DNA from: Chloroflexota bacterium
GTDB lineage: Bacteria; Chloroflexota; Dehalococcoidia; GIF9; UBA5629
Assembly: GCA_037443085.1 (NCBI GenBank)
Contig: JBBIPA010000003.1
Location: 26,534 to 89,500 of the forward strand
Reading direction: 5' to 3'
DNA: 62,967 nt
This document shows, one piece after another, positions 1 to 62,967 of the stretch. The position numbers and the translations under genes were made by a program. The notes under the pieces were generated by a model. The model did no database searches. It had not been told where the DNA came from and saw only the letters and a program-made list of their open reading frames with translations. Numbering within the stretch: position 1 is the first letter of the stretch; the number at the start of each line of letters is the position of its first letter.

Positions 1-517
1 AGAGGCAATCAGGACGATTGGGTGTGACATCTATATCTAAAATCGTATCACCCAGGTATTCCCCCAATGGTGTTCCTATGGCCGCATCGGGAGGCAAAAC
101 CATTATGCCCTCATGACTGTCAGATATCCCCAGTTCCTTCTCCGAGCAAATCATCCCTTCAGAAGACACCCCGCGAATCTTGGCTGGTTTTAACTGAACG
201 AGCTCACCCGAATGACTATCGATAAGCTGAGCGCCCACCTGAGCAAAAACCACCGTATCACCAACATGCAGGTTAGGAGCACCGCAGACTACGGTCATTT
301 GCCGTCCGCCTAAATCAACAGTAGCCAGCCTCAAACGGTCAGCGTTGGGATGCGGATTAACACCGGTTATTTGCGCAATGGTGACATTCTTCCAATCCCT
401 GCCGACGACCACAATTTCCCCCACCTCCAAGCCAGCAATGGTCAAGCGCTCCGCCAGTTCTTTCACAGGCGTAGCAATATCTACGTAGTCCTGGAGCCAT
501 TTAAGTGACACTTTCAT
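1..517 (-). CDS. pheT: Phenylalanine--tRNA ligase beta subunit, N-terminal part (gene runs off the window start)
   Basis: Absent from the ORF track because it is open at the window edge. Manual translation from ATG at 515-517 gives MKVSLKWLQDYVDIATPVKELAERLTIAGLEVGEIVVV...NPHPNADRLRLATVDLGG...GMICSEKELGIS, the tRNA-binding OB-fold N-terminus of PheT. It lies 67 nt downstream of pheS. Confidence 0.9.
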   Translation of the reverse strand, partial: MKVSLKWLQDYVDIATPVKELAERLTIAGLEVGEIVVVGRDWKNVTIAQITGVNPHPNADRLRLATVDLGGRQMTVVCGAPNLHVGDTVVFAQVGAQLIDSHSGELVQLKPAKIRGVSSEGMICSEKELGISDSHEGIMVLPPDAAIGTPLGEYLGDTILDIDVTPNRPDCL

Positions 518-584
518 CGTTTCATCCTGATAAGAGAACCAGTATTACCAGCTCATAGTAGTTCTGCCCGTAAGACCACATAAC

Positions 585-1619
585 CTAGAATTGCTCCAGA
601 AATCTGAGAGCGTTTCCGTAGAAAAGACGAATGTCTTCAACGCCATAGCGGAGAATCGGTATTCGCTCCACCCCCATGCCAAAAGCAAAACCAGAATAGA
701 CATCAGGGTCAATGCCGACACGCCGCAGCACTTCAGGATGCACCATGCCACAGCCCAGAATTTCAAGCCAGCCGCTATTGCCACACACACGGCAACCAGC
801 GCCCTTACATACAATACAATCGATAGACAGCTCGCCGCCTGGTTCCACAAAAGGAAAATAATCGCAGCGGAAACGGCATTTTCTGCCTTTACCAAATAGT
901 CGGCGGGCAAACTCAAATAGCGTACCCTTCAAATCAGACAGGGTGATGTTTTCATCTACCGCCAAGCCTTCTACCTGATGAAACATCCATTCGTGGGTCA
1001 CATCAGTAGCTTCATACCTGTACACACGCCCGGGTGCTATGATTCTGATGGGCGGCTTTAATCGTTCCATGGCTCTTATCTGGACTGGAGAGGTATGTGT
1101 TCGCAACAGCATGGTGCCGAATTGGACATTGGGCTCAGCATCCATCCACAGAGTGGCAAACATATCGCGAGCTGGATGCCCCGCTGGCATGTTTAACGCT
1201 TCAAAGTTATAGTAATCCCACTCTACTTCAGGACCCTCAACAATTTGAAAGCCCATACCCTTAAAAATTTCGCAAATCTCGTCAAGTGTTTGGGTAGTAG
1301 GATGCAAGCGACCCAGAGGAATCTGTTTCCCCGGCAAGCTAACGTCAATTCCCTCACGTCCCGAAACGGCTAAACCCTGCTCTAAGGCATGCTTTCTCTC
1401 AGCTAAGGCGGTTTCCAAAGCCACCTTAACCTCATTGGCTCGCGCCCCGATAATCCGTCTTTCCTCCAGAGACAACGTCGCCAGAGAGCGCAAAGCCTGC
1501 ACTATGGTGCTTTTTCTACCCAGATAACGGACACGCCAGGCTTCCAGCTCCTCAGCGGTGATGCCCTTACCTAATTCATCAAAGGCTTTAGAGGCGAGCT
1601 CTTCGATCTGGTTTAGCAT
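585..1619 (-). CDS. pheS: Phenylalanine--tRNA ligase alpha subunit
   Basis: 344 aa with class II aaRS core motifs (RTHTSPVQIR, FPFVEPGGEL, GMGVERI). Position between rplT and pheT. Confidence 0.97.
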   Translation of the reverse strand: MLNQIEELASKAFDELGKGITAEELEAWRVRYLGRKSTIVQALRSLATLSLEERRIIGARANEVKVALETALAERKHALEQGLAVSGREGIDVSLPGKQIPLGRLHPTTQTLDEICEIFKGMGFQIVEGPEVEWDYYNFEALNMPAGHPARDMFATLWMDAEPNVQFGTMLLRTHTSPVQIRAMERLKPPIRIIAPGRVYRYEATDVTHEWMFHQVEGLAVDENITLSDLKGTLFEFARRLFGKGRKCRFRCDYFPFVEPGGELSIDCIVCKGAGCRVCGNSGWLEILGCGMVHPEVLRRVGIDPDVYSGFAFGMGVERIPILRYGVEDIRLFYGNALRFLEQF

Positions 1620-1637
1620 TACTATGACCGGAGGGGG

Positions 1638-1997
1638 TTAGTTGTTAGATTTATCTGAAGCCAGCTTCAACAGCTTGGAGAAACCAGGAGAGTCATGTAC
1701 TGCCATCTCAGCCAGCATCTTCCTGTTGATGACTACACCGGCTTTTTTCAAGCCTTCAATCAACTGCCTGTAGGACATCCCGCCAGCACGAGCAGCAGCA
1801 TTTATCCTCATAATCCACAGTCGCCGCATATCACCCTTGCGTTCCCGTCTGTGGCAATAGGCATAATCCAGAGCATGGCTCATGGACTCATGGGCAATCT
1901 TGAACAGTCTATGCCGCTTGCCCCTATGTCCCTTGGTAAGCTCCAGTACTTTCTTATGTCTTCTATGTGTGACTATTCCACCTTTAACTCTGGGCAC
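1638..1997 (-). CDS. rplT: 50S ribosomal protein L20
   Basis: 119 aa starting MPRVKGGIVTHRRHKKVL, typical of L20. Conserved rpmI-rplT order. Confidence 0.97.
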   Translation of the reverse strand: MPRVKGGIVTHRRHKKVLELTKGHRGKRHRLFKIAHESMSHALDYAYCHRRERKGDMRRLWIMRINAAARAGGMSYRQLIEGLKKAGVVINRKMLAEMAVHDSPGFSKLLKLASDKSNN

Positions 1998-2013
1998 TCA
2001 ATTTCCTCCTCAA

Positions 2014-2217
2014 TTACTTAGAACAGTAGGGCATCAGCCTCTTCAACCTGTGGACGTCAACAGCCTGGACAGAGATAGTCTCATCAAAGAGACGCTTTGA
2101 CCTTGCCGACTTATTACGTCGCAAATGGCTTTTCAGTCCCTTGACCCTGGTAATCTTACCACTTCCGGTCATATGAAAGCGCTTTTTAGCGCCTTTGTGA
2201 GTCTTAAGTTTTGGCAA
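2014..2217 (-). CDS. rpmI: 50S ribosomal protein L35
   Basis: 67 aa starting MPKLKTHKGAKKRF, the L35 signature. Confidence 0.95.
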   Translation of the reverse strand: MPKLKTHKGAKKRFHMTGSGKITRVKGLKSHLRRNKSARSKRLFDETISVQAVDVHRLKRLMPYCSK

Positions 2218-2722
2218 CCGGGCTTTCCTCCTTTACTTTTGTCCCCTTGGCTGGCTTGTGAGAAAGCGGGGTAAACACCAGATGCATCATCCGCCCTTCC
2301 AGCGCTGGTGAACCATCTATCCCGGCAATATCCTTCAAACCATCGGTGACTTTTTGTAACGCTCGTAATCCCAACTCGGGATGGGTAATTTCACGTCCTC
2401 GAAAAACGATGTTAACCTTTACCTTATCGCCTTCTTCCAGCAGTCTCTTGGCTAGCCGTATCTTCGTCTCCAGATCATGGTCCCCAACCCTGGGCTTGAT
2501 ACGAATCTCCTTGAGCAGGCTGGCTCTCTGACCCTGCCTGGCTTTCCGCTCCTTCTTCGTCTGCTCATACCGATATCGTCCGTAATCAAGAATCCGACAA
2601 ACTGGAGGATTTGAGGTAGCTGCCACCTCCACCAGGTCAAGACCGCGTTCACGAGCAACCTCCAATGCCTTTCTAATAGGCATTACGCCCATTTGCTCGC
2701 CGGTCTCCCCTATAAGCCGCAC
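2204..2722 (-). CDS. infC: Translation initiation factor IF-3 (5' end uncertain; true start probably non-canonical and upstream of 2722)
   Basis: VRLIGETGEQMGVMPIRKALEVARERGLDLVEV...PPVCRILDYGRYRYE is the IF-3 N-domain and linker. The conserved LPVNEKIRAKE continues in frame upstream of the GTG at 2720-2722 (see finding). Confidence 0.9.
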   Translation of the reverse strand: MRLIGETGEQMGVMPIRKALEVARERGLDLVEVAATSNPPVCRILDYGRYRYEQTKKERKARQGQRASLLKEIRIKPRVGDHDLETKIRLAKRLLEEGDKVKVNIVFRGREITHPELGLRALQKVTDGLKDIAGIDGSPALEGRMMHLVFTPLSHKPAKGTKVKEESPVAKT

Positions 2723-2827
2723 CTCCTTAGCTCTGATCTTTTCGTTTACAGGTAACTCTTTAGTCGTCTGCCAGCCTCTTGTTTATTTAGTCGTTGGGCA
2801 AAAATATACCACATTCTTAGCAGGAAA

Positions 2828-4570
2828 TCAAAGCTGTATTGAGTCTTTAGCCTTGATAACCGCCTTAATCCGCTCCTTAAGCTCGCTCAATGTCCAGGAC
2901 CCTAAATCCTCGCCACTCCTCAACCTGACCGATACCGCAGCACTTGCTAGCTCTTTATCGCCAATAACCAGCATATAAGGCACCTTATTCAACTGCGCCT
3001 CTCGTATCTTCAGGTTCATCCTCTCAGCGCGGTCGGCGACCTGCACACGAATATCATCTTCCCCCAATTCGTTGCTTATCTGCCTGGCATATTCCAGATG
3101 ACGATCAGCAATAGGAATAATCACTGCCTGCACCGGAGCCAACCAAACAGGAAAGGCACCGCCATAATGCTCCACAAGACAAGCCATAAAGCGTTCCATG
3201 CTCCCCAGTACCGTGCGATGCACCATTACCACCTGATGCTCCGCGCCGTCTTCGCCAACATAGTTTACGTTAAAACGCTGCGGTAGATTAAAGTCAACCT
3301 GAATCGTTGGCCCCTGCCACAGCCGTCCCAGAGCATCCTTAAGTTTAATGTCGATCTTTGGCCCGTAAAAAACGCCTTCACCAGGGTCGATTTTATAATC
3401 AAGCTTGAGATTCTCCAGCACTCGCTTCAGCGCTTCGGTGGCATGTTCCCAGACCTCCAGTGTCCCAGCATACTTATCAGGTCGCGTAGAGAGAAGCATC
3501 TCATACTCAATGAAACCGAATGTTTTCATCATGAAGCGAGCTAATTCCACTACCCCGGTAACTTCGTCTTCAATCTGGTCAGGGCGACAAAAAATATGGG
3601 CATCGTCCTGGGTAAAGCCTCGAACCCTGGCCAGACCATGCAGCACACCGGAGCGCTCATAGCGATATACAGTTCCCATCTCAGCAAAACGCAGCGGCAG
3701 ATTGCGATAGCTGCGCAGTTGCGTCTTGTAAATCAAAATGTGCCCCAGGCAGTTCATCGGCTTGATGATATACTCCTGCCCCTCAATATCCATGGGGGAA
3801 TACAGGTTCTCCCGGTAGAAATCCCAGTGCCCACTGGTCTTCCACAAATTCACCTTGGCAATATGCGGAGTATAGATAACATCATAGCCGCGTTTGATAT
3901 GCTCTTTCTTCCAGAATTCTTCGATAATGCACCGAACTGTCGAGCCTTTGGCATGCCAGTGTACTAACCCCGGCCCCGCCTCATCATGTAGGCTGAACAG
4001 GTCAAGCTCTTTGCCCAGCTTCCGATGGTCTCGCTTAGCCGCTTCAGCCAGGCGAGCTAAATAATCTTCCAATTCTGATTGAGACTCAAAGGCTACACCA
4101 TAAATCCTTTGCAGCATGGGGCGCTTCTCATCACCACGCCAGTAGGCACCAGCAGTAGCAGTGAGCTTAAACGCCTTTACTTCACCGGTCGATTTCACAT
4201 GAGGGCCACGGCACAGGTCAAGGAAGGAACCCTGCTGGTATATGGTCACTTTTTCATCGGGCAGTTCTTGAATAAGCTCCAGCTTATAGGGTTGCTCCAA
4301 AAACAATTCCCTGGCTTTTGCCTTGTCAATCTCCTGACTGACAAAAGGTAATTTAGCAGCGATAATTTCCTTCATCTTGGCTTCGATGGTGGATAAATCC
4401 TCGGGCACCAATGTCCTGGGCAACTCGAAGTCATAATAGAATCCATCCTCAATCGCCGGCCCTATGCCGAACTTGGCCCCTGGAAAAAGAGACTGAACAG
4501 CTTCAGCCATAATATGGGACACTGAATGCCTCATCATTTCCAGTCTGCTTTCCTTTTCTGACAATGTCAT
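2828..4570 (-). CDS. thrS: Threonine--tRNA ligase (short form without the N-terminal TGS domain)
   Basis: 580 aa with an editing/second-additional domain (HSVSHIMAEAV), a class II core (RVRGFTQDDAHIF, HRTVLGSMERF) and an anticodon-binding C-terminus. Confidence 0.97.
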   Translation of the reverse strand: MTLSEKESRLEMMRHSVSHIMAEAVQSLFPGAKFGIGPAIEDGFYYDFELPRTLVPEDLSTIEAKMKEIIAAKLPFVSQEIDKAKARELFLEQPYKLELIQELPDEKVTIYQQGSFLDLCRGPHVKSTGEVKAFKLTATAGAYWRGDEKRPMLQRIYGVAFESQSELEDYLARLAEAAKRDHRKLGKELDLFSLHDEAGPGLVHWHAKGSTVRCIIEEFWKKEHIKRGYDVIYTPHIAKVNLWKTSGHWDFYRENLYSPMDIEGQEYIIKPMNCLGHILIYKTQLRSYRNLPLRFAEMGTVYRYERSGVLHGLARVRGFTQDDAHIFCRPDQIEDEVTGVVELARFMMKTFGFIEYEMLLSTRPDKYAGTLEVWEHATEALKRVLENLKLDYKIDPGEGVFYGPKIDIKLKDALGRLWQGPTIQVDFNLPQRFNVNYVGEDGAEHQVVMVHRTVLGSMERFMACLVEHYGGAFPVWLAPVQAVIIPIADRHLEYARQISNELGEDDIRVQVADRAERMNLKIREAQLNKVPYMLVIGDKELASAAVSVRLRSGEDLGSWTLSELKERIKAVIKAKDSIQL

Positions 4571-4780
4571 CCTTTAAAAATTCCCTGTTTAAATTAAATA
4601 AAAACCCTCGCAGTTACCAGCGAGAGTTCCTTTTAACTTTAATTGAACAACTTGTCTCAGCCAATTCTCCCCTATTGATTTTACCTTAGTCCGCACGATA
4701 TCTCAACATAATCAGAGGTTAGATGCCGAAAACTGTACTGATTAACTGCACCCACAGCAGACAAGGAGACTCAAAGCAAT
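4571..4780 (-). promoter_or_regulatory. thrS 5' leader, about 210 nt (attenuation-type regulation; T-box identity not confirmed)
   Basis: Long non-coding gap between the upstream lipoprotein gene stop (4781) and the thrS ATG (4570), ending in the terminator hairpin. UGGUA sits in the hairpin loop, but I could not trace a canonical stem I or specifier loop. Confidence 0.4.
4591..4627 (-). terminator. Intrinsic-terminator-like hairpin inside the thrS leader (attenuator candidate)
   Basis: Minus strand reads ACUCUCGC-uggtaact-GCGAGGGU followed by UUUUAUUUAAUUU. The stem is plus 4604-4611 / 4620-4627 and ends about 20 nt before the thrS RBS/ATG. Confidence 0.55.
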
Positions 4781-6055
4781 CTACTCTCTGGCTCTCTTCC
4801 AGCCAGGAGGAGTTAGCCTTAATCTGAGATTCCTGGGAGGATAATCCCGCTTGATTACCTCCACTGTATAAATTCCAGTTTTCACTGCCGGAAGCGTGAA
4901 GCCAAACCGTACATCATTTCCACTCCAGACAAGCATCCCGTCTCCATCAGGCCCGTATACATTCAAAGTCCACTCGAAGAATATCTTCTCTGCTCCCAAC
5001 CATTCAACAGTACCTTCAATTCTATCTTCAGCCATAAGTTGCCGCTCAACTCTGGCAGCGGCACAGGGAAAAAATGGCCAGAAACTATGCCAGAGATTCA
5101 ACTCGTATACCCCTGAAGCCAGGGCTGGCAGCCCTCTAAAAAAGTACTTGTCATTAAAACAGTAGAGGTCATCGGAATAGTCTGTAGTTAAAGCAAAATC
5201 CATAAAAGTAAAACTGACGGCCGTAGTAACCGGGTCTAACTGTGGCTCTACCATGCTCCAGATCCCTTTGGAATAGCGCTCGAAAACGTAGGCATGGTAG
5301 GCTTCAGTACCTTGAGGCGTACCAATTGCCACGTAAACCTGGTCGGGCGGCACTCCAGCAGCACGCAGCAGGCTGCACAACAAAACAGCAATATCCTCGC
5401 AATCTCCTGTGCCTCGCTCCAGCGTCTCCACTGGAAACTGCCAGTAATCGGCAATGCCATGCTCATCATAATCTCGCTTGTAGCTAATTCGAGTTGCCAC
5501 CCATTCTCTGAGCGCATCGAAGTCATTGTAATGCTTTTTCCACGGCGATGAAAAAATAACCTTAACTGCTGCCTTCATCTCGGCAGTATCCGGCGTGATA
5601 TATCGCCTCACCTGCTCCGGATTATTCAAAGGGCTTCTTGATATGATGGCTGAGCCAATCATTACTATCTTTGCAGGAGACAAGTCAGATAGCACTTCAT
5701 TACACCGTACCCTCATCCTGACAATATAGATGCCGGAATCAGCCCAGGAATGTGAGGCAATAGCCGATGATGTCCAGCTAACATTGCCATCGCCCCAATC
5801 AAAACCATACTCATAAATACCCTGCAAGCTGGACTTAACACCAGCAGAGTAGGTCAATTTCTCCTCTACTTTACCCGTCGATGGACCAACCGGAGTAGTA
5901 ACCGTGATAAGCTGCGAAGCCCCTGCCGGCTTGGCAACCTCTGGAGCTAATATCAGCCTTGATGGCTTGTCCGCCGTACAGCCAGAGAGCATTACCGCAA
6001 TTGCCAAAATAGCAGCGGTATAAACCACCAGATTTTTTACTAATCCCTTGCACAT
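4781..6055 (-). CDS. Lipoprotein with a PKD-like Ig domain and a transglutaminase-like cysteine protease core
   Basis: Signal peptide plus lipobox (AVMLSGC). YEYGFDWGDGNVSW...GIYIVRMRV is PKD-like. GTGDCEDIAVLLCSLLRAAGVP ... HAYV ... VEPQ matches the transglutaminase-like Cys-His-Asp core. Confidence 0.8.
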   Translation of the reverse strand: MCKGLVKNLVVYTAAILAIAVMLSGCTADKPSRLILAPEVAKPAGASQLITVTTPVGPSTGKVEEKLTYSAGVKSSLQGIYEYGFDWGDGNVSWTSSAIASHSWADSGIYIVRMRVRCNEVLSDLSPAKIVMIGSAIISRSPLNNPEQVRRYITPDTAEMKAAVKVIFSSPWKKHYNDFDALREWVATRISYKRDYDEHGIADYWQFPVETLERGTGDCEDIAVLLCSLLRAAGVPPDQVYVAIGTPQGTEAYHAYVFERYSKGIWSMVEPQLDPVTTAVSFTFMDFALTTDYSDDLYCFNDKYFFRGLPALASGVYELNLWHSFWPFFPCAAARVERQLMAEDRIEGTVEWLGAEKIFFEWTLNVYGPDGDGMLVWSGNDVRFGFTLPAVKTGIYTVEVIKRDYPPRNLRLRLTPPGWKRARE

Positions 6056-6066
6056 AACTTATTTTC

Positions 6067-6083
6067 ATTATACATCGAGTCAA
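6067..6083 (-). promoter_or_regulatory. Shared 17-mer TTGACTCGATGTATAAT (minus-strand reading), extended -10-like promoter element, copy 1
   Basis: Exact 17-nt identity with 40610-40626. The TGTATAAT ends 11 nt upstream of the ATG at 6055. Confidence 0.35.
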
Positions 6084-6121
6084 TATAATATAAAATGCAT
6101 TGCTTCGGCCATTACATTACA

Positions 6122-6150
6122 TTGACCACTAAATAAGCCTATGCTATGAT
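6122..6150 (+). promoter_or_regulatory. Sigma70-like promoter TTGACC-17-TATGAT for the UDG gene
   Basis: -35 at 6122-6127 and -10 at 6145-6150. The ATG at 6159 is only 8 nt downstream, so the mRNA would be leaderless or nearly so. Confidence 0.45.
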
Positions 6151-6158
6151 TTCCTCAG

Positions 6159-6755
6159 ATGTCAGCCCTTACCGATATCTACGCCGCAATCGAACACTGC
6201 CAGGATTGTGAACTAGCCAAACGCCGTACCCGGGCAGTGCCCGGTGAAGGGCCGGAGAACGCTACTCTGCTGTTCATCGGTGAAGCTCCGGGGTGGCATG
6301 AAGACCAGCAAGGACGCCCTTTCGTCGGCCCTGCCGGCCAGTTCCTGGAACAGCTACTGGCATCCATTGGCTTGAAACGCGACCAGGTCTATATCGCCAA
6401 CGTTATCAAGTGCCGCCCTCCCGGCAATCGCGACCCGCTGCCCGGAGAGGTGCAGGCCTGTAGCAAATGGCTTGAACGCCAGATAGAACTGATAAAACCG
6501 AGGATAATCGTCACCCTGGGCCGCTATTCCATGGCCCGATATTTCCCCAATGAGAGCATCAGCAAAGTCCATGGCAAAGCCAGAAAACATGGGGACATGA
6601 TTTACTATGCCATGTATCACCCCGCAGCAGCGCTACATCAGGGAAGCCTGCGCAAAGCCATCGAAGACGACATGCTTAAGATTCCACGGCTATTAGCAGA
6701 GGCAGAAAAAGTAGCCACGACTGAACCAGCACCTGAACAACTGAGCCTGTTCTGA
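6159..6755 (+). CDS. Uracil-DNA glycosylase, family 4 (Fe-S type)
   Basis: CQDCEL...GEAPGWHEDQQGRPFVGPAG...VIKCRPPGNRDP...HPAA are family 4 UDG motifs. Confidence 0.9.
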   Translation: MSALTDIYAAIEHCQDCELAKRRTRAVPGEGPENATLLFIGEAPGWHEDQQGRPFVGPAGQFLEQLLASIGLKRDQVYIANVIKCRPPGNRDPLPGEVQACSKWLERQIELIKPRIIVTLGRYSMARYFPNESISKVHGKARKHGDMIYYAMYHPAAALHQGSLRKAIEDDMLKIPRLLAEAEKVATTEPAPEQLSLF

Positions 6756-6763
6756 ATATTAAC

Positions 6764-8422
6764 GTGAGTAAACAAAAGCTTAAGATAATCCCCATAGGTG
6801 GCCTCGGTGAAATCGGCAAGAATATGATGGCCATCGAATACAGCGATGATATCATCATCATCGATGCCGGCCTCATGTTTCCCGAAGAAGATATGCTGGG
6901 CATTGACCTGGTCATACCTGACATCAGCTATCTATTAGAAAACAAGCACAAGCTCCGCGGCATTATTATCACTCACGGCCACGAAGACCACATCGGCGCC
7001 CTACCCTATATCCTGCCCGAGCTTGATCTGCCCATATACGCCACCAAGCTTACGCAGGGCTTAATCTCGGTGAAGCTGAAGGAGCATGGCCAGTCAAAAA
7101 AAGTCGACGCCAGATTAATCCACAGCGGGGTTAAGTTCTCCCTGGGCAGTTTTCAAATAGAGCCTTTCGCAGTTTGCCACAGCATCCCAGACTCCATCGG
7201 TCTGATTATCTGCACGCCGGTCGGCATCGTAGTGAACAGCGGTGATTTCAAAATTGACTATACCCCTGTTGATGGTAAAGCTTCCGAGCTGGCCAAACTG
7301 GCGCAACTGGGCAGCCAGGGAGTGTTGCTGCTGCTTGCCGACTCCACCTACGCTGATTTGCCCGGCTACACACCATCGGAAACCGTGGTTGGGGCTACGC
7401 TGGGGCGAATCATCGCCGATGCCCCGGGCAGAGTCATCATCACCACCTTCGCCTCGCTCATCTCCCGAATTCAGCAGGTAATAGACGTCGCTGCCAAAAA
7501 CCAACGTTATATTTTCGTCATCGGACGCAGCATGAGAGATACCGTGCGCATGGCTCTAGAACTCGGCTATCTCAAAGCACCACCCAATGTCCTGCGGCGC
7601 GCTGACGAGCTTCACCATTTCCCTCATAATCAAACTGTACTGCTCACCACTGGCAGCCAGGGAGAGCCAACCTCGGCATTGGTACGCATCACCAACAGGG
7701 ATAACAGCCAGGTTCGCATCATACCCGGGGACACGGTGGTGATATCAGCCACGCCGGTACCCGGCAACGAGGCATTAATTAACCGCACCATAGACAACCT
7801 GTTCCGCCAAGGAGCACATGTTATTTACGAAAGGCTGGCGCAGGTTCACGTTCACGGGCATGGCAGCCAAGAGGAGCTGAAACTGCTGCTCAATCTGGTG
7901 AGGCCGAAGTTCTTCGTGCCCATCCACGGCGAATACCGCCACCTGAGCCTCCATGCTAGGCTGGCTAAAACTCTGGGTTTGCCCGACGAGAACATTTTCG
8001 TCATGGAGAATGGTGACATTCTGGAGCTTGAGCCTCATAAAGCCAGAATTGTAGGCAGGCTCCCATCAGAAAATGTCTATGTAGACGGGCTGGTCATGGG
8101 CGACCTCGCTGGCGTGGTGCTTCGCGACCGCAAGCTGCTGTCCCGTGATGGTATCGTGGTGGTCATGGTTGCCATTGATAAAAACAACGGGGCGCTCATC
8201 GGTCGCCCTGATATTGTATCCAAGGGTTTTGTCGATACCAGGAACGGAGAAGACATCATCGAACAGGGCAGAAACCTGGTGGTCACCGGCCTGGTGCATA
8301 CCGGGAAACATCCGGTCGAACGAAGCTCCATCAACACCAAGGTGAAAGATATTCTCAGTAAATTCTTTTATGAGCAGACCAAGCGGCGACCCATGATACT
8401 CACCACCACTATTGAGGTATAA
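6764..8422 (+). CDS. rnj: Ribonuclease J
   Basis: 552 aa with a GTG start. Metallo-beta-lactamase HGHEDHIGALPY, beta-CASP region and C-terminal domain. Confidence 0.93.
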   Translation: MSKQKLKIIPIGGLGEIGKNMMAIEYSDDIIIIDAGLMFPEEDMLGIDLVIPDISYLLENKHKLRGIIITHGHEDHIGALPYILPELDLPIYATKLTQGLISVKLKEHGQSKKVDARLIHSGVKFSLGSFQIEPFAVCHSIPDSIGLIICTPVGIVVNSGDFKIDYTPVDGKASELAKLAQLGSQGVLLLLADSTYADLPGYTPSETVVGATLGRIIADAPGRVIITTFASLISRIQQVIDVAAKNQRYIFVIGRSMRDTVRMALELGYLKAPPNVLRRADELHHFPHNQTVLLTTGSQGEPTSALVRITNRDNSQVRIIPGDTVVISATPVPGNEALINRTIDNLFRQGAHVIYERLAQVHVHGHGSQEELKLLLNLVRPKFFVPIHGEYRHLSLHARLAKTLGLPDENIFVMENGDILELEPHKARIVGRLPSENVYVDGLVMGDLAGVVLRDRKLLSRDGIVVVMVAIDKNNGALIGRPDIVSKGFVDTRNGEDIIEQGRNLVVTGLVHTGKHPVERSSINTKVKDILSKFFYEQTKRRPMILTTTIEV

Positions 8423-8430
8423 ACGAAGAA

Positions 8431-10551
8431 ATGACCCCTAAAAAACAGGAGTCAGCGAGTCGCAAGAAGGGCAATAGCTCAGCCGCACCGATAGCGATAG
8501 CAGTGCTGGTCATCATCACCGCAGCAGTAATCTGGTGGTTTTTACCGAATATCCTCAAATGGGCTGAAAACACATGGAACAACCTGTTCAATTTGCTCGG
8601 CATCGGACTGGCGCTGATTGCCATCTATATCATCATTTTTGTGGTCATCATCTGGCGAAAGCACGGCTCATTGCTCACCAGGCACTGGAACAAATGGCTG
8701 GGCGCCATTTCGCTAACCTTCGCCCTATGGGGGCTGGCAGCTTTTATCAGACCTGACCTCGCCGGAACTTTTGGCAAAGGCATTATCAGCAATTCTCAAA
8801 CAATAGGAATATTGAGATTGGTGGGATTTGTCTTTCTGGGCGTTCTGCTAATAGCGCCCCGCCGCACCTGGCATGCCGTCGTGCTCTTTTTCAAAGCCAT
8901 AGGCAAAAGCATCTGGTTCTTATTTCGAGGCATCGGTGATGCCATAGCGCAGGCTATGGAGCGCCGCAAAGCTGCGCCCAAACCGGCTAAAGAAATCAAA
9001 ATCGCCAAAGAGGAAGCAGCACCACCGGAAATAGTGAGGGAAACTCCCCCTGCTCCCAGCACCACGCCGGCAACGGCAAAGCCACCTACTGCGGAGGTGT
9101 TTGAACCCAAGAAACAGCCGTCGCTCACTGTCGGAGGCTGGCAACTGCCACCCATCACCACACTGGATAAACCAGTGGAAACATCGGTCAGCGAATCAGA
9201 CGTAAAGAAGCGGGCAGACATTATTAAAGAAGCTCTCGCCAGCTATGGCGTTGACGCTGAAGTCGTTCAGATAAACATTGGACCTACAGTAACCCAGTTC
9301 GGCATTGAGCCTGGCTGGGATATTAAATATAAAGAGGTCAAGGAACGGGACAAGGACGGCAATATCAAGACCAGGCTACAGGAAGTAGCCAGGACCAGAA
9401 TCAAGGTGGAGCGAATCACCTCGCTGGCCAATGACCTGGCTCTGGCGCTGGCGGCATCCAGCATCAGGATTGAAGCCCCGGTCCCGGGCAAATCCATCGT
9501 CGGCATCGAGGTACCCAACAGCACTTTCGGCTCGGTAAACCTGCGCAGCATCATCGAATCACAGGCATTCCAGAAAATCCTGGCCAAGTCGAAGCTAGCC
9601 ATAGCCCTGGGCAAGGGCGCTGGCGGCGAAACCGTTGCCGCCGATCTGACCAAGATGCCCCACCTGCTGGTGGCTGGAGCCACCGGCAGCGGCAAAACCG
9701 TCTACCTTAATTCCATTATCTGCTGCTTGCTGCTGTTCAACACCCCAGACGACCTGCGTTTCATCATGATTGACCCCAAGCGGGTGGAGCTGGTGAACTT
9801 CAATACCCTGCCTCACCTGATAGCACCTGTCGTTGTTGATACAGATAAGGCAGTAGCAGCTCTACGCTGGCTCACCGAGGAAATGGATGAGCGCTATCGC
9901 AAGTTTGCCCAGGCTGGAGCACGCAATATCGAAAACTATAACAAGAGCCGCCGGCCCGGCGAGGCCATGCCCTACATCGTGCTGGTTATCGATGAGTTAG
10001 CCGACTTAATGATGACTGCCTTTGACGAGGTTCAGCATACGCTGTGCCGCCTCGCTCAGCTATCCCGAGCCACCGGCATTCACCTCATCGTCGCCACGCA
10101 ACGACCATCGGTTGATGTGGTCACCGGCCTGATTAAAGCCAACTTCCCCACCCGCATCAGCTTCACTCTCACCTCACAGGTGGACTCGCGCACCATACTG
10201 GATAGTACCGGCGCTGAAAAGCTGCTGGGCAGGGGCGACATGCTCTATATGCCCACCGATGCCAGCAAGCCCAAGCGCCTCCAGGGTCCCTTCCTCTCCG
10301 ATGCCGAAATCGACCGGCTCACCAGTTTCTGGGGCGAGCAAAGAAAAGCAGACATGGTACCGGTGAAATTCGAAGATGTCAGCCTACCGGCTGCTGCCGC
10401 AGCCGACTCCGATGACACCCTGCTGGAAGCTGCCCGGAAGCTGGCTGAGGAGCATGAGCAGATTTCGGTTTCCTTCCTGCAGCGCCGCCTCCGCATCGGC
10501 TACCCCCGCGCCGCCCGCCTCTACGACAAGCTCAAAGAAGAAGGGTATTAG
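8431..10551 (+). CDS. ftsK: DNA translocase FtsK/SpoIIIE
   Basis: N-terminal TM helices, Pro/Ala-rich linker, motor domain (VAGATGSGKT, VIDELADLMM, IVATQRPSVDV) and a gamma winged-helix C-terminus. Confidence 0.95.
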   Translation: MTPKKQESASRKKGNSSAAPIAIAVLVIITAAVIWWFLPNILKWAENTWNNLFNLLGIGLALIAIYIIIFVVIIWRKHGSLLTRHWNKWLGAISLTFALWGLAAFIRPDLAGTFGKGIISNSQTIGILRLVGFVFLGVLLIAPRRTWHAVVLFFKAIGKSIWFLFRGIGDAIAQAMERRKAAPKPAKEIKIAKEEAAPPEIVRETPPAPSTTPATAKPPTAEVFEPKKQPSLTVGGWQLPPITTLDKPVETSVSESDVKKRADIIKEALASYGVDAEVVQINIGPTVTQFGIEPGWDIKYKEVKERDKDGNIKTRLQEVARTRIKVERITSLANDLALALAASSIRIEAPVPGKSIVGIEVPNSTFGSVNLRSIIESQAFQKILAKSKLAIALGKGAGGETVAADLTKMPHLLVAGATGSGKTVYLNSIICCLLLFNTPDDLRFIMIDPKRVELVNFNTLPHLIAPVVVDTDKAVAALRWLTEEMDERYRKFAQAGARNIENYNKSRRPGEAMPYIVLVIDELADLMMTAFDEVQHTLCRLAQLSRATGIHLIVATQRPSVDVVTGLIKANFPTRISFTLTSQVDSRTILDSTGAEKLLGRGDMLYMPTDASKPKRLQGPFLSDAEIDRLTSFWGEQRKADMVPVKFEDVSLPAAAAADSDDTLLEAARKLAEEHEQISVSFLQRRLRIGYPRAARLYDKLKEEGY

Positions 10552-10583
10552 CCTACTCAAGTCCAGTCCTTTCCCTACCCCCT

Positions 10584-10614
10584 GTCATCATGAGGAGCGA
10601 AGCGACGTGATGAT
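10584..10614. repeat. Small palindromic intergenic element (TCATCA-N17-TGATGA, gaggagcgaagcgacg core)
   Basis: Hairpin seen directly in the sequence. It lies in the 412-nt non-coding gap after ftsK. Confidence 0.5.
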
Positions 10615-10683
10615 CCCTTCACAAGTACAAAGACTTCTCAACACCCCTATCCCCTCACGGATTGTATTTGGAGATGTGCAGGG

Positions 10684-10717
10684 ATTGCCACACCCCGATT
10701 TCATCGGGATCCGCAAT
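10684..10717. repeat. Nested palindromic REP-like element ATTGC..CCCGAT-ttc-ATCGGG..GCAAT, copy 1
   Basis: Outer stem 10684-10688/10713-10717 and inner stem 10694-10699/10703-10708. The related copy at 13741-13780 is in the opposite orientation. Confidence 0.7.
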
Positions 10718-10898
10718 GACAGTGATGTTTTAGTATTGCCGCCATGAATAAGACAGGCTAGCTCAAGGCCAGTCTTTACAGGTCTTCCAACGTCAGGTAT
10801 TATGTAAACGGTGAAGATGTGGGAGTGCCCGTAACCGAGATTTAGCTGGAGTCGACGACCAATATAAGCATCTATCCAGCAGCGGGTATCGAGTGTGT

Positions 10899-10920
10899 GG
10901 TCACCTCGGGGAGGTGACTC
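10899..10920. repeat. Hairpin GGTCACCTC-ggg-GAGGTGACT, left bracket of the AT-rich orphan gene
   Basis: Its reverse complement GAGTCACCTCCCCGAGGTGACC matches GAGTCACCTCCCGATGTGCTC at 11611-11631 (first 12 nt identical). Confidence 0.55.
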
Positions 10921-10963
10921 TCACAAAACCCACTCGAGAGTCGGGGCGTCACAGAGAAGTGAC

Positions 10964-11551
10964 TTACAAAGACTTTTCATATTCGGCTACCAATGATGTT
11001 ATTTCATCGCCAATCTTTGTCGGTCCTTCTTGTGCAGTATGAGGCCAGAATTCCTTGCCTATTGGTCTATAAGTAAAATTCTTCTCAGTTTGCTCAGCTT
11101 GTTGACCAACAAATATAATTTGTTTACGACGAGTATTTCTATTTCCTTCATAATGGTAGGGAGAGAGAATCTGAATTAGTAAGACAGGAGTTTTTGAGTT
11201 ATGCACATATTGCCAAGCTTTAACTAAGTTATGGATGGGATATGCTCTGTGCTTCTCTACTTCAATAAAAACATCGTACTGATTTATTTTGGAGCGTCCC
11301 CAAAGATCTATCCTTTGCTTCCCGATACCGACAGGGCCATTTTGCCTCGACCAAATTAAGGCCGACAACTTTTTCTTAAGATACTCCATCAATGCTTCTT
11401 CGTCGAGATAGTTGGCAATTTGCATTGATGTACTTCTTGCGGCTTTTCTCAGTTGTGCTTTCGCCACTTTCTTATCCCATCTCTGGCCTATTTTTGCCTC
11501 TTCTTCCTGACTTAATTGGCTATAGCTCTTCATAGAAAAAATCTCCTCCAA
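10964..11551 (-). CDS. Hypothetical protein, possible PD-(D/E)XK nuclease fold (orphan, AT-rich)
   Basis: 195 aa. IDLWGRSKINQYDVFIEVEKH fits D-(X)n-E-X-K. G+C is markedly lower than in the flanks (19/60 in row 11101-11160 versus 38/60 in row 10441-10500, counted by hand). Confidence 0.55.
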   Translation of the reverse strand: MEEIFSMKSYSQLSQEEEAKIGQRWDKKVAKAQLRKAARSTSMQIANYLDEEALMEYLKKKLSALIWSRQNGPVGIGKQRIDLWGRSKINQYDVFIEVEKHRAYPIHNLVKAWQYVHNSKTPVLLIQILSPYHYEGNRNTRRKQIIFVGQQAEQTEKNFTYRPIGKEFWPHTAQEGPTKIGDEITSLVAEYEKSL

Positions 11552-11610
11552 CGGATAAAAATAAACTCAGTGTAACGTAGCCCAATGACTATAACACTTC
11601 CTTACTGTAT

Positions 11611-11631
11611 GAGTCACCTCCCGATGTGCTC
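11611..11631. repeat. Degenerate hairpin GAGTCAC-ctcccgat-GTGCTC, right bracket of the orphan gene
   Basis: Related to 10899-10920 (inverted). It sits 3 nt downstream of the uvrB stop. Confidence 0.5.
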
Positions 11632-11634
11632 TGT

Positions 11635-13626
11635 CTACCTCTTCACAAACGGTGACAGTAATTCCTCATCTTTGCGCAGCTCGATGATGCGGTCGCGAAT
11701 CAGGGCTGCCTTCTCGAATTCCATGTTCTTGGCGGCTTTTCTCATTTGAGACTCCAGGTCTTTGATGACCCGGAGCAACTCGTCCCTGGATATCGGCGTC
11801 GCCGTATAGGGAACCTTGGCCTCGGCAACCACCTTGACGCGCTCGGTAATGTCTTTAATGGCTTTCTTGATGCCCGTAGGGGTTATGCCGTGCTCCTTAT
11901 TATATGCTTCCTGGATGCGGCGGCGGCGCAGCGTCTCCTCCATGGCCTCACGCATGGAGTTGGTCACGTTATCGGCATACATGATAACCTGCCCGTCAGC
12001 ATGGCGGGCGGCTCTGCCCATGGTCTGGATGAGCGCTCCGGTTGACCTTAAATACCCTTCCTTATCAGCATCCAGAATCGCCACCAGGCTGACCTCGGGC
12101 AAATCCAGGCCTTCACGCAGCAGGTTTATGCCCACCACCACATCATAGACACCGAGACGGAGGTCGCGCAAAATCTCCACCCGCTCCAAGGTATCCACCT
12201 CGGAATGCAAATAATGGGTCTTTATCTCCATTTCCCTCAGGTAGTCAGCCAGCTCTTCCGCCATCCGCTTGGTCAGCGTGGTCACCAGGCAGCGCTCGCT
12301 TCTGGCTACCCTGGTTTTTATCTGGTAGATAAGGTCGTCTATTTGCCCCCTGGTCGGCTTCACCTCAATGGTAGGCTCCAGCAATCCGGTGGGACGAATC
12401 AACTGCTCGGCTACCTGCTGGCCATGCTCATACTCATAAGGTCCGGGAGTGGCGGAAACATAGATGACATGGTTGATGCGACCTTCAAACTCATCGAAGT
12501 TCAAGGGGCGGTTGTCCAGCGCTGAAGGCAGGCGAAAGCCGTAATCCACCAGCGTCTGTTTCCGGGAGATATCACCACGGTACATACCCCGTATCTGGGG
12601 CAGCGTCATGTGCGACTCGTCGATGAACAGCAAAAAATCATCGGGAAAATAGTCCAGCAATGTCCAGGGCGGGCTGCCCGGCGCACGGCGCTGCAGATGC
12701 CGGGAATAGTTTTCGATAGCATTGCAGTATCCAAACTCCCGCAGCATCTCCAGGTCATAGTTAGTGCGCGTCTCCAGACGCTGCACTTCCACCAGTTTCC
12801 CCTGGCTTTTCAGTTCCTGCAATCGTGCTGCCAGTTCAACTTTAATATCCGCTATAGCCAGCAGCAGCTTTTCCTGAGAAGTGACAAAATGCTTGGCGGG
12901 ATAAACATCAATCTCCTCACGGACAGCCAGCATCTCGCCGGTGAGCGGGTCAACCTCGACGATACGCTCCACCTCATCCCCCCAGAACTCAATTCTCACC
13001 GCTATCTCCTCATAAGCTGGATAAATTTCCAGCGTATCGCCACGGATGCGAAACTTCCCCCGCGAAAACTCAAAGTCGTTCCTCTCATACTGCATGTCCA
13101 CCAGCCGTCGCACCAGCTTGTCGCGTTTATACCCCTCACCTTTTTTCACGGTAACCACAAAGCTGCGATACTCCTCAGGTTCGCCCAGGCCATAGATGCA
13201 GGATACCGAGGCTACGATTAAAGTATCCCGGCGACTTAACAAAGCCCGGGTAGCAGCATGGCGCAGCTTATCTATTTCTTCATTTATGTCGATATCCTTC
13301 TCAATATAGGTATCGGTGCTGGGCAGATAGGCTTCAGGCTGGTAATAGTCATAGTAGCTGACGAAGTACTCTACGGCATTGTCGGGAAAGAATTCCTGGA
13401 ACTCCGTAGCCAGTTGCGCCGCCAGCGTCTTGTTATGGCAGATTACCAGCGTCGGTCGCTGCAATCTTTCCACCACATTCGCCATAGTGAAGGTTTTGCC
13501 GCTGCCGGTGACCCCGAGCAATACTTGTTTGCTATACCCCTTCCCTATCCCCTCCACCAGCTTGTCTACCGCCTGCGGCTGGTCCCCGGTGAGCTTGAAA
13601 TCAGAGACAATTTTGAATGGAGGCAT
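11635..13626 (-). CDS. uvrB: Excinuclease ABC subunit B
   Basis: 663 aa with [12 protein letters not shown] Walker A, helicase motifs, beta-hairpin region and the C-terminal UVR domain ([13 protein letters not shown]). Confidence 0.98.
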
Positions 13627-13740
13627 AAAATCAACCTTTTAGCATATTATGTTAATTAACAGGTGGCTCTTTTTTTCTTTATCCTAATTATAACCGAGTT
13701 TTGGTCAAGCAGTACTTCCATTACAGAAAACCAACGCGTT

Positions 13741-13780
13741 ATTGCGAGGAATCCCGATGAAATCGGGATGACGAAGCAAT
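13741..13780. repeat. Nested palindromic REP-like element ATTGC..ATCCCGAT-gaa-ATCGGGAT..GCAAT, copy 2
   Basis: Same family as 10684-10717, inverted. Located between uvrB and ruvA. Confidence 0.7.
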
Positions 13781-13809
13781 CTTTAGGTTAACTGAACAAC
13801 TTTGAGAAC

Positions 13810-14394
13810 CTAAGTCCGGGCAAGCTGCTGCAATGCCAGCTTTACCTTCTCTTCCAGCTTCAAACCTTTGGAATCGGAAAGTGCCGAAACAGCCTGGGTG
13901 GCTTCCCTCAGAGAATAGCCCAATCCAGTGAGAGCAGCAACCACGTCGGCATCTTCTTGCTGTAAAGACGGGGCAATAGCAGTGCCCCATTCTTTTGCCA
14001 GCTTACCCTTCAACTCCAGCACGATGCGTCCCGCTGTCTTCTTGCCGATGCCTGGAACCTGGCTGAGCAGGTCAAGATTACCACCCTCGATAGCGGCAAT
14101 CAACTGGTCAGGGCTGATAGTGGATAAAACCCCCAGGGCGGTGCGGGGACCTATACCGGAAACGGTAATCAGGCTCTGGAACAGTCCCAGTTCCTCGGCT
14201 GAAGAAAAACCATAGAGGGCAATATTATCCTCCCGCACATAGAGATGGGTGTGGAGATAGACCTTGTCACCCACGTTGCCGAGCTGGCTTAATGTCGAGG
14301 TGGGAGCAGCAACACTGAGACTCAGCGGCCCTACTTTAACTACAGCCGAACTGTTACCACGACTTTGCAGCGTTCCTTCTAAGGCAACTATCAT
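13810..14394 (-). CDS. ruvA: Holliday junction DNA helicase subunit RuvA
   Basis: 194 aa with an OB-fold N-terminus, HhH motifs (LITVSGIGPRTA, LSQVPGIGKKTAGRI) and a C-terminal domain III. Confidence 0.95.
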   Translation of the reverse strand: MIVALEGTLQSRGNSSAVVKVGPLSLSVAAPTSTLSQLGNVGDKVYLHTHLYVREDNIALYGFSSAEELGLFQSLITVSGIGPRTALGVLSTISPDQLIAAIEGGNLDLLSQVPGIGKKTAGRIVLELKGKLAKEWGTAIAPSLQQEDADVVAALTGLGYSLREATQAVSALSDSKGLKLEEKVKLALQQLART

Positions 14395-14403
14395 CGCAAC
14401 TCC

Positions 14404-14901
14404 TCACTTAGATGTCATCAGGCGGCGGTTAAAATTACTCTGGTAGATATGGCAGATGGCAACAGCCAGCGCATCAGCAGCATCCTCAGAATGAAGAACC
14501 TCCTCAACCCCCAACTGCATCCTTACCAGTCGCTGCACCTGCTCCTTGCTGCTGCCCCCGTAGTCAGTCACCTGCTGTTTCACCTGCGCCGGCAGATAAC
14601 GGAAAATAGGGATTTCCTTATTGGCTGCTGCCAGAATGGCGATTGCCTGCGCCCTGCCTATGGCTAACGCCGAGCGGGCATTCATGGCCACAAAAGGCTC
14701 TTCAATAGCCACCTCGTCCGGCCGATACCGGGCAATAATGTCACATAGTTTCTGATAGAAATCACACAATCTGTTTTCGATGGGAACTTTTGCGGGCAGG
14801 GAAAACACACCACAATCCACCATGGATAGCTTCCCCTCCATCTCATCCACCACACCATAACCCAGATTTAAGGTGCCCGGGTCAATGCCGAGAACACGCA
14901 T
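14404..14901 (-). CDS. ruvC: Crossover junction endodeoxyribonuclease RuvC
   Basis: 165 aa with MRVLGIDPG...YGV catalytic Asp and DAADALAVAICH at the C-terminal end. Confidence 0.95.
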   Translation of the reverse strand: MRVLGIDPGTLNLGYGVVDEMEGKLSMVDCGVFSLPAKVPIENRLCDFYQKLCDIIARYRPDEVAIEEPFVAMNARSALAIGRAQAIAILAAANKEIPIFRYLPAQVKQQVTDYGGSSKEQVQRLVRMQLGVEEVLHSEDAADALAVAICHIYQSNFNRRLMTSK

Positions 14902-14903
14902 GA

Positions 14904-15656
14904 TTATACCTGAACCCGCAGCTTTTCCAGGACAGCTTCAGAGTAATCCACATTGGAGAAAACGCGCTGAACATCATCCAGTTCTTCCAGATGGTCAAGC
15001 AGCTTCAAAACCTTAAGCGCCCCATGTTCATCCACCATCACCGTGCTCTTGGGCACCAGGGAAACCTCGGCTGAAATAATGGGCTTCTTCTGCTCTATAG
15101 CTTTCCGTACTGCTTCCAGCTTCTGTGGGTTCACCAGGACTTCCAGATACCCCTTCTCGGTTTGCACATCATCAGCGCCGGCATCTATAGCCAGTAACGC
15201 CAATTCTTCAGCATCGACACCTTTAGTGTCTACCGTAATAACGCCTCGGCTCTCAAAGAGCCAGGAGACACAACCGCTCTCGCCGAGATTACCGCCATGC
15301 TTAGTAAATACGCTGCGCACGTCGGAAAGAGTACGATTACGATTATCAGTCATCGCCTCAACCATCACTGCCACACCATTAGCCCCATATCCTTCAAGGG
15401 TAAGCTCGGTCAGGGTCGAGGCATCGGTGGCACCGCTGCCTTTTTTGATGGCTCTCTCAATATTGTCCAGCGGCATATTGCTGTCACGAGCCCTCTGGAC
15501 TGCCAGTCGCAAGCGGAAATTGGATTCGGGATTAGGCCCACCCTGACGGGCAGCTACCATAATCTCTCGAGTAAGCTTGGTAAAGAGCTGCCCGCGACTA
15601 GCATCTGACGTACCCTTTTGACGCTTAATTTTTGACCACTTAGAATGACCTGACAT
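14904..15656 (-). CDS. YebC/PmpR (TACO1) family transcriptional regulator
   Basis: 250 aa starting MSGHSKWSKIKRQKG, the family signature. Classical position upstream of ruvC. Confidence 0.93.
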   Translation of the reverse strand: MSGHSKWSKIKRQKGTSDASRGQLFTKLTREIMVAARQGGPNPESNFRLRLAVQRARDSNMPLDNIERAIKKGSGATDASTLTELTLEGYGANGVAVMVEAMTDNRNRTLSDVRSVFTKHGGNLGESGCVSWLFESRGVITVDTKGVDAEELALLAIDAGADDVQTEKGYLEVLVNPQKLEAVRKAIEQKKPIISAEVSLVPKSTVMVDEHGALKVLKLLDHLEELDDVQRVFSNVDYSEAVLEKLRVQV

Positions 15657-15848
15657 TTCTCTTGCCCACCTCTGATGGCATCATTCTACTCCCAACAACA
15701 TAGCCCTGCAACTAAATTTTTTTCACCTCGCCGAAAAGTTACCTACATAATAGCAAATAATTGGAATTTTGCTAATATACAGAAAAGTTTCTGCACCTCT
15801 TCAGAAAACGTTTTTTAATGATATAATGCCTATCAAACTAGAGGCATC

Positions 15849-16382
15849 ATGCTTGACTGGCTATTAAACTTAAATGTTTCCCGGGAACTTATCGTCATCA
15901 TTATCGCGGTGCTGCCGGTATTTGAGCTGCGCGGCGCTTTGCCTGTGGCCATAAATCTATTCCAGATGCCGTGGTACTGGGCTTTCCCGCTGGCTCTCGT
16001 AAGCAACATGCTGCCCGTGCCCATCATATTACTGTTCCTGGACTATCTGGTAAGATTTGTCAGCAAAGTGCACTTGGGAGAACGATTAGCCAACTGGATT
16101 CTGGAACGCACCCGAGCGCGCAGCCGGATTATCCAGAAATATGAGCGAATCGGCTTAATCATCTTCGTGTCTATTCCGCTACCCTTCACCGGCGCCTGGA
16201 CAGGAGCCATTGCCGCTTTCCTCCTTGGCATGAAATTCCACCATGCCTTTCTGGCAATACTCTGCGGTGTAATAATAGCCGGCGCCATTGTCACCTCTCT
16301 CTGTCTCCTGGGATGGATTGGAGCCTTGATTGCCGGGGTAGGGCTATGCGCTCTGGCCGTGCTCGGCTGGTGGAAAATATAG
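15849..16382 (+). CDS. Small multidrug-export-like membrane protein (COG2426 / Sm_multidrug_ex family)
   Basis: 177 aa with a PVFELRGALPVA motif and several TM helices. A TATAAT-type -10 lies about 25 nt upstream. Confidence 0.7.
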   Translation: MLDWLLNLNVSRELIVIIIAVLPVFELRGALPVAINLFQMPWYWAFPLALVSNMLPVPIILLFLDYLVRFVSKVHLGERLANWILERTRARSRIIQKYERIGLIIFVSIPLPFTGAWTGAIAAFLLGMKFHHAFLAILCGVIIAGAIVTSLCLLGWIGALIAGVGLCALAVLGWWKI

Positions 16383-16579
16383 CCGCAACTCATTATGTAT
16401 TCGCTGAGTAAGTGTGTTAAGGGCAAAATTGCTTAACCCCTGCTTTTATGCTATAAATACACTCCCGGGAGTATATTCCCTGAGCTACTCTGAGCAGTCT
16501 TCTGTTTAGCCATTTGATACAAACTTAACAGTTCAGAGTTGCTGCTAAACCGCAATTTAACCTTGCAAGGAGGTTTTTG

Positions 16580-18007
16580 ATGTCAGGAATTGTTTCTTAC
16601 GGAGCTTATGTGCCGCTATGGCGGCTGAGTCGAGACGCCATAGCCAGTGCCTGGGGCAGACAGTCATTAGGTGGCGAGCGCAGTGTCGCCAATAACGATG
16701 AGGACACTGTGACCATGGCAGTTGAGGCAGTAGTCGACTGTCTCCATGGTATCGACCGCAACAGCATTGATGGTCTGTACTTCGCCTCTACCACACCCCC
16801 TTTCAAGGAAAAACAAAGCGCTGCCTTAGTCGCCGCTGCTGCCGACCTCAGATCCGATATTATCACTGCCGACTTCGGCAACAGCCTGCGCGCTGGCACC
16901 AGTGCCCTCAGGGCAGCATTGGACGCAGTCAATAGTGGCACAGCCAAAAATATCATTGTGGTTGCCACCGATTGCCGCCTGGCTTATCCCCGCTCCGACT
17001 ACGAACAGAATTTTGGCGATGCCGCAGCGGCATTGCTGATTAGCAGTGCTGGCAAGCCCATTGCCACGGTAGCAGGCAACCATGCCATCTCCAATGACAT
17101 GTATGATGTGTGGCGATTGGATAAGGACACGTTCGTTCAATCCTGGGAGGACCGCTTCATAATGGAGCATGGCTACATGGAAAACACCACTAAAGCAGTA
17201 GCCGGTCTCCTGAAGAAACTCAACCAATCGCCTGAATCCATCAGCAAAGCTGTGTTCTATGGTCCCAATACCAGGGCACAGCAACAGCTCGCCAGCAAAC
17301 TTAAATTCGACCCCAAAACTCAGCTTCAGGACTTGCTCATCGGCAAAATGGGAGTCTGTGGCTGCGCCCACACCCTGCTTATGCTAGTGGCAGCGCTCGA
17401 AGATACCAAAGGTGGCAATAGCCTGCTGATAGCCAGCTATGGGGATGGCAGCGATGCCTTCTTAATACAAACAACTGATGAAGTTCAGAAAATAAAGGGG
17501 AATAGACGAGGGGCTAATGGTTACCTGGCATCAAGGCAATCATTGCCCAGCTACGAAAAATACCTCAGCTACCGCGGGGTACTGGAGCCACAGCCCGCGG
17601 AACCTTTCCGCCTGTTTCCATCATCAAGCGCCAGCTGGCGGGAACGCAATTCATCCATCCGCTTCCATGGCAGCAAATGTAAAAGCTGCGGTACAATAAC
17701 TTATCCTGTGCAGAGAGTATGTTATGAGTGCCGTTCCAAGGATAATTACGAAGAGGTACGGCTATCTGACCAGAAAGGGAAAATTTTTACTTTTACTCTG
17801 GACAATCTGGCAGGAAGAAGCGATGACCCGGTGGTACCCCAGCTAGTTATCGAATCTGAGCTGGAAAAGGCCAGGATATACAGCCTGATGACCGATTTTG
17901 ATGCTAAGGAGATAAAAATCGGCATGCCCGTGGAAATGACGTTCCGAAGAATCTATGAAGGAGCCGGCATGTATAACTATTTCTGGAAATGCCGACCAGT
18001 GAGATAA
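16580..18007 (+). CDS. HMG-CoA synthase-like domain fused to a DUF35 (Zn-ribbon + OB-fold) domain; catalytic triad apparently absent
   Basis: N-terminal about 320 aa align by eye with archaeal HMGCS (GIVSYGAYVP, NDEDTVTMAVEA, GDAAAALLIS, YGDGSDAF). The C-terminus carries CKSCGTITYPVQRVCYECRS plus an OB-fold (DUF35). ATG at 16580 lies 6 nt after AAGGAGG. Confidence 0.75.
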   Translation: MSGIVSYGAYVPLWRLSRDAIASAWGRQSLGGERSVANNDEDTVTMAVEAVVDCLHGIDRNSIDGLYFASTTPPFKEKQSAALVAAAADLRSDIITADFGNSLRAGTSALRAALDAVNSGTAKNIIVVATDCRLAYPRSDYEQNFGDAAAALLISSAGKPIATVAGNHAISNDMYDVWRLDKDTFVQSWEDRFIMEHGYMENTTKAVAGLLKKLNQSPESISKAVFYGPNTRAQQQLASKLKFDPKTQLQDLLIGKMGVCGCAHTLLMLVAALEDTKGGNSLLIASYGDGSDAFLIQTTDEVQKIKGNRRGANGYLASRQSLPSYEKYLSYRGVLEPQPAEPFRLFPSSSASWRERNSSIRFHGSKCKSCGTITYPVQRVCYECRSKDNYEEVRLSDQKGKIFTFTLDNLAGRSDDPVVPQLVIESELEKARIYSLMTDFDAKEIKIGMPVEMTFRRIYEGAGMYNYFWKCRPVR

Positions 18008-18019
18008 GGAGAGAGAATC

Positions 18020-19207
18020 ATGGAGAGCATAAAAGATAAAGTAGCCATAATCGGAATGGGATGCTCCAAATTCGGAGAGCGCTGGGATACTGGCCTCGAT
18101 GACCTGGTCATCGAAGCTGCCTACGAAGCCTACGAAGATGCTGGCATTAATCCGGCAGACATTCAGGCATGCTGGTTTGGCACAGTTACGGCGCCAACCG
18201 GTGGCATCGGGGGAACCCACCTGGTAAATCCGCTTAAGCTCAAGGGTATTCCCATCACCCGCGTGGAAAACTGGTGCACTACGGGACATGAAGCCTTGAG
18301 GAATGCCTGCTTTGCTGTGGCCTGCGGGATGTACGACATGGTGCTGGCTCTGGGTGCGGAAAAGCTTAAGGATACCGGTTTTCCCGGACTGGGCACGGGG
18401 CGAGGCATGGAGCCAGTTTTGGAAGCAAGACGCACCGCCCCGGGCTCCTTCGGGCTTATTGCCACCAGGTACTTCCACACTTACGGCTTAAGCCCGGAAG
18501 AAGGCAAGAGGATTATCGGCAAGATTGCAGTGAAAAACCACAACAATGGCAGCATGTCACCGAAAGCTCATTTTAGGAACAAGGTAACACTGGAACAGGT
18601 GCTCAATGCTCCTATTATCGCCTGGCCGCTTGGCCTGTTCGATTGCTGCGGTAATAGCGACGGCTCGGCAGCCGCCATTATAGTCCCCGCCAACCAGGCA
18701 AAGAAATTCCGCAAAGACCCGGTTTATATCAAAGGTCTGGGGCTAGCCATGGACCCCCTGCTGCCACAGGCTCGTCCCGGCTTCGACTGGTTAACTTTTG
18801 ACTCACTGGTACAATCTTCGCAACAAGCATACCGGCAAGCAGGAATCACCAACCCTCGGGAACAGCTTGATATCGCCGAGGTTCATGACTGCTTCACCTG
18901 CACCGAGATGATAATCTACGAGAACTTCGGTTTCAGTGCCAGGGGTAAAGCCAAAGAGGATATTGACGCTGGTTTCTTTGAACTTTCCGGAGGCTTGCCG
19001 GTGAACACTGACGGCGGTTTGAAATGCTTCGGGCATCCTGTAGGAGCCAGTGGTCTCAGGATGACTTACGAAGTCTACAAGCAGCTACAGGGGAAAGCTC
19101 AGTCACCAGAGCGCCAACTAAAGAACGTGAAACTAGGTTTATCGCATACTTTCGGAGGCCCACCGCAAATCAGCGCCGTAGCTATATTGGGCGCTGACCC
19201 GGGATGA
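18020..19207 (+). CDS. Thiolase, SCP-x / archaeal acetoacetyl-CoA thiolase type
   Basis: 395 aa with VAIIGMGCSKFG, nucleophile Cys in VENWCTTGHEAL, HDCFTCTE and NTDGGLKCFGHPVGASG. Confidence 0.88.
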   Translation: MESIKDKVAIIGMGCSKFGERWDTGLDDLVIEAAYEAYEDAGINPADIQACWFGTVTAPTGGIGGTHLVNPLKLKGIPITRVENWCTTGHEALRNACFAVACGMYDMVLALGAEKLKDTGFPGLGTGRGMEPVLEARRTAPGSFGLIATRYFHTYGLSPEEGKRIIGKIAVKNHNNGSMSPKAHFRNKVTLEQVLNAPIIAWPLGLFDCCGNSDGSAAAIIVPANQAKKFRKDPVYIKGLGLAMDPLLPQARPGFDWLTFDSLVQSSQQAYRQAGITNPREQLDIAEVHDCFTCTEMIIYENFGFSARGKAKEDIDAGFFELSGGLPVNTDGGLKCFGHPVGASGLRMTYEVYKQLQGKAQSPERQLKNVKLGLSHTFGGPPQISAVAILGADPG

Positions 19208-19228
19208 GGCTATAATCAGTCTGACAAT

Positions 19229-19280
19229 AAGAAAAGCCCAAGTCGCATGAACTGAAAACGACCTGGACTTCTTATTTTTT
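19229..19280 (+). terminator. Imperfect hairpin followed by a T-run downstream of the thiolase gene
   Basis: AAGAA..GTCG / CGAC..TTCTT arms followed by ATTTTTTAAT. It lies between convergent genes. Confidence 0.4.
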
Positions 19281-19320
19281 AATAGGCGTAGAACCTGGTG
19301 AGACCAGAAGTTTCCTAAGT

Positions 19321-19542
19321 TTAATACTCAATCACCGCAATCACGTCGCCAGCCTTAACTACTTTGCCGGCGTCAACCAGCACCTCCTTCACCACACCCC
19401 CCACAGTAGCCAGAATTGGATTTTCCATCTTCATGGCCTCAATGACACAGAGCTCGCCTGATTCGGCAATTTTGTCTCCAGGCTTAACGCTCACACTGAT
19501 TACCTTACCGGGTAACGGCGTTTCTATTTTCTCTAATGCCAT
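19321..19542 (-). CDS. Stand-alone biotinyl (biotin carboxyl carrier) domain protein
   Basis: 73 aa with the CVIEAMKMEN biotinylation motif. Confidence 0.85.
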   Translation of the reverse strand: MALEKIETPLPGKVISVSVKPGDKIAESGELCVIEAMKMENPILATVGGVVKEVLVDAGKVVKAGDVIAVIEY

Positions 19543-19576
19543 AGTATTTGGCTCCTCTCCTGTAAATTAAGCTTTT

Positions 19577-20719
19577 CTATCTTATACCCAGCTCACGGGA
19601 TATGACAAGTTGCTGTATCTCCGAGGTGCCTTCAGTAATTGTTGCCAATCTGGCATCCCTGAAGTAGCGCTGGGCTACAGACTCCTCCATAAGACCATAG
19701 CCACCATGAATCTGCATGCTCTCTGTGGTTACATATACCGCTGCCTCACTGGCAAAAAGCTTGGCCATGGCAGCTTCTTTTCGATGTTCTTTACCCTGGT
19801 CAAAAAGCCAGGCGGAATAATAGGTTAACCATTTCGCCGCCTCGATCTGTAATGCCATCCTGGCCAACTTGAAAGAATTCGCCTGGAATTTAGCTATCGG
19901 CTGTCCAAATTGCACTCGCTCATTAGCATATGCCAGAGCATCATCAAAGGCAGCTCGCGCCAGCCCCAGGCTCCGGGCAGCATGAGAGATTCTACCTCCC
20001 GTTAACACCTCCATTATAGCGGCGAAACCCTTGCCTTCTTCGCCAATAAGATTCTCTGCCGGCACAGCGCAATCCACAAAACTCAATTCAGCAACTTCGC
20101 CGGAACAGGCACAGAATTTGTGAAGCTTGGAACGAGTAAACCCGGGGGTGCCCGCTTCAACTACAAGCAGGCTGATACCTCCTCTGTCCCCCTTGCTTTT
20201 ATCTGTCACCGAAGCAACCACTACAAAATCACTGAAGGAACCATTAGTAATGAATATTTTGGTTCCATTGAGAATATACTTGCCGCCTTTCTTAGTTGCC
20301 ACCGTCTCGATAGCCGCAGCATCGGATCCAACGTTAGGCTCAGTGAGTCCAAAGGCAGCTATTTTCTGCCCCTTAATGGCAGGCACCAGGTATTTTTGCT
20401 TCTGCACTTCAGTGCCACGCTTGACTAGTGCTGCGGTGCCAATACCTCCCTGCACCATGGTGCCGGCAGCTATCCCTACAGAGTAGTAGGCAACCTCTTC
20501 AACAGCAATGCATTCACCCACTTTGCCCATACCGGCAGCACCGTATTGCGGTGAATAGCTGAGACAGAGATAACCCAGCTCACCCATTTTGGGGAATAAT
20601 TGAACAGGGAACGTCCTGTTTTTTTCAGCCTCGTCAACCAGGGGGGCTATTTCTTTCTCGGCAAAGCTGCGAATAGCCTCCTTTAACATTTTTTGCTCTT
20701 CATTAAACTCAAAGTCCAT
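19577..20719 (-). CDS. Acyl-CoA dehydrogenase
   Basis: I chose the internal ATG at 20717-20719 (MDFEFNEEQKMLKEA), which is preceded by AAGGAG. ACAD motifs are present (GLTEPNVGSDA, QIHGGYG, TITEGTSEIQ). The ORF-track 5' extension looks spurious. Confidence 0.9.
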   Translation of the reverse strand: MDFEFNEEQKMLKEAIRSFAEKEIAPLVDEAEKNRTFPVQLFPKMGELGYLCLSYSPQYGAAGMGKVGECIAVEEVAYYSVGIAAGTMVQGGIGTAALVKRGTEVQKQKYLVPAIKGQKIAAFGLTEPNVGSDAAAIETVATKKGGKYILNGTKIFITNGSFSDFVVVASVTDKSKGDRGGISLLVVEAGTPGFTRSKLHKFCACSGEVAELSFVDCAVPAENLIGEEGKGFAAIMEVLTGGRISHAARSLGLARAAFDDALAYANERVQFGQPIAKFQANSFKLARMALQIEAAKWLTYYSAWLFDQGKEHRKEAAMAKLFASEAAVYVTTESMQIHGGYGLMEESVAQRYFRDARLATITEGTSEIQQLVISRELGIR

Positions 20720-20923
20720 TACGGAATATCTCCTTATGCCAATCCCCTGCGCAAAAGGCCAAGACATTATATTGGGAAACAACTTATATTTCAAACTGAT
20801 TTGCCCCCGAGCCCTGACAAAATACGGGGTGAGAGGCAAATTACAACCGAAGCAGTTATGTTTTGCTCATATTAACACTATATCGACACTGTAGTGGAGG
20901 TTTGTGTGCTGCAATTAAGGTGA

Positions 20924-20960
20924 GGCATCGGGATTTCCCTTACACCGGAATCGCGATGCC
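20924..20960 (-). terminator. Hairpin GGCATCG-N23-CGATGCC immediately downstream of the 2H phosphoesterase gene
   Basis: 7-bp stem located 11 nt after the stop at 20972. The U-run is on the plus-strand side only, so its function is uncertain. Confidence 0.35.
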
Positions 20961-20971
20961 TTTTTATTTCT

Positions 20972-21583
20972 TCAATCCATCTTCCAACCGGACAACTTAA
21001 CCTCAGCCAAACGACTGTACACCGCCCCGCCGGGCAGAAGCTGGCTCCTCATCAGGTTGATGCTGGTCACTGCGATTTTATAAGTGCTACTAAAACTGGT
21101 TTTCCTGACAAGCTCGCCAAAATCGCGCCGATTCTGCAGCGAGGCTGTTTCCCTTATTCTGGCAAGCGTCAGATGAGGGGTAAAGGCACGCTTCTCTTTG
21201 GGAAAACCCTCCGGCTCCAATACATCGTCTACCCGCTTTTGCAGAGAAGTTAGTTTATTGATATCACCTCCGACACCCAGCCAGAAGACATTGGGGCGAT
21301 TCAAATTGGGAAAAGCTCCCAACCCGGTTGTTTCCAACTGGAAATGCGTAATCCCCTCGCTCGCCTTCGCTAAGGCTGTGCTCATTTCAGCCAGTTTCAC
21401 AGCAGGTATATTCCCCAGAAACTTCAAGGTAAGATGAATTCCTTCGGGAGCTACCCACTTCACAAAAGCATAACCTGAAGACTTCATCTCACTCTGCAAC
21501 CGAAGTAACCCGGACTTAAGGTCATCCGTCAACTCTATAGCGATGAACGACCTGATCTGCTCATTATCCACTGGCTGCCCCAA
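20972..21583 (-). CDS. RNA 2',3'-cyclic phosphodiesterase (LigT/ThpR, 2H phosphoesterase)
   Basis: Two HxT/Sx motifs (HLTLKFLG and HLTLARI). Confidence 0.88.
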   Translation of the reverse strand: MGQPVDNEQIRSFIAIELTDDLKSGLLRLQSEMKSSGYAFVKWVAPEGIHLTLKFLGNIPAVKLAEMSTALAKASEGITHFQLETTGLGAFPNLNRPNVFWLGVGGDINKLTSLQKRVDDVLEPEGFPKEKRAFTPHLTLARIRETASLQNRRDFGELVRKTSFSSTYKIAVTSINLMRSQLLPGGAVYSRLAEVKLSGWKMD

Positions 21584-21603
21584 TGTAACAACATGTCTAA
21601 TTT

Positions 21604-22452
21604 TTATAGAGATAACAGCTTCTTAGCGTTACCACCGAGTATTTTCGCTTCATCTTCCTTACTCAGGCTGACAGATTCCACCTGACTGATAATGCGTTTT
21701 GGCGAAAGCAGCGGATAATCGCTGCCAAAAAGAATTTTGTCGCTGCCCACCAGCTCAGCCACCTGACGGAATATCTGCGGCTTGTACAAAAACGGCGTCG
21801 CCGCAGTATCGAAGAAAACATTGGCTAATGCTTTCTCCACTTCCGGCATCAAGGCATAGAAGGGCATACCACCACCCCAGTGCGCACACACCAGCTTTAG
21901 CTCAGGAAAGCTCATGACAAACGGATAGATGACATCAGGGGTTATTTTGCCCTTACCTGAGTACTCATGCCCCACTGGTTCAGAAGCATGAATCAGAAAA
22001 ACTAAGCCCTTTTTTACTACCGCTTCAACAAGTGGCTTCATAGCTTTGGTATCCCTGATATCGAAGCCCTGCACATCAGGTCTCATCTCACCAATGCCAC
22101 CGGCTCCATTTCCAGCGCAACGCTCCACTTCCCTGATAGCCCTGTCGCCGGCTCGGGGCTGAACGGCACAAAAGCCAATCAACCTCTTCGGATATTTCGC
22201 TACTGACTCCAGAATATAGTCATTGGTCTCAACGCATAGTTCATGGCTCTGCCAGCCTAGATTGAGAATGGCAGACTTATCTACTTGGCATTCATCCATA
22301 TTGCTGATTACCTCCTCGGCCGTAACCAGCTTCGCCGTTGGCTGCGCATAGAGCAGGGCAAAACAAGCGTCTCGTCCAGCATAGTCAGCACGCCTCTCTA
22401 TTATCCGAGGAGAAACTATATGAGTGTGAAAGTCGATTATCACGTCCCGCAT
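21604..22452 (-). CDS. Amidohydrolase-2 family metal-dependent hydrolase (TIM barrel)
   Basis: IIDFHTHI near the N-terminus, HASEP.GHE, CAHWGGG and FGSDYP motifs. Confidence 0.8.
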   Translation of the reverse strand: MRDVIIDFHTHIVSPRIIERRADYAGRDACFALLYAQPTAKLVTAEEVISNMDECQVDKSAILNLGWQSHELCVETNDYILESVAKYPKRLIGFCAVQPRAGDRAIREVERCAGNGAGGIGEMRPDVQGFDIRDTKAMKPLVEAVVKKGLVFLIHASEPVGHEYSGKGKITPDVIYPFVMSFPELKLVCAHWGGGMPFYALMPEVEKALANVFFDTAATPFLYKPQIFRQVAELVGSDKILFGSDYPLLSPKRIISQVESVSLSKEDEAKILGGNAKKLLSL

Positions 22453-22636
22453 TATAATTGACTAACTCAATATTCTCAACAGGTCAATGTACTATCTGGC
22501 TGCAAGACTAGAAAGTTGCAAAAAGTCGAGATTTCCTATAGTCTTTTTTGTTATCATCTTGTTGAAAGGCCAAACGAGGCTGGTGACCATCATAAACATG
22601 ATAACCAAGAAAGGTACTGGGGCAAGGTAAGCTTCC

Positions 22637-23836
22637 ATGGAAAAAGATAAGGCTCTGGGTCGAGTCTCTTCAGCCATAAGCGGACTACGTGACCTCAACG
22701 CCATCCTCAAAATCGGGCTGGATACCGTCCTCGATATCATCAATGGTGATGTCGGCGGCATCATGCTGCTCGATGAGCAGACCAGAACACTCTCCTACCG
22801 CATTTACCACAATCTGTCAGTCAACTACGCGGAGGAAATGCAGCTAAAGCTGGGGGAAGGGATTGCCGGCAAAGTAGCCCAGAGCGGTAAAGCCAGACTG
22901 GTCGAAGATCTAACCACCGAGCCTAACGCCGCCCATCCCAGCTTAATCAGCACCGAGGGACTGAAAGCATTTGTCAGTGTCCCCTTGAGAGCCAAGGGCA
23001 AAGTACTGGGAGTAATGAATGTCGCCAGCCATAAGGCACATCAGTTTACCGAGAGGGATATGCTGGTGCTGGACTCCATCGGAGACCAGCTTGGTATCGC
23101 CGTCGAACAGGCAAATCTCTACGAACAATTGCGACGAAGCAGAGAGCGATACCGCCGACTCGCCCAGCAAATACTGGTGGCTCAGGAAGAAGAGCGGCGA
23201 CGGATCGCCCGGGAGCTTCATGACGACACCAGCCAGACCCTTTCCGGCCTGGCATTGAACCTGCAAGCCCTGGTAGAGATGACAGATATGACCAATGTCA
23301 ACAATGCCGAATTCAAAGCCAGGCTCAAGAAAGCGCTCTCTCTAGCGGTCCAGATAGGCAGCGAGGTAAGCCGCCTCATCGCTGATTTGCGCCCTACACT
23401 TCTGGACACACTGGGACTCATCCCTGCTATCCGACATTATGCTGAGACAAATCTCTCTCCCGCGGGCATCAATGTATCCTTCAAATTCGATGAAAGCCTG
23501 AGCAAGTTCTCGCCGCAGGTCGAGGCTGGGTTATTCCGCATCATCCAGGGAACAGCAGGCAATATCCTGCACCACTCTAAGGCTAAGAACGTCAACATCA
23601 GCCTGCAGCGTCAGGGAGATGAAATTGTCCTCCAGATAACTGATGACGGCGTCGGCTTTGAGGTTTCCCAGATTACCCGCATTGAGGAAAGTGGTCGTGG
23701 GGCCGGACTGTTCAGCATGAAAGAAAGGACCAGGCAACTGGGCGGTCGTTGCCATATCGACTCCCACCCTGGCCAGGGAACCCGAATCAACGTCATCGTG
23801 CCGTTGGTCAAGAGCACCGCCAATGAAAAGGATTAG
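22637..23836 (+). CDS. GAF-domain sensor histidine kinase (HisKA_3 / NarX-DegS type)
   Basis: GAF region, then ARELHDDTSQTL (phospho-His box) and an HATPase_c domain (DDGVGF, GRGAGLFSMKER). Confidence 0.9.
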   Translation: MEKDKALGRVSSAISGLRDLNAILKIGLDTVLDIINGDVGGIMLLDEQTRTLSYRIYHNLSVNYAEEMQLKLGEGIAGKVAQSGKARLVEDLTTEPNAAHPSLISTEGLKAFVSVPLRAKGKVLGVMNVASHKAHQFTERDMLVLDSIGDQLGIAVEQANLYEQLRRSRERYRRLAQQILVAQEEERRRIARELHDDTSQTLSGLALNLQALVEMTDMTNVNNAEFKARLKKALSLAVQIGSEVSRLIADLRPTLLDTLGLIPAIRHYAETNLSPAGINVSFKFDESLSKFSPQVEAGLFRIIQGTAGNILHHSKAKNVNISLQRQGDEIVLQITDDGVGFEVSQITRIEESGRGAGLFSMKERTRQLGGRCHIDSHPGQGTRINVIVPLVKSTANEKD

Positions 23837-24476
23837 AGTACTGGTAGTGGATGACCATACCATCGTCCGCGATGGCATCTGCGCCCTGCTAGGGCTGGCT
23901 GGTGATATGGAGGTGGTGGGCGAAGCTTCCAACGGAAAGGAAGCCATAGAAATGGTCAAAAAACTGTCTCCAGATGTGGTGCTCATGGACATAGCCATGC
24001 CCATCATGGGCGGGCTGGAGGCAACACATCGGCTACATAAAGATTTCCCCCATGTAAAAGTGCTGGCGCTCACTCAATACGATGAACGAGAATATGTATT
24101 CCCTATAATCGAAGCCGGTGCCTACGGCTTCATCAGCAAGTCAGCGGCTTCGTCCGAGCTGACCACAGGCATCCGCTCCGTTCACAAGGGGGACTCGTTC
24201 CTATCCCCTTCCGTGGCCAAATATCTGGTGGAAGTATATCGACAGGGTGGCACGGTAAAAAGAACCCACGACCCCTATGATGAGCTTACCGACCGCGAGC
24301 GGGAAGTGCTCAAGCTGCTGGCAGAAGGATATACCAACCAGGAAATCGCCTCCATGCTCTCCATCAGCCCCAAGACCGCTGAAGGACACAAGACCAGCCT
24401 CATGTCCAAGCTTGATATCCACAACCGCGCTGAATTGGTCAAATATGCCCTGCGTAAGGGCATCATCACCATCTAA
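23823..24476 (+). CDS. NarL/LuxR-family response regulator (REC + HTH)
   Basis: VLVVDDH...DVVLMDIAMP receiver domain. C-terminal LTDREREVLKLLAEGYTNQEIA..LSISPKTAEGH LuxR HTH. Overlaps the kinase gene by 14 nt. Confidence 0.93.
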   Translation: MKRIRVLVVDDHTIVRDGICALLGLAGDMEVVGEASNGKEAIEMVKKLSPDVVLMDIAMPIMGGLEATHRLHKDFPHVKVLALTQYDEREYVFPIIEAGAYGFISKSAASSELTTGIRSVHKGDSFLSPSVAKYLVEVYRQGGTVKRTHDPYDELTDREREVLKLLAEGYTNQEIASMLSISPKTAEGHKTSLMSKLDIHNRAELVKYALRKGIITI

Positions 24477-24639
24477 TTAAACCCCACCTCCCCATACACC
24501 AAATCCAAAATCCCAAGCACCAAATTACAAATTTAAAAGATAATCACCAGCCATATGAATCTACATCTACACCCTGCAACTAATTAGATCCCTCTGAGGT
24601 ATTGTGCTTTTTTATTTAATCTTTTATGATATACCACAT

Positions 24640-26204
24640 ATGAGACCTTACCACTTTTTCATCTTACTTCTTGTTTTTGCATTATTCGTAAGCTGCACAA
24701 CTGCAGTTCCTCCTAAATTACCTGAACCACCTAAATCTAGCCCAACTCCAGCAAAATTTTCCCTGTCAAATCTCTCTATTAAGCCGACATCTATCCAATC
24801 CGGTGAAATGGTATCTATAAGCATAGATGCAACTAATACAGGTGGAACTGACGGGAATTATACTGTAGTTCTAATGTTAAATGGCGAAAAGGCAGCAGAG
24901 GAAACAATTGCCGTAGCCAAAGGTAATACGAGCACTGTTACGTTCGCGATAATAAAGGATGATATTACTATTTACGACGTGGCTGTGGGCGATTTGAAAG
25001 CCAGTTTTACCACTATGCCACTCACAGGCAATGCCAGCGGGATACATGCGCCAGGGATGGTCAGCTTTGACAATATTATTTCCAATCTCATGAAAGAATG
25101 GAGGATTCCGGGTGGCGCTGTCGCCGTTGCAAAAAACGGACGATTAGTCCTTGCGCGAGGCTATGGCATGACTGACTCGCAGCTTAAAGCACATGTAATG
25201 CCTACATCACTCTTCCGTATCGCTAGTATTTCAAACCCATCACTGCCGCCGCTATTCTCAAATTAGTGGAACAGGGCAAGCTCGATCTCGATGCAAAGGC
25301 TTTCAGTATTCTTAACATTACACAATCCGCCGTCAAGGATCGCAGAATTTATGACATCACAATTCGTAATTTATTACAACACTCTGGCGGATGGGATCGA
25401 GAGAAAAGTTTCGATCCAATGTTTATTTCAAATAGAGCCGCAAGCGAAATAGGTGCACCACAACCAGCAAGTAGTGAAACCATAATACGCTTTATGTTAG
25501 GACAACAGTTGGATTTCGACCCAGGTAGCCGATTTGCATATTCAAATTTTGGTTACTGTATTCTTAGCCGCATAATCGAGAAGGTAACTGGACAAAGCTA
25601 TCAGAATTATGTTAATAATCAAATCTTAATACCATTGGGAATCACGCAAGCACGCATCGGACGCTCTCTAATTGATGAGAGAGTTAAAAATGAAGTTAGA
25701 TACTACGATTTTCCTAGCGCACTTGCAAGTCAATCCGTATTCCCCAATATCTCAGGCTTGGCCCCTACACCATATGGCGGATTTTATCTCGAAGCGATGG
25801 ATTCCCACGGCGGCTGGATTACCTCAGCAATAGATCTTGTGCGCTTCGCAGTTGCTCTTGAAGGCAGTAAATCCCCAAATTTACTGAAACCAGAAACGGC
25901 AAAGACCATGGTGTCTCGTCCACAACCACCCCTATGGGTAGGCACTCCCTATTACTACGGTACAGGTTGGTTAGTACGCCCAGTGTCCAACGATGCCAAT
26001 TGGTGGCATACTGGGTCACTCCCCGGAACTGCTACTATCCTCGTCCGCACTAATAACGGCTTCGTATGGGCGGCACTATTTAACTCTCGCCCCACCAATG
26101 GGGGCAATTTTTTATTGGAAGTGGACAATGCACTCTGGAAAGCAGCTCGCGAGGTTACTGAATGGCCAACACATAACCTTTTTAAGCAATACGGATACAA
26201 ATAA
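24640..26204 (+). pseudogene. Serine hydrolase / class C beta-lactamase-family lipoprotein with an N-terminal CARDB-like domain, disrupted by a 1-nt frameshift at the SxxK motif
   Basis: ORFs 24604-25266 and 25266-26204 join as ...LFRIASIS|KPITAAAILKLVEQGKLDLD if one A is restored at 25233-25235. Lipobox (LFVSC) follows the ATG at 24640. The segment is AT-rich. Confidence 0.8.
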
Positions 26205-26280
26205 AAAGCATGCCAACTTATAGGTTTTGAGTACCAATGACACTGTCTCGCTCGTTTCACATATCTCGCCACTATGCCCA

Positions 26281-26366
26281 CATCATAACTGATAAAACTA
26301 GGGTAATATCCTCCTCCCTTTTGAGGTAAAGACCTCTTCTCCTCCCCTACCACATTGTTTACCATG
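26281..26366 (+). repeat. Conserved ~85-nt upstream element, copy A (TAGGGTAATATCC...TTTTGAGGTAAAGACCTCTTCTCCTC...)
   Basis: Aligns with 29914-29996. Identical blocks of 13 nt and 26 nt include the hairpin GAGGT-aaag-ACCTC. It ends about 50 nt before the ATG at 26414. Confidence 0.75.
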
Positions 26367-26413
26367 ATAATAGGTGCAGAGGGTTTTGTTTTCCAAAGGC
26401 AGGAAGGTTACTT

Positions 26414-27196
26414 ATGAAAACCAGAGGTAAAATTCTCATAGCCGACGACGAGACCGAGTTCAAAGCTGAACTGCAGGCGACACTTGAAGGGCAACACTAC
26501 CAGGTAGTCACCGTCGGCAATAAAACGCAGGCACAGGAAATGACACGGCGGGAAAGCCCCGACCTGGTCATTTTAGGCACCCTTGCCCCAAGGGGCGATG
26601 CCTTCCTGTTCCATCAATGGCTAAGACGGAGTCAGCATTTCAGTGAACTTCCCCTTATTGTCATCGACGCCTCACCGGACAAGCAGCTTACCAGGGGATG
26701 GACCAAGGACGAGGGATTAAGGCTTGAAGCCGAAGACTATTTCTCCAAGCCGGTCAACCCCACATCATTGCTCCCCTTTATCGAGAAGCTGCTGGACAAG
26801 GTTACCCTGAAGATCAAAGTGCTCATAGCGGATGACCACGTCGTCGCCAGAGAAGGCATTCGCACCTTGCTCAACCTTCAAAAGGATATAGAAGTGGTAG
26901 GCGAAGCTATTGATGGCAAAGAGGCCGTTGTGAAAACACGCCAGCTTGCCCCTGACATTGTCCTCATGGACATTGTCATGCCCCTAATGGATGGGCTGGA
27001 GGCAACCAGGCAGATATGCCAGGATACCAGAGTGCTCATTCTTTCCCAATACGATGATGAAGATACTATCCTTGCCAGCTATCAGGCAGGTGCTGTCGGC
27101 TTCATACCCAAAAATAGCGCCAGCACGCGTCTGATTAACGATATCAGAACCGCCAGCAAGACGGAGAAGAGTCAACATGCTATCAGTAAGAGCTAG
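26414..27196 (+). CDS. Tandem-receiver protein (REC-REC, no output domain); first REC is a pseudo-receiver
   Basis: REC1 has DLVILGTLAP, with Gly55 (codon 26576-26578) where the phospho-acceptor Asp is expected. REC2 is canonical (VLIADDH...DIVLMDIVMP). Confidence 0.85.
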   Translation: MKTRGKILIADDETEFKAELQATLEGQHYQVVTVGNKTQAQEMTRRESPDLVILGTLAPRGDAFLFHQWLRRSQHFSELPLIVIDASPDKQLTRGWTKDEGLRLEAEDYFSKPVNPTSLLPFIEKLLDKVTLKIKVLIADDHVVAREGIRTLLNLQKDIEVVGEAIDGKEAVVKTRQLAPDIVLMDIVMPLMDGLEATRQICQDTRVLILSQYDDEDTILASYQAGAVGFIPKNSASTRLINDIRTASKTEKSQHAISKS

Positions 27197-28457
27197 GACA
27201 ATGAAAGTAGGGCAGCGCTACAAAATACTCTATGAAATAGCCCATGAGCTTAACTCTGGACTGTCATCAGACCAGGTGCTGTCCACCATTGTAGAAATGC
27301 TGTGCAAAGCAGCAGAAGCCAAAGGATGTTCTCTAATGTTATTGTCTCCAGACCAGAAACAATTGATACACACCGTAGCTTACGGGCTGAGCGACTGGTA
27401 TATGCGCAAGGGGCCTGTGGTGGTGGATAAAAATATCGCCCAGGCACTAGATGGCAAACCGATGGCGGTTTTGGATGCTACCACCGACCCCCGTGTTCAA
27501 TATCGAGAGCAAGCCAGAAAAGAAGGCATCGTATCCATGCTGTCGCTGCCCATCATGCGGAGTGGTACGGTCATCGGCATCATTCGTATTTATACCTCTG
27601 AGCCGCGCAAATTCTCAGCACGCGAAATAGAGTTCTTCGGCGCTATGGCTAACCTGGGTGCCATCGCCCTGGAGAGAGCGGAGAGACACGAGTCAGTAGA
27701 CCGTGACCTCAACCAGTGCCGCATCGAACGCAGCAATCTGGAAGAAGACAAGAAAAAATTCCTGCGATTCGTCAGTATGGCTGCCCATGACCTGAAAGCC
27801 CCCCTCGCCGCCATCCAGAGCTTCCTCAGGGTCATGCTCGATGGCTATGTGGGAGAGCTTAATGAGAAGCAAAGGCATATGATGGAACGGTCTTCGCTGA
27901 GAATCACCGAGCTACTGAAACTCATCAGCGACCTGCTCGATATTCCCCGCATCGAGCAGGGGCAACTGGTACAGGAGATGCAGGATGTCTCTATAGAGAC
28001 GATTATTAATAACTTCGCCGAGGAGGGCATCAGCCTGGCAAAACAAAAGGGATTAACATTCACACTGAACGTCGCTCCCAATCTCCCCACTATCAAAGGC
28101 TCACCACCCAGGCTACAGCAGGTAATCGTCAACCTGGTGAACAATGCCACCGCCTATACCAAAGAGGGCGGGGTAACCATCCGCGCCAGAGAAGCAGACA
28201 ATGAAGTGCTTGTGGAAGTAATAGACACTGGCTGTGGCATTCCATCCGAGGAACTGCCCCGAATATTCGAAGATTTTTTCCGGGGCAGCAACACTGGTGC
28301 CAGAGGTACTGGACTGGGACTTCCCATCGCTAAAAGGATTATTGAGGCTCACGAAGGCAGAATCTGGACTGAAAGCCCCGACCCGGAAACAGGCAAAGGG
28401 AGCAAATTCAGTTTTACCATTCCTGTAAAGGGCAGGGCAGGACAAGCTCCTAGATAG
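27177..28457 (+). CDS. GAF-domain sensor histidine kinase (HisKA + HATPase_c)
   Basis: GAF N-terminus, H-box FVSMAAHDLKAPL, N/G boxes (NLVNNATAY, DTGCGI, GTGLGLPIAKR). An alternative start lies at 27201. Confidence 0.9.
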   Translation: MLSVRARTMKVGQRYKILYEIAHELNSGLSSDQVLSTIVEMLCKAAEAKGCSLMLLSPDQKQLIHTVAYGLSDWYMRKGPVVVDKNIAQALDGKPMAVLDATTDPRVQYREQARKEGIVSMLSLPIMRSGTVIGIIRIYTSEPRKFSAREIEFFGAMANLGAIALERAERHESVDRDLNQCRIERSNLEEDKKKFLRFVSMAAHDLKAPLAAIQSFLRVMLDGYVGELNEKQRHMMERSSLRITELLKLISDLLDIPRIEQGQLVQEMQDVSIETIINNFAEEGISLAKQKGLTFTLNVAPNLPTIKGSPPRLQQVIVNLVNNATAYTKEGGVTIRAREADNEVLVEVIDTGCGIPSEELPRIFEDFFRGSNTGARGTGLGLPIAKRIIEAHEGRIWTESPDPETGKGSKFSFTIPVKGRAGQAPR

Positions 28458-28466
28458 GAGAGAGAA

Positions 28467-28865
28467 ATGGCAGGTAAGAAGATTTTGATAGTTGATGATG
28501 ACCCGGATATCAGGGATATATTGAGCCTGGTGCTTGAAGCTCAGGGATACCAGGTGAGCACCGCCAGTGATGGGCTGGAATTCTTTGTTCGATTGGGCAA
28601 AGACAAGCCTGACCTGCTTATCCTTGACCTCCTCATGCCCAAGATGGATGGATTTGCAGTGTACAAAGAGCTTAGAAATCCCAGGTGGGCAGCCTACCAG
28701 GATATGCCTATCCTGGTACTCACCTCAGTGCGTGAAGAAGCCAGTAAGAGACGCTATGAGTTGGAAACAGGGCAGACCCTGGATGTTGATTGTTACGTAG
28801 AAAAACCAATATCACCAGAAGCGCTGGTGGAAACAGCCAGGAAGCTCCTCAACCAAAAAACATAA
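28467..28865 (+). CDS. Single-domain response regulator (CheY-like)
   Basis: 132 aa with ILIVDDDPD...DLLILDLLMPKMDG...K. Confidence 0.9.
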   Translation: MAGKKILIVDDDPDIRDILSLVLEAQGYQVSTASDGLEFFVRLGKDKPDLLILDLLMPKMDGFAVYKELRNPRWAAYQDMPILVLTSVREEASKRRYELETGQTLDVDCYVEKPISPEALVETARKLLNQKT

Positions 28866-28908
28866 ATGAGCATCGCTATTACAAAAGTCGAAAGGAGGTA
28901 ATAAGAAA

Positions 28909-29298
28909 ATGAAATGTAAACCCAAAATACTGCTTATTGATGATGACCCGGATTTCGTCGAAGCCACCAAACTGGTACTGGAGAGCAAGCCCTACGAAGT
29001 AGTCACCGCCGCCGATGGCAGTGAAGGTATAGCCAAGGCAAGGAAGGAAAAACCTGACCTCATCATCCTTGACATCATTATGCCGGTTAAAAATGGTTTT
29101 AATGCTGCCGAGGAACTTAAGAAAGATGCCGAATTACAGAAAATACCGGTCATCATGCTCACCAGCTTTGGGCAAAAGGTCAGTGAAACCAATCTAAGCC
29201 TTAGCCAGGGAATGATGCTGGACACCGAGGATTATATCGACAAGCCGGTGGAGCCTGAAGAGCTGTTCAAGAGGATAGAAAATCAGCTGAAAAAGTAG
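28909..29298 (+). CDS. Single-domain response regulator (CheY-like)
   Basis: 129 aa with ILLIDDDPD...DLIILDIIMPVKNG. Confidence 0.9.
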   Translation: MKCKPKILLIDDDPDFVEATKLVLESKPYEVVTAADGSEGIAKARKEKPDLIILDIIMPVKNGFNAAEELKKDAELQKIPVIMLTSFGQKVSETNLSLSQGMMLDTEDYIDKPVEPEELFKRIENQLKK

Positions 29299-29802
29299 CT
29301 ATTCGATGCGGGTATCACGACCCACGGGCAGATACCCTTCTTTGCCCGCAAATTTGCCGCGCAAGTCGCGTAACCTGGCACCGATAACGCGTACCAATCC
29401 CTTCATAATCTCATAGCCAAGGGAATGATTGCTATCCATCAAGTCGCTGAGTTCAGCACCGTTTACTATCATCACTGACGAGGGCTTTACGCAGACTGCA
29501 GACAGGGTGAGAGAATGAGGAGACACCAGAGACGACCAGCCAAACACATCTCCCTTGGTTATAGCATCCACCGGGACCTGTGACACCTGCCTGGTACCCT
29601 CATGGTGCACATCGATAACCAACCTCACCTCACCCTCTTCCAGAATATAGAAGTCACTGGCTCTTACATTCTCATGAAAGATAAAGATGCCTTCCTTATA
29701 GGTTTCCCTTCTCCATGAATGGAGTGTCGCTATTTTCTCCAGGTCACAGTCATCCAATCCCACAAACACCTCGCACCGCTTCAATATCGAAACTATGTCC
29801 AT
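29299..29802 (-). CDS. Cyclic nucleotide-binding domain protein (no DNA-binding domain)
   Basis: 167 aa with a cNMP-binding beta-barrel pattern (FIFHENVRASDFYILEEGEVRL...GDVFGWSSL). Its stop abuts the stop of the convergent gene. Confidence 0.8.
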   Translation of the reverse strand: MDIVSILKRCEVFVGLDDCDLEKIATLHSWRRETYKEGIFIFHENVRASDFYILEEGEVRLVIDVHHEGTRQVSQVPVDAITKGDVFGWSSLVSPHSLTLSAVCVKPSSVMIVNGAELSDLMDSNHSLGYEIMKGLVRVIGARLRDLRGKFAGKEGYLPVGRDTRIE

Positions 29803-29913
29803 TTAAACTTCCTTTCAGATGAGCAATGGCACAGGCACTATCCCAAACCCATGCCCATTATAGCCAGTGTCATGCTGCAGGTAAAGCACCACCGTTATCC
29901 GCACTGGATCTAG

Positions 29914-29996
29914 CATCATCACCTAAAAATAGGGTAATATCCCCCTGTTTTTTGAGGTAAAGACCTCTTCTCCTCGCCAGATACATCGTTTAACAT
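29914..29996 (+). repeat. Conserved ~85-nt upstream element, copy B
   Basis: See copy A. It lies in the divergent region between the cNMP-binding gene and the FdhA-like operon and ends about 60 nt before the start at 30057. Confidence 0.75.
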
Positions 29997-30056
29997 TGCT
30001 ACAGCTAAAACAGCCCGCCAGAATAGTAACAGTAGAACTCAGGGAGGCACGTAACA

Positions 30057-32723
30057 TTGGAAATGATTACCATCACTCTCAACGGGCGTGAGGTAAGCGG
30101 ACAGGCTGGCATGACTATACTGGCCCTAGCACGAGAATCAGGTGTTGATATTCCCACTCTGTGCCATGACCCCAACCTGCCTTCGGTTGGCGCTTGCCGT
30201 ATTTGCATAGTGGAAGATGAGCGCACCGGGGCATTAATGGCATCCTGCGTCACCCCTATTGCACCGGGAATGGTGATCAACACGCAATCCCCCAAGGTAA
30301 AAGAGCGACGCAGCATCTCGCTGAAACTGATGCTGGCCAGCCATCCCGACACCTGCATGGTCTGTGATAAAGGCAACTGCTGCGACCTGCGCAGAATCGC
30401 CTCCGAGATGGGCATCGGCTTCATCGACTTCCAGAGAATACCCCAATCAGACGTCATCGAAGAGGTCAACCCCTTTATCCAGCGCGACCTGAGCAAATGC
30501 ATTCTTTGTGCCAAATGCATCAGAGCCGACCAGGAGCTAGTAGTGGTGGGGGCTATTGACTACCTTCATCGCGGCTTCATCTCCAAACCGTCAACGCTTA
30601 ACGACCAGCCACTGGAAAAATCCGAGTGCAACTTCTGTGGCACCTGTGTCGCCATGTGTCCCACCGGCGCCCTGTCCGAAAAAGAAAAAATATATCGAGG
30701 AACTACCAGCAAAACCGTCCGCTCCATTTGCCCCTATTGCGGCTGTGGTTGTGGCATCTTACTGGAAATCAAAGACGACTACCTCATACGGAGCATGCCC
30801 GATAACAACAATCCTCTCAACCGCGGTACCCTGTGCGTCAGAGGTAGCTACGGCTACGATTTTGTGCACAGCCGGGAAAGGCTCACCAATCCCCTGCTCA
30901 AGGCAGATGGGGAATTTAAGGCGGTAAGTTGGGAAGAAGCGCTGGGTTTCACAGCCACAGAATTGAAACGAATAAAAGAATCCCACGGAGCTCATAACCT
31001 GGCTGTCCTAGGCTCATCCAAATGCACCAACGAGGACAATTACCTGCTGCAAAAGTTCGCCCGATGCGCGCTGGGTACCAATAATATCGACAACGGCAGC
31101 AGATTGTACAGCTCTGATAATTATGTAAACCTGGGCGAAGCTACTGGCTACTGGGGCACTACTGGCTCCCTTGATAACCTGGAGAAATCCCAGGTAATTC
31201 TGGTAATCGGCGCCAACCCGTCTGCCTCAGCACCACTGGTGGAATATGCTATCAAGCGTGCCGTCAAATACAAGGACGCCAAGCTCATTCTAATAGACCC
31301 GATGCCCACCGGTCTCTCGGCATTTGTCCATCTCTGGCTGCACCACAAGGCAGGCACTGATACGGTGCTGCTCAACGGTTTAGCCAGGATAATAATAGAT
31401 AAAAACCTTTTGGATAGAGAACACATCTCAGCAAAAAAGGCTGACCTCGAAGAATTCGCTTCCAGCCTGAAAAAGTATACCGTCAAGCATGTTGAAAGGA
31501 TTAGCGGTGTCCCTGCTGAAGAGCTTCAGCAAGCTGCCAGGCTCATCGCCACAGCCGGGCAAATCTCTATAGTCCACGGCAATGGCATCGCCCAGCAGCT
31601 TAACAGCACAAGCTGCTCTACCGCCATGGTTAATTTAGCAACGCTCATAGGCGATATTGGAGATAAGGTAAATATCTATGCCCTGCATAGAGATAGCAAC
31701 GGTCAGGGCTCCTGTGATATGGGCTCCATACCCCATTTCCTGCCGGGCTACCAGTCTCCAGATGACACTGAAACCAGAAGTAAATTTGAATCCCGTTGGG
31801 GATACCGCCTGCCTGACAGGAAAGGCTTGACCGCCCTGGAAATGGTACAGCAGGTCAGGGAAGGCAGTGTCAGGGCAATGTACATTGTGGGTGAGAACCC
31901 CGCTCTGAGCTTTCCTCAGTCATCTCTGGTGAAACAAACCCTGGAATCACTGGAGTTCCTGGTTGTACAGGACATGTTCCTCACCGAAACAGCCAGGCTG
32001 GCTAAAGTAGTGCTGCCAGCATCATCTTTCGCCGAAAAAAACGGCTCCTTCACCAATTTCGAGGGAAGAATACAAAAGCTGAATAGGGCACTGCCGCCAT
32101 TGGGCAACAGCCTGCCCGACTGGCAAATCATATCGAAGCTATCAACCTCTATGGGCTACGGAATGTCCTATGCCTCACCGGATGACATCATGAACGAAAT
32201 CAAGGAACTGGTGCCGCTGTACCGCGACGCCCAGCGTACCTCGCCGGCACCCGATAGCAGTCAGCTCGCCAGCAGACAAAACACTGATAAAAAAGCTGCA
32301 AGCAAATCGGCAGCCTTCCACATTACGGAATACACACCTTTGCCCGAAAAGCAGCCGCAGGGATATCCTTTCACCCTGTTCGCTGGCAGTACGCTGTACC
32401 ACTTCGGCGGCGGTACCAGAAGCTCCCGAGCCTCACGCCTCAAGAAATTCCTGCCCGAGGCATATATAGAGATCAACCCGTCAGATGCTGAAAGCATCAG
32501 CATTAAGAACGGCGATAGAGTCAAGGTCTCCTCGCCTGCTGGCGAAGTGGCCGCTGTGGCCAGAATCAGCGACATGGTCAGTCAAGGGATGGTTTTCATG
32601 CCCATATCCTTCCCCAGCAGCCCGGTAACAACGCTATTCGACCTTGTCCTGGAACCGCAATCAAAAACCCCGGCAATGAAAACATGCCCAGTAAAACTAG
32701 AAAGGATTGACAGCCATGGCTGA
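30057..32723 (+). CDS. NuoG/FdhA-like Fe-S molybdopterin-oxidoreductase-family subunit, cytoplasmic, lacking the FDH Sec/Cys-His pair
   Basis: 888 aa with 2Fe-2S (CHDPN..CRIC), HPDTCMVCDKGNCC, two 4Fe-4S ferredoxin motifs and CPYCGCGCG of the MopB domain. IDNGSRLYSSD occupies the place of IDxxARxU/CH in FDH. No Tat signal. TTG at 30057 follows AGGGAGG; an alternative ATG is at 30063. Confidence 0.85.
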   Translation: MEMITITLNGREVSGQAGMTILALARESGVDIPTLCHDPNLPSVGACRICIVEDERTGALMASCVTPIAPGMVINTQSPKVKERRSISLKLMLASHPDTCMVCDKGNCCDLRRIASEMGIGFIDFQRIPQSDVIEEVNPFIQRDLSKCILCAKCIRADQELVVVGAIDYLHRGFISKPSTLNDQPLEKSECNFCGTCVAMCPTGALSEKEKIYRGTTSKTVRSICPYCGCGCGILLEIKDDYLIRSMPDNNNPLNRGTLCVRGSYGYDFVHSRERLTNPLLKADGEFKAVSWEEALGFTATELKRIKESHGAHNLAVLGSSKCTNEDNYLLQKFARCALGTNNIDNGSRLYSSDNYVNLGEATGYWGTTGSLDNLEKSQVILVIGANPSASAPLVEYAIKRAVKYKDAKLILIDPMPTGLSAFVHLWLHHKAGTDTVLLNGLARIIIDKNLLDREHISAKKADLEEFASSLKKYTVKHVERISGVPAEELQQAARLIATAGQISIVHGNGIAQQLNSTSCSTAMVNLATLIGDIGDKVNIYALHRDSNGQGSCDMGSIPHFLPGYQSPDDTETRSKFESRWGYRLPDRKGLTALEMVQQVREGSVRAMYIVGENPALSFPQSSLVKQTLESLEFLVVQDMFLTETARLAKVVLPASSFAEKNGSFTNFEGRIQKLNRALPPLGNSLPDWQIISKLSTSMGYGMSYASPDDIMNEIKELVPLYRDAQRTSPAPDSSQLASRQNTDKKAASKSAAFHITEYTPLPEKQPQGYPFTLFAGSTLYHFGGGTRSSRASRLKKFLPEAYIEINPSDAESISIKNGDRVKVSSPAGEVAAVARISDMVSQGMVFMPISFPSSPVTTLFDLVLEPQSKTPAMKTCPVKLERIDSHG

Positions 32724-33222
32724 ACCAAAACAGCTACCAACCCCTGATATGGCACGAGTACATGAGCTTATCGAAAGCTCCCGTGGTGAACGATGGGCAT
32801 TAATCCCGTTGCTTCAAAAAATACAGGAGGCGATTGGCTACATACCTCCCCAGTCTGTTCAGCCGATTGCCCGGACTACGGGTCTATTCCCGTCACAGGT
32901 GCAGGGAGTAATCTCTTTTTATACACAACTGTATACCAAGCCACAGGGCAAGAACATGGTCAGAGTATGCCGCGGCACCGCCTGTCACGTGCGCGGTGGC
33001 AGGACCATACTCAAGCTGGTGAAGCAGTATCTCAGCGTTGAGGAGGGCGAAACCACTCCTGACTACGAGTACACCCTGGAGACAGTAGCCTGCATCGGCG
33101 TTTGTGCCCTGGCGCCCAACATGGTTATCGGCAACACTACTTACGGTCACTTAAATCCCAAGAAAATAGCACAGTTATTCGGTAGCAGACAGTTGTACGG
33201 CGGTAAGAAGAACGAGGATTAA
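32716..33222 (+). CDS. NuoE/HydC-type [2Fe-2S] thioredoxin-like subunit
   Basis: VCRGTACHVRG...ACIGVCALAP motif pattern. The ATG overlaps the upstream stop (ATGGCTGA). Confidence 0.88.
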   Translation: MAEPKQLPTPDMARVHELIESSRGERWALIPLLQKIQEAIGYIPPQSVQPIARTTGLFPSQVQGVISFYTQLYTKPQGKNMVRVCRGTACHVRGGRTILKLVKQYLSVEEGETTPDYEYTLETVACIGVCALAPNMVIGNTTYGHLNPKKIAQLFGSRQLYGGKKNED

Positions 33223-33223
33223 T

Positions 33224-36200
33224 ATGCCAGAACAGAAGATTATTCTTGTTTGCCAGGGCACAGGATGTATTTCCAGCGGATCTGACATTGTTTATGCCGC
33301 ACTAAAAGCAGCGGTAACCCAACACAAACTCAAAAACGTCAGTGTGGACTTCACTGGTTGCCATGGCTTCTGTGAGCAGGGACCAAATGTTGTAATTGAA
33401 CCCGGAGGTATTTTCTATACCCATGTCCAAGCTGAAGATGCGCCAGACATCATCACTTCACATCTGCGCGACGGAAAACATGTAGAACGACTCTTCTATG
33501 TTGACCCGTCAACTGGGAAAGCCATACCCCAGTACAATGAGATCAACTTTTACCAAAAACAGCAGCGTGTTATCCTCCGTAACTGTGGTCACATCAATCC
33601 TGAAAACATCGATGACTATATCAGCAGGGGCGGCTATCAAGCATTGAAAAAAGCTCTCCTTAAAATGAAACCTGAAGAGGTTATCGAGGAAATCAAAGGA
33701 TCCGGCCTTCGCGGTCGCGGCGGTGCCGGTTTCCCCACTGGACGTAAGTGGGAATTCTGTCGAAATTCTCCAGGTGACATCAAATACGTCATCTGCAACG
33801 CCGATGAGGGCGACCCCGGCGCCTTCATGGACCGTTCTATTCTGGAAGCCGATCCTCACGCCGTTATCGAAGGCTTAACTATCGCCGGCTATGCTATAGG
33901 GGCCGCTGAAGGATACATATATGTCCGCGCTGAATACCCACTGGCAGTCAAACGATTCTATGCAGCCCTGGAACAAGCCAGTACCAAAGGTTTCCTCGGC
34001 AATAACATCCTCAATTCAGGCGTTAATTTCATTATTCACGTGAAAGAGGGAGCTGGTGCCTTTGTCTGTGGCGAGGAAACTGCCCTCATGGCTTCTATCG
34101 AAGGCAAACGCGGCATGCCCCGCCCTCGCCCACCTTTCCCGGCACAATTCGGCCTCGATGGCAAGCCCAGCAACATTAATAACGTCAAAACTATGGCCAC
34201 CGTCCCTATCATTATCGATAAAGGAGCCGAATGGTTTTCCAAGATAGGCACTGAGAAAAGCCCGGGCACTGCTGTCTTTGCCCTCACCGGCAAAATCGCC
34301 AATAGCGGACTGGTGGAAGTGCCCATGGGCACACCACTATCCAATATCATCTTTGATATCGGTGGTGGCATCCCCCGTGGCAGAAGCTTCAAGGCAGTGC
34401 AGACCGGCGGTCCCTCGGGCGGCTGTATCCCAGCGCGGTTCATTGACACACCGGTAGAGTACGACACGCTCGCCAAGCTTGGCTCCATCATGGGGTCAGG
34501 CGGCATGGTGGTACTTGATGAAGCCACCTGCATGGTTGAGGTGGCACGCTACTTTCTCAGCTTTACCCAGACAGAGTCCTGTGGCAAATGTGTCCCCTGC
34601 CGCCTGGGCACCAGGCAGATGCTGGAGATACTGACCAGAATCACGCAGGGCAGAGGAGAAACCAGTGACCTTGATACTCTGCTTGCCATAGCCAGGACAG
34701 TCAAAGATTGCTCGCTCTGTGGCCTGGGACAAACCTGTCCCAATCCTGTGCTCACCACCCTGAACTATTTCCGTGACGAATATGAAGCACATATTAAGGA
34801 CAAAAAGTGCCCGGCGGCTGTATGCGACGCACTGATGATATCTCCCTGCCAGCACACCTGCCCTGTGGGCATTAACATTCCCAAATACGTTGCCCACATC
34901 GCCGCCGGAGAATATCTGGAGTCCATCCAAACCATCAGAGACAGAAATCCTTTCGCCGCAGTCTGCGGACGTATCTGCCACCATCCCTGCGAGGGCAGGT
35001 GCCGCCGTGGTGAACTGGATGCCCCCGTCGCCATTCGCTCGCTCAAGCGCTTCTCTGCCGACTGGTATGCTGAGCATTTTACTGAACTACCACCACCCGA
35101 ACCCTTCCCCAGAACCAAACCACAGAACATAGCCGTGGTCGGTGCTGGTCCTACCGGCTTAAGCTGCGCCTACTACCTGGCACAGCTGGGTTACGGTGTC
35201 ACCGTGTTTGAAGCCCTGCCGGTGGGTGGAGGCATGTTATCCGTGGCCCTGCCAGAATTTCGTCTGCCCCAGAAAATAATCCAGGAAGACATTGACTACA
35301 TCACTAAACGCGGCGTGAAAATAAAATACGACACACCTATTAACGTCAATCTCACTGTAGAAGACCTGAAGAAAGATGGTTTTATCGCAGTCTTCATTGC
35401 CGCTGGCGCGCAGAGAAGCCAGCGTTTAGGCATACCCGGCGAGGTGGAAGACCTTGAAGGTTTCTACTATGGACTCAGGTTCCTCAGAGATATCAAGGTC
35501 GGCAAAACTGTTAAGGTCGGCCACAAAGTAGCGGTCATCGGCGGTGGCAACGTAGCGCTCGATGCAGCGCGCACCGCCTTACGCCTCGGCGCCGACGATG
35601 TCGAAATCTTCTACCGTCGCTCCAGGGAAGAAATGCCGGTCACTGAGATCGAATATGACGAGGCGGTCGCCGAAGGCATAGACATCAATTTCCTGGTCAG
35701 TCCCACTCGCATTGTAAGCGATAAGTGGAAGGTTACCGGATTACAATGTGTCCGCATGCAGCTAGGCGAGATGGATGAAAGTGGACGACGTCGCCCTGTG
35801 GCCATCCCTGGCTCCGATTTTCTTGCCTCAGCAGATACTGTTATTGCTGCAGTAGGCCAAGCACCAGACCTGTCCTTCCTGCCTCCAGATAGCGCCCTGG
35901 AGCGCACCCGCTGGGAAACGTTGAAGGTCGACTCCCATACTCTGTCAACCAATATCCCCGGCGTCTTTGCTGGTGGCGATTTCGTCACTGGACCCGGGAT
36001 GGTAATCCATGCGATCGCTGCGGGCAAGAGAGGCGCCCTCGCCATAGATAAATACCTCAGAGGCGATACCACCTGGATAGAAATGTACGACATTAAGACA
36101 GAGGTTATCTTACCAGCCGCGGCCAAGACGGAAGAAGAAGAATGGAAGCAGCAAGGTCGTGTAGAAGTACCCACGCTTCCCACTGAACAAAGAAAACGCA

Positions 36201-36286
36201 GCTTCGAAGAAATCGAGCTTAGCTTCGGAGAAGATATTGCCATACAGGAAGCCAAACGATGCTTGAGATGCGACCTCGAGAAATAA
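33224..36286 (+). CDS. NuoF-like NADH/FMN/Fe-S subunit fused to a GltD/NfnB-like NADPH flavoprotein domain
   Basis: 1020 aa. N-terminal 2Fe-2S (CQGTGC..CHGFCEQGP), GRGGAGFPTGRKWEF, ADEGDPGAF, ESCGKCVPCRLG, then CGRICHHPCEGRCRRG, VVGAGPTGLSCAYYL and VIGGGNVALDAA. Confidence 0.88.
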   Translation: MPEQKIILVCQGTGCISSGSDIVYAALKAAVTQHKLKNVSVDFTGCHGFCEQGPNVVIEPGGIFYTHVQAEDAPDIITSHLRDGKHVERLFYVDPSTGKAIPQYNEINFYQKQQRVILRNCGHINPENIDDYISRGGYQALKKALLKMKPEEVIEEIKGSGLRGRGGAGFPTGRKWEFCRNSPGDIKYVICNADEGDPGAFMDRSILEADPHAVIEGLTIAGYAIGAAEGYIYVRAEYPLAVKRFYAALEQASTKGFLGNNILNSGVNFIIHVKEGAGAFVCGEETALMASIEGKRGMPRPRPPFPAQFGLDGKPSNINNVKTMATVPIIIDKGAEWFSKIGTEKSPGTAVFALTGKIANSGLVEVPMGTPLSNIIFDIGGGIPRGRSFKAVQTGGPSGGCIPARFIDTPVEYDTLAKLGSIMGSGGMVVLDEATCMVEVARYFLSFTQTESCGKCVPCRLGTRQMLEILTRITQGRGETSDLDTLLAIARTVKDCSLCGLGQTCPNPVLTTLNYFRDEYEAHIKDKKCPAAVCDALMISPCQHTCPVGINIPKYVAHIAAGEYLESIQTIRDRNPFAAVCGRICHHPCEGRCRRGELDAPVAIRSLKRFSADWYAEHFTELPPPEPFPRTKPQNIAVVGAGPTGLSCAYYLAQLGYGVTVFEALPVGGGMLSVALPEFRLPQKIIQEDIDYITKRGVKIKYDTPINVNLTVEDLKKDGFIAVFIAAGAQRSQRLGIPGEVEDLEGFYYGLRFLRDIKVGKTVKVGHKVAVIGGGNVALDAARTALRLGADDVEIFYRRSREEMPVTEIEYDEAVAEGIDINFLVSPTRIVSDKWKVTGLQCVRMQLGEMDESGRRRPVAIPGSDFLASADTVIAAVGQAPDLSFLPPDSALERTRWETLKVDSHTLSTNIPGVFAGGDFVTGPGMVIHAIAAGKRGALAIDKYLRGDTTWIEMYDIKTEVILPAAAKTEEEEWKQQGRVEVPTLPTEQRKRSFEEIELSFGEDIAIQEAKRCLRCDLEK

Positions 36287-36340
36287 ATCAACAGCCCGCA
36301 GCGGGGATTGAAAGGGGCAAAGCCCATTTTACAACTGACT

Positions 36341-36393
36341 TCATCCCCTCTCTCCTTGATAGGGAGAGAGGGGCAAGGGGTGAGAGGTTGTTA
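36341..36393. repeat. Palindromic REP-like element (CCCCTCTCTCC-ttgata-GGGAGAGAGGGG + GCAAGGGGTGAGAGGTT), copy upstream of metV
   Basis: Perfect 11-bp stem at 36345-36355/36362-36372. A related degenerate copy lies at 38002-38050. Confidence 0.75.
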
Positions 36394-36425
36394 CAAACCT
36401 TACTGGCTGCCTAAGGAGGACTTTG

Positions 36426-37070
36426 ATGAAATCTATTACCAAGCAGAAACCATTCGATGAAATAATGAAGCTCTTGGAAGGCTGTGACCGGGTCTTCATT
36501 ACAGGCTGCGGCACCTGTACTACTATGACCAAAACTGGCGGCATTGACCAGGTTCTGGAAATGAAGCAGTGGCTGCAGGATACCGGCAAGCTGGTAACCG
36601 GCTGGGTGGTGATTCCCACCAGTTGCGACGATATGACCGAGACGCACCTCAAGGAGAGCAGTGCCGCCATCCAGAATACCAACTGCATCCTGGTCATGTC
36701 CTGTGCGCTGGGATTATTTAAGATAAACTCCTACATAAGCAAGCGCGCCGTGCCCGCAGTGGATACCTTATTCATCGGCGTTGAGGATGTGCCCGGCAAC
36801 TTCTACGAAGTCTGTGCCCAGTGCGGCCAGTGTGTCCTGGGCTTTACTGCAGGTATTTGCCCCATCACCTTCTGCCATAAAAGCCTGCTTAATGGCCCCT
36901 GCGGCGGCACCAACAAGGGCAAATGCGAGGTAGATAAAGACAAGGACTGTGCCTGGACGCTTATCTATAATCGACTCAAGGAGCAGAACAGGCTGGATTT
37001 GATGCGCCAGCACCTGCCGCCCAAGAACTACCAAGCAGCGCCCAAACCGCGAAAGATTAAAATCGCTTGA
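36426..37070 (+). CDS. metV: Methylene-tetrahydrofolate reductase small subunit MetV (MTHFR_C family)
   Basis: CGTCTTM..., CAQCGQCVL, CHKSLLNGPCGGTNKGKCEVD hallmark. ATG at 36426 lies 6 nt after GGAGG. Confidence 0.85.
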   Translation: MKSITKQKPFDEIMKLLEGCDRVFITGCGTCTTMTKTGGIDQVLEMKQWLQDTGKLVTGWVVIPTSCDDMTETHLKESSAAIQNTNCILVMSCALGLFKINSYISKRAVPAVDTLFIGVEDVPGNFYEVCAQCGQCVLGFTAGICPITFCHKSLLNGPCGGTNKGKCEVDKDKDCAWTLIYNRLKEQNRLDLMRQHLPPKNYQAAPKPRKIKIA

Positions 37071-37087
37071 GCGAAGGAGATACCGCC

Positions 37088-37975
37088 ATGACAATGCGCT
37101 TTAAAGAAGCTCTTAACTCCAGCAAATTCGTCATCACCAGCGAGATCGGCCCACCCAAGGGCACTAACCTGGAGAAGATGTTCCACCACATCGAGCTGCT
37201 CAAGGATAAAGTGGATGGACTAAATGTGACCGACCACCAGAGCTCAGTGATGCGCTTCCCCTCCATAGGCGGCTGCCTGGCTATTAGAGAACGCGGCGGT
37301 GAGCCTATACTGCAAATGACCTGCCGCGACCGCAACCGGCTGGCGCTCCAGGCCGAGCTACTTCTCGCCTATACCCGCGGTATTACCAATGTTCTCTGCC
37401 TCACTGGCGATGCCGTGCCGGTGGGCGACCATAAAGAAGCTAAAGGCGTCTTCGACCTGGATTCACTGCAATTGCTGGAAACCGTCCGCCTCCTGGAATC
37501 GGGCAAAGACCTCGGCAGCAACGACCTCGATGGCGCCGTGAAATTCTGTGCCGGGGCTACCGTTACCCCCGAAGCCAACCCCATCGAACCACAGCTGATT
37601 AAATTCGAGAAGAAAGTGAAGGCTGGAGCCGACTTCTTCCAGACTCAGGCAATTTACGACCTGGACAACTTCGCCAGGTTCATGAAACATGCCCGACAGT
37701 TTCCTGTCAAAATACTCGCCGGCATTGTGCTGCTGGTATCGGCGCGGATGGCAAAATACATGACCGAAAACGTGCCCGGCATTTTTGTGCCCCAGAAGCT
37801 GATTGACGAGCTTGCCGCTGCCCCCAAGGGCGAAGCGCTTAACAAGGGCATCGAAATCGCCGGCCGCATGATTGCCACCCTGAAAAAAGAGGGCTTATGC
37901 GATGGTGTCCACATCATGGCTATCGGCAAAGAAGAGGTCGTCCCCGACATCCTCAAAGCCGCCGGCATTTCCTAA
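37088..37975 (+). CDS. metF: 5,10-methylenetetrahydrofolate reductase MetF
   Basis: FVITSEIGPPKG, LNVTDHQSS, MTCRDRNR, LCLTGD, FFQTQAIYD are the MTHFR TIM-barrel pattern. ATG at 37088 follows AGGAG. Confidence 0.9.
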   Translation: MTMRFKEALNSSKFVITSEIGPPKGTNLEKMFHHIELLKDKVDGLNVTDHQSSVMRFPSIGGCLAIRERGGEPILQMTCRDRNRLALQAELLLAYTRGITNVLCLTGDAVPVGDHKEAKGVFDLDSLQLLETVRLLESGKDLGSNDLDGAVKFCAGATVTPEANPIEPQLIKFEKKVKAGADFFQTQAIYDLDNFARFMKHARQFPVKILAGIVLLVSARMAKYMTENVPGIFVPQKLIDELAAAPKGEALNKGIEIAGRMIATLKKEGLCDGVHIMAIGKEEVVPDILKAAGIS

Positions 37976-38001
37976 CGTTCGTTGCCTTTGCTCATTATTA
38001 A

Positions 38002-38050
38002 TCCTCTATATCCTTGTTAAGAAGAGACTGGGCAGGGAGTGAGAGGTTTA
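38002..38050. repeat. Degenerate copy of the 36341-36393 element, downstream of metF
   Basis: TCCTCTATATCCTTGTTAAGAAGAGACTGGGCAGGGAGTGAGAGGTTT aligns in the same orientation with the copy upstream of metV. Confidence 0.6.
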
Positions 38051-38115
38051 TTTACCCTCGAGCCTGAACTTCTGTTATGATGTAATGCATAATGCCAGCA
38101 CGGAGGTAGCCAGCC

Positions 38116-38508
38116 ATGAAAACCAAAACCATCAAGCAGTCTGTGAAATTCCAGGCCATGCCTCACCAGATCTACGAGGCTTTAATGGACTCTCGCCAGC
38201 ATTCCAAATTCAGCGGCGGCAAAGCGGTCATCGGCAAGAAAAAAGGCGCCAAATTTACTGCCTACGATGGTTACATCGAGGGCGTTATCTTAGACCTTGT
38301 CCCCGACCAGAAAATAGTCCAGTCATGGCGTGGCAGTGACTGGCCCAATGGCCACTATTCGGAGGCTACCTTCCTGTTGAAAGAAGCTGGCAACGGCACC
38401 ATCCTGGAGTTTACCCAGACCGGCGTTCCCGAGCAGTTCTACGAGGACATCAGCCAGGGCTGGTATGACTTTTACTGGACGCCCATGAAAGAAATGCTGG
38501 AGAAATAA
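38116..38508 (+). CDS. SRPBCC / AHSA1 (Aha1-like) family protein
   Basis: 130 aa. The pattern ...IYEALMDSRQHSKFSG..A......G.KF.AYDGYI.G..L.L.P...IVQSWR...W matches the family. Confidence 0.7.
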   Translation: MKTKTIKQSVKFQAMPHQIYEALMDSRQHSKFSGGKAVIGKKKGAKFTAYDGYIEGVILDLVPDQKIVQSWRGSDWPNGHYSEATFLLKEAGNGTILEFTQTGVPEQFYEDISQGWYDFYWTPMKEMLEK

Positions 38509-38549
38509 ACCCAAAGAACCCGGGAATTGGTCTGCTAAAAAGTAGCCGG

Positions 38550-39572
38550 CTACTTTGCCGCCACCTTGCTCCACTCGTCGATAAACCTCAGCGCGTCCTT
38601 GATTCTCGGAGATAGAGAGGGGTCTTGGGACAGCTCAGCAGTTTTGCTATAATCGGCAATTGCCTGTGTCAGCGACTCTTTCAGAGTACCTGAACCTGGC
38701 AATGGCATAGCCTGCCCCGAAACTATCTCAATGACCTTCTGATAATCGGTAATAACCCGGTCCCATTGCGCTTGTTTACCCAAAGCCCAATCCTTATTCC
38801 AGTCTCCACGGTTCAGCTTCGGGTCCAGCGCATATACTTTGTCCAGGTCGGCAATGGCGCGTGCCCACTGTGCCTTCTTGAAATAGGCAAAACCACGGTT
38901 CATATAGGCTTCAGCCACAACAGGAACTGGCTCTGCGGCATGAACCAAGTCAGGAGCAGCAAAGAACTCCCACTGCATCTGGCGAACATAGACCCAGCCG
39001 ATACCATCATAAGCTTTGGTTATGCCTGAGTCACTCTCCCACAACTGGTACAGAAGAAGCTGCGAGGGCTGGTCCCACTGAGCCTTAATGGCATAGCACC
39101 AGCCACGAAAACTGTACGCCCTCGCCAGCCCCTTGTCGAACTCAATCGCCCTGCTGAAATTAGCTATCGCCCGGTCATACGCGCCAGTGACAGCATCAGA
39201 CAATCCCAAATAATAATAGGCAATGGCAGATTTAGCGTCCAGCTCTATGGCTTTTAACAAGTCATCATCCGTTTTCGCCGTAGCACCCAGGGTAAAATAG
39301 TAAGCCCTGCCCCGGGAGACATATGCCTCCGCCAGCCTGGGGTCAAGCCCGATTGCCGTTGTGTATTCCTCAACAGCCTTACCGTAAGCTCCCTGATTGA
39401 AATGCACATTTCCCTGCTCCACATGCCTTTTCGCCCTATGCGAAGCCATTTCCGGCGATACCGCAGACCGACCGGGCGCAGGTTGACCTGTCGTCGCCTG
39501 CCCGGTGCACTGCGACGGTGGCACCAAGATAATACAGGCAAGCAACAAAATGCTTAACTTATGCTTCAACAT
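38550..39572 (-). CDS. Secreted tetratricopeptide (TPR) repeat protein
   Basis: Signal peptide begins at the internal Met (MLKHKLSILLLACIILV). Repeated A..Y..AI.LDP.. TPR units follow. Confidence 0.8.
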   Translation of the reverse strand: MLKHKLSILLLACIILVPPSQCTGQATTGQPAPGRSAVSPEMASHRAKRHVEQGNVHFNQGAYGKAVEEYTTAIGLDPRLAEAYVSRGRAYYFTLGATAKTDDDLLKAIELDAKSAIAYYYLGLSDAVTGAYDRAIANFSRAIEFDKGLARAYSFRGWCYAIKAQWDQPSQLLLYQLWESDSGITKAYDGIGWVYVRQMQWEFFAAPDLVHAAEPVPVVAEAYMNRGFAYFKKAQWARAIADLDKVYALDPKLNRGDWNKDWALGKQAQWDRVITDYQKVIEIVSGQAMPLPGSGTLKESLTQAIADYSKTAELSQDPSLSPRIKDALRFIDEWSKVAAK

Positions 39573-39652
39573 GCAGTCCCCTCTGTTCACAAAACTTCTG
39601 CATATTATACACACAGACAGAACGGATAAAAAGCGAAATCCTTCTATAAATC

Positions 39653-39680
39653 GTAGGGGCGATTCATGAATCGCCCCTAC
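39653..39680. repeat. Perfect 28-nt palindrome GTAGGGGCGATTCATGAATCGCCCCTAC
   Basis: Seen directly. It lies 28 nt downstream of the stop of gene 39708-40565 and is likely a terminator or REP element. Confidence 0.7.
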
Positions 39681-39707
39681 AGCATACTGCCATTGCTCAC
39701 CATCACA

Positions 39708-40565
39708 CTACCTCAAAAACCGTACTTTCCCGGCATCTATCACCTCAAAAGAACCCGTCACTCCGTTGACATCAACCTGGTAACTGCCTGGCGCCTCTGC
39801 TGAAGTAATAAAGGTAATTTCCTGGCTCTCCCAGGGCATCAGGTTCACCTCCTGGGAATCCTTAACACCGCCGTTAATCTTCAGCTCCACCTTGTCCCGC
39901 ACATTGCCCATAACAATATTGGCTACGGTGACGATAATGCCCACACTGCCGCCTTCCACAATACGGGCAGGCATAATCTGCAAGCCGCTGACTTTGGTCA
40001 CTGGCGGCGGAGGTGGCGGTGGTTGAGGCGGAGGTGGCGGCGGTATCGGCTCAGGAGGCGGCGCTTCATCAGCAACAGGTGCTGCTGTCATATCAGGTAT
40101 GGGTTGCCCTGCAGACTGCTTTTTAGACGTTCCAAAGCCCAAACCCAGTATCTTCATTCCTTCTTCAGCAGCGCCTCCCAGCTCTGTAGAACCAGTAGCA
40201 TTGAGGTATGTTTGCAGTTCCGAGATTCGTTTCTCCAGCTCCATCAACTGCCTCTTCGGACCTTTCTCCTTGGCTAGATAAGTATCAGACGATAGTTGCC
40301 CTACTTTAAACCTGGCTTCCAGATAACCCAGTTCCTGCTTAAGCACTTCCAGCTTACTCTGCTTGCCATCAAGCTCTTTCTTAACAGCATTCTTGGCGCT
40401 GTTTATCTCAGAGATGGCGTCGTCCCGCATCTGGTTATACTCTATCTTCAGCACGCGGTACTGGGCATCTCCTACGTTCTTCTCCTCTTTCAGCTTCTCC
40501 AGGTTCGCCAGGTATGTCTCAGCCTTTTCCTTCCGGAAAAACGCCGCCCTTAACTTATCCTGCAT
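39708..40565 (-). CDS. Coiled-coil / polyproline / CARDB-like Ig-domain protein
   Basis: 285 aa with an N-terminal heptad-rich region, PPPEPIPPPPPPQPPPPPPP linker and a C-terminal beta-rich domain (GGSVGIIVTVANI...YQVDVNG). Confidence 0.7.
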   Translation of the reverse strand: MQDKLRAAFFRKEKAETYLANLEKLKEEKNVGDAQYRVLKIEYNQMRDDAISEINSAKNAVKKELDGKQSKLEVLKQELGYLEARFKVGQLSSDTYLAKEKGPKRQLMELEKRISELQTYLNATGSTELGGAAEEGMKILGLGFGTSKKQSAGQPIPDMTAAPVADEAPPPEPIPPPPPPQPPPPPPPVTKVSGLQIMPARIVEGGSVGIIVTVANIVMGNVRDKVELKINGGVKDSQEVNLMPWESQEITFITSAEAPGSYQVDVNGVTGSFEVIDAGKVRFLR

Positions 40566-40609
40566 CCTTGTAACTCCTGCATAGCTTATGTCAGCTATTC
40601 TGCCTACAG

Positions 40610-40626
40610 ATTATACATCGAGTCAA
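40610..40626 (-). promoter_or_regulatory. Shared 17-mer TTGACTCGATGTATAAT, copy 2
   Basis: Identical to 6067-6083. It lies 44 nt upstream of the ATG at 40565. Confidence 0.35.
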
Positions 40627-40719
40627 GGGCAAATTGCATATCTCCTCCGCAGAATCAAAATGATCCAACCAAGGCCACTATCTAATCGAAGCCCCAAATC
40701 AGAGAGAGCGCACGAGAAT

Positions 40720-40926
40720 TCACCCGAATATCTTGCCGCATTTGGCACATTCTTTCCTGTCGGAATATCCTGCCCAGCGCACATCGCTGCTGCCGCATTT
40801 ATGGCATGTCTGCCCGCGGATTTTAGTGCGTTCGCTTCGCGACGGCCTTCGGGAAAACCAGACTATCACACCGATGACCACTATTACCAGAAGTATTATC
40901 AGCCAGGACAGGTAAGATATATCCAT
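40720..40926 (-). CDS. Small membrane-anchored zinc-ribbon protein
   Basis: 68 aa with an N-terminal TM helix (LSWLIILLVIVVIGVIVWF) and CHKCGS...CAKCG. Confidence 0.6.
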   Translation of the reverse strand: MDISYLSWLIILLVIVVIGVIVWFSRRPSRSERTKIRGQTCHKCGSSDVRWAGYSDRKECAKCGKIFG

Positions 40927-40974
40927 TCAAAACTCCGTCACAGAATTATTGTATTAATGGGAGAGTAAGACAAC

Positions 40975-41060
40975 TGGTGCCGAGGGAGGGACTCGAACCC
41001 ACACTTCCTCGCGGAAAGCGGATTTTAAGTCCGCCGCGTCTACCATTCCGCCACCTCGGC
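40975..41060 (-). tRNA. tRNA-Leu (anticodon TAA), CCA encoded
   Basis: Manual cloverleaf with acceptor GCCGAGG/CCTCGGC, anticodon arm GCGGA-CTTAAAA-TCCGC, long variable arm and GGTTCGAGTCC T-loop. Confidence 0.92.
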
Positions 41061-41086
41061 ATATCAATCATACTGGAATGGAAAAC

Positions 41087-41162
41087 TGGAGGCGGCGAGC
41101 GGATTTGAACCGCTGCATAGGGGTTTTGCAGACCCCCGCCTTAACCACTTGGCTACGCCGCC
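41087..41162 (-). tRNA. tRNA-Cys (anticodon GCA), CCA encoded
   Basis: Acceptor GGCGGCG/CGCCGCC, anticodon arm GGGGT-CTGCAAA-ACCCC, GGTTCAAATCC T-loop. Confidence 0.92.
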
Positions 41163-41173
41163 GTGGTACTCAA

Positions 41174-41248
41174 TGGAGCGGAAGACGAGATTCGAACTCG
41201 CGACCTCCTCCTTGGCAAGGAGGCATTCTACCGCTGAACTACTTCCGC
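41174..41248 (-). tRNA. tRNA-Gly (anticodon GCC), CCA encoded
   Basis: Acceptor GCGGAAG/CTTCCGC, anticodon arm CCTCC-TTGCCAA-GGAGG, AGTTCGAATCT T-loop. Confidence 0.92.
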
Positions 41249-41300
41249 TCAGCTCTACGAAACCCCCACCCCCCTGCACCATCAGCCTTCAACAAGCTTA

Positions 41301-41388
41301 TGGTGCCGAGGAGGAGATTTGAACTCCTACGAGCTTACGCTCACCACCCCCTCAAGATGGCGTGTCTACCAGATTCCACCACCTCGGC
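41301..41388 (-). tRNA. tRNA-Leu (anticodon GAG), CCA encoded
   Basis: Acceptor GCCGAGG/CCTCGGC, anticodon arm CCATC-TTGAGGG-GGTGG, long variable arm. Confidence 0.9.
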
Positions 41389-41390
41389 AC

Positions 41391-41466
41391 TGGCAGGGGT
41401 GGCAGGATTTGAACCCGCGACCTACGGTTTTGGAGACCGTTGCTCTCCCAACTGAGCTACACCCCT
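41391..41466 (-). tRNA. tRNA-Trp (anticodon CCA), CCA encoded
   Basis: Acceptor AGGGGTG/CACCCCT, anticodon loop CTCCAAA, GGTTCAAATCC T-loop. Confidence 0.92.
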
Positions 41467-41497
41467 AACAATATGACTGTATCTGTTAATTTTCAAG

Positions 41498-41571
41498 TAC
41501 CCCTGGGGCGATTCGAACGCCCGACACGCGGTTTAGGAAACCGCTGCTCTATCCATCTGAGCTACAGGGGC
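41498..41571 (-). tRNA. tRNA-Arg (anticodon CCT), 3' CCA not encoded
   Basis: Acceptor GCCCCTG/CAGGGGT (one G-U pair), anticodon arm GCGGT-TTCCTAA-ACCGC, GCGTTCGAATCGC T-arm. Confidence 0.9.
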
Positions 41572-41781
41572 ACGCACGATGCAGGACTTCAATTTTGCCG
41601 CTGTCCCTGCCGCTTTGACGACCCCACGGGGCAACACCTCATCAAGTAGTGCCATGGCGTCCTCCTGCATGCCAGATATTATATGCGAATAAGTGTCCAT
41701 AGTAAAGGCCAAGTCTCTTCCAGGCTCTTACTTCTTCATGCTCATTTTTCGATTAGAAAAGACTAGTTATACTGCCATTTA

Positions 41782-41810
41782 TTGAAAATAGCTCATGATA
41801 CTGCTATAGT
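41782..41810 (+). promoter_or_regulatory. Near-consensus sigma70-type promoter TTGAAA-17-TATAGT
   Basis: -35 at 41782-41787 and -10 at 41805-41810, 24 nt upstream of the ATG at 41834. Confidence 0.55.
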
Positions 41811-41833
41811 ACTGGCACGGTTTCCAAGAAAAT

Positions 41834-42124
41834 ATGAGTGAATTAGAACAGGTTTCTAATCAGGAAAGACAAGAGGCGGAAAAGGGAACGAGGGAATCAC
41901 GGATAAACGACCTTATCAGTGATACCAGAAAATCTTTTAGCCTTGATGCCATTTACGCCCCTTATGCCAATAAAGAGCTAACGCAGCGCTATTTCACCAG
42001 CGAATTCGGCTTTAACAGTCCGCAAAGCCTGGTGGTCAGACGCTATCTCTGGCTATGCATTAAACTGATAGCATTGTATGTGGCAAAATCGTTTAACTGG
42101 CTCTTCCGCCGGAAACAGTCCTAA
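41834..42124 (+). CDS. Hypothetical small protein with a C-terminal hydrophobic helix
   Basis: 96 aa with a charged N-terminus and RRYLWLCIKLIALYVAKSF helix. Supported mainly by the strong upstream promoter. Confidence 0.5.
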   Translation: MSELEQVSNQERQEAEKGTRESRINDLISDTRKSFSLDAIYAPYANKELTQRYFTSEFGFNSPQSLVVRRYLWLCIKLIALYVAKSFNWLFRRKQS

Positions 42125-42143
42125 AAGTCCAGCTTACAACGTT

Positions 42144-43397
42144 CTACGTTCTGGATCGTGACCTTATTGGAGACAGGATAATAGTCAGAACCAGACCAAT
42201 AGCACCTATCACCGCAGTGAGAATAAATGCAGCCTGATAGCTTACGGTAATATCAAAGATATAAGCGGCTATAAACGGCCCCACCGCACCCCCTATGGTA
42301 AAAGCCAAGGAAAGAACCCCCAGAATCAAGCCGATAGATTTTAATCCAAACACCGTTGCTACCAGCGGTGACTCGGAGGCAACACAATCGCCATAGCCAA
42401 TTCCAAAAACAGCCGCAATTAAAAATAGCATCCATATCTCTCTGGCGAACACCAGGCCAAGCACAGGCCCCGCCATCAGAGCAAAGCCGAGGATGAAAGC
42501 CCTCTGGTTGCCAATTCTATCCCCCACACCACCGAGCACCACCCTGCCTATAATACTAGCTCCACCAATAGTAGCCAGAATATTGGCGGCAGTAGTCGGC
42601 GAAATATTAATATCGGTAGCGTAGGGAACCAGATGTACCTGAGCCGTGAGCACGCTAAATCCCAGGCAAAAGAACATGACAAAGATTATCCAGAACTGCT
42701 TCGTAACAATGGCTTCTTTGAAAGTAAAGAGCTTGACATCTGACACTGAGTCTTGTATGACAGCATTATTTGTGTCCGAAACTGTGTGTCCCGCCTCTGC
42801 TGAGTCACGCTTCAGGAACTGCGCAGATATAATAATAACTACCAGGGTAACGATGCCAAGCGTTATAAACGAAGCCCGCCAATCGTAAGTCAAAATTACC
42901 TGATTTGCCAGTGGCGGCACAAATAGTGAACCAATACCGATACCCACAGTAACGATACCTGTCATCATCGTTCTGCGTTCCACATATAATCTGGCAATCG
43001 TTGATGCTAATGAAGTAAATGTGGAAGTGCCGGCACCGATTAATATTCCGTAGAACAGATACAGTTGCCAGAACTCATTGATTTGTGACATTAACAAATA
43101 CCCGCTGCCAGCCAGCAAGCCATTGATACTCAGTACCAGACGGGGACCGTATTTATCAGTCAGGCCTCCCATGAAAATGCCAACAAACCCTGCTACCAGC
43201 CAGGAAAAGGAAAAAGCTCCTGACGTCATTGCCCTGGTCCAGCCGAACTCGTGGAGTATCGGCTTGAAAAATATGCCAAAAGAATAGTAAATACCCCAGG
43301 ACACCATCATGATGAGAAAAGCAGCAATAACCACGGCATAATCTTTAAAAAACCGGCGGATTGCTGCGTAAATGTTTCTCGACTTTTCATTTGCCAT
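42144..43397 (-). CDS. MFS transporter (oxalate/formate antiporter-like)
   Basis: Start set at the internal ATG (MANEKSRNIYAAIRRFF). About 12 TM helices and the GGLTDKYGPR loop motif. Confidence 0.85.
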   Translation of the reverse strand: MANEKSRNIYAAIRRFFKDYAVVIAAFLIMMVSWGIYYSFGIFFKPILHEFGWTRAMTSGAFSFSWLVAGFVGIFMGGLTDKYGPRLVLSINGLLAGSGYLLMSQINEFWQLYLFYGILIGAGTSTFTSLASTIARLYVERRTMMTGIVTVGIGIGSLFVPPLANQVILTYDWRASFITLGIVTLVVIIISAQFLKRDSAEAGHTVSDTNNAVIQDSVSDVKLFTFKEAIVTKQFWIIFVMFFCLGFSVLTAQVHLVPYATDINISPTTAANILATIGGASIIGRVVLGGVGDRIGNQRAFILGFALMAGPVLGLVFAREIWMLFLIAAVFGIGYGDCVASESPLVATVFGLKSIGLILGVLSLAFTIGGAVGPFIAAYIFDITVSYQAAFILTAVIGAIGLVLTIILSPIRSRSRT

Positions 43398-43665
43398 AAA
43401 AACTGCCCTTGCGTTCACATTCTCAAAAAACCATTGAGAAATACAACTTACAAAGTAGTCCCTATTATAGTATGGTAAAAAACAAAATAATAGGTGCGAC
43501 GCTCCCAAGAAAAAGTAATCAGCCGCCACCGCCCACAAGATTCCTAACAGGTTCGAACCGCAGCTAGTCTATTGGAGTTTTTTTGACTGGAGGTCAAATA
43601 CTGTACTATGATTACATAGTCATATAGCAATAGGGAAAACTATTCAAATAGATAACGAGGTCAGA

Positions 43666-44259
43666 ATGAGAACATTCGCAATTTGGTCACTAAGAATAAT
43701 GTCTATTTTAATCATAACAATATCGCTGGTGGCATGTCAGCCGGCAACCACCTCTCCTAAACCACCACCGTCTTCAATAACAACAGTGGGCAACACAAAA
43801 GTGTATTCCAACTCTAAATACGGTTTCTCCTTCAGCATCTGCAATAATCCTGACTTTGAGTTCTCTGAAAATTATGGTAAAGCCATTGCTGCGCAAATAG
43901 GCCCCCTGCTGGCAGACTTTAAACACCGTATTGGCATTTACGTGATGGCTTATAAAGTGTCGAAGAATACCAGTATTGATGACTATCTAAAAGCCGGGAT
44001 AAAAGAGGCAGAGAAAACATTAACAGACTTTGCCACTATCAGCGAAAAGAACACCACGGTTGCGGATGTGCCAGCTAAATTATCGCTTTATACGTACACC
44101 ATTAACATGAACGACGAGAATTATAGGTTTAAAAACACCCTAGTCGCTTTTATCAAAAACGATACCGTCTACGCCCTAAGATATGATACTCCGGAAGAGT
44201 TTTATGACCAGTACGTAGAATGCTTTAATTTGTTATTGTCTACATTCAAATTAAGATAA
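43666..44259 (+). CDS. Hypothetical lipoprotein
   Basis: 197 aa with a signal peptide and lipobox (ISLVAC). A TTGACT-18-TATGAT promoter lies at 43583-43612. AT-rich. Confidence 0.65.
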   Translation: MRTFAIWSLRIMSILIITISLVACQPATTSPKPPPSSITTVGNTKVYSNSKYGFSFSICNNPDFEFSENYGKAIAAQIGPLLADFKHRIGIYVMAYKVSKNTSIDDYLKAGIKEAEKTLTDFATISEKNTTVADVPAKLSLYTYTINMNDENYRFKNTLVAFIKNDTVYALRYDTPEEFYDQYVECFNLLLSTFKLR

Positions 44260-44320
44260 TTTTAGACTCTAACTAAAAGATATTCAATTGCGAGGCCAAA
44301 CGAAATAGCGGCTGCCTGCT

Positions 44321-44974
44321 TTATCCCCTGGAAGCGTGATCTCCTGAGAGCCCCTCTAAATAAGAGTTCACCTCAGCCAATCGGGACCTGGCTACCTCTA
44401 ATGCTTGCTGCTGCTTCTGAACAATATTTTCAGCTTCAGCTATCTTGCCTTGCATCTGACTGAGTCCCACCATGACTGCCCTGATTCTGGCAATTTGCTG
44501 CTCCAAATCAGTAACAATATTAAACACCGATTCAGATTGGGAAGAAGTCACCGGAGACATATCTCTTCTTGGCGACATCGTTTCTCTACTCCCCTCAGGT
44601 TGATTGACCACACCTTTAATATAGGTGACTAACTCCTGAGGATTAGCGGCTCTCTGGAAATATGCATCGAAACCGTCGCTGCCAGTAGGCACTTCGTTAA
44701 CCGAGCTTTTCCCCAAAAGAATTATGAAGGCGCTGGAATACTTCCGCACTTTGGAGAACTCAAGACGGTCATCAGCACCATATATCTCCTCATCAATAAT
44801 AATAATATCGAACTTCGCTTTCGTAGCAGTGAGCATACCATCAAAGAAATCCGAGGCATCGGCAACATGAAAGCCGCTTTTAACCAGCTCTTTCACATAC
44901 CTCTGCCTCAAACCCGAGTCTTTTGACAGAACAAGAACTTTATTCACGGCTTCCTCCATCCTTGTAATTAACAT
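44321..44974 (-). CDS. Receiver-like (REC) domain protein with a C-terminal coiled coil; start uncertain (44959, 44974 or 45106)
   Basis: KVLVLSKDSGLRQRYVKELVKSGFHV...FDIIIIDEEI is a CheY-like fold. The C-terminal QQIARIRAVMVGLSQMQGKIAEAENIVQKQQQALE is coiled coil. Confidence 0.6.
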   Translation of the reverse strand: MLITRMEEAVNKVLVLSKDSGLRQRYVKELVKSGFHVADASDFFDGMLTATKAKFDIIIIDEEIYGADDRLEFSKVRKYSSAFIILLGKSSVNEVPTGSDGFDAYFQRAANPQELVTYIKGVVNQPEGSRETMSPRRDMSPVTSSQSESVFNIVTDLEQQIARIRAVMVGLSQMQGKIAEAENIVQKQQQALEVARSRLAEVNSYLEGLSGDHASRG

Positions 44975-45146
44975 TATCGGAGAAATTATAGCAGTCGAGA
45001 ATAAAAAAATCAGTAAATATTTGGTTAAAAAAGGGTAAACACTGCCACAATCCAAAGAACCTGTAAACACTTGTTGGTTGAGAAAAATCAAAACTGGCGA
45101 AGTCACTTTCTACGGTATCATAGACTGTGGCACGGAGTCTTAAAAC

Positions 45147-46097
45147 TTAAGGGGTGGGGAAAAACATATTGAACAAATAAAGCACTACCGGAATCGAGAT
45201 TATGGAGAGAATAAAACTGCTAACGACAAACTGACCAGAGATAACACGGTCACCGCCTGAGCGTTCTGCCAATAATGGGATGGCAGTGATGGGTGGAACC
45301 GCGCTCTGCAGAATAATCAGCAGAGCAATGCCATAATCCGGGCGCAGCAGAATCAACAAGCCCAGGAATACCAGGGGAAACACAATATTTTTAACCAGAG
45401 CAAACTTGATGATTTCCTGGATGTTAAATTGCTTTTGCCTTTTGAAATCCAAGTAGATGTTACCACCAAGAATGATCATGAGCAGCGGTAATGACATTGC
45501 CCCCAGCATCTGGAAAATGGTGATAACAAAGTTGGGCAAATAGATTTGCCATCCCAGCAATCGAATTGCCAGAGCAATCAGTGTGATGATAAGCACCGGG
45601 TTCAGTATTCTTCTCCAGTTCACTTTTTCGGCTTGTTGCTGCTTCCTGAAGAAAAGATAGTATGTACCGAAAACCACTGATGGATGTAAGAACATAAATA
45701 AGAAAAGCTGTACCAGATGCGGTGTCCCTTTCCCAAAAATCCCAGTCAGGATGATCAAGGGAAAAAATAACCCGTTCTGATAAAAAAGACTTATAGCAAA
45801 CTCTCCGCGTGTCTCTTTTTTAGAAATGAACATGGTGATCAGTGACAGCGCAAGAGCAGTGATACTGAAGAAAAGCCACCATAATGGCAATCGCCACCAG
45901 TCTGGGTCTTTCTCCGGCGAGAAATCAAGGATTATGTTAGAAAAAACAAGACAGGGCAATGCGATGTCAATGGCTAATGTGGTGAGAAAGCCCAGTAAAT
46001 TCTCGGGCAAAATCCGCTTGGCGATGATCCAGAATCCTAAAATGCCAATCCCCAGGAGCGCTGCCACCGCTTGAAAGGTAAGTATCAGGATATCCAT
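45147..46097 (-). CDS. AEC (auxin efflux carrier) family permease
   Basis: 316 aa with about 10 TM helices and the typical two-repeat architecture. Confidence 0.75.
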   Translation of the reverse strand: MDILILTFQAVAALLGIGILGFWIIAKRILPENLLGFLTTLAIDIALPCLVFSNIILDFSPEKDPDWWRLPLWWLFFSITALALSLITMFISKKETRGEFAISLFYQNGLFFPLIILTGIFGKGTPHLVQLFLFMFLHPSVVFGTYYLFFRKQQQAEKVNWRRILNPVLIITLIALAIRLLGWQIYLPNFVITIFQMLGAMSLPLLMIILGGNIYLDFKRQKQFNIQEIIKFALVKNIVFPLVFLGLLILLRPDYGIALLIILQSAVPPITAIPLLAERSGGDRVISGQFVVSSFILSIISIPVVLYLFNMFFPTP

Positions 46098-46192
46098 CTC
46101 ACATTACCTCGTTATTATAGCAAAATTGCTCAGCGAAATTTTCTAATTGTCCCAAAAGGCTTTATAATTGAGCAGTTCTCCCATAAAGCTCA

Positions 46193-46930
46193 ATGGAGTC
46201 ACACAAATTGGCTGACTGGCAGGATTTGCAGCAGAATATCGGCATAACCTTCAAAAATACAGCACTGCTCCAGCAGGCATTCCAGCACTCCTCCTTCATT
46301 AATGAAAACCCTGAGTCCGCCACACCGGATAACGAACGGCTCGAATTTCTAGGGGATGCCGTGCTCAACCTTATAGTCGCTGAAAAAATATATCAGGAAT
46401 CTCCGCAATTGACTGAAGGCGAGCTGACCGTCGCTCGCACCTCTCTGATCTGCGAGGATACACTGGCTCAATTAGCCAGAGAGCTTAGACTCGGTGACTA
46501 CCTTCAACTGGGTAAAGGCGAAGAGGCATCAGGAGGACGACAAAGGCAAAGTAGTCTTGCTGATTGCTTCGAAGCCCTGGTCGGTGCTATTTTCCTGGAC
46601 CAGGGGCTGGACGCCGCCAAAAGCTTTGTTTGGCGCAAAATGGATAAGCACCTTGTTAAAACTAAAGCCAGAGGAGCAGGACAAAACTACAAGGCACAGT
46701 TGCAGGAGTTCACTCAAGCCACCTGCAAACAACTGCCGGCTTACCACATTATAGAATCTTCGGGACCAGACCATGACAAACATTTCATCGTGGAGGTAAC
46801 ACTGGAAGGCAAAGTTCTGGGCACTGGGTCAGGCAAGACCAAAAAGGCTGCAGAAATGGCAGCAGCCCGCTCCGCCTGTAAAAATCTAATATCCGGCCAG
46901 GTAAATCAAAATAACATAACCAGACTATGA
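46193..46930 (+). CDS. rnc: Ribonuclease III
   Basis: NERLEFLGDAVL signature, catalytic E...FEALVGAIFLD and a C-terminal dsRBD (GKTKKAAEMAAA). Confidence 0.96.
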   Translation: MESHKLADWQDLQQNIGITFKNTALLQQAFQHSSFINENPESATPDNERLEFLGDAVLNLIVAEKIYQESPQLTEGELTVARTSLICEDTLAQLARELRLGDYLQLGKGEEASGGRQRQSSLADCFEALVGAIFLDQGLDAAKSFVWRKMDKHLVKTKARGAGQNYKAQLQEFTQATCKQLPAYHIIESSGPDHDKHFIVEVTLEGKVLGTGSGKTKKAAEMAAARSACKNLISGQVNQNNITRL

Positions 46931-47572
46931 CGCCGGCTTTAGAACTATAATTTCTGCCGCAGACGGCAATGCACTTGCCGTAAGCTCCACCTCACTGGTA
47001 TCCAGCTTCTTTACACTCTTCTTACCAGCCAGGAAATCATCTACACCAGCAATCGGGAAATCAAGCTGAGGCGTCTTATAGTGCATGGGTACAATCACCT
47101 TCGGCTTTAAATCATTGCACACCTGCGTTGCCATCTTGGCATCGATGGTGTAAAAGCCACCGACAGGAACAAGTAACACATCTACAATGCCTATCTCCTT
47201 AATTTGTCCGCTGTCAAGGGCATGACCCAGATCCCCCAGATGGCAGAGCCTTATTCCATCCACAGCGAAACAGCAGATTATATTGCTTCCGCGCTTTTTC
47301 CCGCTGGAATCATCATGATAAGAACCAATACCTTTAAACTGTATCCCCTTCACTGCTTTTATGCCGCTGCTTTTTATCAGCTCTGGTTTGCCAGCTAACG
47401 ATGCCACGGCATTGTGGTCAAAATGGTCATGGCTCATGGTGACGATATCCGCTGCCTCTTTGATGGGCGCATATCTTACCCCTTGCACAGCACTATAGGG
47501 GTCAGTGATAATTCTGACACCCGTTTTCGAAGTAATCAGAAAACAGGCATGACCCAACCATTTTAACTTCAT
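46925..47572 (-). CDS. MBL-fold metal-dependent hydrolase (UPF0173-like)
   Basis: MKLKWLGHACFLI...SHDHFDH...HLGDLGH motifs. Confidence 0.8.
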   Translation of the reverse strand: MKLKWLGHACFLITSKTGVRIITDPYSAVQGVRYAPIKEAADIVTMSHDHFDHNAVASLAGKPELIKSSGIKAVKGIQFKGIGSYHDDSSGKKRGSNIICCFAVDGIRLCHLGDLGHALDSGQIKEIGIVDVLLVPVGGFYTIDAKMATQVCNDLKPKVIVPMHYKTPQLDFPIAGVDDFLAGKKSVKKLDTSEVELTASALPSAAEIIVLKPAS

Positions 47573-47585
47573 AATGTACCTCCTC

Positions 47586-49094
47586 TCACTTAGTCCGCTT
47601 AGCTGATGCCATAGCTAATTGAACCAGAGTTCGCACACAAACTCCAGTAGCGCCCTTTACCATATAGCCCTGTTCTTTATCGGTATAAAACGTGCCGGCA
47701 ATGTCAATATGCGCCCAAGGAGTATCACCGACAAATTCCGATAGGAATTGTGCAGCCGTAATGGCACCACCCCATCTACCCCCACTGTTCTTTATATCGG
47801 CTACATCACTCTTGTTGGCCTCTTTATACTCCTCATACATCGGCAATTGCCATAAACGCTCACCAGCATCAGCACCCGCCTTAATTACCTTATCCACAAA
47901 CTCCTGATTATTGGTGAAAATCCCGCTGCAAACATCTCCCAGGGCAATATGGCAGGCGCCGGTTAATGTCGCTATATCTATCAGCGGTGAGAGCTTTTGC
48001 TTCATTGCATAGCTCAAAGCATCTGCCAGAATCAGCCGCCCCTCAGCATCGGTATTGACCACTTCAATAGTCTTTCCATTAAGTGCCTTAAGCACATCTC
48101 CAGGCTTGAGCGCTTTGCCGCTGGGCAGGTTTTCTGTAGCAGGAACAACAGCGGTAACATTGACCCTCAATCTCAACTGGGCAACGGCGCTTAGAGCAGC
48201 CATCACAATAGCACCGCCTGACATATCCCCCTTCATCTCATGCATATTCTCTGACGGCTTGAGGGAAATACCTCCAGAATCGAAGGTAATTCCTTTGCCT
48301 AACAAACCCATAGCCTCGTTAGAGCTTTTATCGCCTTTATAACTAAGCAGTATCAATTTTGGTGGTTGCTCACTACCCTGTGCCACACCCAACAGGGCAC
48401 CCATCCCCAGCTTCTTCATCTGCTCCCTGTCCAGAATAGCCAAATCTAAAGCATATGTCCTCGCCAGCCGCTCGGCTACCTTTGCCATGTCAGTCGGCGT
48501 CATATAGTTAGCTGGCTCATTCACCAAATCCCGGGCCAGATTAGCTGCCTCAGCCAGTATCTTTCCTCGATGACAACCCTGCTCCAACTGTTTCTTCCGA
48601 GCAACATCACGCTCAACAATCATAAGCTGGTCGATATCTTTATAGTCAGGCTCTTTGGTAATATGTTTTCGAAAGCTGTACAATCCCATGATACTCCCCT
48701 CGGCTATGGCTTGCGCTGCCTCCTCATAAGTAATTCCGCCGGCACCAGCACCGTGGAGTATCGTGGCTATCTGCTGGCAATTCAGTTTTCGCAGCGTACG
48801 ACAAGCCTGTGCCACGATTCTGCGTGTCTTATCGACACTAAAATCAGCCTGCTTGCCCAAACCCACTATTGCCACAATGCGTGCCGGGAGCTTGCCCAGT
48901 GTGTGAATGATACTTATCTCGGAAAGCTTGCCTTTTATTTCCCCGTGGTCAATGAGCTTGCTTATAGCTCCATTGAGAGCCTTATCTACAGCCCCCATGG
49001 CACCACCAGGTCGTTCCACTCCCTCAAAAAGGTTGACCACGATAGCGTCAGCTTTTACCCTGGTAATATCTCCGATGACAACCTTTATCTGCAT
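47586..49094 (-). CDS. pepA: Leucyl aminopeptidase (M17)
   Basis: 502 aa with GKGITFDSGG, MKGDMSGGA, NTDAEGRLILAD. Confidence 0.95.
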   Translation of the reverse strand: MQIKVVIGDITRVKADAIVVNLFEGVERPGGAMGAVDKALNGAISKLIDHGEIKGKLSEISIIHTLGKLPARIVAIVGLGKQADFSVDKTRRIVAQACRTLRKLNCQQIATILHGAGAGGITYEEAAQAIAEGSIMGLYSFRKHITKEPDYKDIDQLMIVERDVARKKQLEQGCHRGKILAEAANLARDLVNEPANYMTPTDMAKVAERLARTYALDLAILDREQMKKLGMGALLGVAQGSEQPPKLILLSYKGDKSSNEAMGLLGKGITFDSGGISLKPSENMHEMKGDMSGGAIVMAALSAVAQLRLRVNVTAVVPATENLPSGKALKPGDVLKALNGKTIEVVNTDAEGRLILADALSYAMKQKLSPLIDIATLTGACHIALGDVCSGIFTNNQEFVDKVIKAGADAGERLWQLPMYEEYKEANKSDVADIKNSGGRWGGAITAAQFLSEFVGDTPWAHIDIAGTFYTDKEQGYMVKGATGVCVRTLVQLAMASAKRTK

Positions 49095-49143
49095 CTTATT
49101 TCCTCCTGCATACCTAAATACTATTGGGAAATACTTACCAACT

Positions 49144-49731
49144 TCACCGCCTTAGTAGGCGTAATATTTTATCAATCACCGGAGTGATATCCCGTGCTGT
49201 ATCCACCACCAGATGGCTGCGCTTGATTTTCCCGGCTGCCGGCTTCATCCTCTGGTAAATGTTCCAATCAGCATCAGACTTATTTTCCTGTTCGCTGCCG
49301 TTATGGCGATTCTGCAATCTCTGGTAGACCAGTTCAGGTGGAGCTTCAACGCTTACCAGGATAAGCTTTGCCCCGGTTTTGTCAGCAATACGATAGAGAC
49401 GCTCCCTGTGATGCTCTACCAGATTGGTGGCATCAAATATTATAGGTATCCCTTTCTGTAACAGCTCCTCGACCAGACCATGGAGAGCTCTGAACAGGCG
49501 CGTGTTTTCTTCAGCGCTGTAATTTGGGGCTGAGAACAGAACCTTACGCATGACATCGCTCTCTATGATGAGAAAAGGCGCTTTCTCGGCTAGCTTGTGG
49601 CAGAAAAATGATTTGCCGGTACCGGGAAGGCCGCTCACCACCACCAAAGCTGGAGCCGCCACCGGCTCTGAAAGCTCTGTCAAACTTTGCCTGAGGCAAT
49701 CTACATCGTGGTTTAACTGTACTTGGTTCAT
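49144..49731 (-). CDS. P-loop kinase-like ATPase (AAA_33 / zeta-toxin-like fold)
   Basis: 195 aa with Walker A VVSGLPGTGKSF and DATN. Confidence 0.65.
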   Translation of the reverse strand: MNQVQLNHDVDCLRQSLTELSEPVAAPALVVVSGLPGTGKSFFCHKLAEKAPFLIIESDVMRKVLFSAPNYSAEENTRLFRALHGLVEELLQKGIPIIFDATNLVEHHRERLYRIADKTGAKLILVSVEAPPELVYQRLQNRHNGSEQENKSDADWNIYQRMKPAAGKIKRSHLVVDTARDITPVIDKILRLLRR

Positions 49732-49791
49732 GCGCCTTGAAAAATTATAAGCTATTTCCCAAATCTACGCTAATATTTTAAATTTCGCAGA

Positions 49792-50798
49792 TTGGAGTCC
49801 CAGTCTTTGGTCAAAGAAATCTTACCAAATCTCTACCGAATTGAAATCCCAATCCTAACAATCCGCTGAAAGTGCTAAACTCCTACCTGATAAAAGCACC
49901 GGAACGCTCTCTCATCGACACTGGCATGAATCGAGAGGAGTGCGCCCGCGCCATGGCATCCGGGCTAGCAGAGCTATGTGTTGATTTAAACAGAACAGAT
50001 TTTTTATTACCCGCCTTCATGCTTACTATGCTGGGCTGACAGGTCATCTGGCCTCCAGTACCTCAAAAAAGCTATTTTAATGAAACAGATGCCTCTATAG
50101 TCAACAGGGGGCTAAGTGAGGATGAATGTGAGGAAGATAGCAAGCTCTATAGAGCGCATGGCTTCCCGGAAGATGAACTGGAAAAGGCAATAGCATCACA
50201 TCCCGGCAGGCGTTATAGCGCAAAGAGAAGAATAGCCTCTCATATTGTAAGGGAAGACGACCGCGTAGATATCGGTGATTATTCCTTCCAGTGTATTCCA
50301 ACACCAGTCCATATCCCGGGGCATATGCGCCTCTATGAATCTGATAGGAAAATTCTCATTTCTGGAGACCACATCCTTTTCGATATCACTCCCAACATCA
50401 GTTTCTGGACTGATTCCAAGAATCCACCAAAAGTATACCTGCCGAGCCTGGAGAAAGTGCTAGCACTCGATATGGACCTGATATTGCCAGGGCATCGGCG
50501 TATCTGGAATAGTCATAAGAACACAATTACAGAACTCAAGGCACATCACCAGGCCAGATTGAATAAAGTCCTCTTCACTCTTAGGGATGGTACCAAGACT
50601 GCATACCAGATAGCTCCTTCCATTACCTGGGATATTGACTATGCCTCGTGGGACGCTTTCCCGCCGCAGCAAAAATGGTTCGCCCTGGGAGAAACAGCAG
50701 CCCAGGTCGAATGCTTGGAACAAACCAATGCTGTGTACAGAAAAAATCAAGAACGGCACAAGACCTGCTCGCCTCAAAGTGATAAGCAAAGTTGGTAA
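49792..50798 (+). pseudogene. Decayed MBL-fold hydrolase gene (at least 3 frameshifts; metal-binding motif lost)
   Basis: Three-frame reading reconstructs VKEILPNLYRIEIP..NPLKVLNSYLIKAPERSLIDTGMN..DFFITRLHAYYAGL..YFNETD...PTPVHIPGHMRLYES..ISGDHILF. Frame changes occur at 49854-49855, the T-run 50000-50005 and the A-run 50065-50070. TRLHAYYAG replaces THxHxDHxG. Only the last 157 aa form an ORF (50325-50798). Confidence 0.8.
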
Positions 50799-50857
50799 CC
50801 AAAATCAACCATTTAAGGTTGTTTCAGTAACGGCACCGTGCTATAATCCATCCGCAA

Positions 50858-50931
50858 TGGGGATTAGTCTAGCGGTAGGACAGCGGACTCTGGATCCGTG
50901 AGGCCAGGTTCGAATCCTGGATCCCCAGCCA
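50858..50931 (+). tRNA. tRNA-Gln (anticodon CTG), CCA encoded
   Basis: Acceptor TGGGGAT/ATCCCCA, anticodon loop CTCTGGA, GGTTCGAATCC T-loop. Confidence 0.92.
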
Positions 50932-51027
50932 AATATAAATCGCTCTGCATGGTCTATTCACAACGTAGTTGGCCTTTCCCCTAAAGTCTACTGAAAAACA
51001 GTGCTGCTTGCCATAATATTGTAAAAC

Positions 51028-51765
51028 ATGTCAGACATTGTAGCAGGTCGGAATCTCGTAATCGAAGCGCTCAAGGCTGGTCGTCCCCTTAACAAGGTGC
51101 TGCTTGCCCATACTACCGGGCACCATCCCACGATCGCCAAGATAATACATCTTTCCCGATCCAAGGGAATACCTGTAGAGTATGTGTCCCGGGAGGTCAT
51201 TGATAAGCTAAGCACAACTGGTAGTCATCAAGGGATTATTGCTTACGTTGCGGTTAAGGGATATATAACTCTGGATGACTTAATGGCTATTTCGAGAGGA
51301 AGAAATGAGCCGCCTTTGTATTGTATTCTAGATGGTATTGAAGATCCACATAATCTGGGAGCGATTATCCGAACTGCAGAAGCGAGCGGTGTTCATGGCG
51401 TGGTTATTCGTTCGAGGAGAGCGGTGGGACTTACTGCCTCCGTAGCTAAGGCATCGGCTGGGGCAGTAGAATATGTGCCGGTGGCAAAGGTGCCTAACAT
51501 TTCTCAGGCAATCGAGACACTGAAGAAAAGCAATGTCTGGGTTATTGGCATTGATGCTGCTGCCGAAATTGATTACAGTAAGGCGGATTTCAAGCTGCCG
51601 ACAGCGATTGTCATAGGCAGCGAGGGCAAGGGACTATCCGATTTAGTCCGGAAAAGGTGTGATTATCTAGCGTCCATCCCGATGAAAGGGAGAATTACCT
51701 CGCTCAATGCTTCTATCGCTGCGGCATTGATAATGTATGAAGCGTTGCGACAAAGACGTAGATAG
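51028..51765 (+). CDS. rlmB: 23S rRNA (guanosine-2'-O)-methyltransferase RlmB (SpoU/TrmH family)
   Basis: N-terminal L30e-like substrate-binding domain. SpoU motifs LDGIEDPHNLGAIIRTA, VIGSEGKGL, IPMKGRITSLNAS. Confidence 0.9.
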   Translation: MSDIVAGRNLVIEALKAGRPLNKVLLAHTTGHHPTIAKIIHLSRSKGIPVEYVSREVIDKLSTTGSHQGIIAYVAVKGYITLDDLMAISRGRNEPPLYCILDGIEDPHNLGAIIRTAEASGVHGVVIRSRRAVGLTASVAKASAGAVEYVPVAKVPNISQAIETLKKSNVWVIGIDAAAEIDYSKADFKLPTAIVIGSEGKGLSDLVRKRCDYLASIPMKGRITSLNASIAAALIMYEALRQRRR

Positions 51766-52899
51766 TCATTTGCCCCATGAGATTTCTCCCGGTTCTTTTA
51801 TGATAGGAATACCAGCAAAAAGCAGGCCATATTTATCATTGAGGAGCTTATCTGGATTGATTTCAGGTGCAGCGGATATAGAGCCTTGATAGCATATCTC
51901 CTGACACAGGTTACACTTAGTGCAACTTGATAACTGGAAGGTGATAGCAACTTTTTCTGCCTTATCAATCTTTTTTAATGCGCTAGTAGGGCAGAAATAG
52001 GCGCACATGCCACAACCGGTGCAACTGGCATCGATTTTTAGCTGGTAAAAGGGAAGATTATCTGCATTCATAGCAGCGCAAGTAGGCCTCCCCAGCTTCT
52101 TTATTGAATGTAGGAGCAGCTTGCGTTTTAAGGGCAGATAAAAAGGCAGTCCTGACTTTCTTATCTCTGCTTTACCGGTATTTTCATCATTATTGATGAG
52201 GCTGCTGGCGGCTAGAACAGTTGCCCTTGTCGTCCCTTGAGTCAGGGCTTTGAAAAAATCACGACGAGAATATCGTTTGCTTAAATCTGATGCAGGAACT
52301 GTTACCTTCCCCTCTTTTTTCCCCAATATCGGTGTTTTCGCCAAAAAATAAATCCTCTCGGAAATTCCAAACATACCGAGCATATTGCTGGCAATAACTG
52401 CAGTCTGCTGAACGATACTCCACCCTGATTTAAGGTCGCAGTGACGGCAGAAAGCATCAGCTAATCCCACTGCTTCAGCGCTGAGAGAAATGCTGCCCAC
52501 CAGTATAGATTCATCGATTCTGCCCAGGCAAGGAACGGTCACGATATTGTGATTGATGCTGGTGATATCAAGTTCCTGCTGGTATTTGGAACAGGCAAAG
52601 ATAATGTGGCGTTGATGCTGTAAACCTGCGGCAATTTTCTGAAGCAGAACTTCGTTGGATGGCGTATTTGCCTCAAAAACGCCATTGGGGCAAACAGTGG
52701 CACAGATGCCACAGTAAATACACTTATCAGCATCGATGTTGGGCTCTCCCCAGCTTATAGCGCCTGTTGGGCAGCAGGTGACGCAGAGCCGGCATTTCGA
52801 TAGCTGATGCCTGAGCCGGGAGCATTGCAGAGGACGAACATGGAGTGCCTTGCTTTCTAAAGACTCCATTGCTTGTATAAAAAGCTCGATGCTGAGCAT
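51766..52899 (-). CDS. Multi-cluster 4Fe-4S ferredoxin-domain protein with an internal Tat-like SRRDFFK motif
   Basis: 377 aa with CxxCxxCxxxCP-type motifs at both ends (CIYCGICATVCP, CTGCGMCAYFCP, CTKCNLCQEIC) and SRRDFFKALTQG at residues 211-222. Confidence 0.7.
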   Translation of the reverse strand: MLSIELFIQAMESLESKALHVRPLQCSRLRHQLSKCRLCVTCCPTGAISWGEPNIDADKCIYCGICATVCPNGVFEANTPSNEVLLQKIAAGLQHQRHIIFACSKYQQELDITSINHNIVTVPCLGRIDESILVGSISLSAEAVGLADAFCRHCDLKSGWSIVQQTAVIASNMLGMFGISERIYFLAKTPILGKKEGKVTVPASDLSKRYSRRDFFKALTQGTTRATVLAASSLINNDENTGKAEIRKSGLPFYLPLKRKLLLHSIKKLGRPTCAAMNADNLPFYQLKIDASCTGCGMCAYFCPTSALKKIDKAEKVAITFQLSSCTKCNLCQEICYQGSISAAPEINPDKLLNDKYGLLFAGIPIIKEPGEISWGK

Positions 52900-52979
52900 G
52901 GTAGCCTATCTGATGACTAATCCAGGTGTATCTTTTTTGACATCTGCGTTTTCCTGCGGGAGTCCAATTCGCCAGTGTA

Positions 52980-53867
52980 CTATTTTTGCAATAGACAGTA
53001 ACCGATAAGCTTATAGGCGAGTTTAGCCACAAGAAAGGCACAGGCGGCGGAACCTTCACTGGGACAAAGCTCCATTAAATCAAACCCGACGACATGTTTT
53101 TGCCTGGCTATGGTCTTCAACATAGTCAACACCTCTGTCCACTGCATACCGCCCGGTTCAGGAGTGCCTACTGCTGACATAATTGAGGGGTCAAAAACAT
53201 CGAGGTCAATTGATATGTAGATATCGTTGCTGAGCGAATTTAATATCGGCGATATGGTCGATAAGTCGGGCGTTAGTGCCGGGCTGTAAAATGGTTGCAT
53301 ATTGTTCTGGTCTAAGAATTGCTTCTCTTCCAGGCTCAGGCTTCGTATGCCTACCTGGGTAATCGGGCAGTATTCCAACGCGCGGCGCATGACGCAGGCA
53401 TTGTTGTACCTTGTTCCCAGATACTCATTGCGGAGGTCAGCGTGGGCATCCAGTTGCAAAACGGAGAGGTGCTTATGTCTTTCTTTAAGAGCTCTGATTA
53501 TTCCCAGGCTAAGTGAATGTTCGCCACCTAGCAAGACTATAAATTTATCCTGTTCGATGAGGTTTCTGGCTACTGTGTAGACCCTGTGTATCATATCCTC
53601 AGGACTGCTTAGCACGGGTTGTAGTGCAGGCAAGGTATGTATGCCCACTTCATGAATTTCCTGTTCTAGTTCCATGTCATAGAGCTCCAGATATGGCGAG
53701 GCATTGATGATAGCCTGAGGGCCTTCACGAGTGCCACTACGCCATTCAGTAGTACCATCGTAGGGCACTGGCAAGATCACCGCTCTGGCGGTTTCAAAAT
53801 CGGAGTATGGTGGAGATAAACCGGCGAAGTTCGGGGATGGCAAAAACAGGCCTTCTAAGTTGTTCAT
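52980..53867 (-). CDS. speB: Agmatinase (ureohydrolase family)
   Basis: 295 aa with GGEHS, LDAHADL, SIDLDVFDP and EL..S Mn-binding motifs. Confidence 0.88.
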   Translation of the reverse strand: MNNLEGLFLPSPNFAGLSPPYSDFETARAVILPVPYDGTTEWRSGTREGPQAIINASPYLELYDMELEQEIHEVGIHTLPALQPVLSSPEDMIHRVYTVARNLIEQDKFIVLLGGEHSLSLGIIRALKERHKHLSVLQLDAHADLRNEYLGTRYNNACVMRRALEYCPITQVGIRSLSLEEKQFLDQNNMQPFYSPALTPDLSTISPILNSLSNDIYISIDLDVFDPSIMSAVGTPEPGGMQWTEVLTMLKTIARQKHVVGFDLMELCPSEGSAACAFLVAKLAYKLIGYCLLQK

Positions 53868-54259
53868 CGTGAGCTTAGCAATGTTATCTTCTCAGTTCCT
53901 TTGAAGTCTGCGGAATTCCAATCCCTGTTTACCAGATAGCTTTTGTATTTAGTAAGCTGTAGCTTTTGCTGAAAATATTCCAGTGCTTTATCAGTATCAA
54001 AGTCACGGCAGGAAAATACGTCGATATTGATGAAAGCAAACTCTACAAAAGTATGAAAACTGATGTGGCTTTCAGCTATAAAAACGAATCCGGAGATTCC
54101 CCACTCTTTGGGCTTATCTCCAGCATACCGGAAAGTGAAGGGCTCGGTGATTTTGGTCATGCCTATTTGAGAAGGAAGAGAATCAAGCATCTCACGAAGA
54201 AGTCCTTCGTCCTGCAGGATTTGTTTATTGCTACTGTAACCATCGATAATCAGGTGCAT
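53864..54259 (-). CDS. speH: Pyruvoyl-dependent S-adenosylmethionine decarboxylase family proenzyme (SpeH-like; substrate could be SAM or arginine)
   Basis: 131 aa with the self-cleavage motif FIAESHISFHTF and DVFSC. The stop overlaps the speB start by 4 nt. Confidence 0.8.
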   Translation of the reverse strand: MHLIIDGYSSNKQILQDEGLLREMLDSLPSQIGMTKITEPFTFRYAGDKPKEWGISGFVFIAESHISFHTFVEFAFINIDVFSCRDFDTDKALEYFQQKLQLTKYKSYLVNRDWNSADFKGTEKITLLSSR

Positions 54260-55494
54260 GGGTTTCCTCCCTGAAGTAAGATTCTCCTCAACTCGAAGAG
54301 AACCGAGGTAATTGCTCTTTGTTTAATCTGGTGGCGTTGTCCTGGTACATTTCGCAAAAATCTATGTTTGTTTCTGCCATCATGAATACCTATGAATACG
54401 CTGCCAACTGGTTTATCCTCAGACGCTGTTGGTTCTAGCACTCCAGTAACGCCAATACCGATATCGGCATCAAAGTGCTCTCGTATTTTTATTGCCATTG
54501 CCTCAGCGACCTCAATGCTGGCAGAAGTATAGCGTGAAATGAGGTTAACATCAATCCCGAACGCTATTTGCGATTTGTCCGAGGATGTGATCAGGCCGCC
54601 TTTGAAGTACGATGAGCTGGCAGGAGCATTGGAAAGAGTCTGGGCCAGTAAGCCTCCAGTTTCCGATTCCATGGTAGCCAGGCTCAAGCTTTTTTCGATG
54701 AGGAGATTTCCGACGACGCCTTCAATAGTATCAGCATCTGTCCCCCAGATATAATCCTTCAGGATTGCTCTGATTTCACCTTCTCTTTGTGCTACCAGGT
54801 ATTCTGCCTCCTCCCTCTGTAGAGACTTGGCAGTGATGCGGATATGGATGCCATCACGCTTAGCATAAATGCCGAGAGTAGGGTTGGTGGAGATAAAAAA
54901 TGGACTGATCAGGTCGCCTACTCTGGCTTCGCCCAAGCCAAAGGTCTTGAGGGTTCTAGATAGAATAATGCCAGACTTTACTCTTTTTGCTAGTCTGGGT
55001 AACACTTCATTAGTCCACATATGTTGCATTTCGTGAGGTGGGCCAGGCATGGCTGTGATAATATGTCCATCCCTCTCTATCCACCAACCGGGGGCTGTGC
55101 CTCTGGGATTGTCGAGTGTCTGTGCCGAAGGAATCACCGCCGCCTGTTTCACGTTGCTCTGTGGCATATCAAGCTTACGATGGCAGAAGAACGCCTGCAT
55201 TTTCTGTACCAGGAGGGGATCGATAGTGATTTCTTCGTGAAGCAGTTCGGCAATGGATTCCCGAGTAATATCGTCTTGGGTAGGACCTAACCCGCCGGTG
55301 GTGATAATAAGGTCTGCTCTCCGCCATGCCTGTCCAAGGGTGCTGACCAGCCTTTGCTGATTGTCGCCGACTGTGGATATAAAATAGAGGTCGATTCCGA
55401 GTGACGGAAGTTGGCTGGCAAGGTAACTGGCATTGGTATCAGTTATCTCACCCAGGAGCAGTTCAGTACCGATGGAAATTATTTCTGCCTTCAT
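54250..55494 (-). CDS. cinA: CinA family protein (MoCF-biosynthesis-like domain + PncC nicotinamide-nucleotide amidase domain)
   Basis: MKAEIISIGTELLLGEITDTNASYLA N-terminus, TTGGLGPTQDD, C-terminal ESETGGLLA. Confidence 0.92.
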   Translation of the reverse strand: MKAEIISIGTELLLGEITDTNASYLASQLPSLGIDLYFISTVGDNQQRLVSTLGQAWRRADLIITTGGLGPTQDDITRESIAELLHEEITIDPLLVQKMQAFFCHRKLDMPQSNVKQAAVIPSAQTLDNPRGTAPGWWIERDGHIITAMPGPPHEMQHMWTNEVLPRLAKRVKSGIILSRTLKTFGLGEARVGDLISPFFISTNPTLGIYAKRDGIHIRITAKSLQREEAEYLVAQREGEIRAILKDYIWGTDADTIEGVVGNLLIEKSLSLATMESETGGLLAQTLSNAPASSSYFKGGLITSSDKSQIAFGIDVNLISRYTSASIEVAEAMAIKIREHFDADIGIGVTGVLEPTASEDKPVGSVFIGIHDGRNKHRFLRNVPGQRHQIKQRAITSVLFELRRILLQGGNPCT

Positions 55495-55515
55495 TATCTG
55501 GATCTGCCATAATAA

Positions 55516-56811
55516 TTAGCACCTGATTGTGGAAATGCCTAGGTATTTTTCTACCAGTGCCATAGCACAATAATCACCGCACATGCTGCAAGCTGGCCCA
55601 CGCGTAGCATACTTATTATGCATCTGGCGCACTCGCTCAGGGTCAAGAGATAGCTCGGCCTGGCTTGCCCAATCGAGTTTCTTGCGTGCAGCTGACATCT
55701 TCTTATCCCAGTCGCTGGTGTGAGATATGCCTTTGGCTACGTCAGCAGCATGAGCTGCAATGCGCGAAGCGATTACACCTTGTTTTACATCATCTATATC
55801 GGGCAATGAGAGATGCTCTGCTGGCGTCACATAGCACAGGAAATCGGCTCCGGCAAGTCCAGCGAGGGCTCCTCCGATGGCTCCAGTAATATGGTCATAA
55901 CCGGCCCCAATATCAGTTACTAGAGGACCAAGTACATAGAACGGTGCTTCGTGGCAGAGGCTTTTTTCTAGCTGGACATTTGTCACAATTTGATTAAGGG
56001 GCACATGTCCCGGACCCTCCACCATTACTTGCACTCCAGCTTCTCTAGCACGATCTACAAGTTCTCCCAGAACAATTAATTCTTCTATCTGTGCCCTATC
56101 CGTAGCGTCGGCGAGGCTACCAGGGCGCATACCATCTCCCAGACTTAAAGTAGTATCGAATTGTCGTGCTAAATCCAGGAGCCGGTCATAGTGTTCATAG
56201 AGGGGATTTTCTTTGTTATGGTAGAGCATCCAGCCGATGATAAAAGCTCCACCACGGGATACCACATCGGTCAGTCTGCCCTGTTGCTTCAGGCGGGCTA
56301 TCGCTGCTTGTGTGACGCCGCAGTGAAGTGTCATGAAGTCAACACCATCTTGGGCTTGCTGTTCAATCACTGCAAACAGATTGTCAATAGTCATGTTGAC
56401 AATAGCACCATGTTGTTCAATGGACTCGATGCCTATTTGATATATAGGTACAGTTCCTACAGGCACAGTGCTGGCAGCGATAATGGCTCGGCGTATGGCA
56501 GAGATATTCCCTCCCGTGCTTAAATCCATGATCGCGTTAGCACCAAATTGAACGGCCACTCGCAGTTTTTCTAACTCTGAATCTATTGTGCCATAATCTG
56601 ATGACACACCGATGTTGGCATTGACTTTAATAGTCAATTCTTTACCAATGCCGCAGGGAACGAGGTTAGCATGGTTCATGTTGGCGGGGATTACAATTTT
56701 GCCTTCTGCTACATGCTGCAGGACAGTTTCTTCCGGGACGTTCTCATGCTGGGCGACCTGTTGCATTTGAGAAGAGAGGATACCCTTTTTTGCCAGTTCT
56801 AACTGTGTCAT
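55516..56811 (-). CDS. thiC: Phosphomethylpyrimidine synthase ThiC
   Basis: Start at the internal ATG ([11 protein letters not shown]), preceded by AGGAGA. Radical-SAM-like C-terminal [13 protein letters not shown] riboswitch lies upstream. Confidence 0.96.
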
Positions 56812-56820
56812 ATTTCTCCT

Positions 56821-56866
56821 AAAACAAAAAACCAAGAGCCCAACTAGGTAATGCTAACTCTTGGTT
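56821..56866 (-). terminator. Riboswitch expression-platform terminator
   Basis: Minus strand reads AACCAAGAG-N19-CUCUUGGUU followed by UUUUUGUUUU, directly upstream of the thiC RBS. Confidence 0.8.
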
Positions 56867-56870
56867 CGAT

Positions 56871-56974
56871 GCCGCTTCCCTACGCTCGAATTACCAAGAT
56901 CAGGTTCCCAGGGTTCTCTGTGATTACAGAGTCTCAGCCTCAGGTACTAAACTTGTCTGAGCACCCCTAGCGGC
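56871..56974 (-). promoter_or_regulatory. TPP (THI-box) riboswitch aptamer
   Basis: Minus strand reads GCCGC-UAGGGGUGC...GGCUGAGA...ACCCUGGGAACCUGAUCUUGGUAAUUCGAGCGUAGGGAA-GCGGC, which carries the conserved THI-box elements and a P1 helix GCCGC/GCGGC. Confidence 0.93.
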
Positions 56975-57098
56975 GAGCAAAATATATTCGTTTGACTTAC
57001 TATAGCATAAGAGAGTAGGGAAACACAAGAAAATGCAAGACAACTTCCATAGTCCCATTGCCGTATGCTACAATTTTTCTGTACTATGGAGTGTATCT

Positions 57099-57473
57099 AT
57101 GCCATTATATGAATACTGGTGTCACAAGTGCCGCCGCAAAGTCACCCTGTATCTTCCCATATCATCGCAAGCTACGCCGGCCTGTCCGGAATGCCAGGGC
57201 AATACCCTCCAGCGGTTATTCTCGACCTTCGCCATGCGTAAGACAGACAAAGACATCTATGAAGACATACTTGGTGATTCCCAGTTAACCAGAGCAATGC
57301 TGAGAAACGACCCCAAGGCACTGGCAGAGTGGAACAAACGAATGAGCCGGGGCGAAAAAGTAGCTCCGGAATATGAAGACATAGTGGGAAAAATGAAAAG
57401 GGGTGAGATGCCCGCCGAAACAGCAGGCAAACCAAAGACTAGGAAAAAGCCAACCAGGAAGAAGAGGCAATAG
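57099..57473 (+). CDS. FmdB-family zinc-ribbon protein, paralog 1
   Basis: 124 aa from the internal ATG, with MPLYEYWCHKCRRK...CPECQG and a Lys/Arg-rich tail. A TTCCAT-18-TACAAT promoter lies just upstream. Confidence 0.75.
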   Translation: MPLYEYWCHKCRRKVTLYLPISSQATPACPECQGNTLQRLFSTFAMRKTDKDIYEDILGDSQLTRAMLRNDPKALAEWNKRMSRGEKVAPEYEDIVGKMKRGEMPAETAGKPKTRKKPTRKKRQ

Positions 57474-57475
57474 CT

Positions 57476-57850
57476 ATGCCGATTTACGAGTTTTTCTGCC
57501 CCGATTGCCGAAAAAGGGTAAGCTTCCTTATCAGAGGCTGGGCATCCCCGGCTGACCTCAAATGCTCTCTATGCGGTAATGGTCATTTGATGCGCACCAT
57601 CTCTGGCTTTGCCGTGGGCAAATCGCTCAAAACGGTATGGGAGGATAGCGGCGAGCCGACTATGTTCCCCAGTCCAGACTCTTATCAAGACCCGCGCAAT
57701 ATCGGCAGATGGGCAGAAAAAAGGTTCAAGGAGATGGGCATAGAAATGCCCGGCGAACTCCAGGAAAAGATTAACTCTGCCAGGGAAGGCGAGCTGCCCG
57801 ACTCGTTGAAGGACTTAAAAAATGCCACGCCAGACGCTTCGTATCATTGA
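57476..57850 (+). CDS. FmdB-family zinc-ribbon protein, paralog 2
   Basis: 124 aa with MPIYEFFCPDCRKR...CSLCG. It starts 2 nt after paralog 1. Confidence 0.75.
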   Translation: MPIYEFFCPDCRKRVSFLIRGWASPADLKCSLCGNGHLMRTISGFAVGKSLKTVWEDSGEPTMFPSPDSYQDPRNIGRWAEKRFKEMGIEMPGELQEKINSAREGELPDSLKDLKNATPDASYH

Positions 57851-58898
57851 CGCCAACTGCAATCGCATCGGCGAAGGGTTGCGCTTCCTGGAAGATGTGG
57901 CTCGCTTTGTCCTAGGCGATGCCTCCCTCAGCAAGAAGCTCAGGGCAATACGTCATAACGTTATCACAAACGTGAGCCAACTGGGAGTAAAACTCATCTC
58001 GGCAAGGGATTCCAAAAGCGATGTCGGGGCTAATGCCGCATCTCTAGGCAAACAGCAAGGTTTGTCATCGCTGGTCACCGCCAATGCCAGAAGGGTGGAG
58101 GAAGGGCTGCGGGTGCTGGAGGAGCTTGCCAAACTGTCAGACATAAACCAGGTTATTGACTCAAGCCGCTTTCAACGAGCCAGATTTGACCTCTACACCA
58201 TAGAAAAAGAGCTGTTGTCGAAGATACTGCGCCAACAAAAGATAGTACTACTGAAGGGTCTCTATGTCATCGTGGATATGCAAGTCCTGGGAAGCAGGGA
58301 TGCCGTCGAAGCAGCAGCACAAACCATCCGCGGTGGAGCAAGAATTATACAACTCCGCGATAAGCACAGCGAAAAAGGCAAACTCCTGGATATCGCCCGG
58401 AAACTTAAAGATTTATGCCAGAAGTCGAAAACACTCTTTATAATCAACGACCACCTCGATATAGCTCTGGCTGTTGCTGCCGACGGGCTGCATATCGGGC
58501 AGGAGGATTTGCCATTGTCTGTAGCCCGAAGGGAATTGCCCATTGATAAAATCATTGGCTGTTCCGCAACAAACCTGAAACAAGCCCTGAAAGCCGAGCA
58601 GGAAGGTGCAGATTACATCGCCGTTGGCGCTATCTTCCCCACACCTACCAGAAGAGATTACGAGGTAGTCGGCATAGAGCGCCTTCAGCAGGTCAAACAG
58701 AGAATTTCTATCCCGGTAGTTGCTATCGGCGGCATTAGCAGAGATAATATCACAGAAGTAATGACGGCTGGTGCTGATGCCGCTGCTATTATCAGCGCCA
58801 TTCTAAATCAAGAAGATATAGAAAAGGCAGCCCGGGAAATGGTGAACAAAATTGCGTCAAAAAGAAAAGGCAACAGGAAATCTGGAAAAAATCGCTGA
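57822..58898 (+). CDS. thiE: Thiamine-phosphate synthase ThiE with an N-terminal extension domain
   Basis: The C-terminal about 210 aa are ThiE (IQLRDKH, FIINDHLDIAL, GLHIGQEDLP, YIAVGAIFPT, VVAIGGI). The N-terminal about 140 aa (RIIDANCNRIGEGLRFLEDVARF) are the extension seen in long ThiE forms. Confidence 0.88.
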   Translation: MPRQTLRIIDANCNRIGEGLRFLEDVARFVLGDASLSKKLRAIRHNVITNVSQLGVKLISARDSKSDVGANAASLGKQQGLSSLVTANARRVEEGLRVLEELAKLSDINQVIDSSRFQRARFDLYTIEKELLSKILRQQKIVLLKGLYVIVDMQVLGSRDAVEAAAQTIRGGARIIQLRDKHSEKGKLLDIARKLKDLCQKSKTLFIINDHLDIALAVAADGLHIGQEDLPLSVARRELPIDKIIGCSATNLKQALKAEQEGADYIAVGAIFPTPTRRDYEVVGIERLQQVKQRISIPVVAIGGISRDNITEVMTAGADAAAIISAILNQEDIEKAAREMVNKIASKRKGNRKSGKNR

Positions 58899-59493
58899 GA
58901 AGATACGGCTTAACTTCTCAGCCAAAGACGCCACCAGAGAGAAGGCGTTACGCCTGTGTCGGGACATAATCCGCCACAGCGCCAATACCATCCGCATTGT
59001 GCATAGGCGGGAATACGCCGAGGCAAAACAACAACTGCGATTAGCCGCCGCCCTGCTCCAGGAATTAAATCAAGAAATAAAAGACAGCAACAACGACTTT
59101 TTCTCGGCTGGCTTTGTCCATGATGCCCAGAAGGAATTTGTCGAAGCCAGCATCATCCTGGCCATTATCAACTCCGAGCCGATTCCGACTCCAGAGAAAC
59201 TACAGGTAAACTATCCCGCTTATCTCCACGGTATTGCTGAGGCTACCGGAGAATTAAGGCGCTATCTCCTGGACAGCTTGAGGAGAAATGATTTCAGCCG
59301 GTGCGAAGAATTACTATCTGTTATGGACGATATTTATGCTATGCTGATAACCATGGACTTCCCGGATGCCATTACCTACGGCTTAAGGAGAACCACCGAT
59401 AATGTCCGGGGTATCTTGGAAAAAACCCGTGGTGACCTGACCCTGGCTTTAAGGCAAAAAAGGCTTGAAGAAAGGTTAAAGTCAAAGAAGTAA
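58852..59493 (+). CDS. Translin-family-like helical protein (COG2178-like); start uncertain (TTG)
   Basis: 213 aa, all-helical. The pattern REKALRLCRDIIRHS...HDAQKEFVEA...YLHGIAEATGELRR...MDFPDA resembles archaeal/bacterial translin-like proteins (from memory). Confidence 0.5.
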   Translation: MRQKEKATGNLEKIAEKIRLNFSAKDATREKALRLCRDIIRHSANTIRIVHRREYAEAKQQLRLAAALLQELNQEIKDSNNDFFSAGFVHDAQKEFVEASIILAIINSEPIPTPEKLQVNYPAYLHGIAEATGELRRYLLDSLRRNDFSRCEELLSVMDDIYAMLITMDFPDAITYGLRRTTDNVRGILEKTRGDLTLALRQKRLEERLKSKK

Positions 59494-59709
59494 GTTTGGA
59501 AATCCGAAATTTTCTGCTTGATTAGTAAAAAGCCCTTGCAGAATTACCTCAAATATAGTAAATTATCACCTCGGCATTAAGCTGGCTTTCATAACACAGG
59601 AGCTAACTTTTTCAGAATAGCTCCTTTATTGTGCCCTTGAGAACCAGGTTGTTGCAGCAAAGAGTATTCTCCTAAGCATAAAACATAAAAAACATAGAAA
59701 GGAGTGCGT

Positions 59710-61794
59710 ATGGACTACCTAATCTGGATAGCCGTGGTAAGTGCTATCATTGGGGGCTGCGTGGTGGGCTACTTCGCCCGCTACGTACTACGACAATCCC
59801 AAGGAACTGAACGGATCAAGGAAATCTCGAGCGCCATAAAGGAAGGGGCGATGGCATTCATTCATCGGGAATACCGTACTGAAGCCATCGTTGTCGTCAT
59901 TGTAGCCATAATCCTAGGTCTGTTAGGATTCATTAGCCCTGATTTGAGCTGGAAAGTAGCAATTGCGTTTATTTTTGGCGCAATCTGTTCTCTGGGCGCT
60001 GGTTATGCTGGCATGAGCATGGCAGTGAGAACCAATGGCAGAACCACTGCGGGCGCAGAGAAAAGCCTTAACCAGGGACTTCGTGTCTCTTTCCGAGGCG
60101 GGGCAGTGATGGGACTCACCGTAGTCAGCATTGGAGTGCTGGGCATTTCTATCCTGCATCTCATCTGGCATAACGACCCCTTTTACATAACTATTCTTCC
60201 TGCATATGCCACTGGAGCTTCATTAGTAGCACTCTTCGCCAGGGTGGGAGGAGGCATCTTTACAAAAGGAGCCGACGCCGGCTCTGACCTGGTAGGCAAG
60301 ATTGAAGCAGGAATACCGGAAGACGACCCCAGAAATGCCGCCGTCATTGCCGACTTTGTCGGCGATAACGTTGGTGACGTCTGCGGCATGGGTGCCGACC
60401 TTTTTGAATCCTATGTTGAAGCCATTATCGCTACTATTACTTTGGGCGCGCTGGCCGTAGGTATGCAAATAGTCTCAAACAATCAAATCGCCTGGTACCT
60501 CCCAATACTCATCTGTGCTGGTGGCATAATTGCCTCAGTAATTGGAAGCTTCCTGGTACAGGTTGGAGAAAAGCCAGAAATGAGTGCTCTGCTTGGAGCG
60601 CTGCGACGAGGTACACTTAGTGCCTCGATATTAAGCGCCGTGTTCGCCTTCCTCATCATATATTTCGTAGGAGGCGTTAATAATCTCGGAATTTTCTGGG
60701 CAATGTTGGCTGGGCTTATTGCCGGCGTGCTTATGGGTGAAAGCACTAACTACTTCACCTCCTATGTTTTCAAGCCGACAAGAGACATTTCACAGGCTTC
60801 GACCTTCGGAGCTGGTGCTACCATCATACGTGGCTTCGCCACCGGGATGATGAGTACCTGGCCAGTGGTATTACTGGTAGTTATTGCTACTATCGTAGCT
60901 TTTTATTTCGCCAGCTTTTACGGCGTGGCCATAGCAGCCGTTGGTATGCTTTCTACTCTGGGGGTAACCCTAGCCACCGATGCTTACGGCCCCATAGCCG
61001 ATAATGCTGGAGGCATCAGCACCATGGCAGGATTGCCAGCCGATGTCCGAGAAAAGACTGATGCTCTGGACTCTCTGGGTAATACCACCGCAGCCACAGG
61101 CAAGGGCTTTGCCATCGGCGCTGCAGTTCTCAATGCCCTGGGACTCACCCTTTCCTACGGCCTAGCAGCAGGATTAGTAACAGTTACGCCCAGTGGAGGA
61201 ATAGAAGCATCAGCAGCACTGAGTATATTGAGTGCGCCATTGATTGCTGGCGTTTTCATCGGCGCCATGCTCCCCGCTGTCTTTGTTGCCATGACTATGC
61301 AATCGGTGGGCGTCACCACAGGATACATTGTCAACGAAGTAAGACGACAATGGAGTGAAATACCGGGATTAAAAGAAGGCACAGCCAAACCACAGTATGG
61401 CAAATGCGTGGACATCTGTACCAGGGCAGCGCTTAAGCAAATGCTCGCACCTTCAATCATGACCATAGTCGCTCCTATCATCGTAGGCCTCGTATTAGGT
61501 AAATATGCTCTGGGCGGCTTCCTGCTGGGCTCCCTCGCCATTGGTTTTATCATCGCAGTAGCCATCAATAATGCCGGCGGCGCCTGGGATAACGCCAAGA
61601 AATTTATCGAGGCTGGCAACTTCGGAGGAAAAGGCTCAGACGCTCACAAAGCAGCAGTGGTGGGAGACACCACCGGTGACCCCATGAAAGATACTGCCGG
61701 GCCATCGCTTAACATCATGATAAAGTTAATGGCAGTAATTTCGCTGTTATTAGCTCCGTTACTGTCACAATTCCCCGGACTTCTGGCAATCTAA
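59710..61794 (+). CDS. hppA: Membrane-bound pyrophosphate-energised cation pump (K+-dependent type)
   Basis: GGGIFTKGADAGSDLVGK, DNVGDVCGMGADLFES, GNTTAATGKG (Ala rather than Lys implies the K+-dependent class), DTTGDPMKDT. ATG at 59710 lies 6 nt after AGGAG. Confidence 0.95.
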   Translation: MDYLIWIAVVSAIIGGCVVGYFARYVLRQSQGTERIKEISSAIKEGAMAFIHREYRTEAIVVVIVAIILGLLGFISPDLSWKVAIAFIFGAICSLGAGYAGMSMAVRTNGRTTAGAEKSLNQGLRVSFRGGAVMGLTVVSIGVLGISILHLIWHNDPFYITILPAYATGASLVALFARVGGGIFTKGADAGSDLVGKIEAGIPEDDPRNAAVIADFVGDNVGDVCGMGADLFESYVEAIIATITLGALAVGMQIVSNNQIAWYLPILICAGGIIASVIGSFLVQVGEKPEMSALLGALRRGTLSASILSAVFAFLIIYFVGGVNNLGIFWAMLAGLIAGVLMGESTNYFTSYVFKPTRDISQASTFGAGATIIRGFATGMMSTWPVVLLVVIATIVAFYFASFYGVAIAAVGMLSTLGVTLATDAYGPIADNAGGISTMAGLPADVREKTDALDSLGNTTAATGKGFAIGAAVLNALGLTLSYGLAAGLVTVTPSGGIEASAALSILSAPLIAGVFIGAMLPAVFVAMTMQSVGVTTGYIVNEVRRQWSEIPGLKEGTAKPQYGKCVDICTRAALKQMLAPSIMTIVAPIIVGLVLGKYALGGFLLGSLAIGFIIAVAINNAGGAWDNAKKFIEAGNFGGKGSDAHKAAVVGDTTGDPMKDTAGPSLNIMIKLMAVISLLLAPLLSQFPGLLAI

Positions 61795-61831
61795 TTCAGC
61801 AATAAATTAACAGCAAGGAAGTTAAAATAAG

Positions 61832-61867
61832 ATAAGCCCTCTCTCGCTTAAGCGAGAGAGGGCTTAT
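61832..61867. terminator. Perfect 16-bp palindrome (ATAAGCCCTCTCTCGC-ttaa-GCGAGAGAGGGCTTAT) between convergent genes
   Basis: Seen directly. It lies 38 nt after the hppA stop and 34 nt after the stop of the minus-strand MBL gene. Its stem sequence resembles the 36345-36372 element. Confidence 0.7.
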
Positions 61868-61900
61868 TACTTGTCTGCAGCTAACCAGATAATCTCTTCC

Positions 61901-62530
61901 TTATTCGTGCAGAAAAGGATTCCTCCCCCGTTCAGCACCAATAGTAGTTTCCGGCCCATGACCGGGAAGGACAATAGTCTCATCGGGCAGCATCATCAGC
62001 TTATTTCGGATGCTGGCCATAAGCTGAGCATGGCTACAGCCGGGAAAGTCAGTCCTGCCAACACTCAAATTAAAAAGGGTATCCCCGCTAAAGACAACAC
62101 CATGTCCGACCAGACTAATCCCACCACGGCTATGACCGGGAGTATGCAGAACAGTAAATTTCAGCTCGTCTATATCTATAACATCGCCATCTCTGAGCAA
62201 CCTGTCCGGTTTGACTGGCTTGCTGATAGAACCTGCCATCATACTGCCCAACGTCTGATTAAGAGCCTGACTTGCCCCTTCCGCCTCGGCCTCGTGTATG
62301 GCAAATTTAGCCCCGGTAGCGTCTTTCACTGGCTTTAAAGCACCAGTATGGTCAAAATGGGCATGAGTAATTACTATCCAGACTATGGACAGCCCCAGCT
62401 TTTCCACCATATTCAGAATATTCTTCGGCTCGGCACCAGGGTCAATTATCATCCCCGATTTACCAGTATCTGAACCAACAATATAACAGTTAGTTTCGTA
62501 CATTCCCAAAGCAAGAGTTTTTAATATCAT
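61901..62530 (-). CDS. MBL-fold hydrolase (GloB/hydroxyacylglutathione hydrolase-like)
   Basis: 209 aa with ITHAHFDHTG, HTPGHSRG, SGDTLF, LPGHG. Confidence 0.85.
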   Translation of the reverse strand: MILKTLALGMYETNCYIVGSDTGKSGMIIDPGAEPKNILNMVEKLGLSIVWIVITHAHFDHTGALKPVKDATGAKFAIHEAEAEGASQALNQTLGSMMAGSISKPVKPDRLLRDGDVIDIDELKFTVLHTPGHSRGGISLVGHGVVFSGDTLFNLSVGRTDFPGCSHAQLMASIRNKLMMLPDETIVLPGHGPETTIGAERGRNPFLHE

Positions 62531-62659
62531 TTCGTCTCCTGAAAAACAGCGTTCTCTTTACATTTTTTAAGCTCAAAAGCACCAGTTAACTTACTTCAAC
62601 TGATTGATAATTTATTTCACCAGATGTTCCGCAAAGTGGTTAAATGATTTATGGGGTTA

Positions 62660-62967
62660 TTAGCCCCAGGTTTCAAGCTCAGACTTGCCAGCTTCGATGA
62701 ACTCCAGATAGCCAGAGGCAAGTTTATCTATCTGCGATGCTTCCCGGTCTATTTCATAAGGCTCGCCAGCAAATATCTTTCCATATTTCTCTACTCTGCC
62801 CTGCAATTTACCAGTTTCGCAAAATAGTTTTTGGCGAGCATCAATAATCCCCAGATCGAAAGGCAGAGTGAAGTACAGGTCTGCAATAACCTTATCCATT
62901 CCGAATTCATTCAAAGACCCCCAGCCACCCGAGGCATCACCTTTGTATTTGCTCACAGGCAATAGAC
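62660..62967 (-). CDS. Hypothetical protein, C-terminal fragment (gene continues beyond the window end)
   Basis: ORF is open to the window edge and I recognised no family. Confidence 0.5.
   Translation of the reverse strand, partial: LLPVSKYKGDASGGWGSLNEFGMDKVIADLYFTLPFDLGIIDARQKLFCETGKLQGRVEKYGKIFAGEPYEIDREASQIDKLASGYLEFIEAGKSELETWG

Follow-up and report, generated by a model that had tools for sequence, protein, structure and literature searches.

A conserved operon of an uncultured Dehalococcoidales bacterium is predicted to encode MetVF together with a three-protein NADH/NADPH iron-sulfur module

Background

How a methylene-THF reductase of the MetFV type receives its electrons when three genes for a flavin- and iron-sulfur-containing module directly precede it is the question raised by the locus described here. 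MetFV enzymes contain no pyridine-nucleotide site, and in other lineages either RnfC2, a MetV-domain fused to an RnfC-like NADH-binding subunit, or HdrCBA-MvhD has been recruited, while the type II enzyme is active without further subunits, with reduced ferredoxin in vitro (PMC8760232). In the window, the whole stretch of 62,967 nucleotides analysed, MetVF of an uncultured Dehalococcoidales bacterium and a three-protein module with predicted NADH and NADPH sites share one conserved operon. The original prediction viewed this trio as an Stn/Sfr-like module that may feed the reductase and knew of no characterised MTHFR of such composition; likewise, no description of one was found in the literature searched.

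Results

Layout and setting of the operon

An ORF check found the five predicted co-directional genes in place on the + strand: g1 (30057..32723; 888 aa), with a TTG start and GGGAGG 10 nt ahead of it; g2 (32716..33222), the ATG of which at 32716 overlaps the g1 stop as ATGGCTGA, the longest ORF beginning at TTG 32707; g3 (33224..36286; 1020 aa), which begins 1 nt past g2; and, with ATG starts, metV (36426..37070), 139 nt beyond g3, and metF (37088..37975), 17 nt beyond metV. Pfam searches recovered every domain named for the five proteins, and the quoted motifs GRGGAGFPTGRKWEF, ESCGKCVPCRLG, CGRICHHPCEGRCRRG and CHKSLLNGPCGG are all present in the translations.

The g3-metV spacer (36287..36425, + strand, 139 nt; fold z-score -3.3) contains a hairpin at 36345-36373 with a perfect 13-bp stem (-23.5 kcal/mol) and no U-tract downstream; no promoter-like or terminator-like site was found in this gap, and a strong Shine-Dalgarno sequence, AAGGAGG, precedes the metV ATG. 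The hairpin had been called a REP element; the structure is real, but the label is unverified, because only one copy occurs in the 63-kb window and none in the first 80 related loci. The spacer of relatives is usually 10-63 nt long, too short to accommodate a terminator and a promoter, or carries other palindromic insertions.

Upstream, Pfam recognizes conserved regulatory neighbours at 26414..29802 on both strands: the + strand encodes a GAF histidine kinase and three response regulators, one with a double receiver and two with a single domain, and the - strand a cNMP-binding protein (29299-29802). Response-regulator and kinase families also lie upstream of g1 in ~24-30 related loci, and two-component genes are attached to the operon in L085, L087 and L088 as well. 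No RnfC2 or Hdr/MvhD partner genes were found within 10 kb of the operon.

Predicted roles of the five proteins

The metV product matches PF12225 (MTHFR_C/DUF5981; E = 5e-36), has no homologue of solved structure and is assigned as the Fe-S/zinc subunit of a MetFV-type methylene-THF reductase. The metF product matches PF02219 (E = 1e-42), scores 81 bits against TIGR00676 (cut-off 294) and at most 58 bits against type I structures, and is classified as the flavin-containing catalytic MTHFR subunit, not as an NAD(P)H-dependent type I enzyme.

The g2 protein, a match to 2Fe-2S_thioredx (PF01257; E = 4e-44) that passes the cut-off of the NCBIfam NuoE model NF005722, is predicted to be a thioredoxin-like 2Fe-2S subunit of the NuoE/HydC/BfuC type. 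In g3, Pfam detects an N-terminal 2Fe-2S_thioredx domain, Complex1_51K, NADH_4Fe-4S, Fer4_20 and Pyr_redox_2. Residues 1-~540 correspond, by Pfam and NCBIfam, to a BfuB/HydB-type NuoF with an N-terminal 2Fe-2S cluster, an FMN/NADH site and a 4Fe-4S cluster (best PDB match 7t2r_B, 776 bits); NuoF and RnfC have the same Complex1_51K fold. Residues ~540-1020 correspond to an NfnA/StnC-type GltD module with two 4Fe-4S clusters, FAD, an NADPH site and a C-terminal RCLRC (PDB match 9bov_A residues 102-567, 418 bits). Of the two GxGxxG folds announced for g3, the second reads GGGNVA (GxGxxA), is followed by YRRS and is of the NADP(H) type. The cluster cysteines of g3 are all invariant across the family, and no ferredoxin-like domain with two CxxCxxCxxxCP motifs is present; the GltD module occupies the place of the ferredoxin-like C-terminal domain of BfuB.

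The g1 protein contains Fer2_4, NADH-G_4Fe-4S_3, Fer4_Nqo3, Molybdop_Fe4S4, Molybdopterin and Molydop_binding domains and, as predicted, shows no twin-arginine motif when its N-terminus is inspected directly. It has a 2Fe-2S site (C36/47/50/64), a His-ligated 4Fe-4S site (H96, C100/103/109), two ferredoxin-type 4Fe-4S sites and a 4Fe-4S site in the pterin domain (C225/228/232/260), and the listed cysteine ligands are invariant in an alignment of the window protein and 40 orthologues. Tyr351, Ser352 and His544 stand where formate dehydrogenases (FDHs) have the catalytic Cys (Sec), His and Arg; in the alignment with Rhodobacter capsulatus FdsA, CARVCH is replaced by GSRLYS and LRGQNNVQG by LHRDSNGQG. 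The catalytically atypical molybdopterin scaffold is thus borne out at all three catalytic residues, and g1 is interpreted, from its residues, as an FDH-derived subunit with a dead Mo active site and a BfuA/NuoG role.

Conservation and recurrence of the linkage

Among testable loci in species-representative Dehalococcoidales genomes, metV-metF lies immediately downstream of g3 in 39/39 (median g3-metV gap 46 nt), and g1-g2 lies upstream of g3 in 41/41, so that the linkage on which the original prediction had staked its own refutation is conserved. A single monophyletic clade contributes most of the 39/39 loci. Synteny is kept down to 49% g1 identity, and a deeper lineage repeats the trio-metVF arrangement. 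Wherever the two are paired, metV directly follows g3: in the clade of the window (A), in L087, L089, L091 and L095, and in variant B. The latter has the order connector, NuoE, NuoF-GltD, metV, kinase, metF; its HoxU-like connector of 225 aa has no pterin domain and aligns with the g1 N-terminus. The g3 clades A and B have 100% bootstrap support each, an exclusive A+B clade has 0%, and clade B joins a live-FDH-linked g3 with 98% support. Between A and B, MetF identity is 40%; the B protein reaches 63% identity with an Hdr-linked MetF, and L089 has a B-type MetF beside an A-type g3. Because a separate g3 lineage carries metV-metF and its MetF is of another type, the pairing arose more than once and not through one inherited event.

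Elsewhere, the NuoE + NuoF-GltD core is paired with live Sec/Cys FDHs, NiFe or FeFe hydrogenases, a GltB-like protein or Hdr-like genes, and g3 relatives from Atribacterota and Anaerolineae show the exact NiFe arrangement of inert BfuA, BfuBC and separate catalytic subunits. Judged by these neighbourhoods, the core is modular, and MetFV is its sole candidate partner in the window operon.

Discussion

The strongest alternative, which we regard as a serious though lesser possibility, is that two separate co-transcribed enzymes of one pathway are encoded, a permuted NfnABC/Stn-like bifurcating transhydrogenase and a type II ferredoxin-dependent MetVF; the trio would then act reversibly on NADH, reduced ferredoxin and NADP+, balancing the pools that feed MetVF. 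NuoE, NuoF, GltD and an inert pterin-fold NuoG-like protein make up the Stn/NfnABC inventory, so the trio could be complete without MetFV; the type II enzyme is active on its own (PMC8760232). Partner-less cores with unrelated neighbours occur both with a HoxU-like connector (L129, L130 and L131) and without one (L128 and L096), so that the trio could be self-sufficient and a separate Nfn-like transhydrogenase is a live rival. In Sporomusa ovata, stnABC lies directly downstream of metVF and yet Stn was purified as a separate heterotrimer (PMC7483475), and therefore adjacency alone is no proof of a complex; one Wood-Ljungdahl cluster (L046) holds both a live-FDH trio and an Hdr-linked metVF, which indicates that proximity can result from pathway clustering. 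However, GltD of Stn/NfnABC supplies the cluster chain of BfuA, ferredoxin being reduced at the ferredoxin-like domain of BfuB (PMC12018979), and since g3 has GltD in place of that domain, its wiring cannot equal theirs. Furthermore, the strict g3-metV adjacency in independent lineages with differing MetF and connectors exceeds usual pathway clustering, and no larger Wood-Ljungdahl cluster surrounds the window operon.

That g1 retains molybdo- or tungsto-enzyme activity at a non-canonical site, such as a pocket containing Tyr, and that the trio is an FDH or another methyl-branch oxidoreductase with metVF as a mere neighbour, is improbable. The best PDB matches of g1 are real FDHs (FdsA 536 bits versus ~260 bits for StnC/NfnA), the similarity spans the whole length, TIGR01591 gives 618 against a cut-off of 666, the pterin domain is under purifying selection (mean column conservation 0.75) and Tyr351 is conserved in 95% of the aligned sequences. 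Against this, Cys/Sec, His and Arg are all replaced, the residues at 352 and 544 differ among members of the clade, Trp-Gly takes the place of the Cys-His pair in L087, live FDH relatives strictly retain Sec/Cys-His and Arg, and variant B keeps the metVF link without the pterin domain. Functionally meaningless adjacency, a historical accident of vertical descent within the one clade that supplies most of the loci, is highly improbable given synteny at 49% g1 identity, the renewed pairing in a g3 clade that is not the sister group and with another type of MetF, and spacers too short for independent transcription.

We favour, with a probability of about 0.55, the reading that the five genes encode a MetFV methylene-THF reductase of a fifth kind, in which the trio serves as NAD(P)H input module and may be coupled to ferredoxin. 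The trio would be Bfu/Nfn-related and originate from a pyridine-nucleotide-linked formate dehydrogenase. The g2 protein and the g3 N-half would make up a NuoE/NuoF flavoprotein core containing FMN, an NADH site and 2Fe-2S and 4Fe-4S clusters; the g3 C-half would add a GltD/NfnB-type unit (FAD, NADPH site, two 4Fe-4S clusters) at the position of the ferredoxin-reducing domain of other Bfu enzymes; and g1, a former FdhA without catalytic residues but with its five-cluster Fe-S chain, would act as a wire and scaffold in the manner of BfuA of NiFe-HydABCSL. In support, the pterin domain of g1 is less conserved (0.75) than its Fe-S domains (0.86-0.89), and variant B lacks it. MetV (Fe-S) and MetF (flavin) would provide the only substrate-converting site left, electrons passing from NADH and/or NADPH through the flavins and the Fe-S chain to MetV, the MetF flavin and methylene-THF, or along the same path reversed during methyl-group oxidation. 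The geometry would permit coupling to an acceptor of low potential, with 2 NAD(P)H, CH2-THF and either Fd(ox) or NADP+ taking part. From these features we infer the physical trio-MetFV complex, its donor specificity and direction, and any bifurcation or confurcation. This would probably be an undescribed route by which electrons enter a key reaction of anaerobic CO2 fixation. The proposal of an Stn/Sfr-like module feeding MTHFR gains from the conserved, recurrent linkage and the dead Mo site; the Stn fusion that it invoked was wrong, and the separate S. ovata enzyme weakens the argument from adjacency.

Comparison with known systems

The nearest reductases are type III (MetF-MetV-RnfC2, Acetobacterium woodii) and type IV (MetFV-HdrCBA-MvhD, Moorella thermoacetica; numbering per PMC8760232). 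As in these, a MetF + MetV core without a pyridine-nucleotide site adjoins a flavin/Fe-S module that would give the NADH site. Both RnfC2 and the g3 N-half contain a Complex1_51K-type FMN/NADH fold. In contrast to both types, the window module comprises NuoE, NuoF-GltD and an inactivated FdhA in place of RnfC2, Hdr or MvhD, with separate NADH-type FMN and NADPH-type FAD sites and some ten further predicted Fe-S clusters, a composition uncharacterised to date.

NiFe-HydABCSL of Acetomicrobium mobile, which supplies the best PDB match of the g3 N-half, and other type 2/3 Bfu enzymes similarly use an inert BfuA to connect the BfuBC core to separately encoded catalytic subunits; unlike in NiFe-HydABCSL, MetV and MetF would replace the hydrogenase small and large subunits, and the window BfuB bears GltD.

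An FdhA-type protein also occurs with a GltD-type NADPH flavoprotein in the NADPH-dependent FDH of M. thermoacetica (FdhA + GltD-like beta, 'SfrB2') and in Geobacter SfrAB. In SfrA, the catalytic Sec/Cys is also absent. Unlike the window trio, both have two subunits, no NuoE/NuoF and no MetVF link, and that of Moorella is a live FDH with Sec (PMC13040438).

With the Stn/NfnABC (Nfn-Bfu) transhydrogenases of S. ovata, Caldicellulosiruptor saccharolyticus and Thermococcus sibiricus, the trio has in common a NuoE-like protein, a BfuB-type NuoF, a GltD/NfnB-type NADPH flavoprotein and a NuoG-like inert pterin fold, as well as the alignment of the g3 C-half, which is best to NfnA residues 102-567 with the closing RCLxC motif included, and the proximity to metVF seen in S. 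ovata. A NuoF-GltD fusion had been named as the hallmark of Stn, which is incorrect: the fusion there is GltD-NuoG (StnC), StnB being a plain NuoF (PMC7483475), and the window fusion is, by its domain order, a different arrangement of Stn parts. GltD is attached to the BfuB C-terminus in the window and inserted in BfuA in these enzymes, the ferredoxin-like B3/B4 domain of their BfuB, the ferredoxin reduction site, is missing from g3, g1 is much nearer to live FDHs than to StnC/NfnA, and the window operon runs straight on into metVF.

Organization and conservation of the operon

An FdhA-derived Fe-S/pterin-fold subunit (g1), a NuoE-type protein (g2) and a NuoF-GltD fusion (g3), together referred to as the trio, are encoded directly upstream of metV and metF, the genes of a MetFV-type methylene-THF reductase (MTHFR). 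An ORF and translation check located the five co-directional genes where the original prediction had placed them: g1 at 30057-32723 (888 aa), g2 from an ATG at 32716 to 33222, overlapping the g1 stop (ATGGCTGA), g3 at 33224-36286 (1020 aa), metV, preceded by a 139-nt spacer, from an ATG at 36426 to 37070, and metF from an ATG at 37088 to 37975. Public gene calls (GCA_034432715.1, DAOUAX010000113.1) have identical starts for all five genes, the domains named in the prediction were all recovered by Pfam and NCBIfam, and the motifs it quoted were all found in the translations. The nearest homologues of g3 carry the names Chloroflexi or Dehalococcoidia.

Linkage of the trio to metVF in relatives had been named beforehand as a test of the proposed association, and it proved to be conserved. 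A synteny scan with one genome per GTDB species yielded 80 loci, 54 of which encode g3 at an identity of at least 65%; with the exception of one labelled Bacillota, these belong to Dehalococcoidales/Dehalococcoidia MAGs. Directly after g3, metV and metF are found in 39/39 loci with enough downstream sequence (spacer median 46 nt, range 10-170), and g1 and g2 are present in 41/41 loci with enough upstream sequence. An apparent exception without metVF (L012) was rejected, its g1 and g3 being cut by 100-N scaffold gaps. Response regulators and histidine kinases are the sole conserved flanking genes in the clade loci, where no Wood-Ljungdahl, Hdr or RnfC genes were found beside the operon.

In the window, the g3-metV spacer (fold z = -3.3) contains a hairpin at 36345-36373 with a 13-bp stem (-23.5 kcal/mol). 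Its earlier label as a REP element was dropped, because the window has a single copy of it, the first 80 related loci have none, and an Rfam search of the operon gave no matches. A terminator or promoter in this gap was also rejected: no U-tract follows the hairpin, and a consensus scan of the spacer revealed no promoter- or terminator-like site. The long g3-metV spacers of relatives contain unrelated palindromic insertions without U-tracts; those of L019, L021, L029, L058, and also L018 and L020, hold related palindromic elements, such as GTCATTGCGAG...CTCGCAATGAC or TCATTCCCGCG.AAGCGGGAATCC, that resemble small insertions of the REP/MITE kind within the operon.

The genes flanking the operon in the window have no tie to C1 metabolism. 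Upstream of g1, at 26414-29802, a plus-strand two-component cluster encodes a double-receiver regulator, a GAF histidine kinase and two single-domain receivers, with a divergent minus-strand cNMP-binding gene within the same interval, and an AHSA1-family gene and a TPR gene lie downstream of metF. The two-component cluster and the divergent cNMP-binding protein are kept beside the operon in about 24-30 related loci, and a sigma-54 activator system takes the place of the cluster in L087; to judge from gene content, the conserved regulators suggest dedicated regulation of the operon. Elsewhere in the window, two abutting ORFs at 24604-26204 (220 and 312 aa) match positions 1-56 and 69-315 of the PF00144 (beta-lactamase/transpeptidase-like) profile and look like a frameshifted or split gene; other features are a minus-strand cluster of six tRNAs (Leu, Cys, Gly, Leu, Trp, Arg; 40975-41571), a lone plus-strand tRNA-Gln (50858-50931) and a minus-strand TPP riboswitch (56860-56978).

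The reductase and the NuoE + NuoF-GltD core

The adjacent metV and metF match PF12225 (E = 5e-36) and PF02219 (E = 1e-42), respectively. MetF does not belong to the NAD(P)H-dependent type I: its TIGR00676 score is 81 bits (cut-off 294), and its scores against type I structures reach at most 58 bits. By their profile matches, the two genes encode a MetFV-type MTHFR (types II-IV). No solved structure was found for MetV. The MetF and MetV proteins of acetogens lack an NAD(P)H site; depending on the lineage, they are joined by RnfC2, in which a MetV domain is fused with an NADH-binding subunit of the RnfC kind (type III), or by HdrCBA-MvhD (type IV, second acceptor unknown). A type II enzyme with ferredoxin as the donor leads to a negative ATP balance (PMC8760232). 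Genes for RnfC2 or HdrCBA and MvhD were found neither within 10 kb in the window nor in the clade loci.

The second and third proteins of the trio resemble subunits of the HydABC-type electron-bifurcating family (Bfu; BfuA NuoG-like, BfuB NuoF-like, BfuC NuoE-like). As in BfuC, g2 contains the PF01257 domain (E = 4e-44) and the Cys pairs C-x4-C and C-x3-C. The N-terminal half of g3 is a BfuB/HydB-type NuoF (776 bits to A. mobile NiFe-HydB, with NfnB and StnB also matching) that comprises Complex1_51K and NADH_4Fe-4S domains, the FMN/NADH site motifs with an adjacent 4Fe-4S cluster and an N-terminal 2Fe-2S domain, with C10/15/46/50 and C453/456/459/499 invariant. Ten invariant Cys/His lie beyond the NuoF part, starting with H523, C529 and C534; the GltD Fe-S domain follows immediately, and its eight Cys (C542/546/581/585/589/593 and C1013/1016) are enough for two 4Fe-4S clusters. 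For the C-terminal half, the best alignment is with C. saccharolyticus NfnA (residues 102-567, 418 bits) and takes in the RCLxC motif at the end. Altogether, the trio retains intact motifs for FMN/NADH and FAD/NADPH, and about ten Fe-S clusters were counted from its conserved ligand motifs.

Absent from g3 is the ferredoxin-like domain with two CxxCxxCxxxCP motifs (B3/B4 of BfuB), the site of ferredoxin reduction in the Nfn-Bfu transhydrogenases (PMC12018979). Because this domain is missing, the trio can be described as made of Stn/NfnABC parts that are not wired in the same way. The original prediction attributed the NuoF-GltD fusion to Stn, which is wrong: in that enzyme GltD is fused to NuoG, as StnC, and the NuoF subunit StnB carries no fusion (PMC7483475).

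A formate dehydrogenase relative without its active site

The best solved relatives of g1 are true formate dehydrogenases (FDHs), namely Rhodobacter FdsA (536 bits) and Bacillus YjgC (532 bits), with StnC and NfnA reaching only about 260 bits; its TIGR01591 score, 618, is below the cut-off of 666. A residue-level alignment with FdsA, using 6tg9_A/9wxb_B as reference structures for the catalytic site, revealed that CARVCH is replaced by GSRLYS (Cys386 to Tyr351, His387 to Ser352) and LRGQNNVQG by LHRDSNGQG (Arg587 to His544). With all three catalytic residues replaced, the earlier suggestion of a catalytically atypical molybdopterin scaffold is borne out, and on this alignment the catalytic triad is gone and the Mo site is dead. 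The multi-cluster organization of BfuA is retained (Fer2_4, NADH-G_4Fe-4S_3, Fer4_Nqo3 and Molybdop_Fe4S4, ligands invariant). Among the window protein and 40 aligned orthologues, the Fe-S ligand Cys and His96 are all invariant, Tyr351 is conserved at 95% and positions 352 and 544 are variable, and the mean column conservation of the pterin domain (0.75) is lower than that of the Fe-S domains (0.86-0.89).

In the first ferredoxin-type motif of g1 (CILCAKCIRAD), Asp at residue 158 (about nt 30528-30530) takes the place of the fourth Cys, and the corresponding cluster may be Asp-ligated or of the 3Fe-4S type. This was rejected as a special feature, since Asp is found in 32/41 aligned clade sequences and Cys in 9/41, and Asp is also present in an FDH with its catalytic residues kept (L046).

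A modular family with diverse partners

Distant fused g3 homologues (51-57% identity) pair with live FDHs, in which the catalytic residues are kept as Sec (in-frame TGA)-His and Arg (L046, L055, L083, L100, L103, L111) or Cys-His and Arg (L056, L082, L084, L085a, L109). The L046 locus (Ca. Geothermocultor) is a Wood-Ljungdahl cluster with the gene order acsD, hdrA-like, metV, metF, hdrBC-like, cooC, acsE, nuoE, g3, fdhA, the trio standing last; it was rejected as independent support for a trio-MetVF complex, because its metVF has an Hdr partner and its trio is a live Sec-FDH. In a wider survey combining a second protein search with a metagenome scan, the NuoE + NuoF-GltD core was found with the two subunits, small and large, of NiFe hydrogenase, attached through a truncated BfuA (L051, L053, L119, L120, L134, L135, L141, in part by marker classification), with FeFe HydA (L102 by Pfam; L108, L116, L133 and L142 from size and similarity only), with a HoxU-like connector and a 526-aa Glu_synthase-domain protein (L093 by Pfam; same pattern in L094, L097, L105, L140) and with Hdr-like genes (L099, L107, L121). 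Given this range of partners, the core looks, from gene neighborhoods, like a plug-in NAD(P)H module of wide distribution.

Two of these architectures deserve separate mention. At L093:10303-13650, NuoE, NuoF-GltD, a 229-aa HoxU-like Fe-S protein and the 526-aa protein, whose domain is the FMN domain of glutamate synthase (PF01645), are encoded in this order ahead of an NrpR-type nitrogen regulator, and the operon could encode an unusual NuoEF-linked glutamate-synthase-like enzyme. In an Atribacterota/Anaerolineae pair (L053:3584-10769 and L051:2535-10369), NiFe-HydABCSL-like operons encode a BfuB with the same GltD fusion, pointing to an additional NADPH site in what is putatively a bifurcating NiFe hydrogenase.

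Pairing of g3 with metV is not confined to the window-type clade (A). In L087, where g3 is 64% identical to that of the window, the same five-gene order includes a dead FdhA with other substitutions (Trp-Gly; Gly-Lys). In variant B (L085b, L086, L088), a 225-aa HoxU-like protein without a pterin domain aligns with the g1 N-terminus, and the order is HoxU-like, nuoE, g3, metV (16 nt after), histidine kinase, metF and response regulators; the L086 sequence stops within metV. L085:1-14001 is a 14-kb co-directional supercluster of a g3 paralogue, a live Cys-FDH and a variant B set with a sensor kinase gene between metV and metF and two response regulators after metF. A rough neighbour-joining analysis (49 g3 sequences, 100 bootstraps) gave 100% support both to the A clade, to which the window, L087, L089, L091, L095 and others belong, and to the B clade, but 0% to an exclusive A+B clade; B g3 joined the live-FDH-linked L082 at 98%. 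Between A and B, MetF identity is only 40%; the B protein shares 63% identity with the Hdr-linked one of L046, and L089 combines an A-clade g3 with a B/Hdr-type MetF. As A and B are not sisters and their MetF types differ, at least two or three separate events created or restored the g3-metV adjacency.

Proposed function and alternative explanations

We consider it somewhat probable (about 55%) that the trio is a physical electron-input module of MetFV, the sole substrate-converting unit in the operon. In such a complex, g2 and g3 would oxidise NADH and/or NADPH, g1 would be both the scaffold and the wire of Fe-S clusters, the part that BfuA plays in NiFe-HydABCSL, and electrons would pass from the trio to MetV, the MetF flavin and methylene-THF, or in reverse.

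The strongest competing explanation, which we regard as a possible though less probable one, is that the trio and MetVF are separate enzymes that are co-transcribed. It is favoured by S. ovata, where stn adjoins metVF, yet Stn purifies separately (PMC7483475), and by stand-alone cores. A metagenome scan aimed at connector-only cores without metVF found the latter in soil and peat metagenomes: in L129 (7099-11903), L130 (7462-11916) and L131, NuoE, g3 and a 241-aa HoxU-like protein are encoded among unrelated genes (LpxB, peptidase M1, amylase-like protein, outer-membrane barrel), and L128 and L096 have NuoE and g3 alone. These operons led us to reject the rule that a connector without a catalytic site always accompanies metVF; since they exist, the core can apparently work as an enzyme on its own, in the simplest case as an Nfn-like transhydrogenase, and they are candidates for a minimal, undescribed form of it. 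On the other side stands the conserved linkage of the trio to metVF. That g1 is a still-active, unusual molybdoenzyme is very improbable: it has the domains that would bind a Mo/W-pterin cofactor (PF00384 and PF01568), and the hallmark of Mo/W-bis-PGD FDHs, a Sec/Cys metal ligand followed by His, plus a conserved Arg, is missing. That the trio-metVF adjacency is meaningless can practically be discarded, given its persistence across the clade.

Within the electron-input reading, it is tempting, if rather doubtful, to regard the five proteins as a single electron-bifurcating (or confurcating) MTHFR. With midpoint potentials of about -200 mV for methylene-THF and about -320 mV for NAD(P)H, bifurcation of NAD(P)H would be feasible. 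At the flavin-cluster site of NuoF, NAD(P)H would give up its electrons: one would follow a high-potential branch through the Fe-S wire of the dead FdhA to MetV/MetF, ending at methylene-THF, and the other, more speculatively, a low-potential branch via the NuoE and GltD clusters to ferredoxin or NADP+. If so, the five proteins would be the energy-conserving MTHFR that has long been postulated but never demonstrated, and would represent a new Bfu sub-architecture, with GltD replacing the ferredoxin-like domain, that would also drive FDH, NiFe/FeFe hydrogenase and GltB-like partners across phyla.

The electron donor of MetFV and energy conservation at this strongly exergonic step are a long-standing open question of Wood-Ljungdahl bioenergetics. 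The operon is a compact soluble five-gene unit, conserved in dozens of Dehalococcoidales species, all uncultured, that come from groundwater, lakes and peat, and would be amenable to heterologous expression and direct testing. It also illustrates enzyme retooling: an FDH lost its active site (in one lineage, the whole pterin domain), and the former-FDH Fe-S/flavin chassis is now encoded beside a different catalytic unit.

Comparison with known systems

The trio-metVF arrangement is uncharacterised: the original prediction knew of no characterised MTHFR of this composition, and a literature search likewise found no description of it. The nearest prior remark concerns the marine Chloroflexi single-cell genome DscP3, in which two-component genes border a second pair of metV and metF, with no link to NuoEF-GltD noted (PMC5736913); this pair resembles variant B. 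A 2022 survey of the Bfu family, in which neither a GltD fusion nor THF is mentioned, picked BfuB by an architecture with a ferredoxin-type 4Fe-4S domain and excluded metagenomic data (PMC9304861), so that the core, whose g3 lacks this domain, would not have been captured.

Like type III/IV MTHFRs, the window operon would join MetFV to a recruited nucleotide-oxidising module; unlike them, it contains no RnfC2 or Hdr. With type 2/3 Bfu enzymes it would share an inert BfuA linking a flavoprotein core to separate catalytic subunits, whereas it differs from canonical Bfu in the lack of the B3/B4 domain, and from FDH in the loss of the g1 catalytic triad. In Stn/NfnABC, GltD resides in the NuoG-like subunit, whereas here it is fused to NuoF and g1 is devoid of it; common to both is a pterin-fold domain without catalytic residues, represented in g1 by Tyr351, Ser352 and His544.
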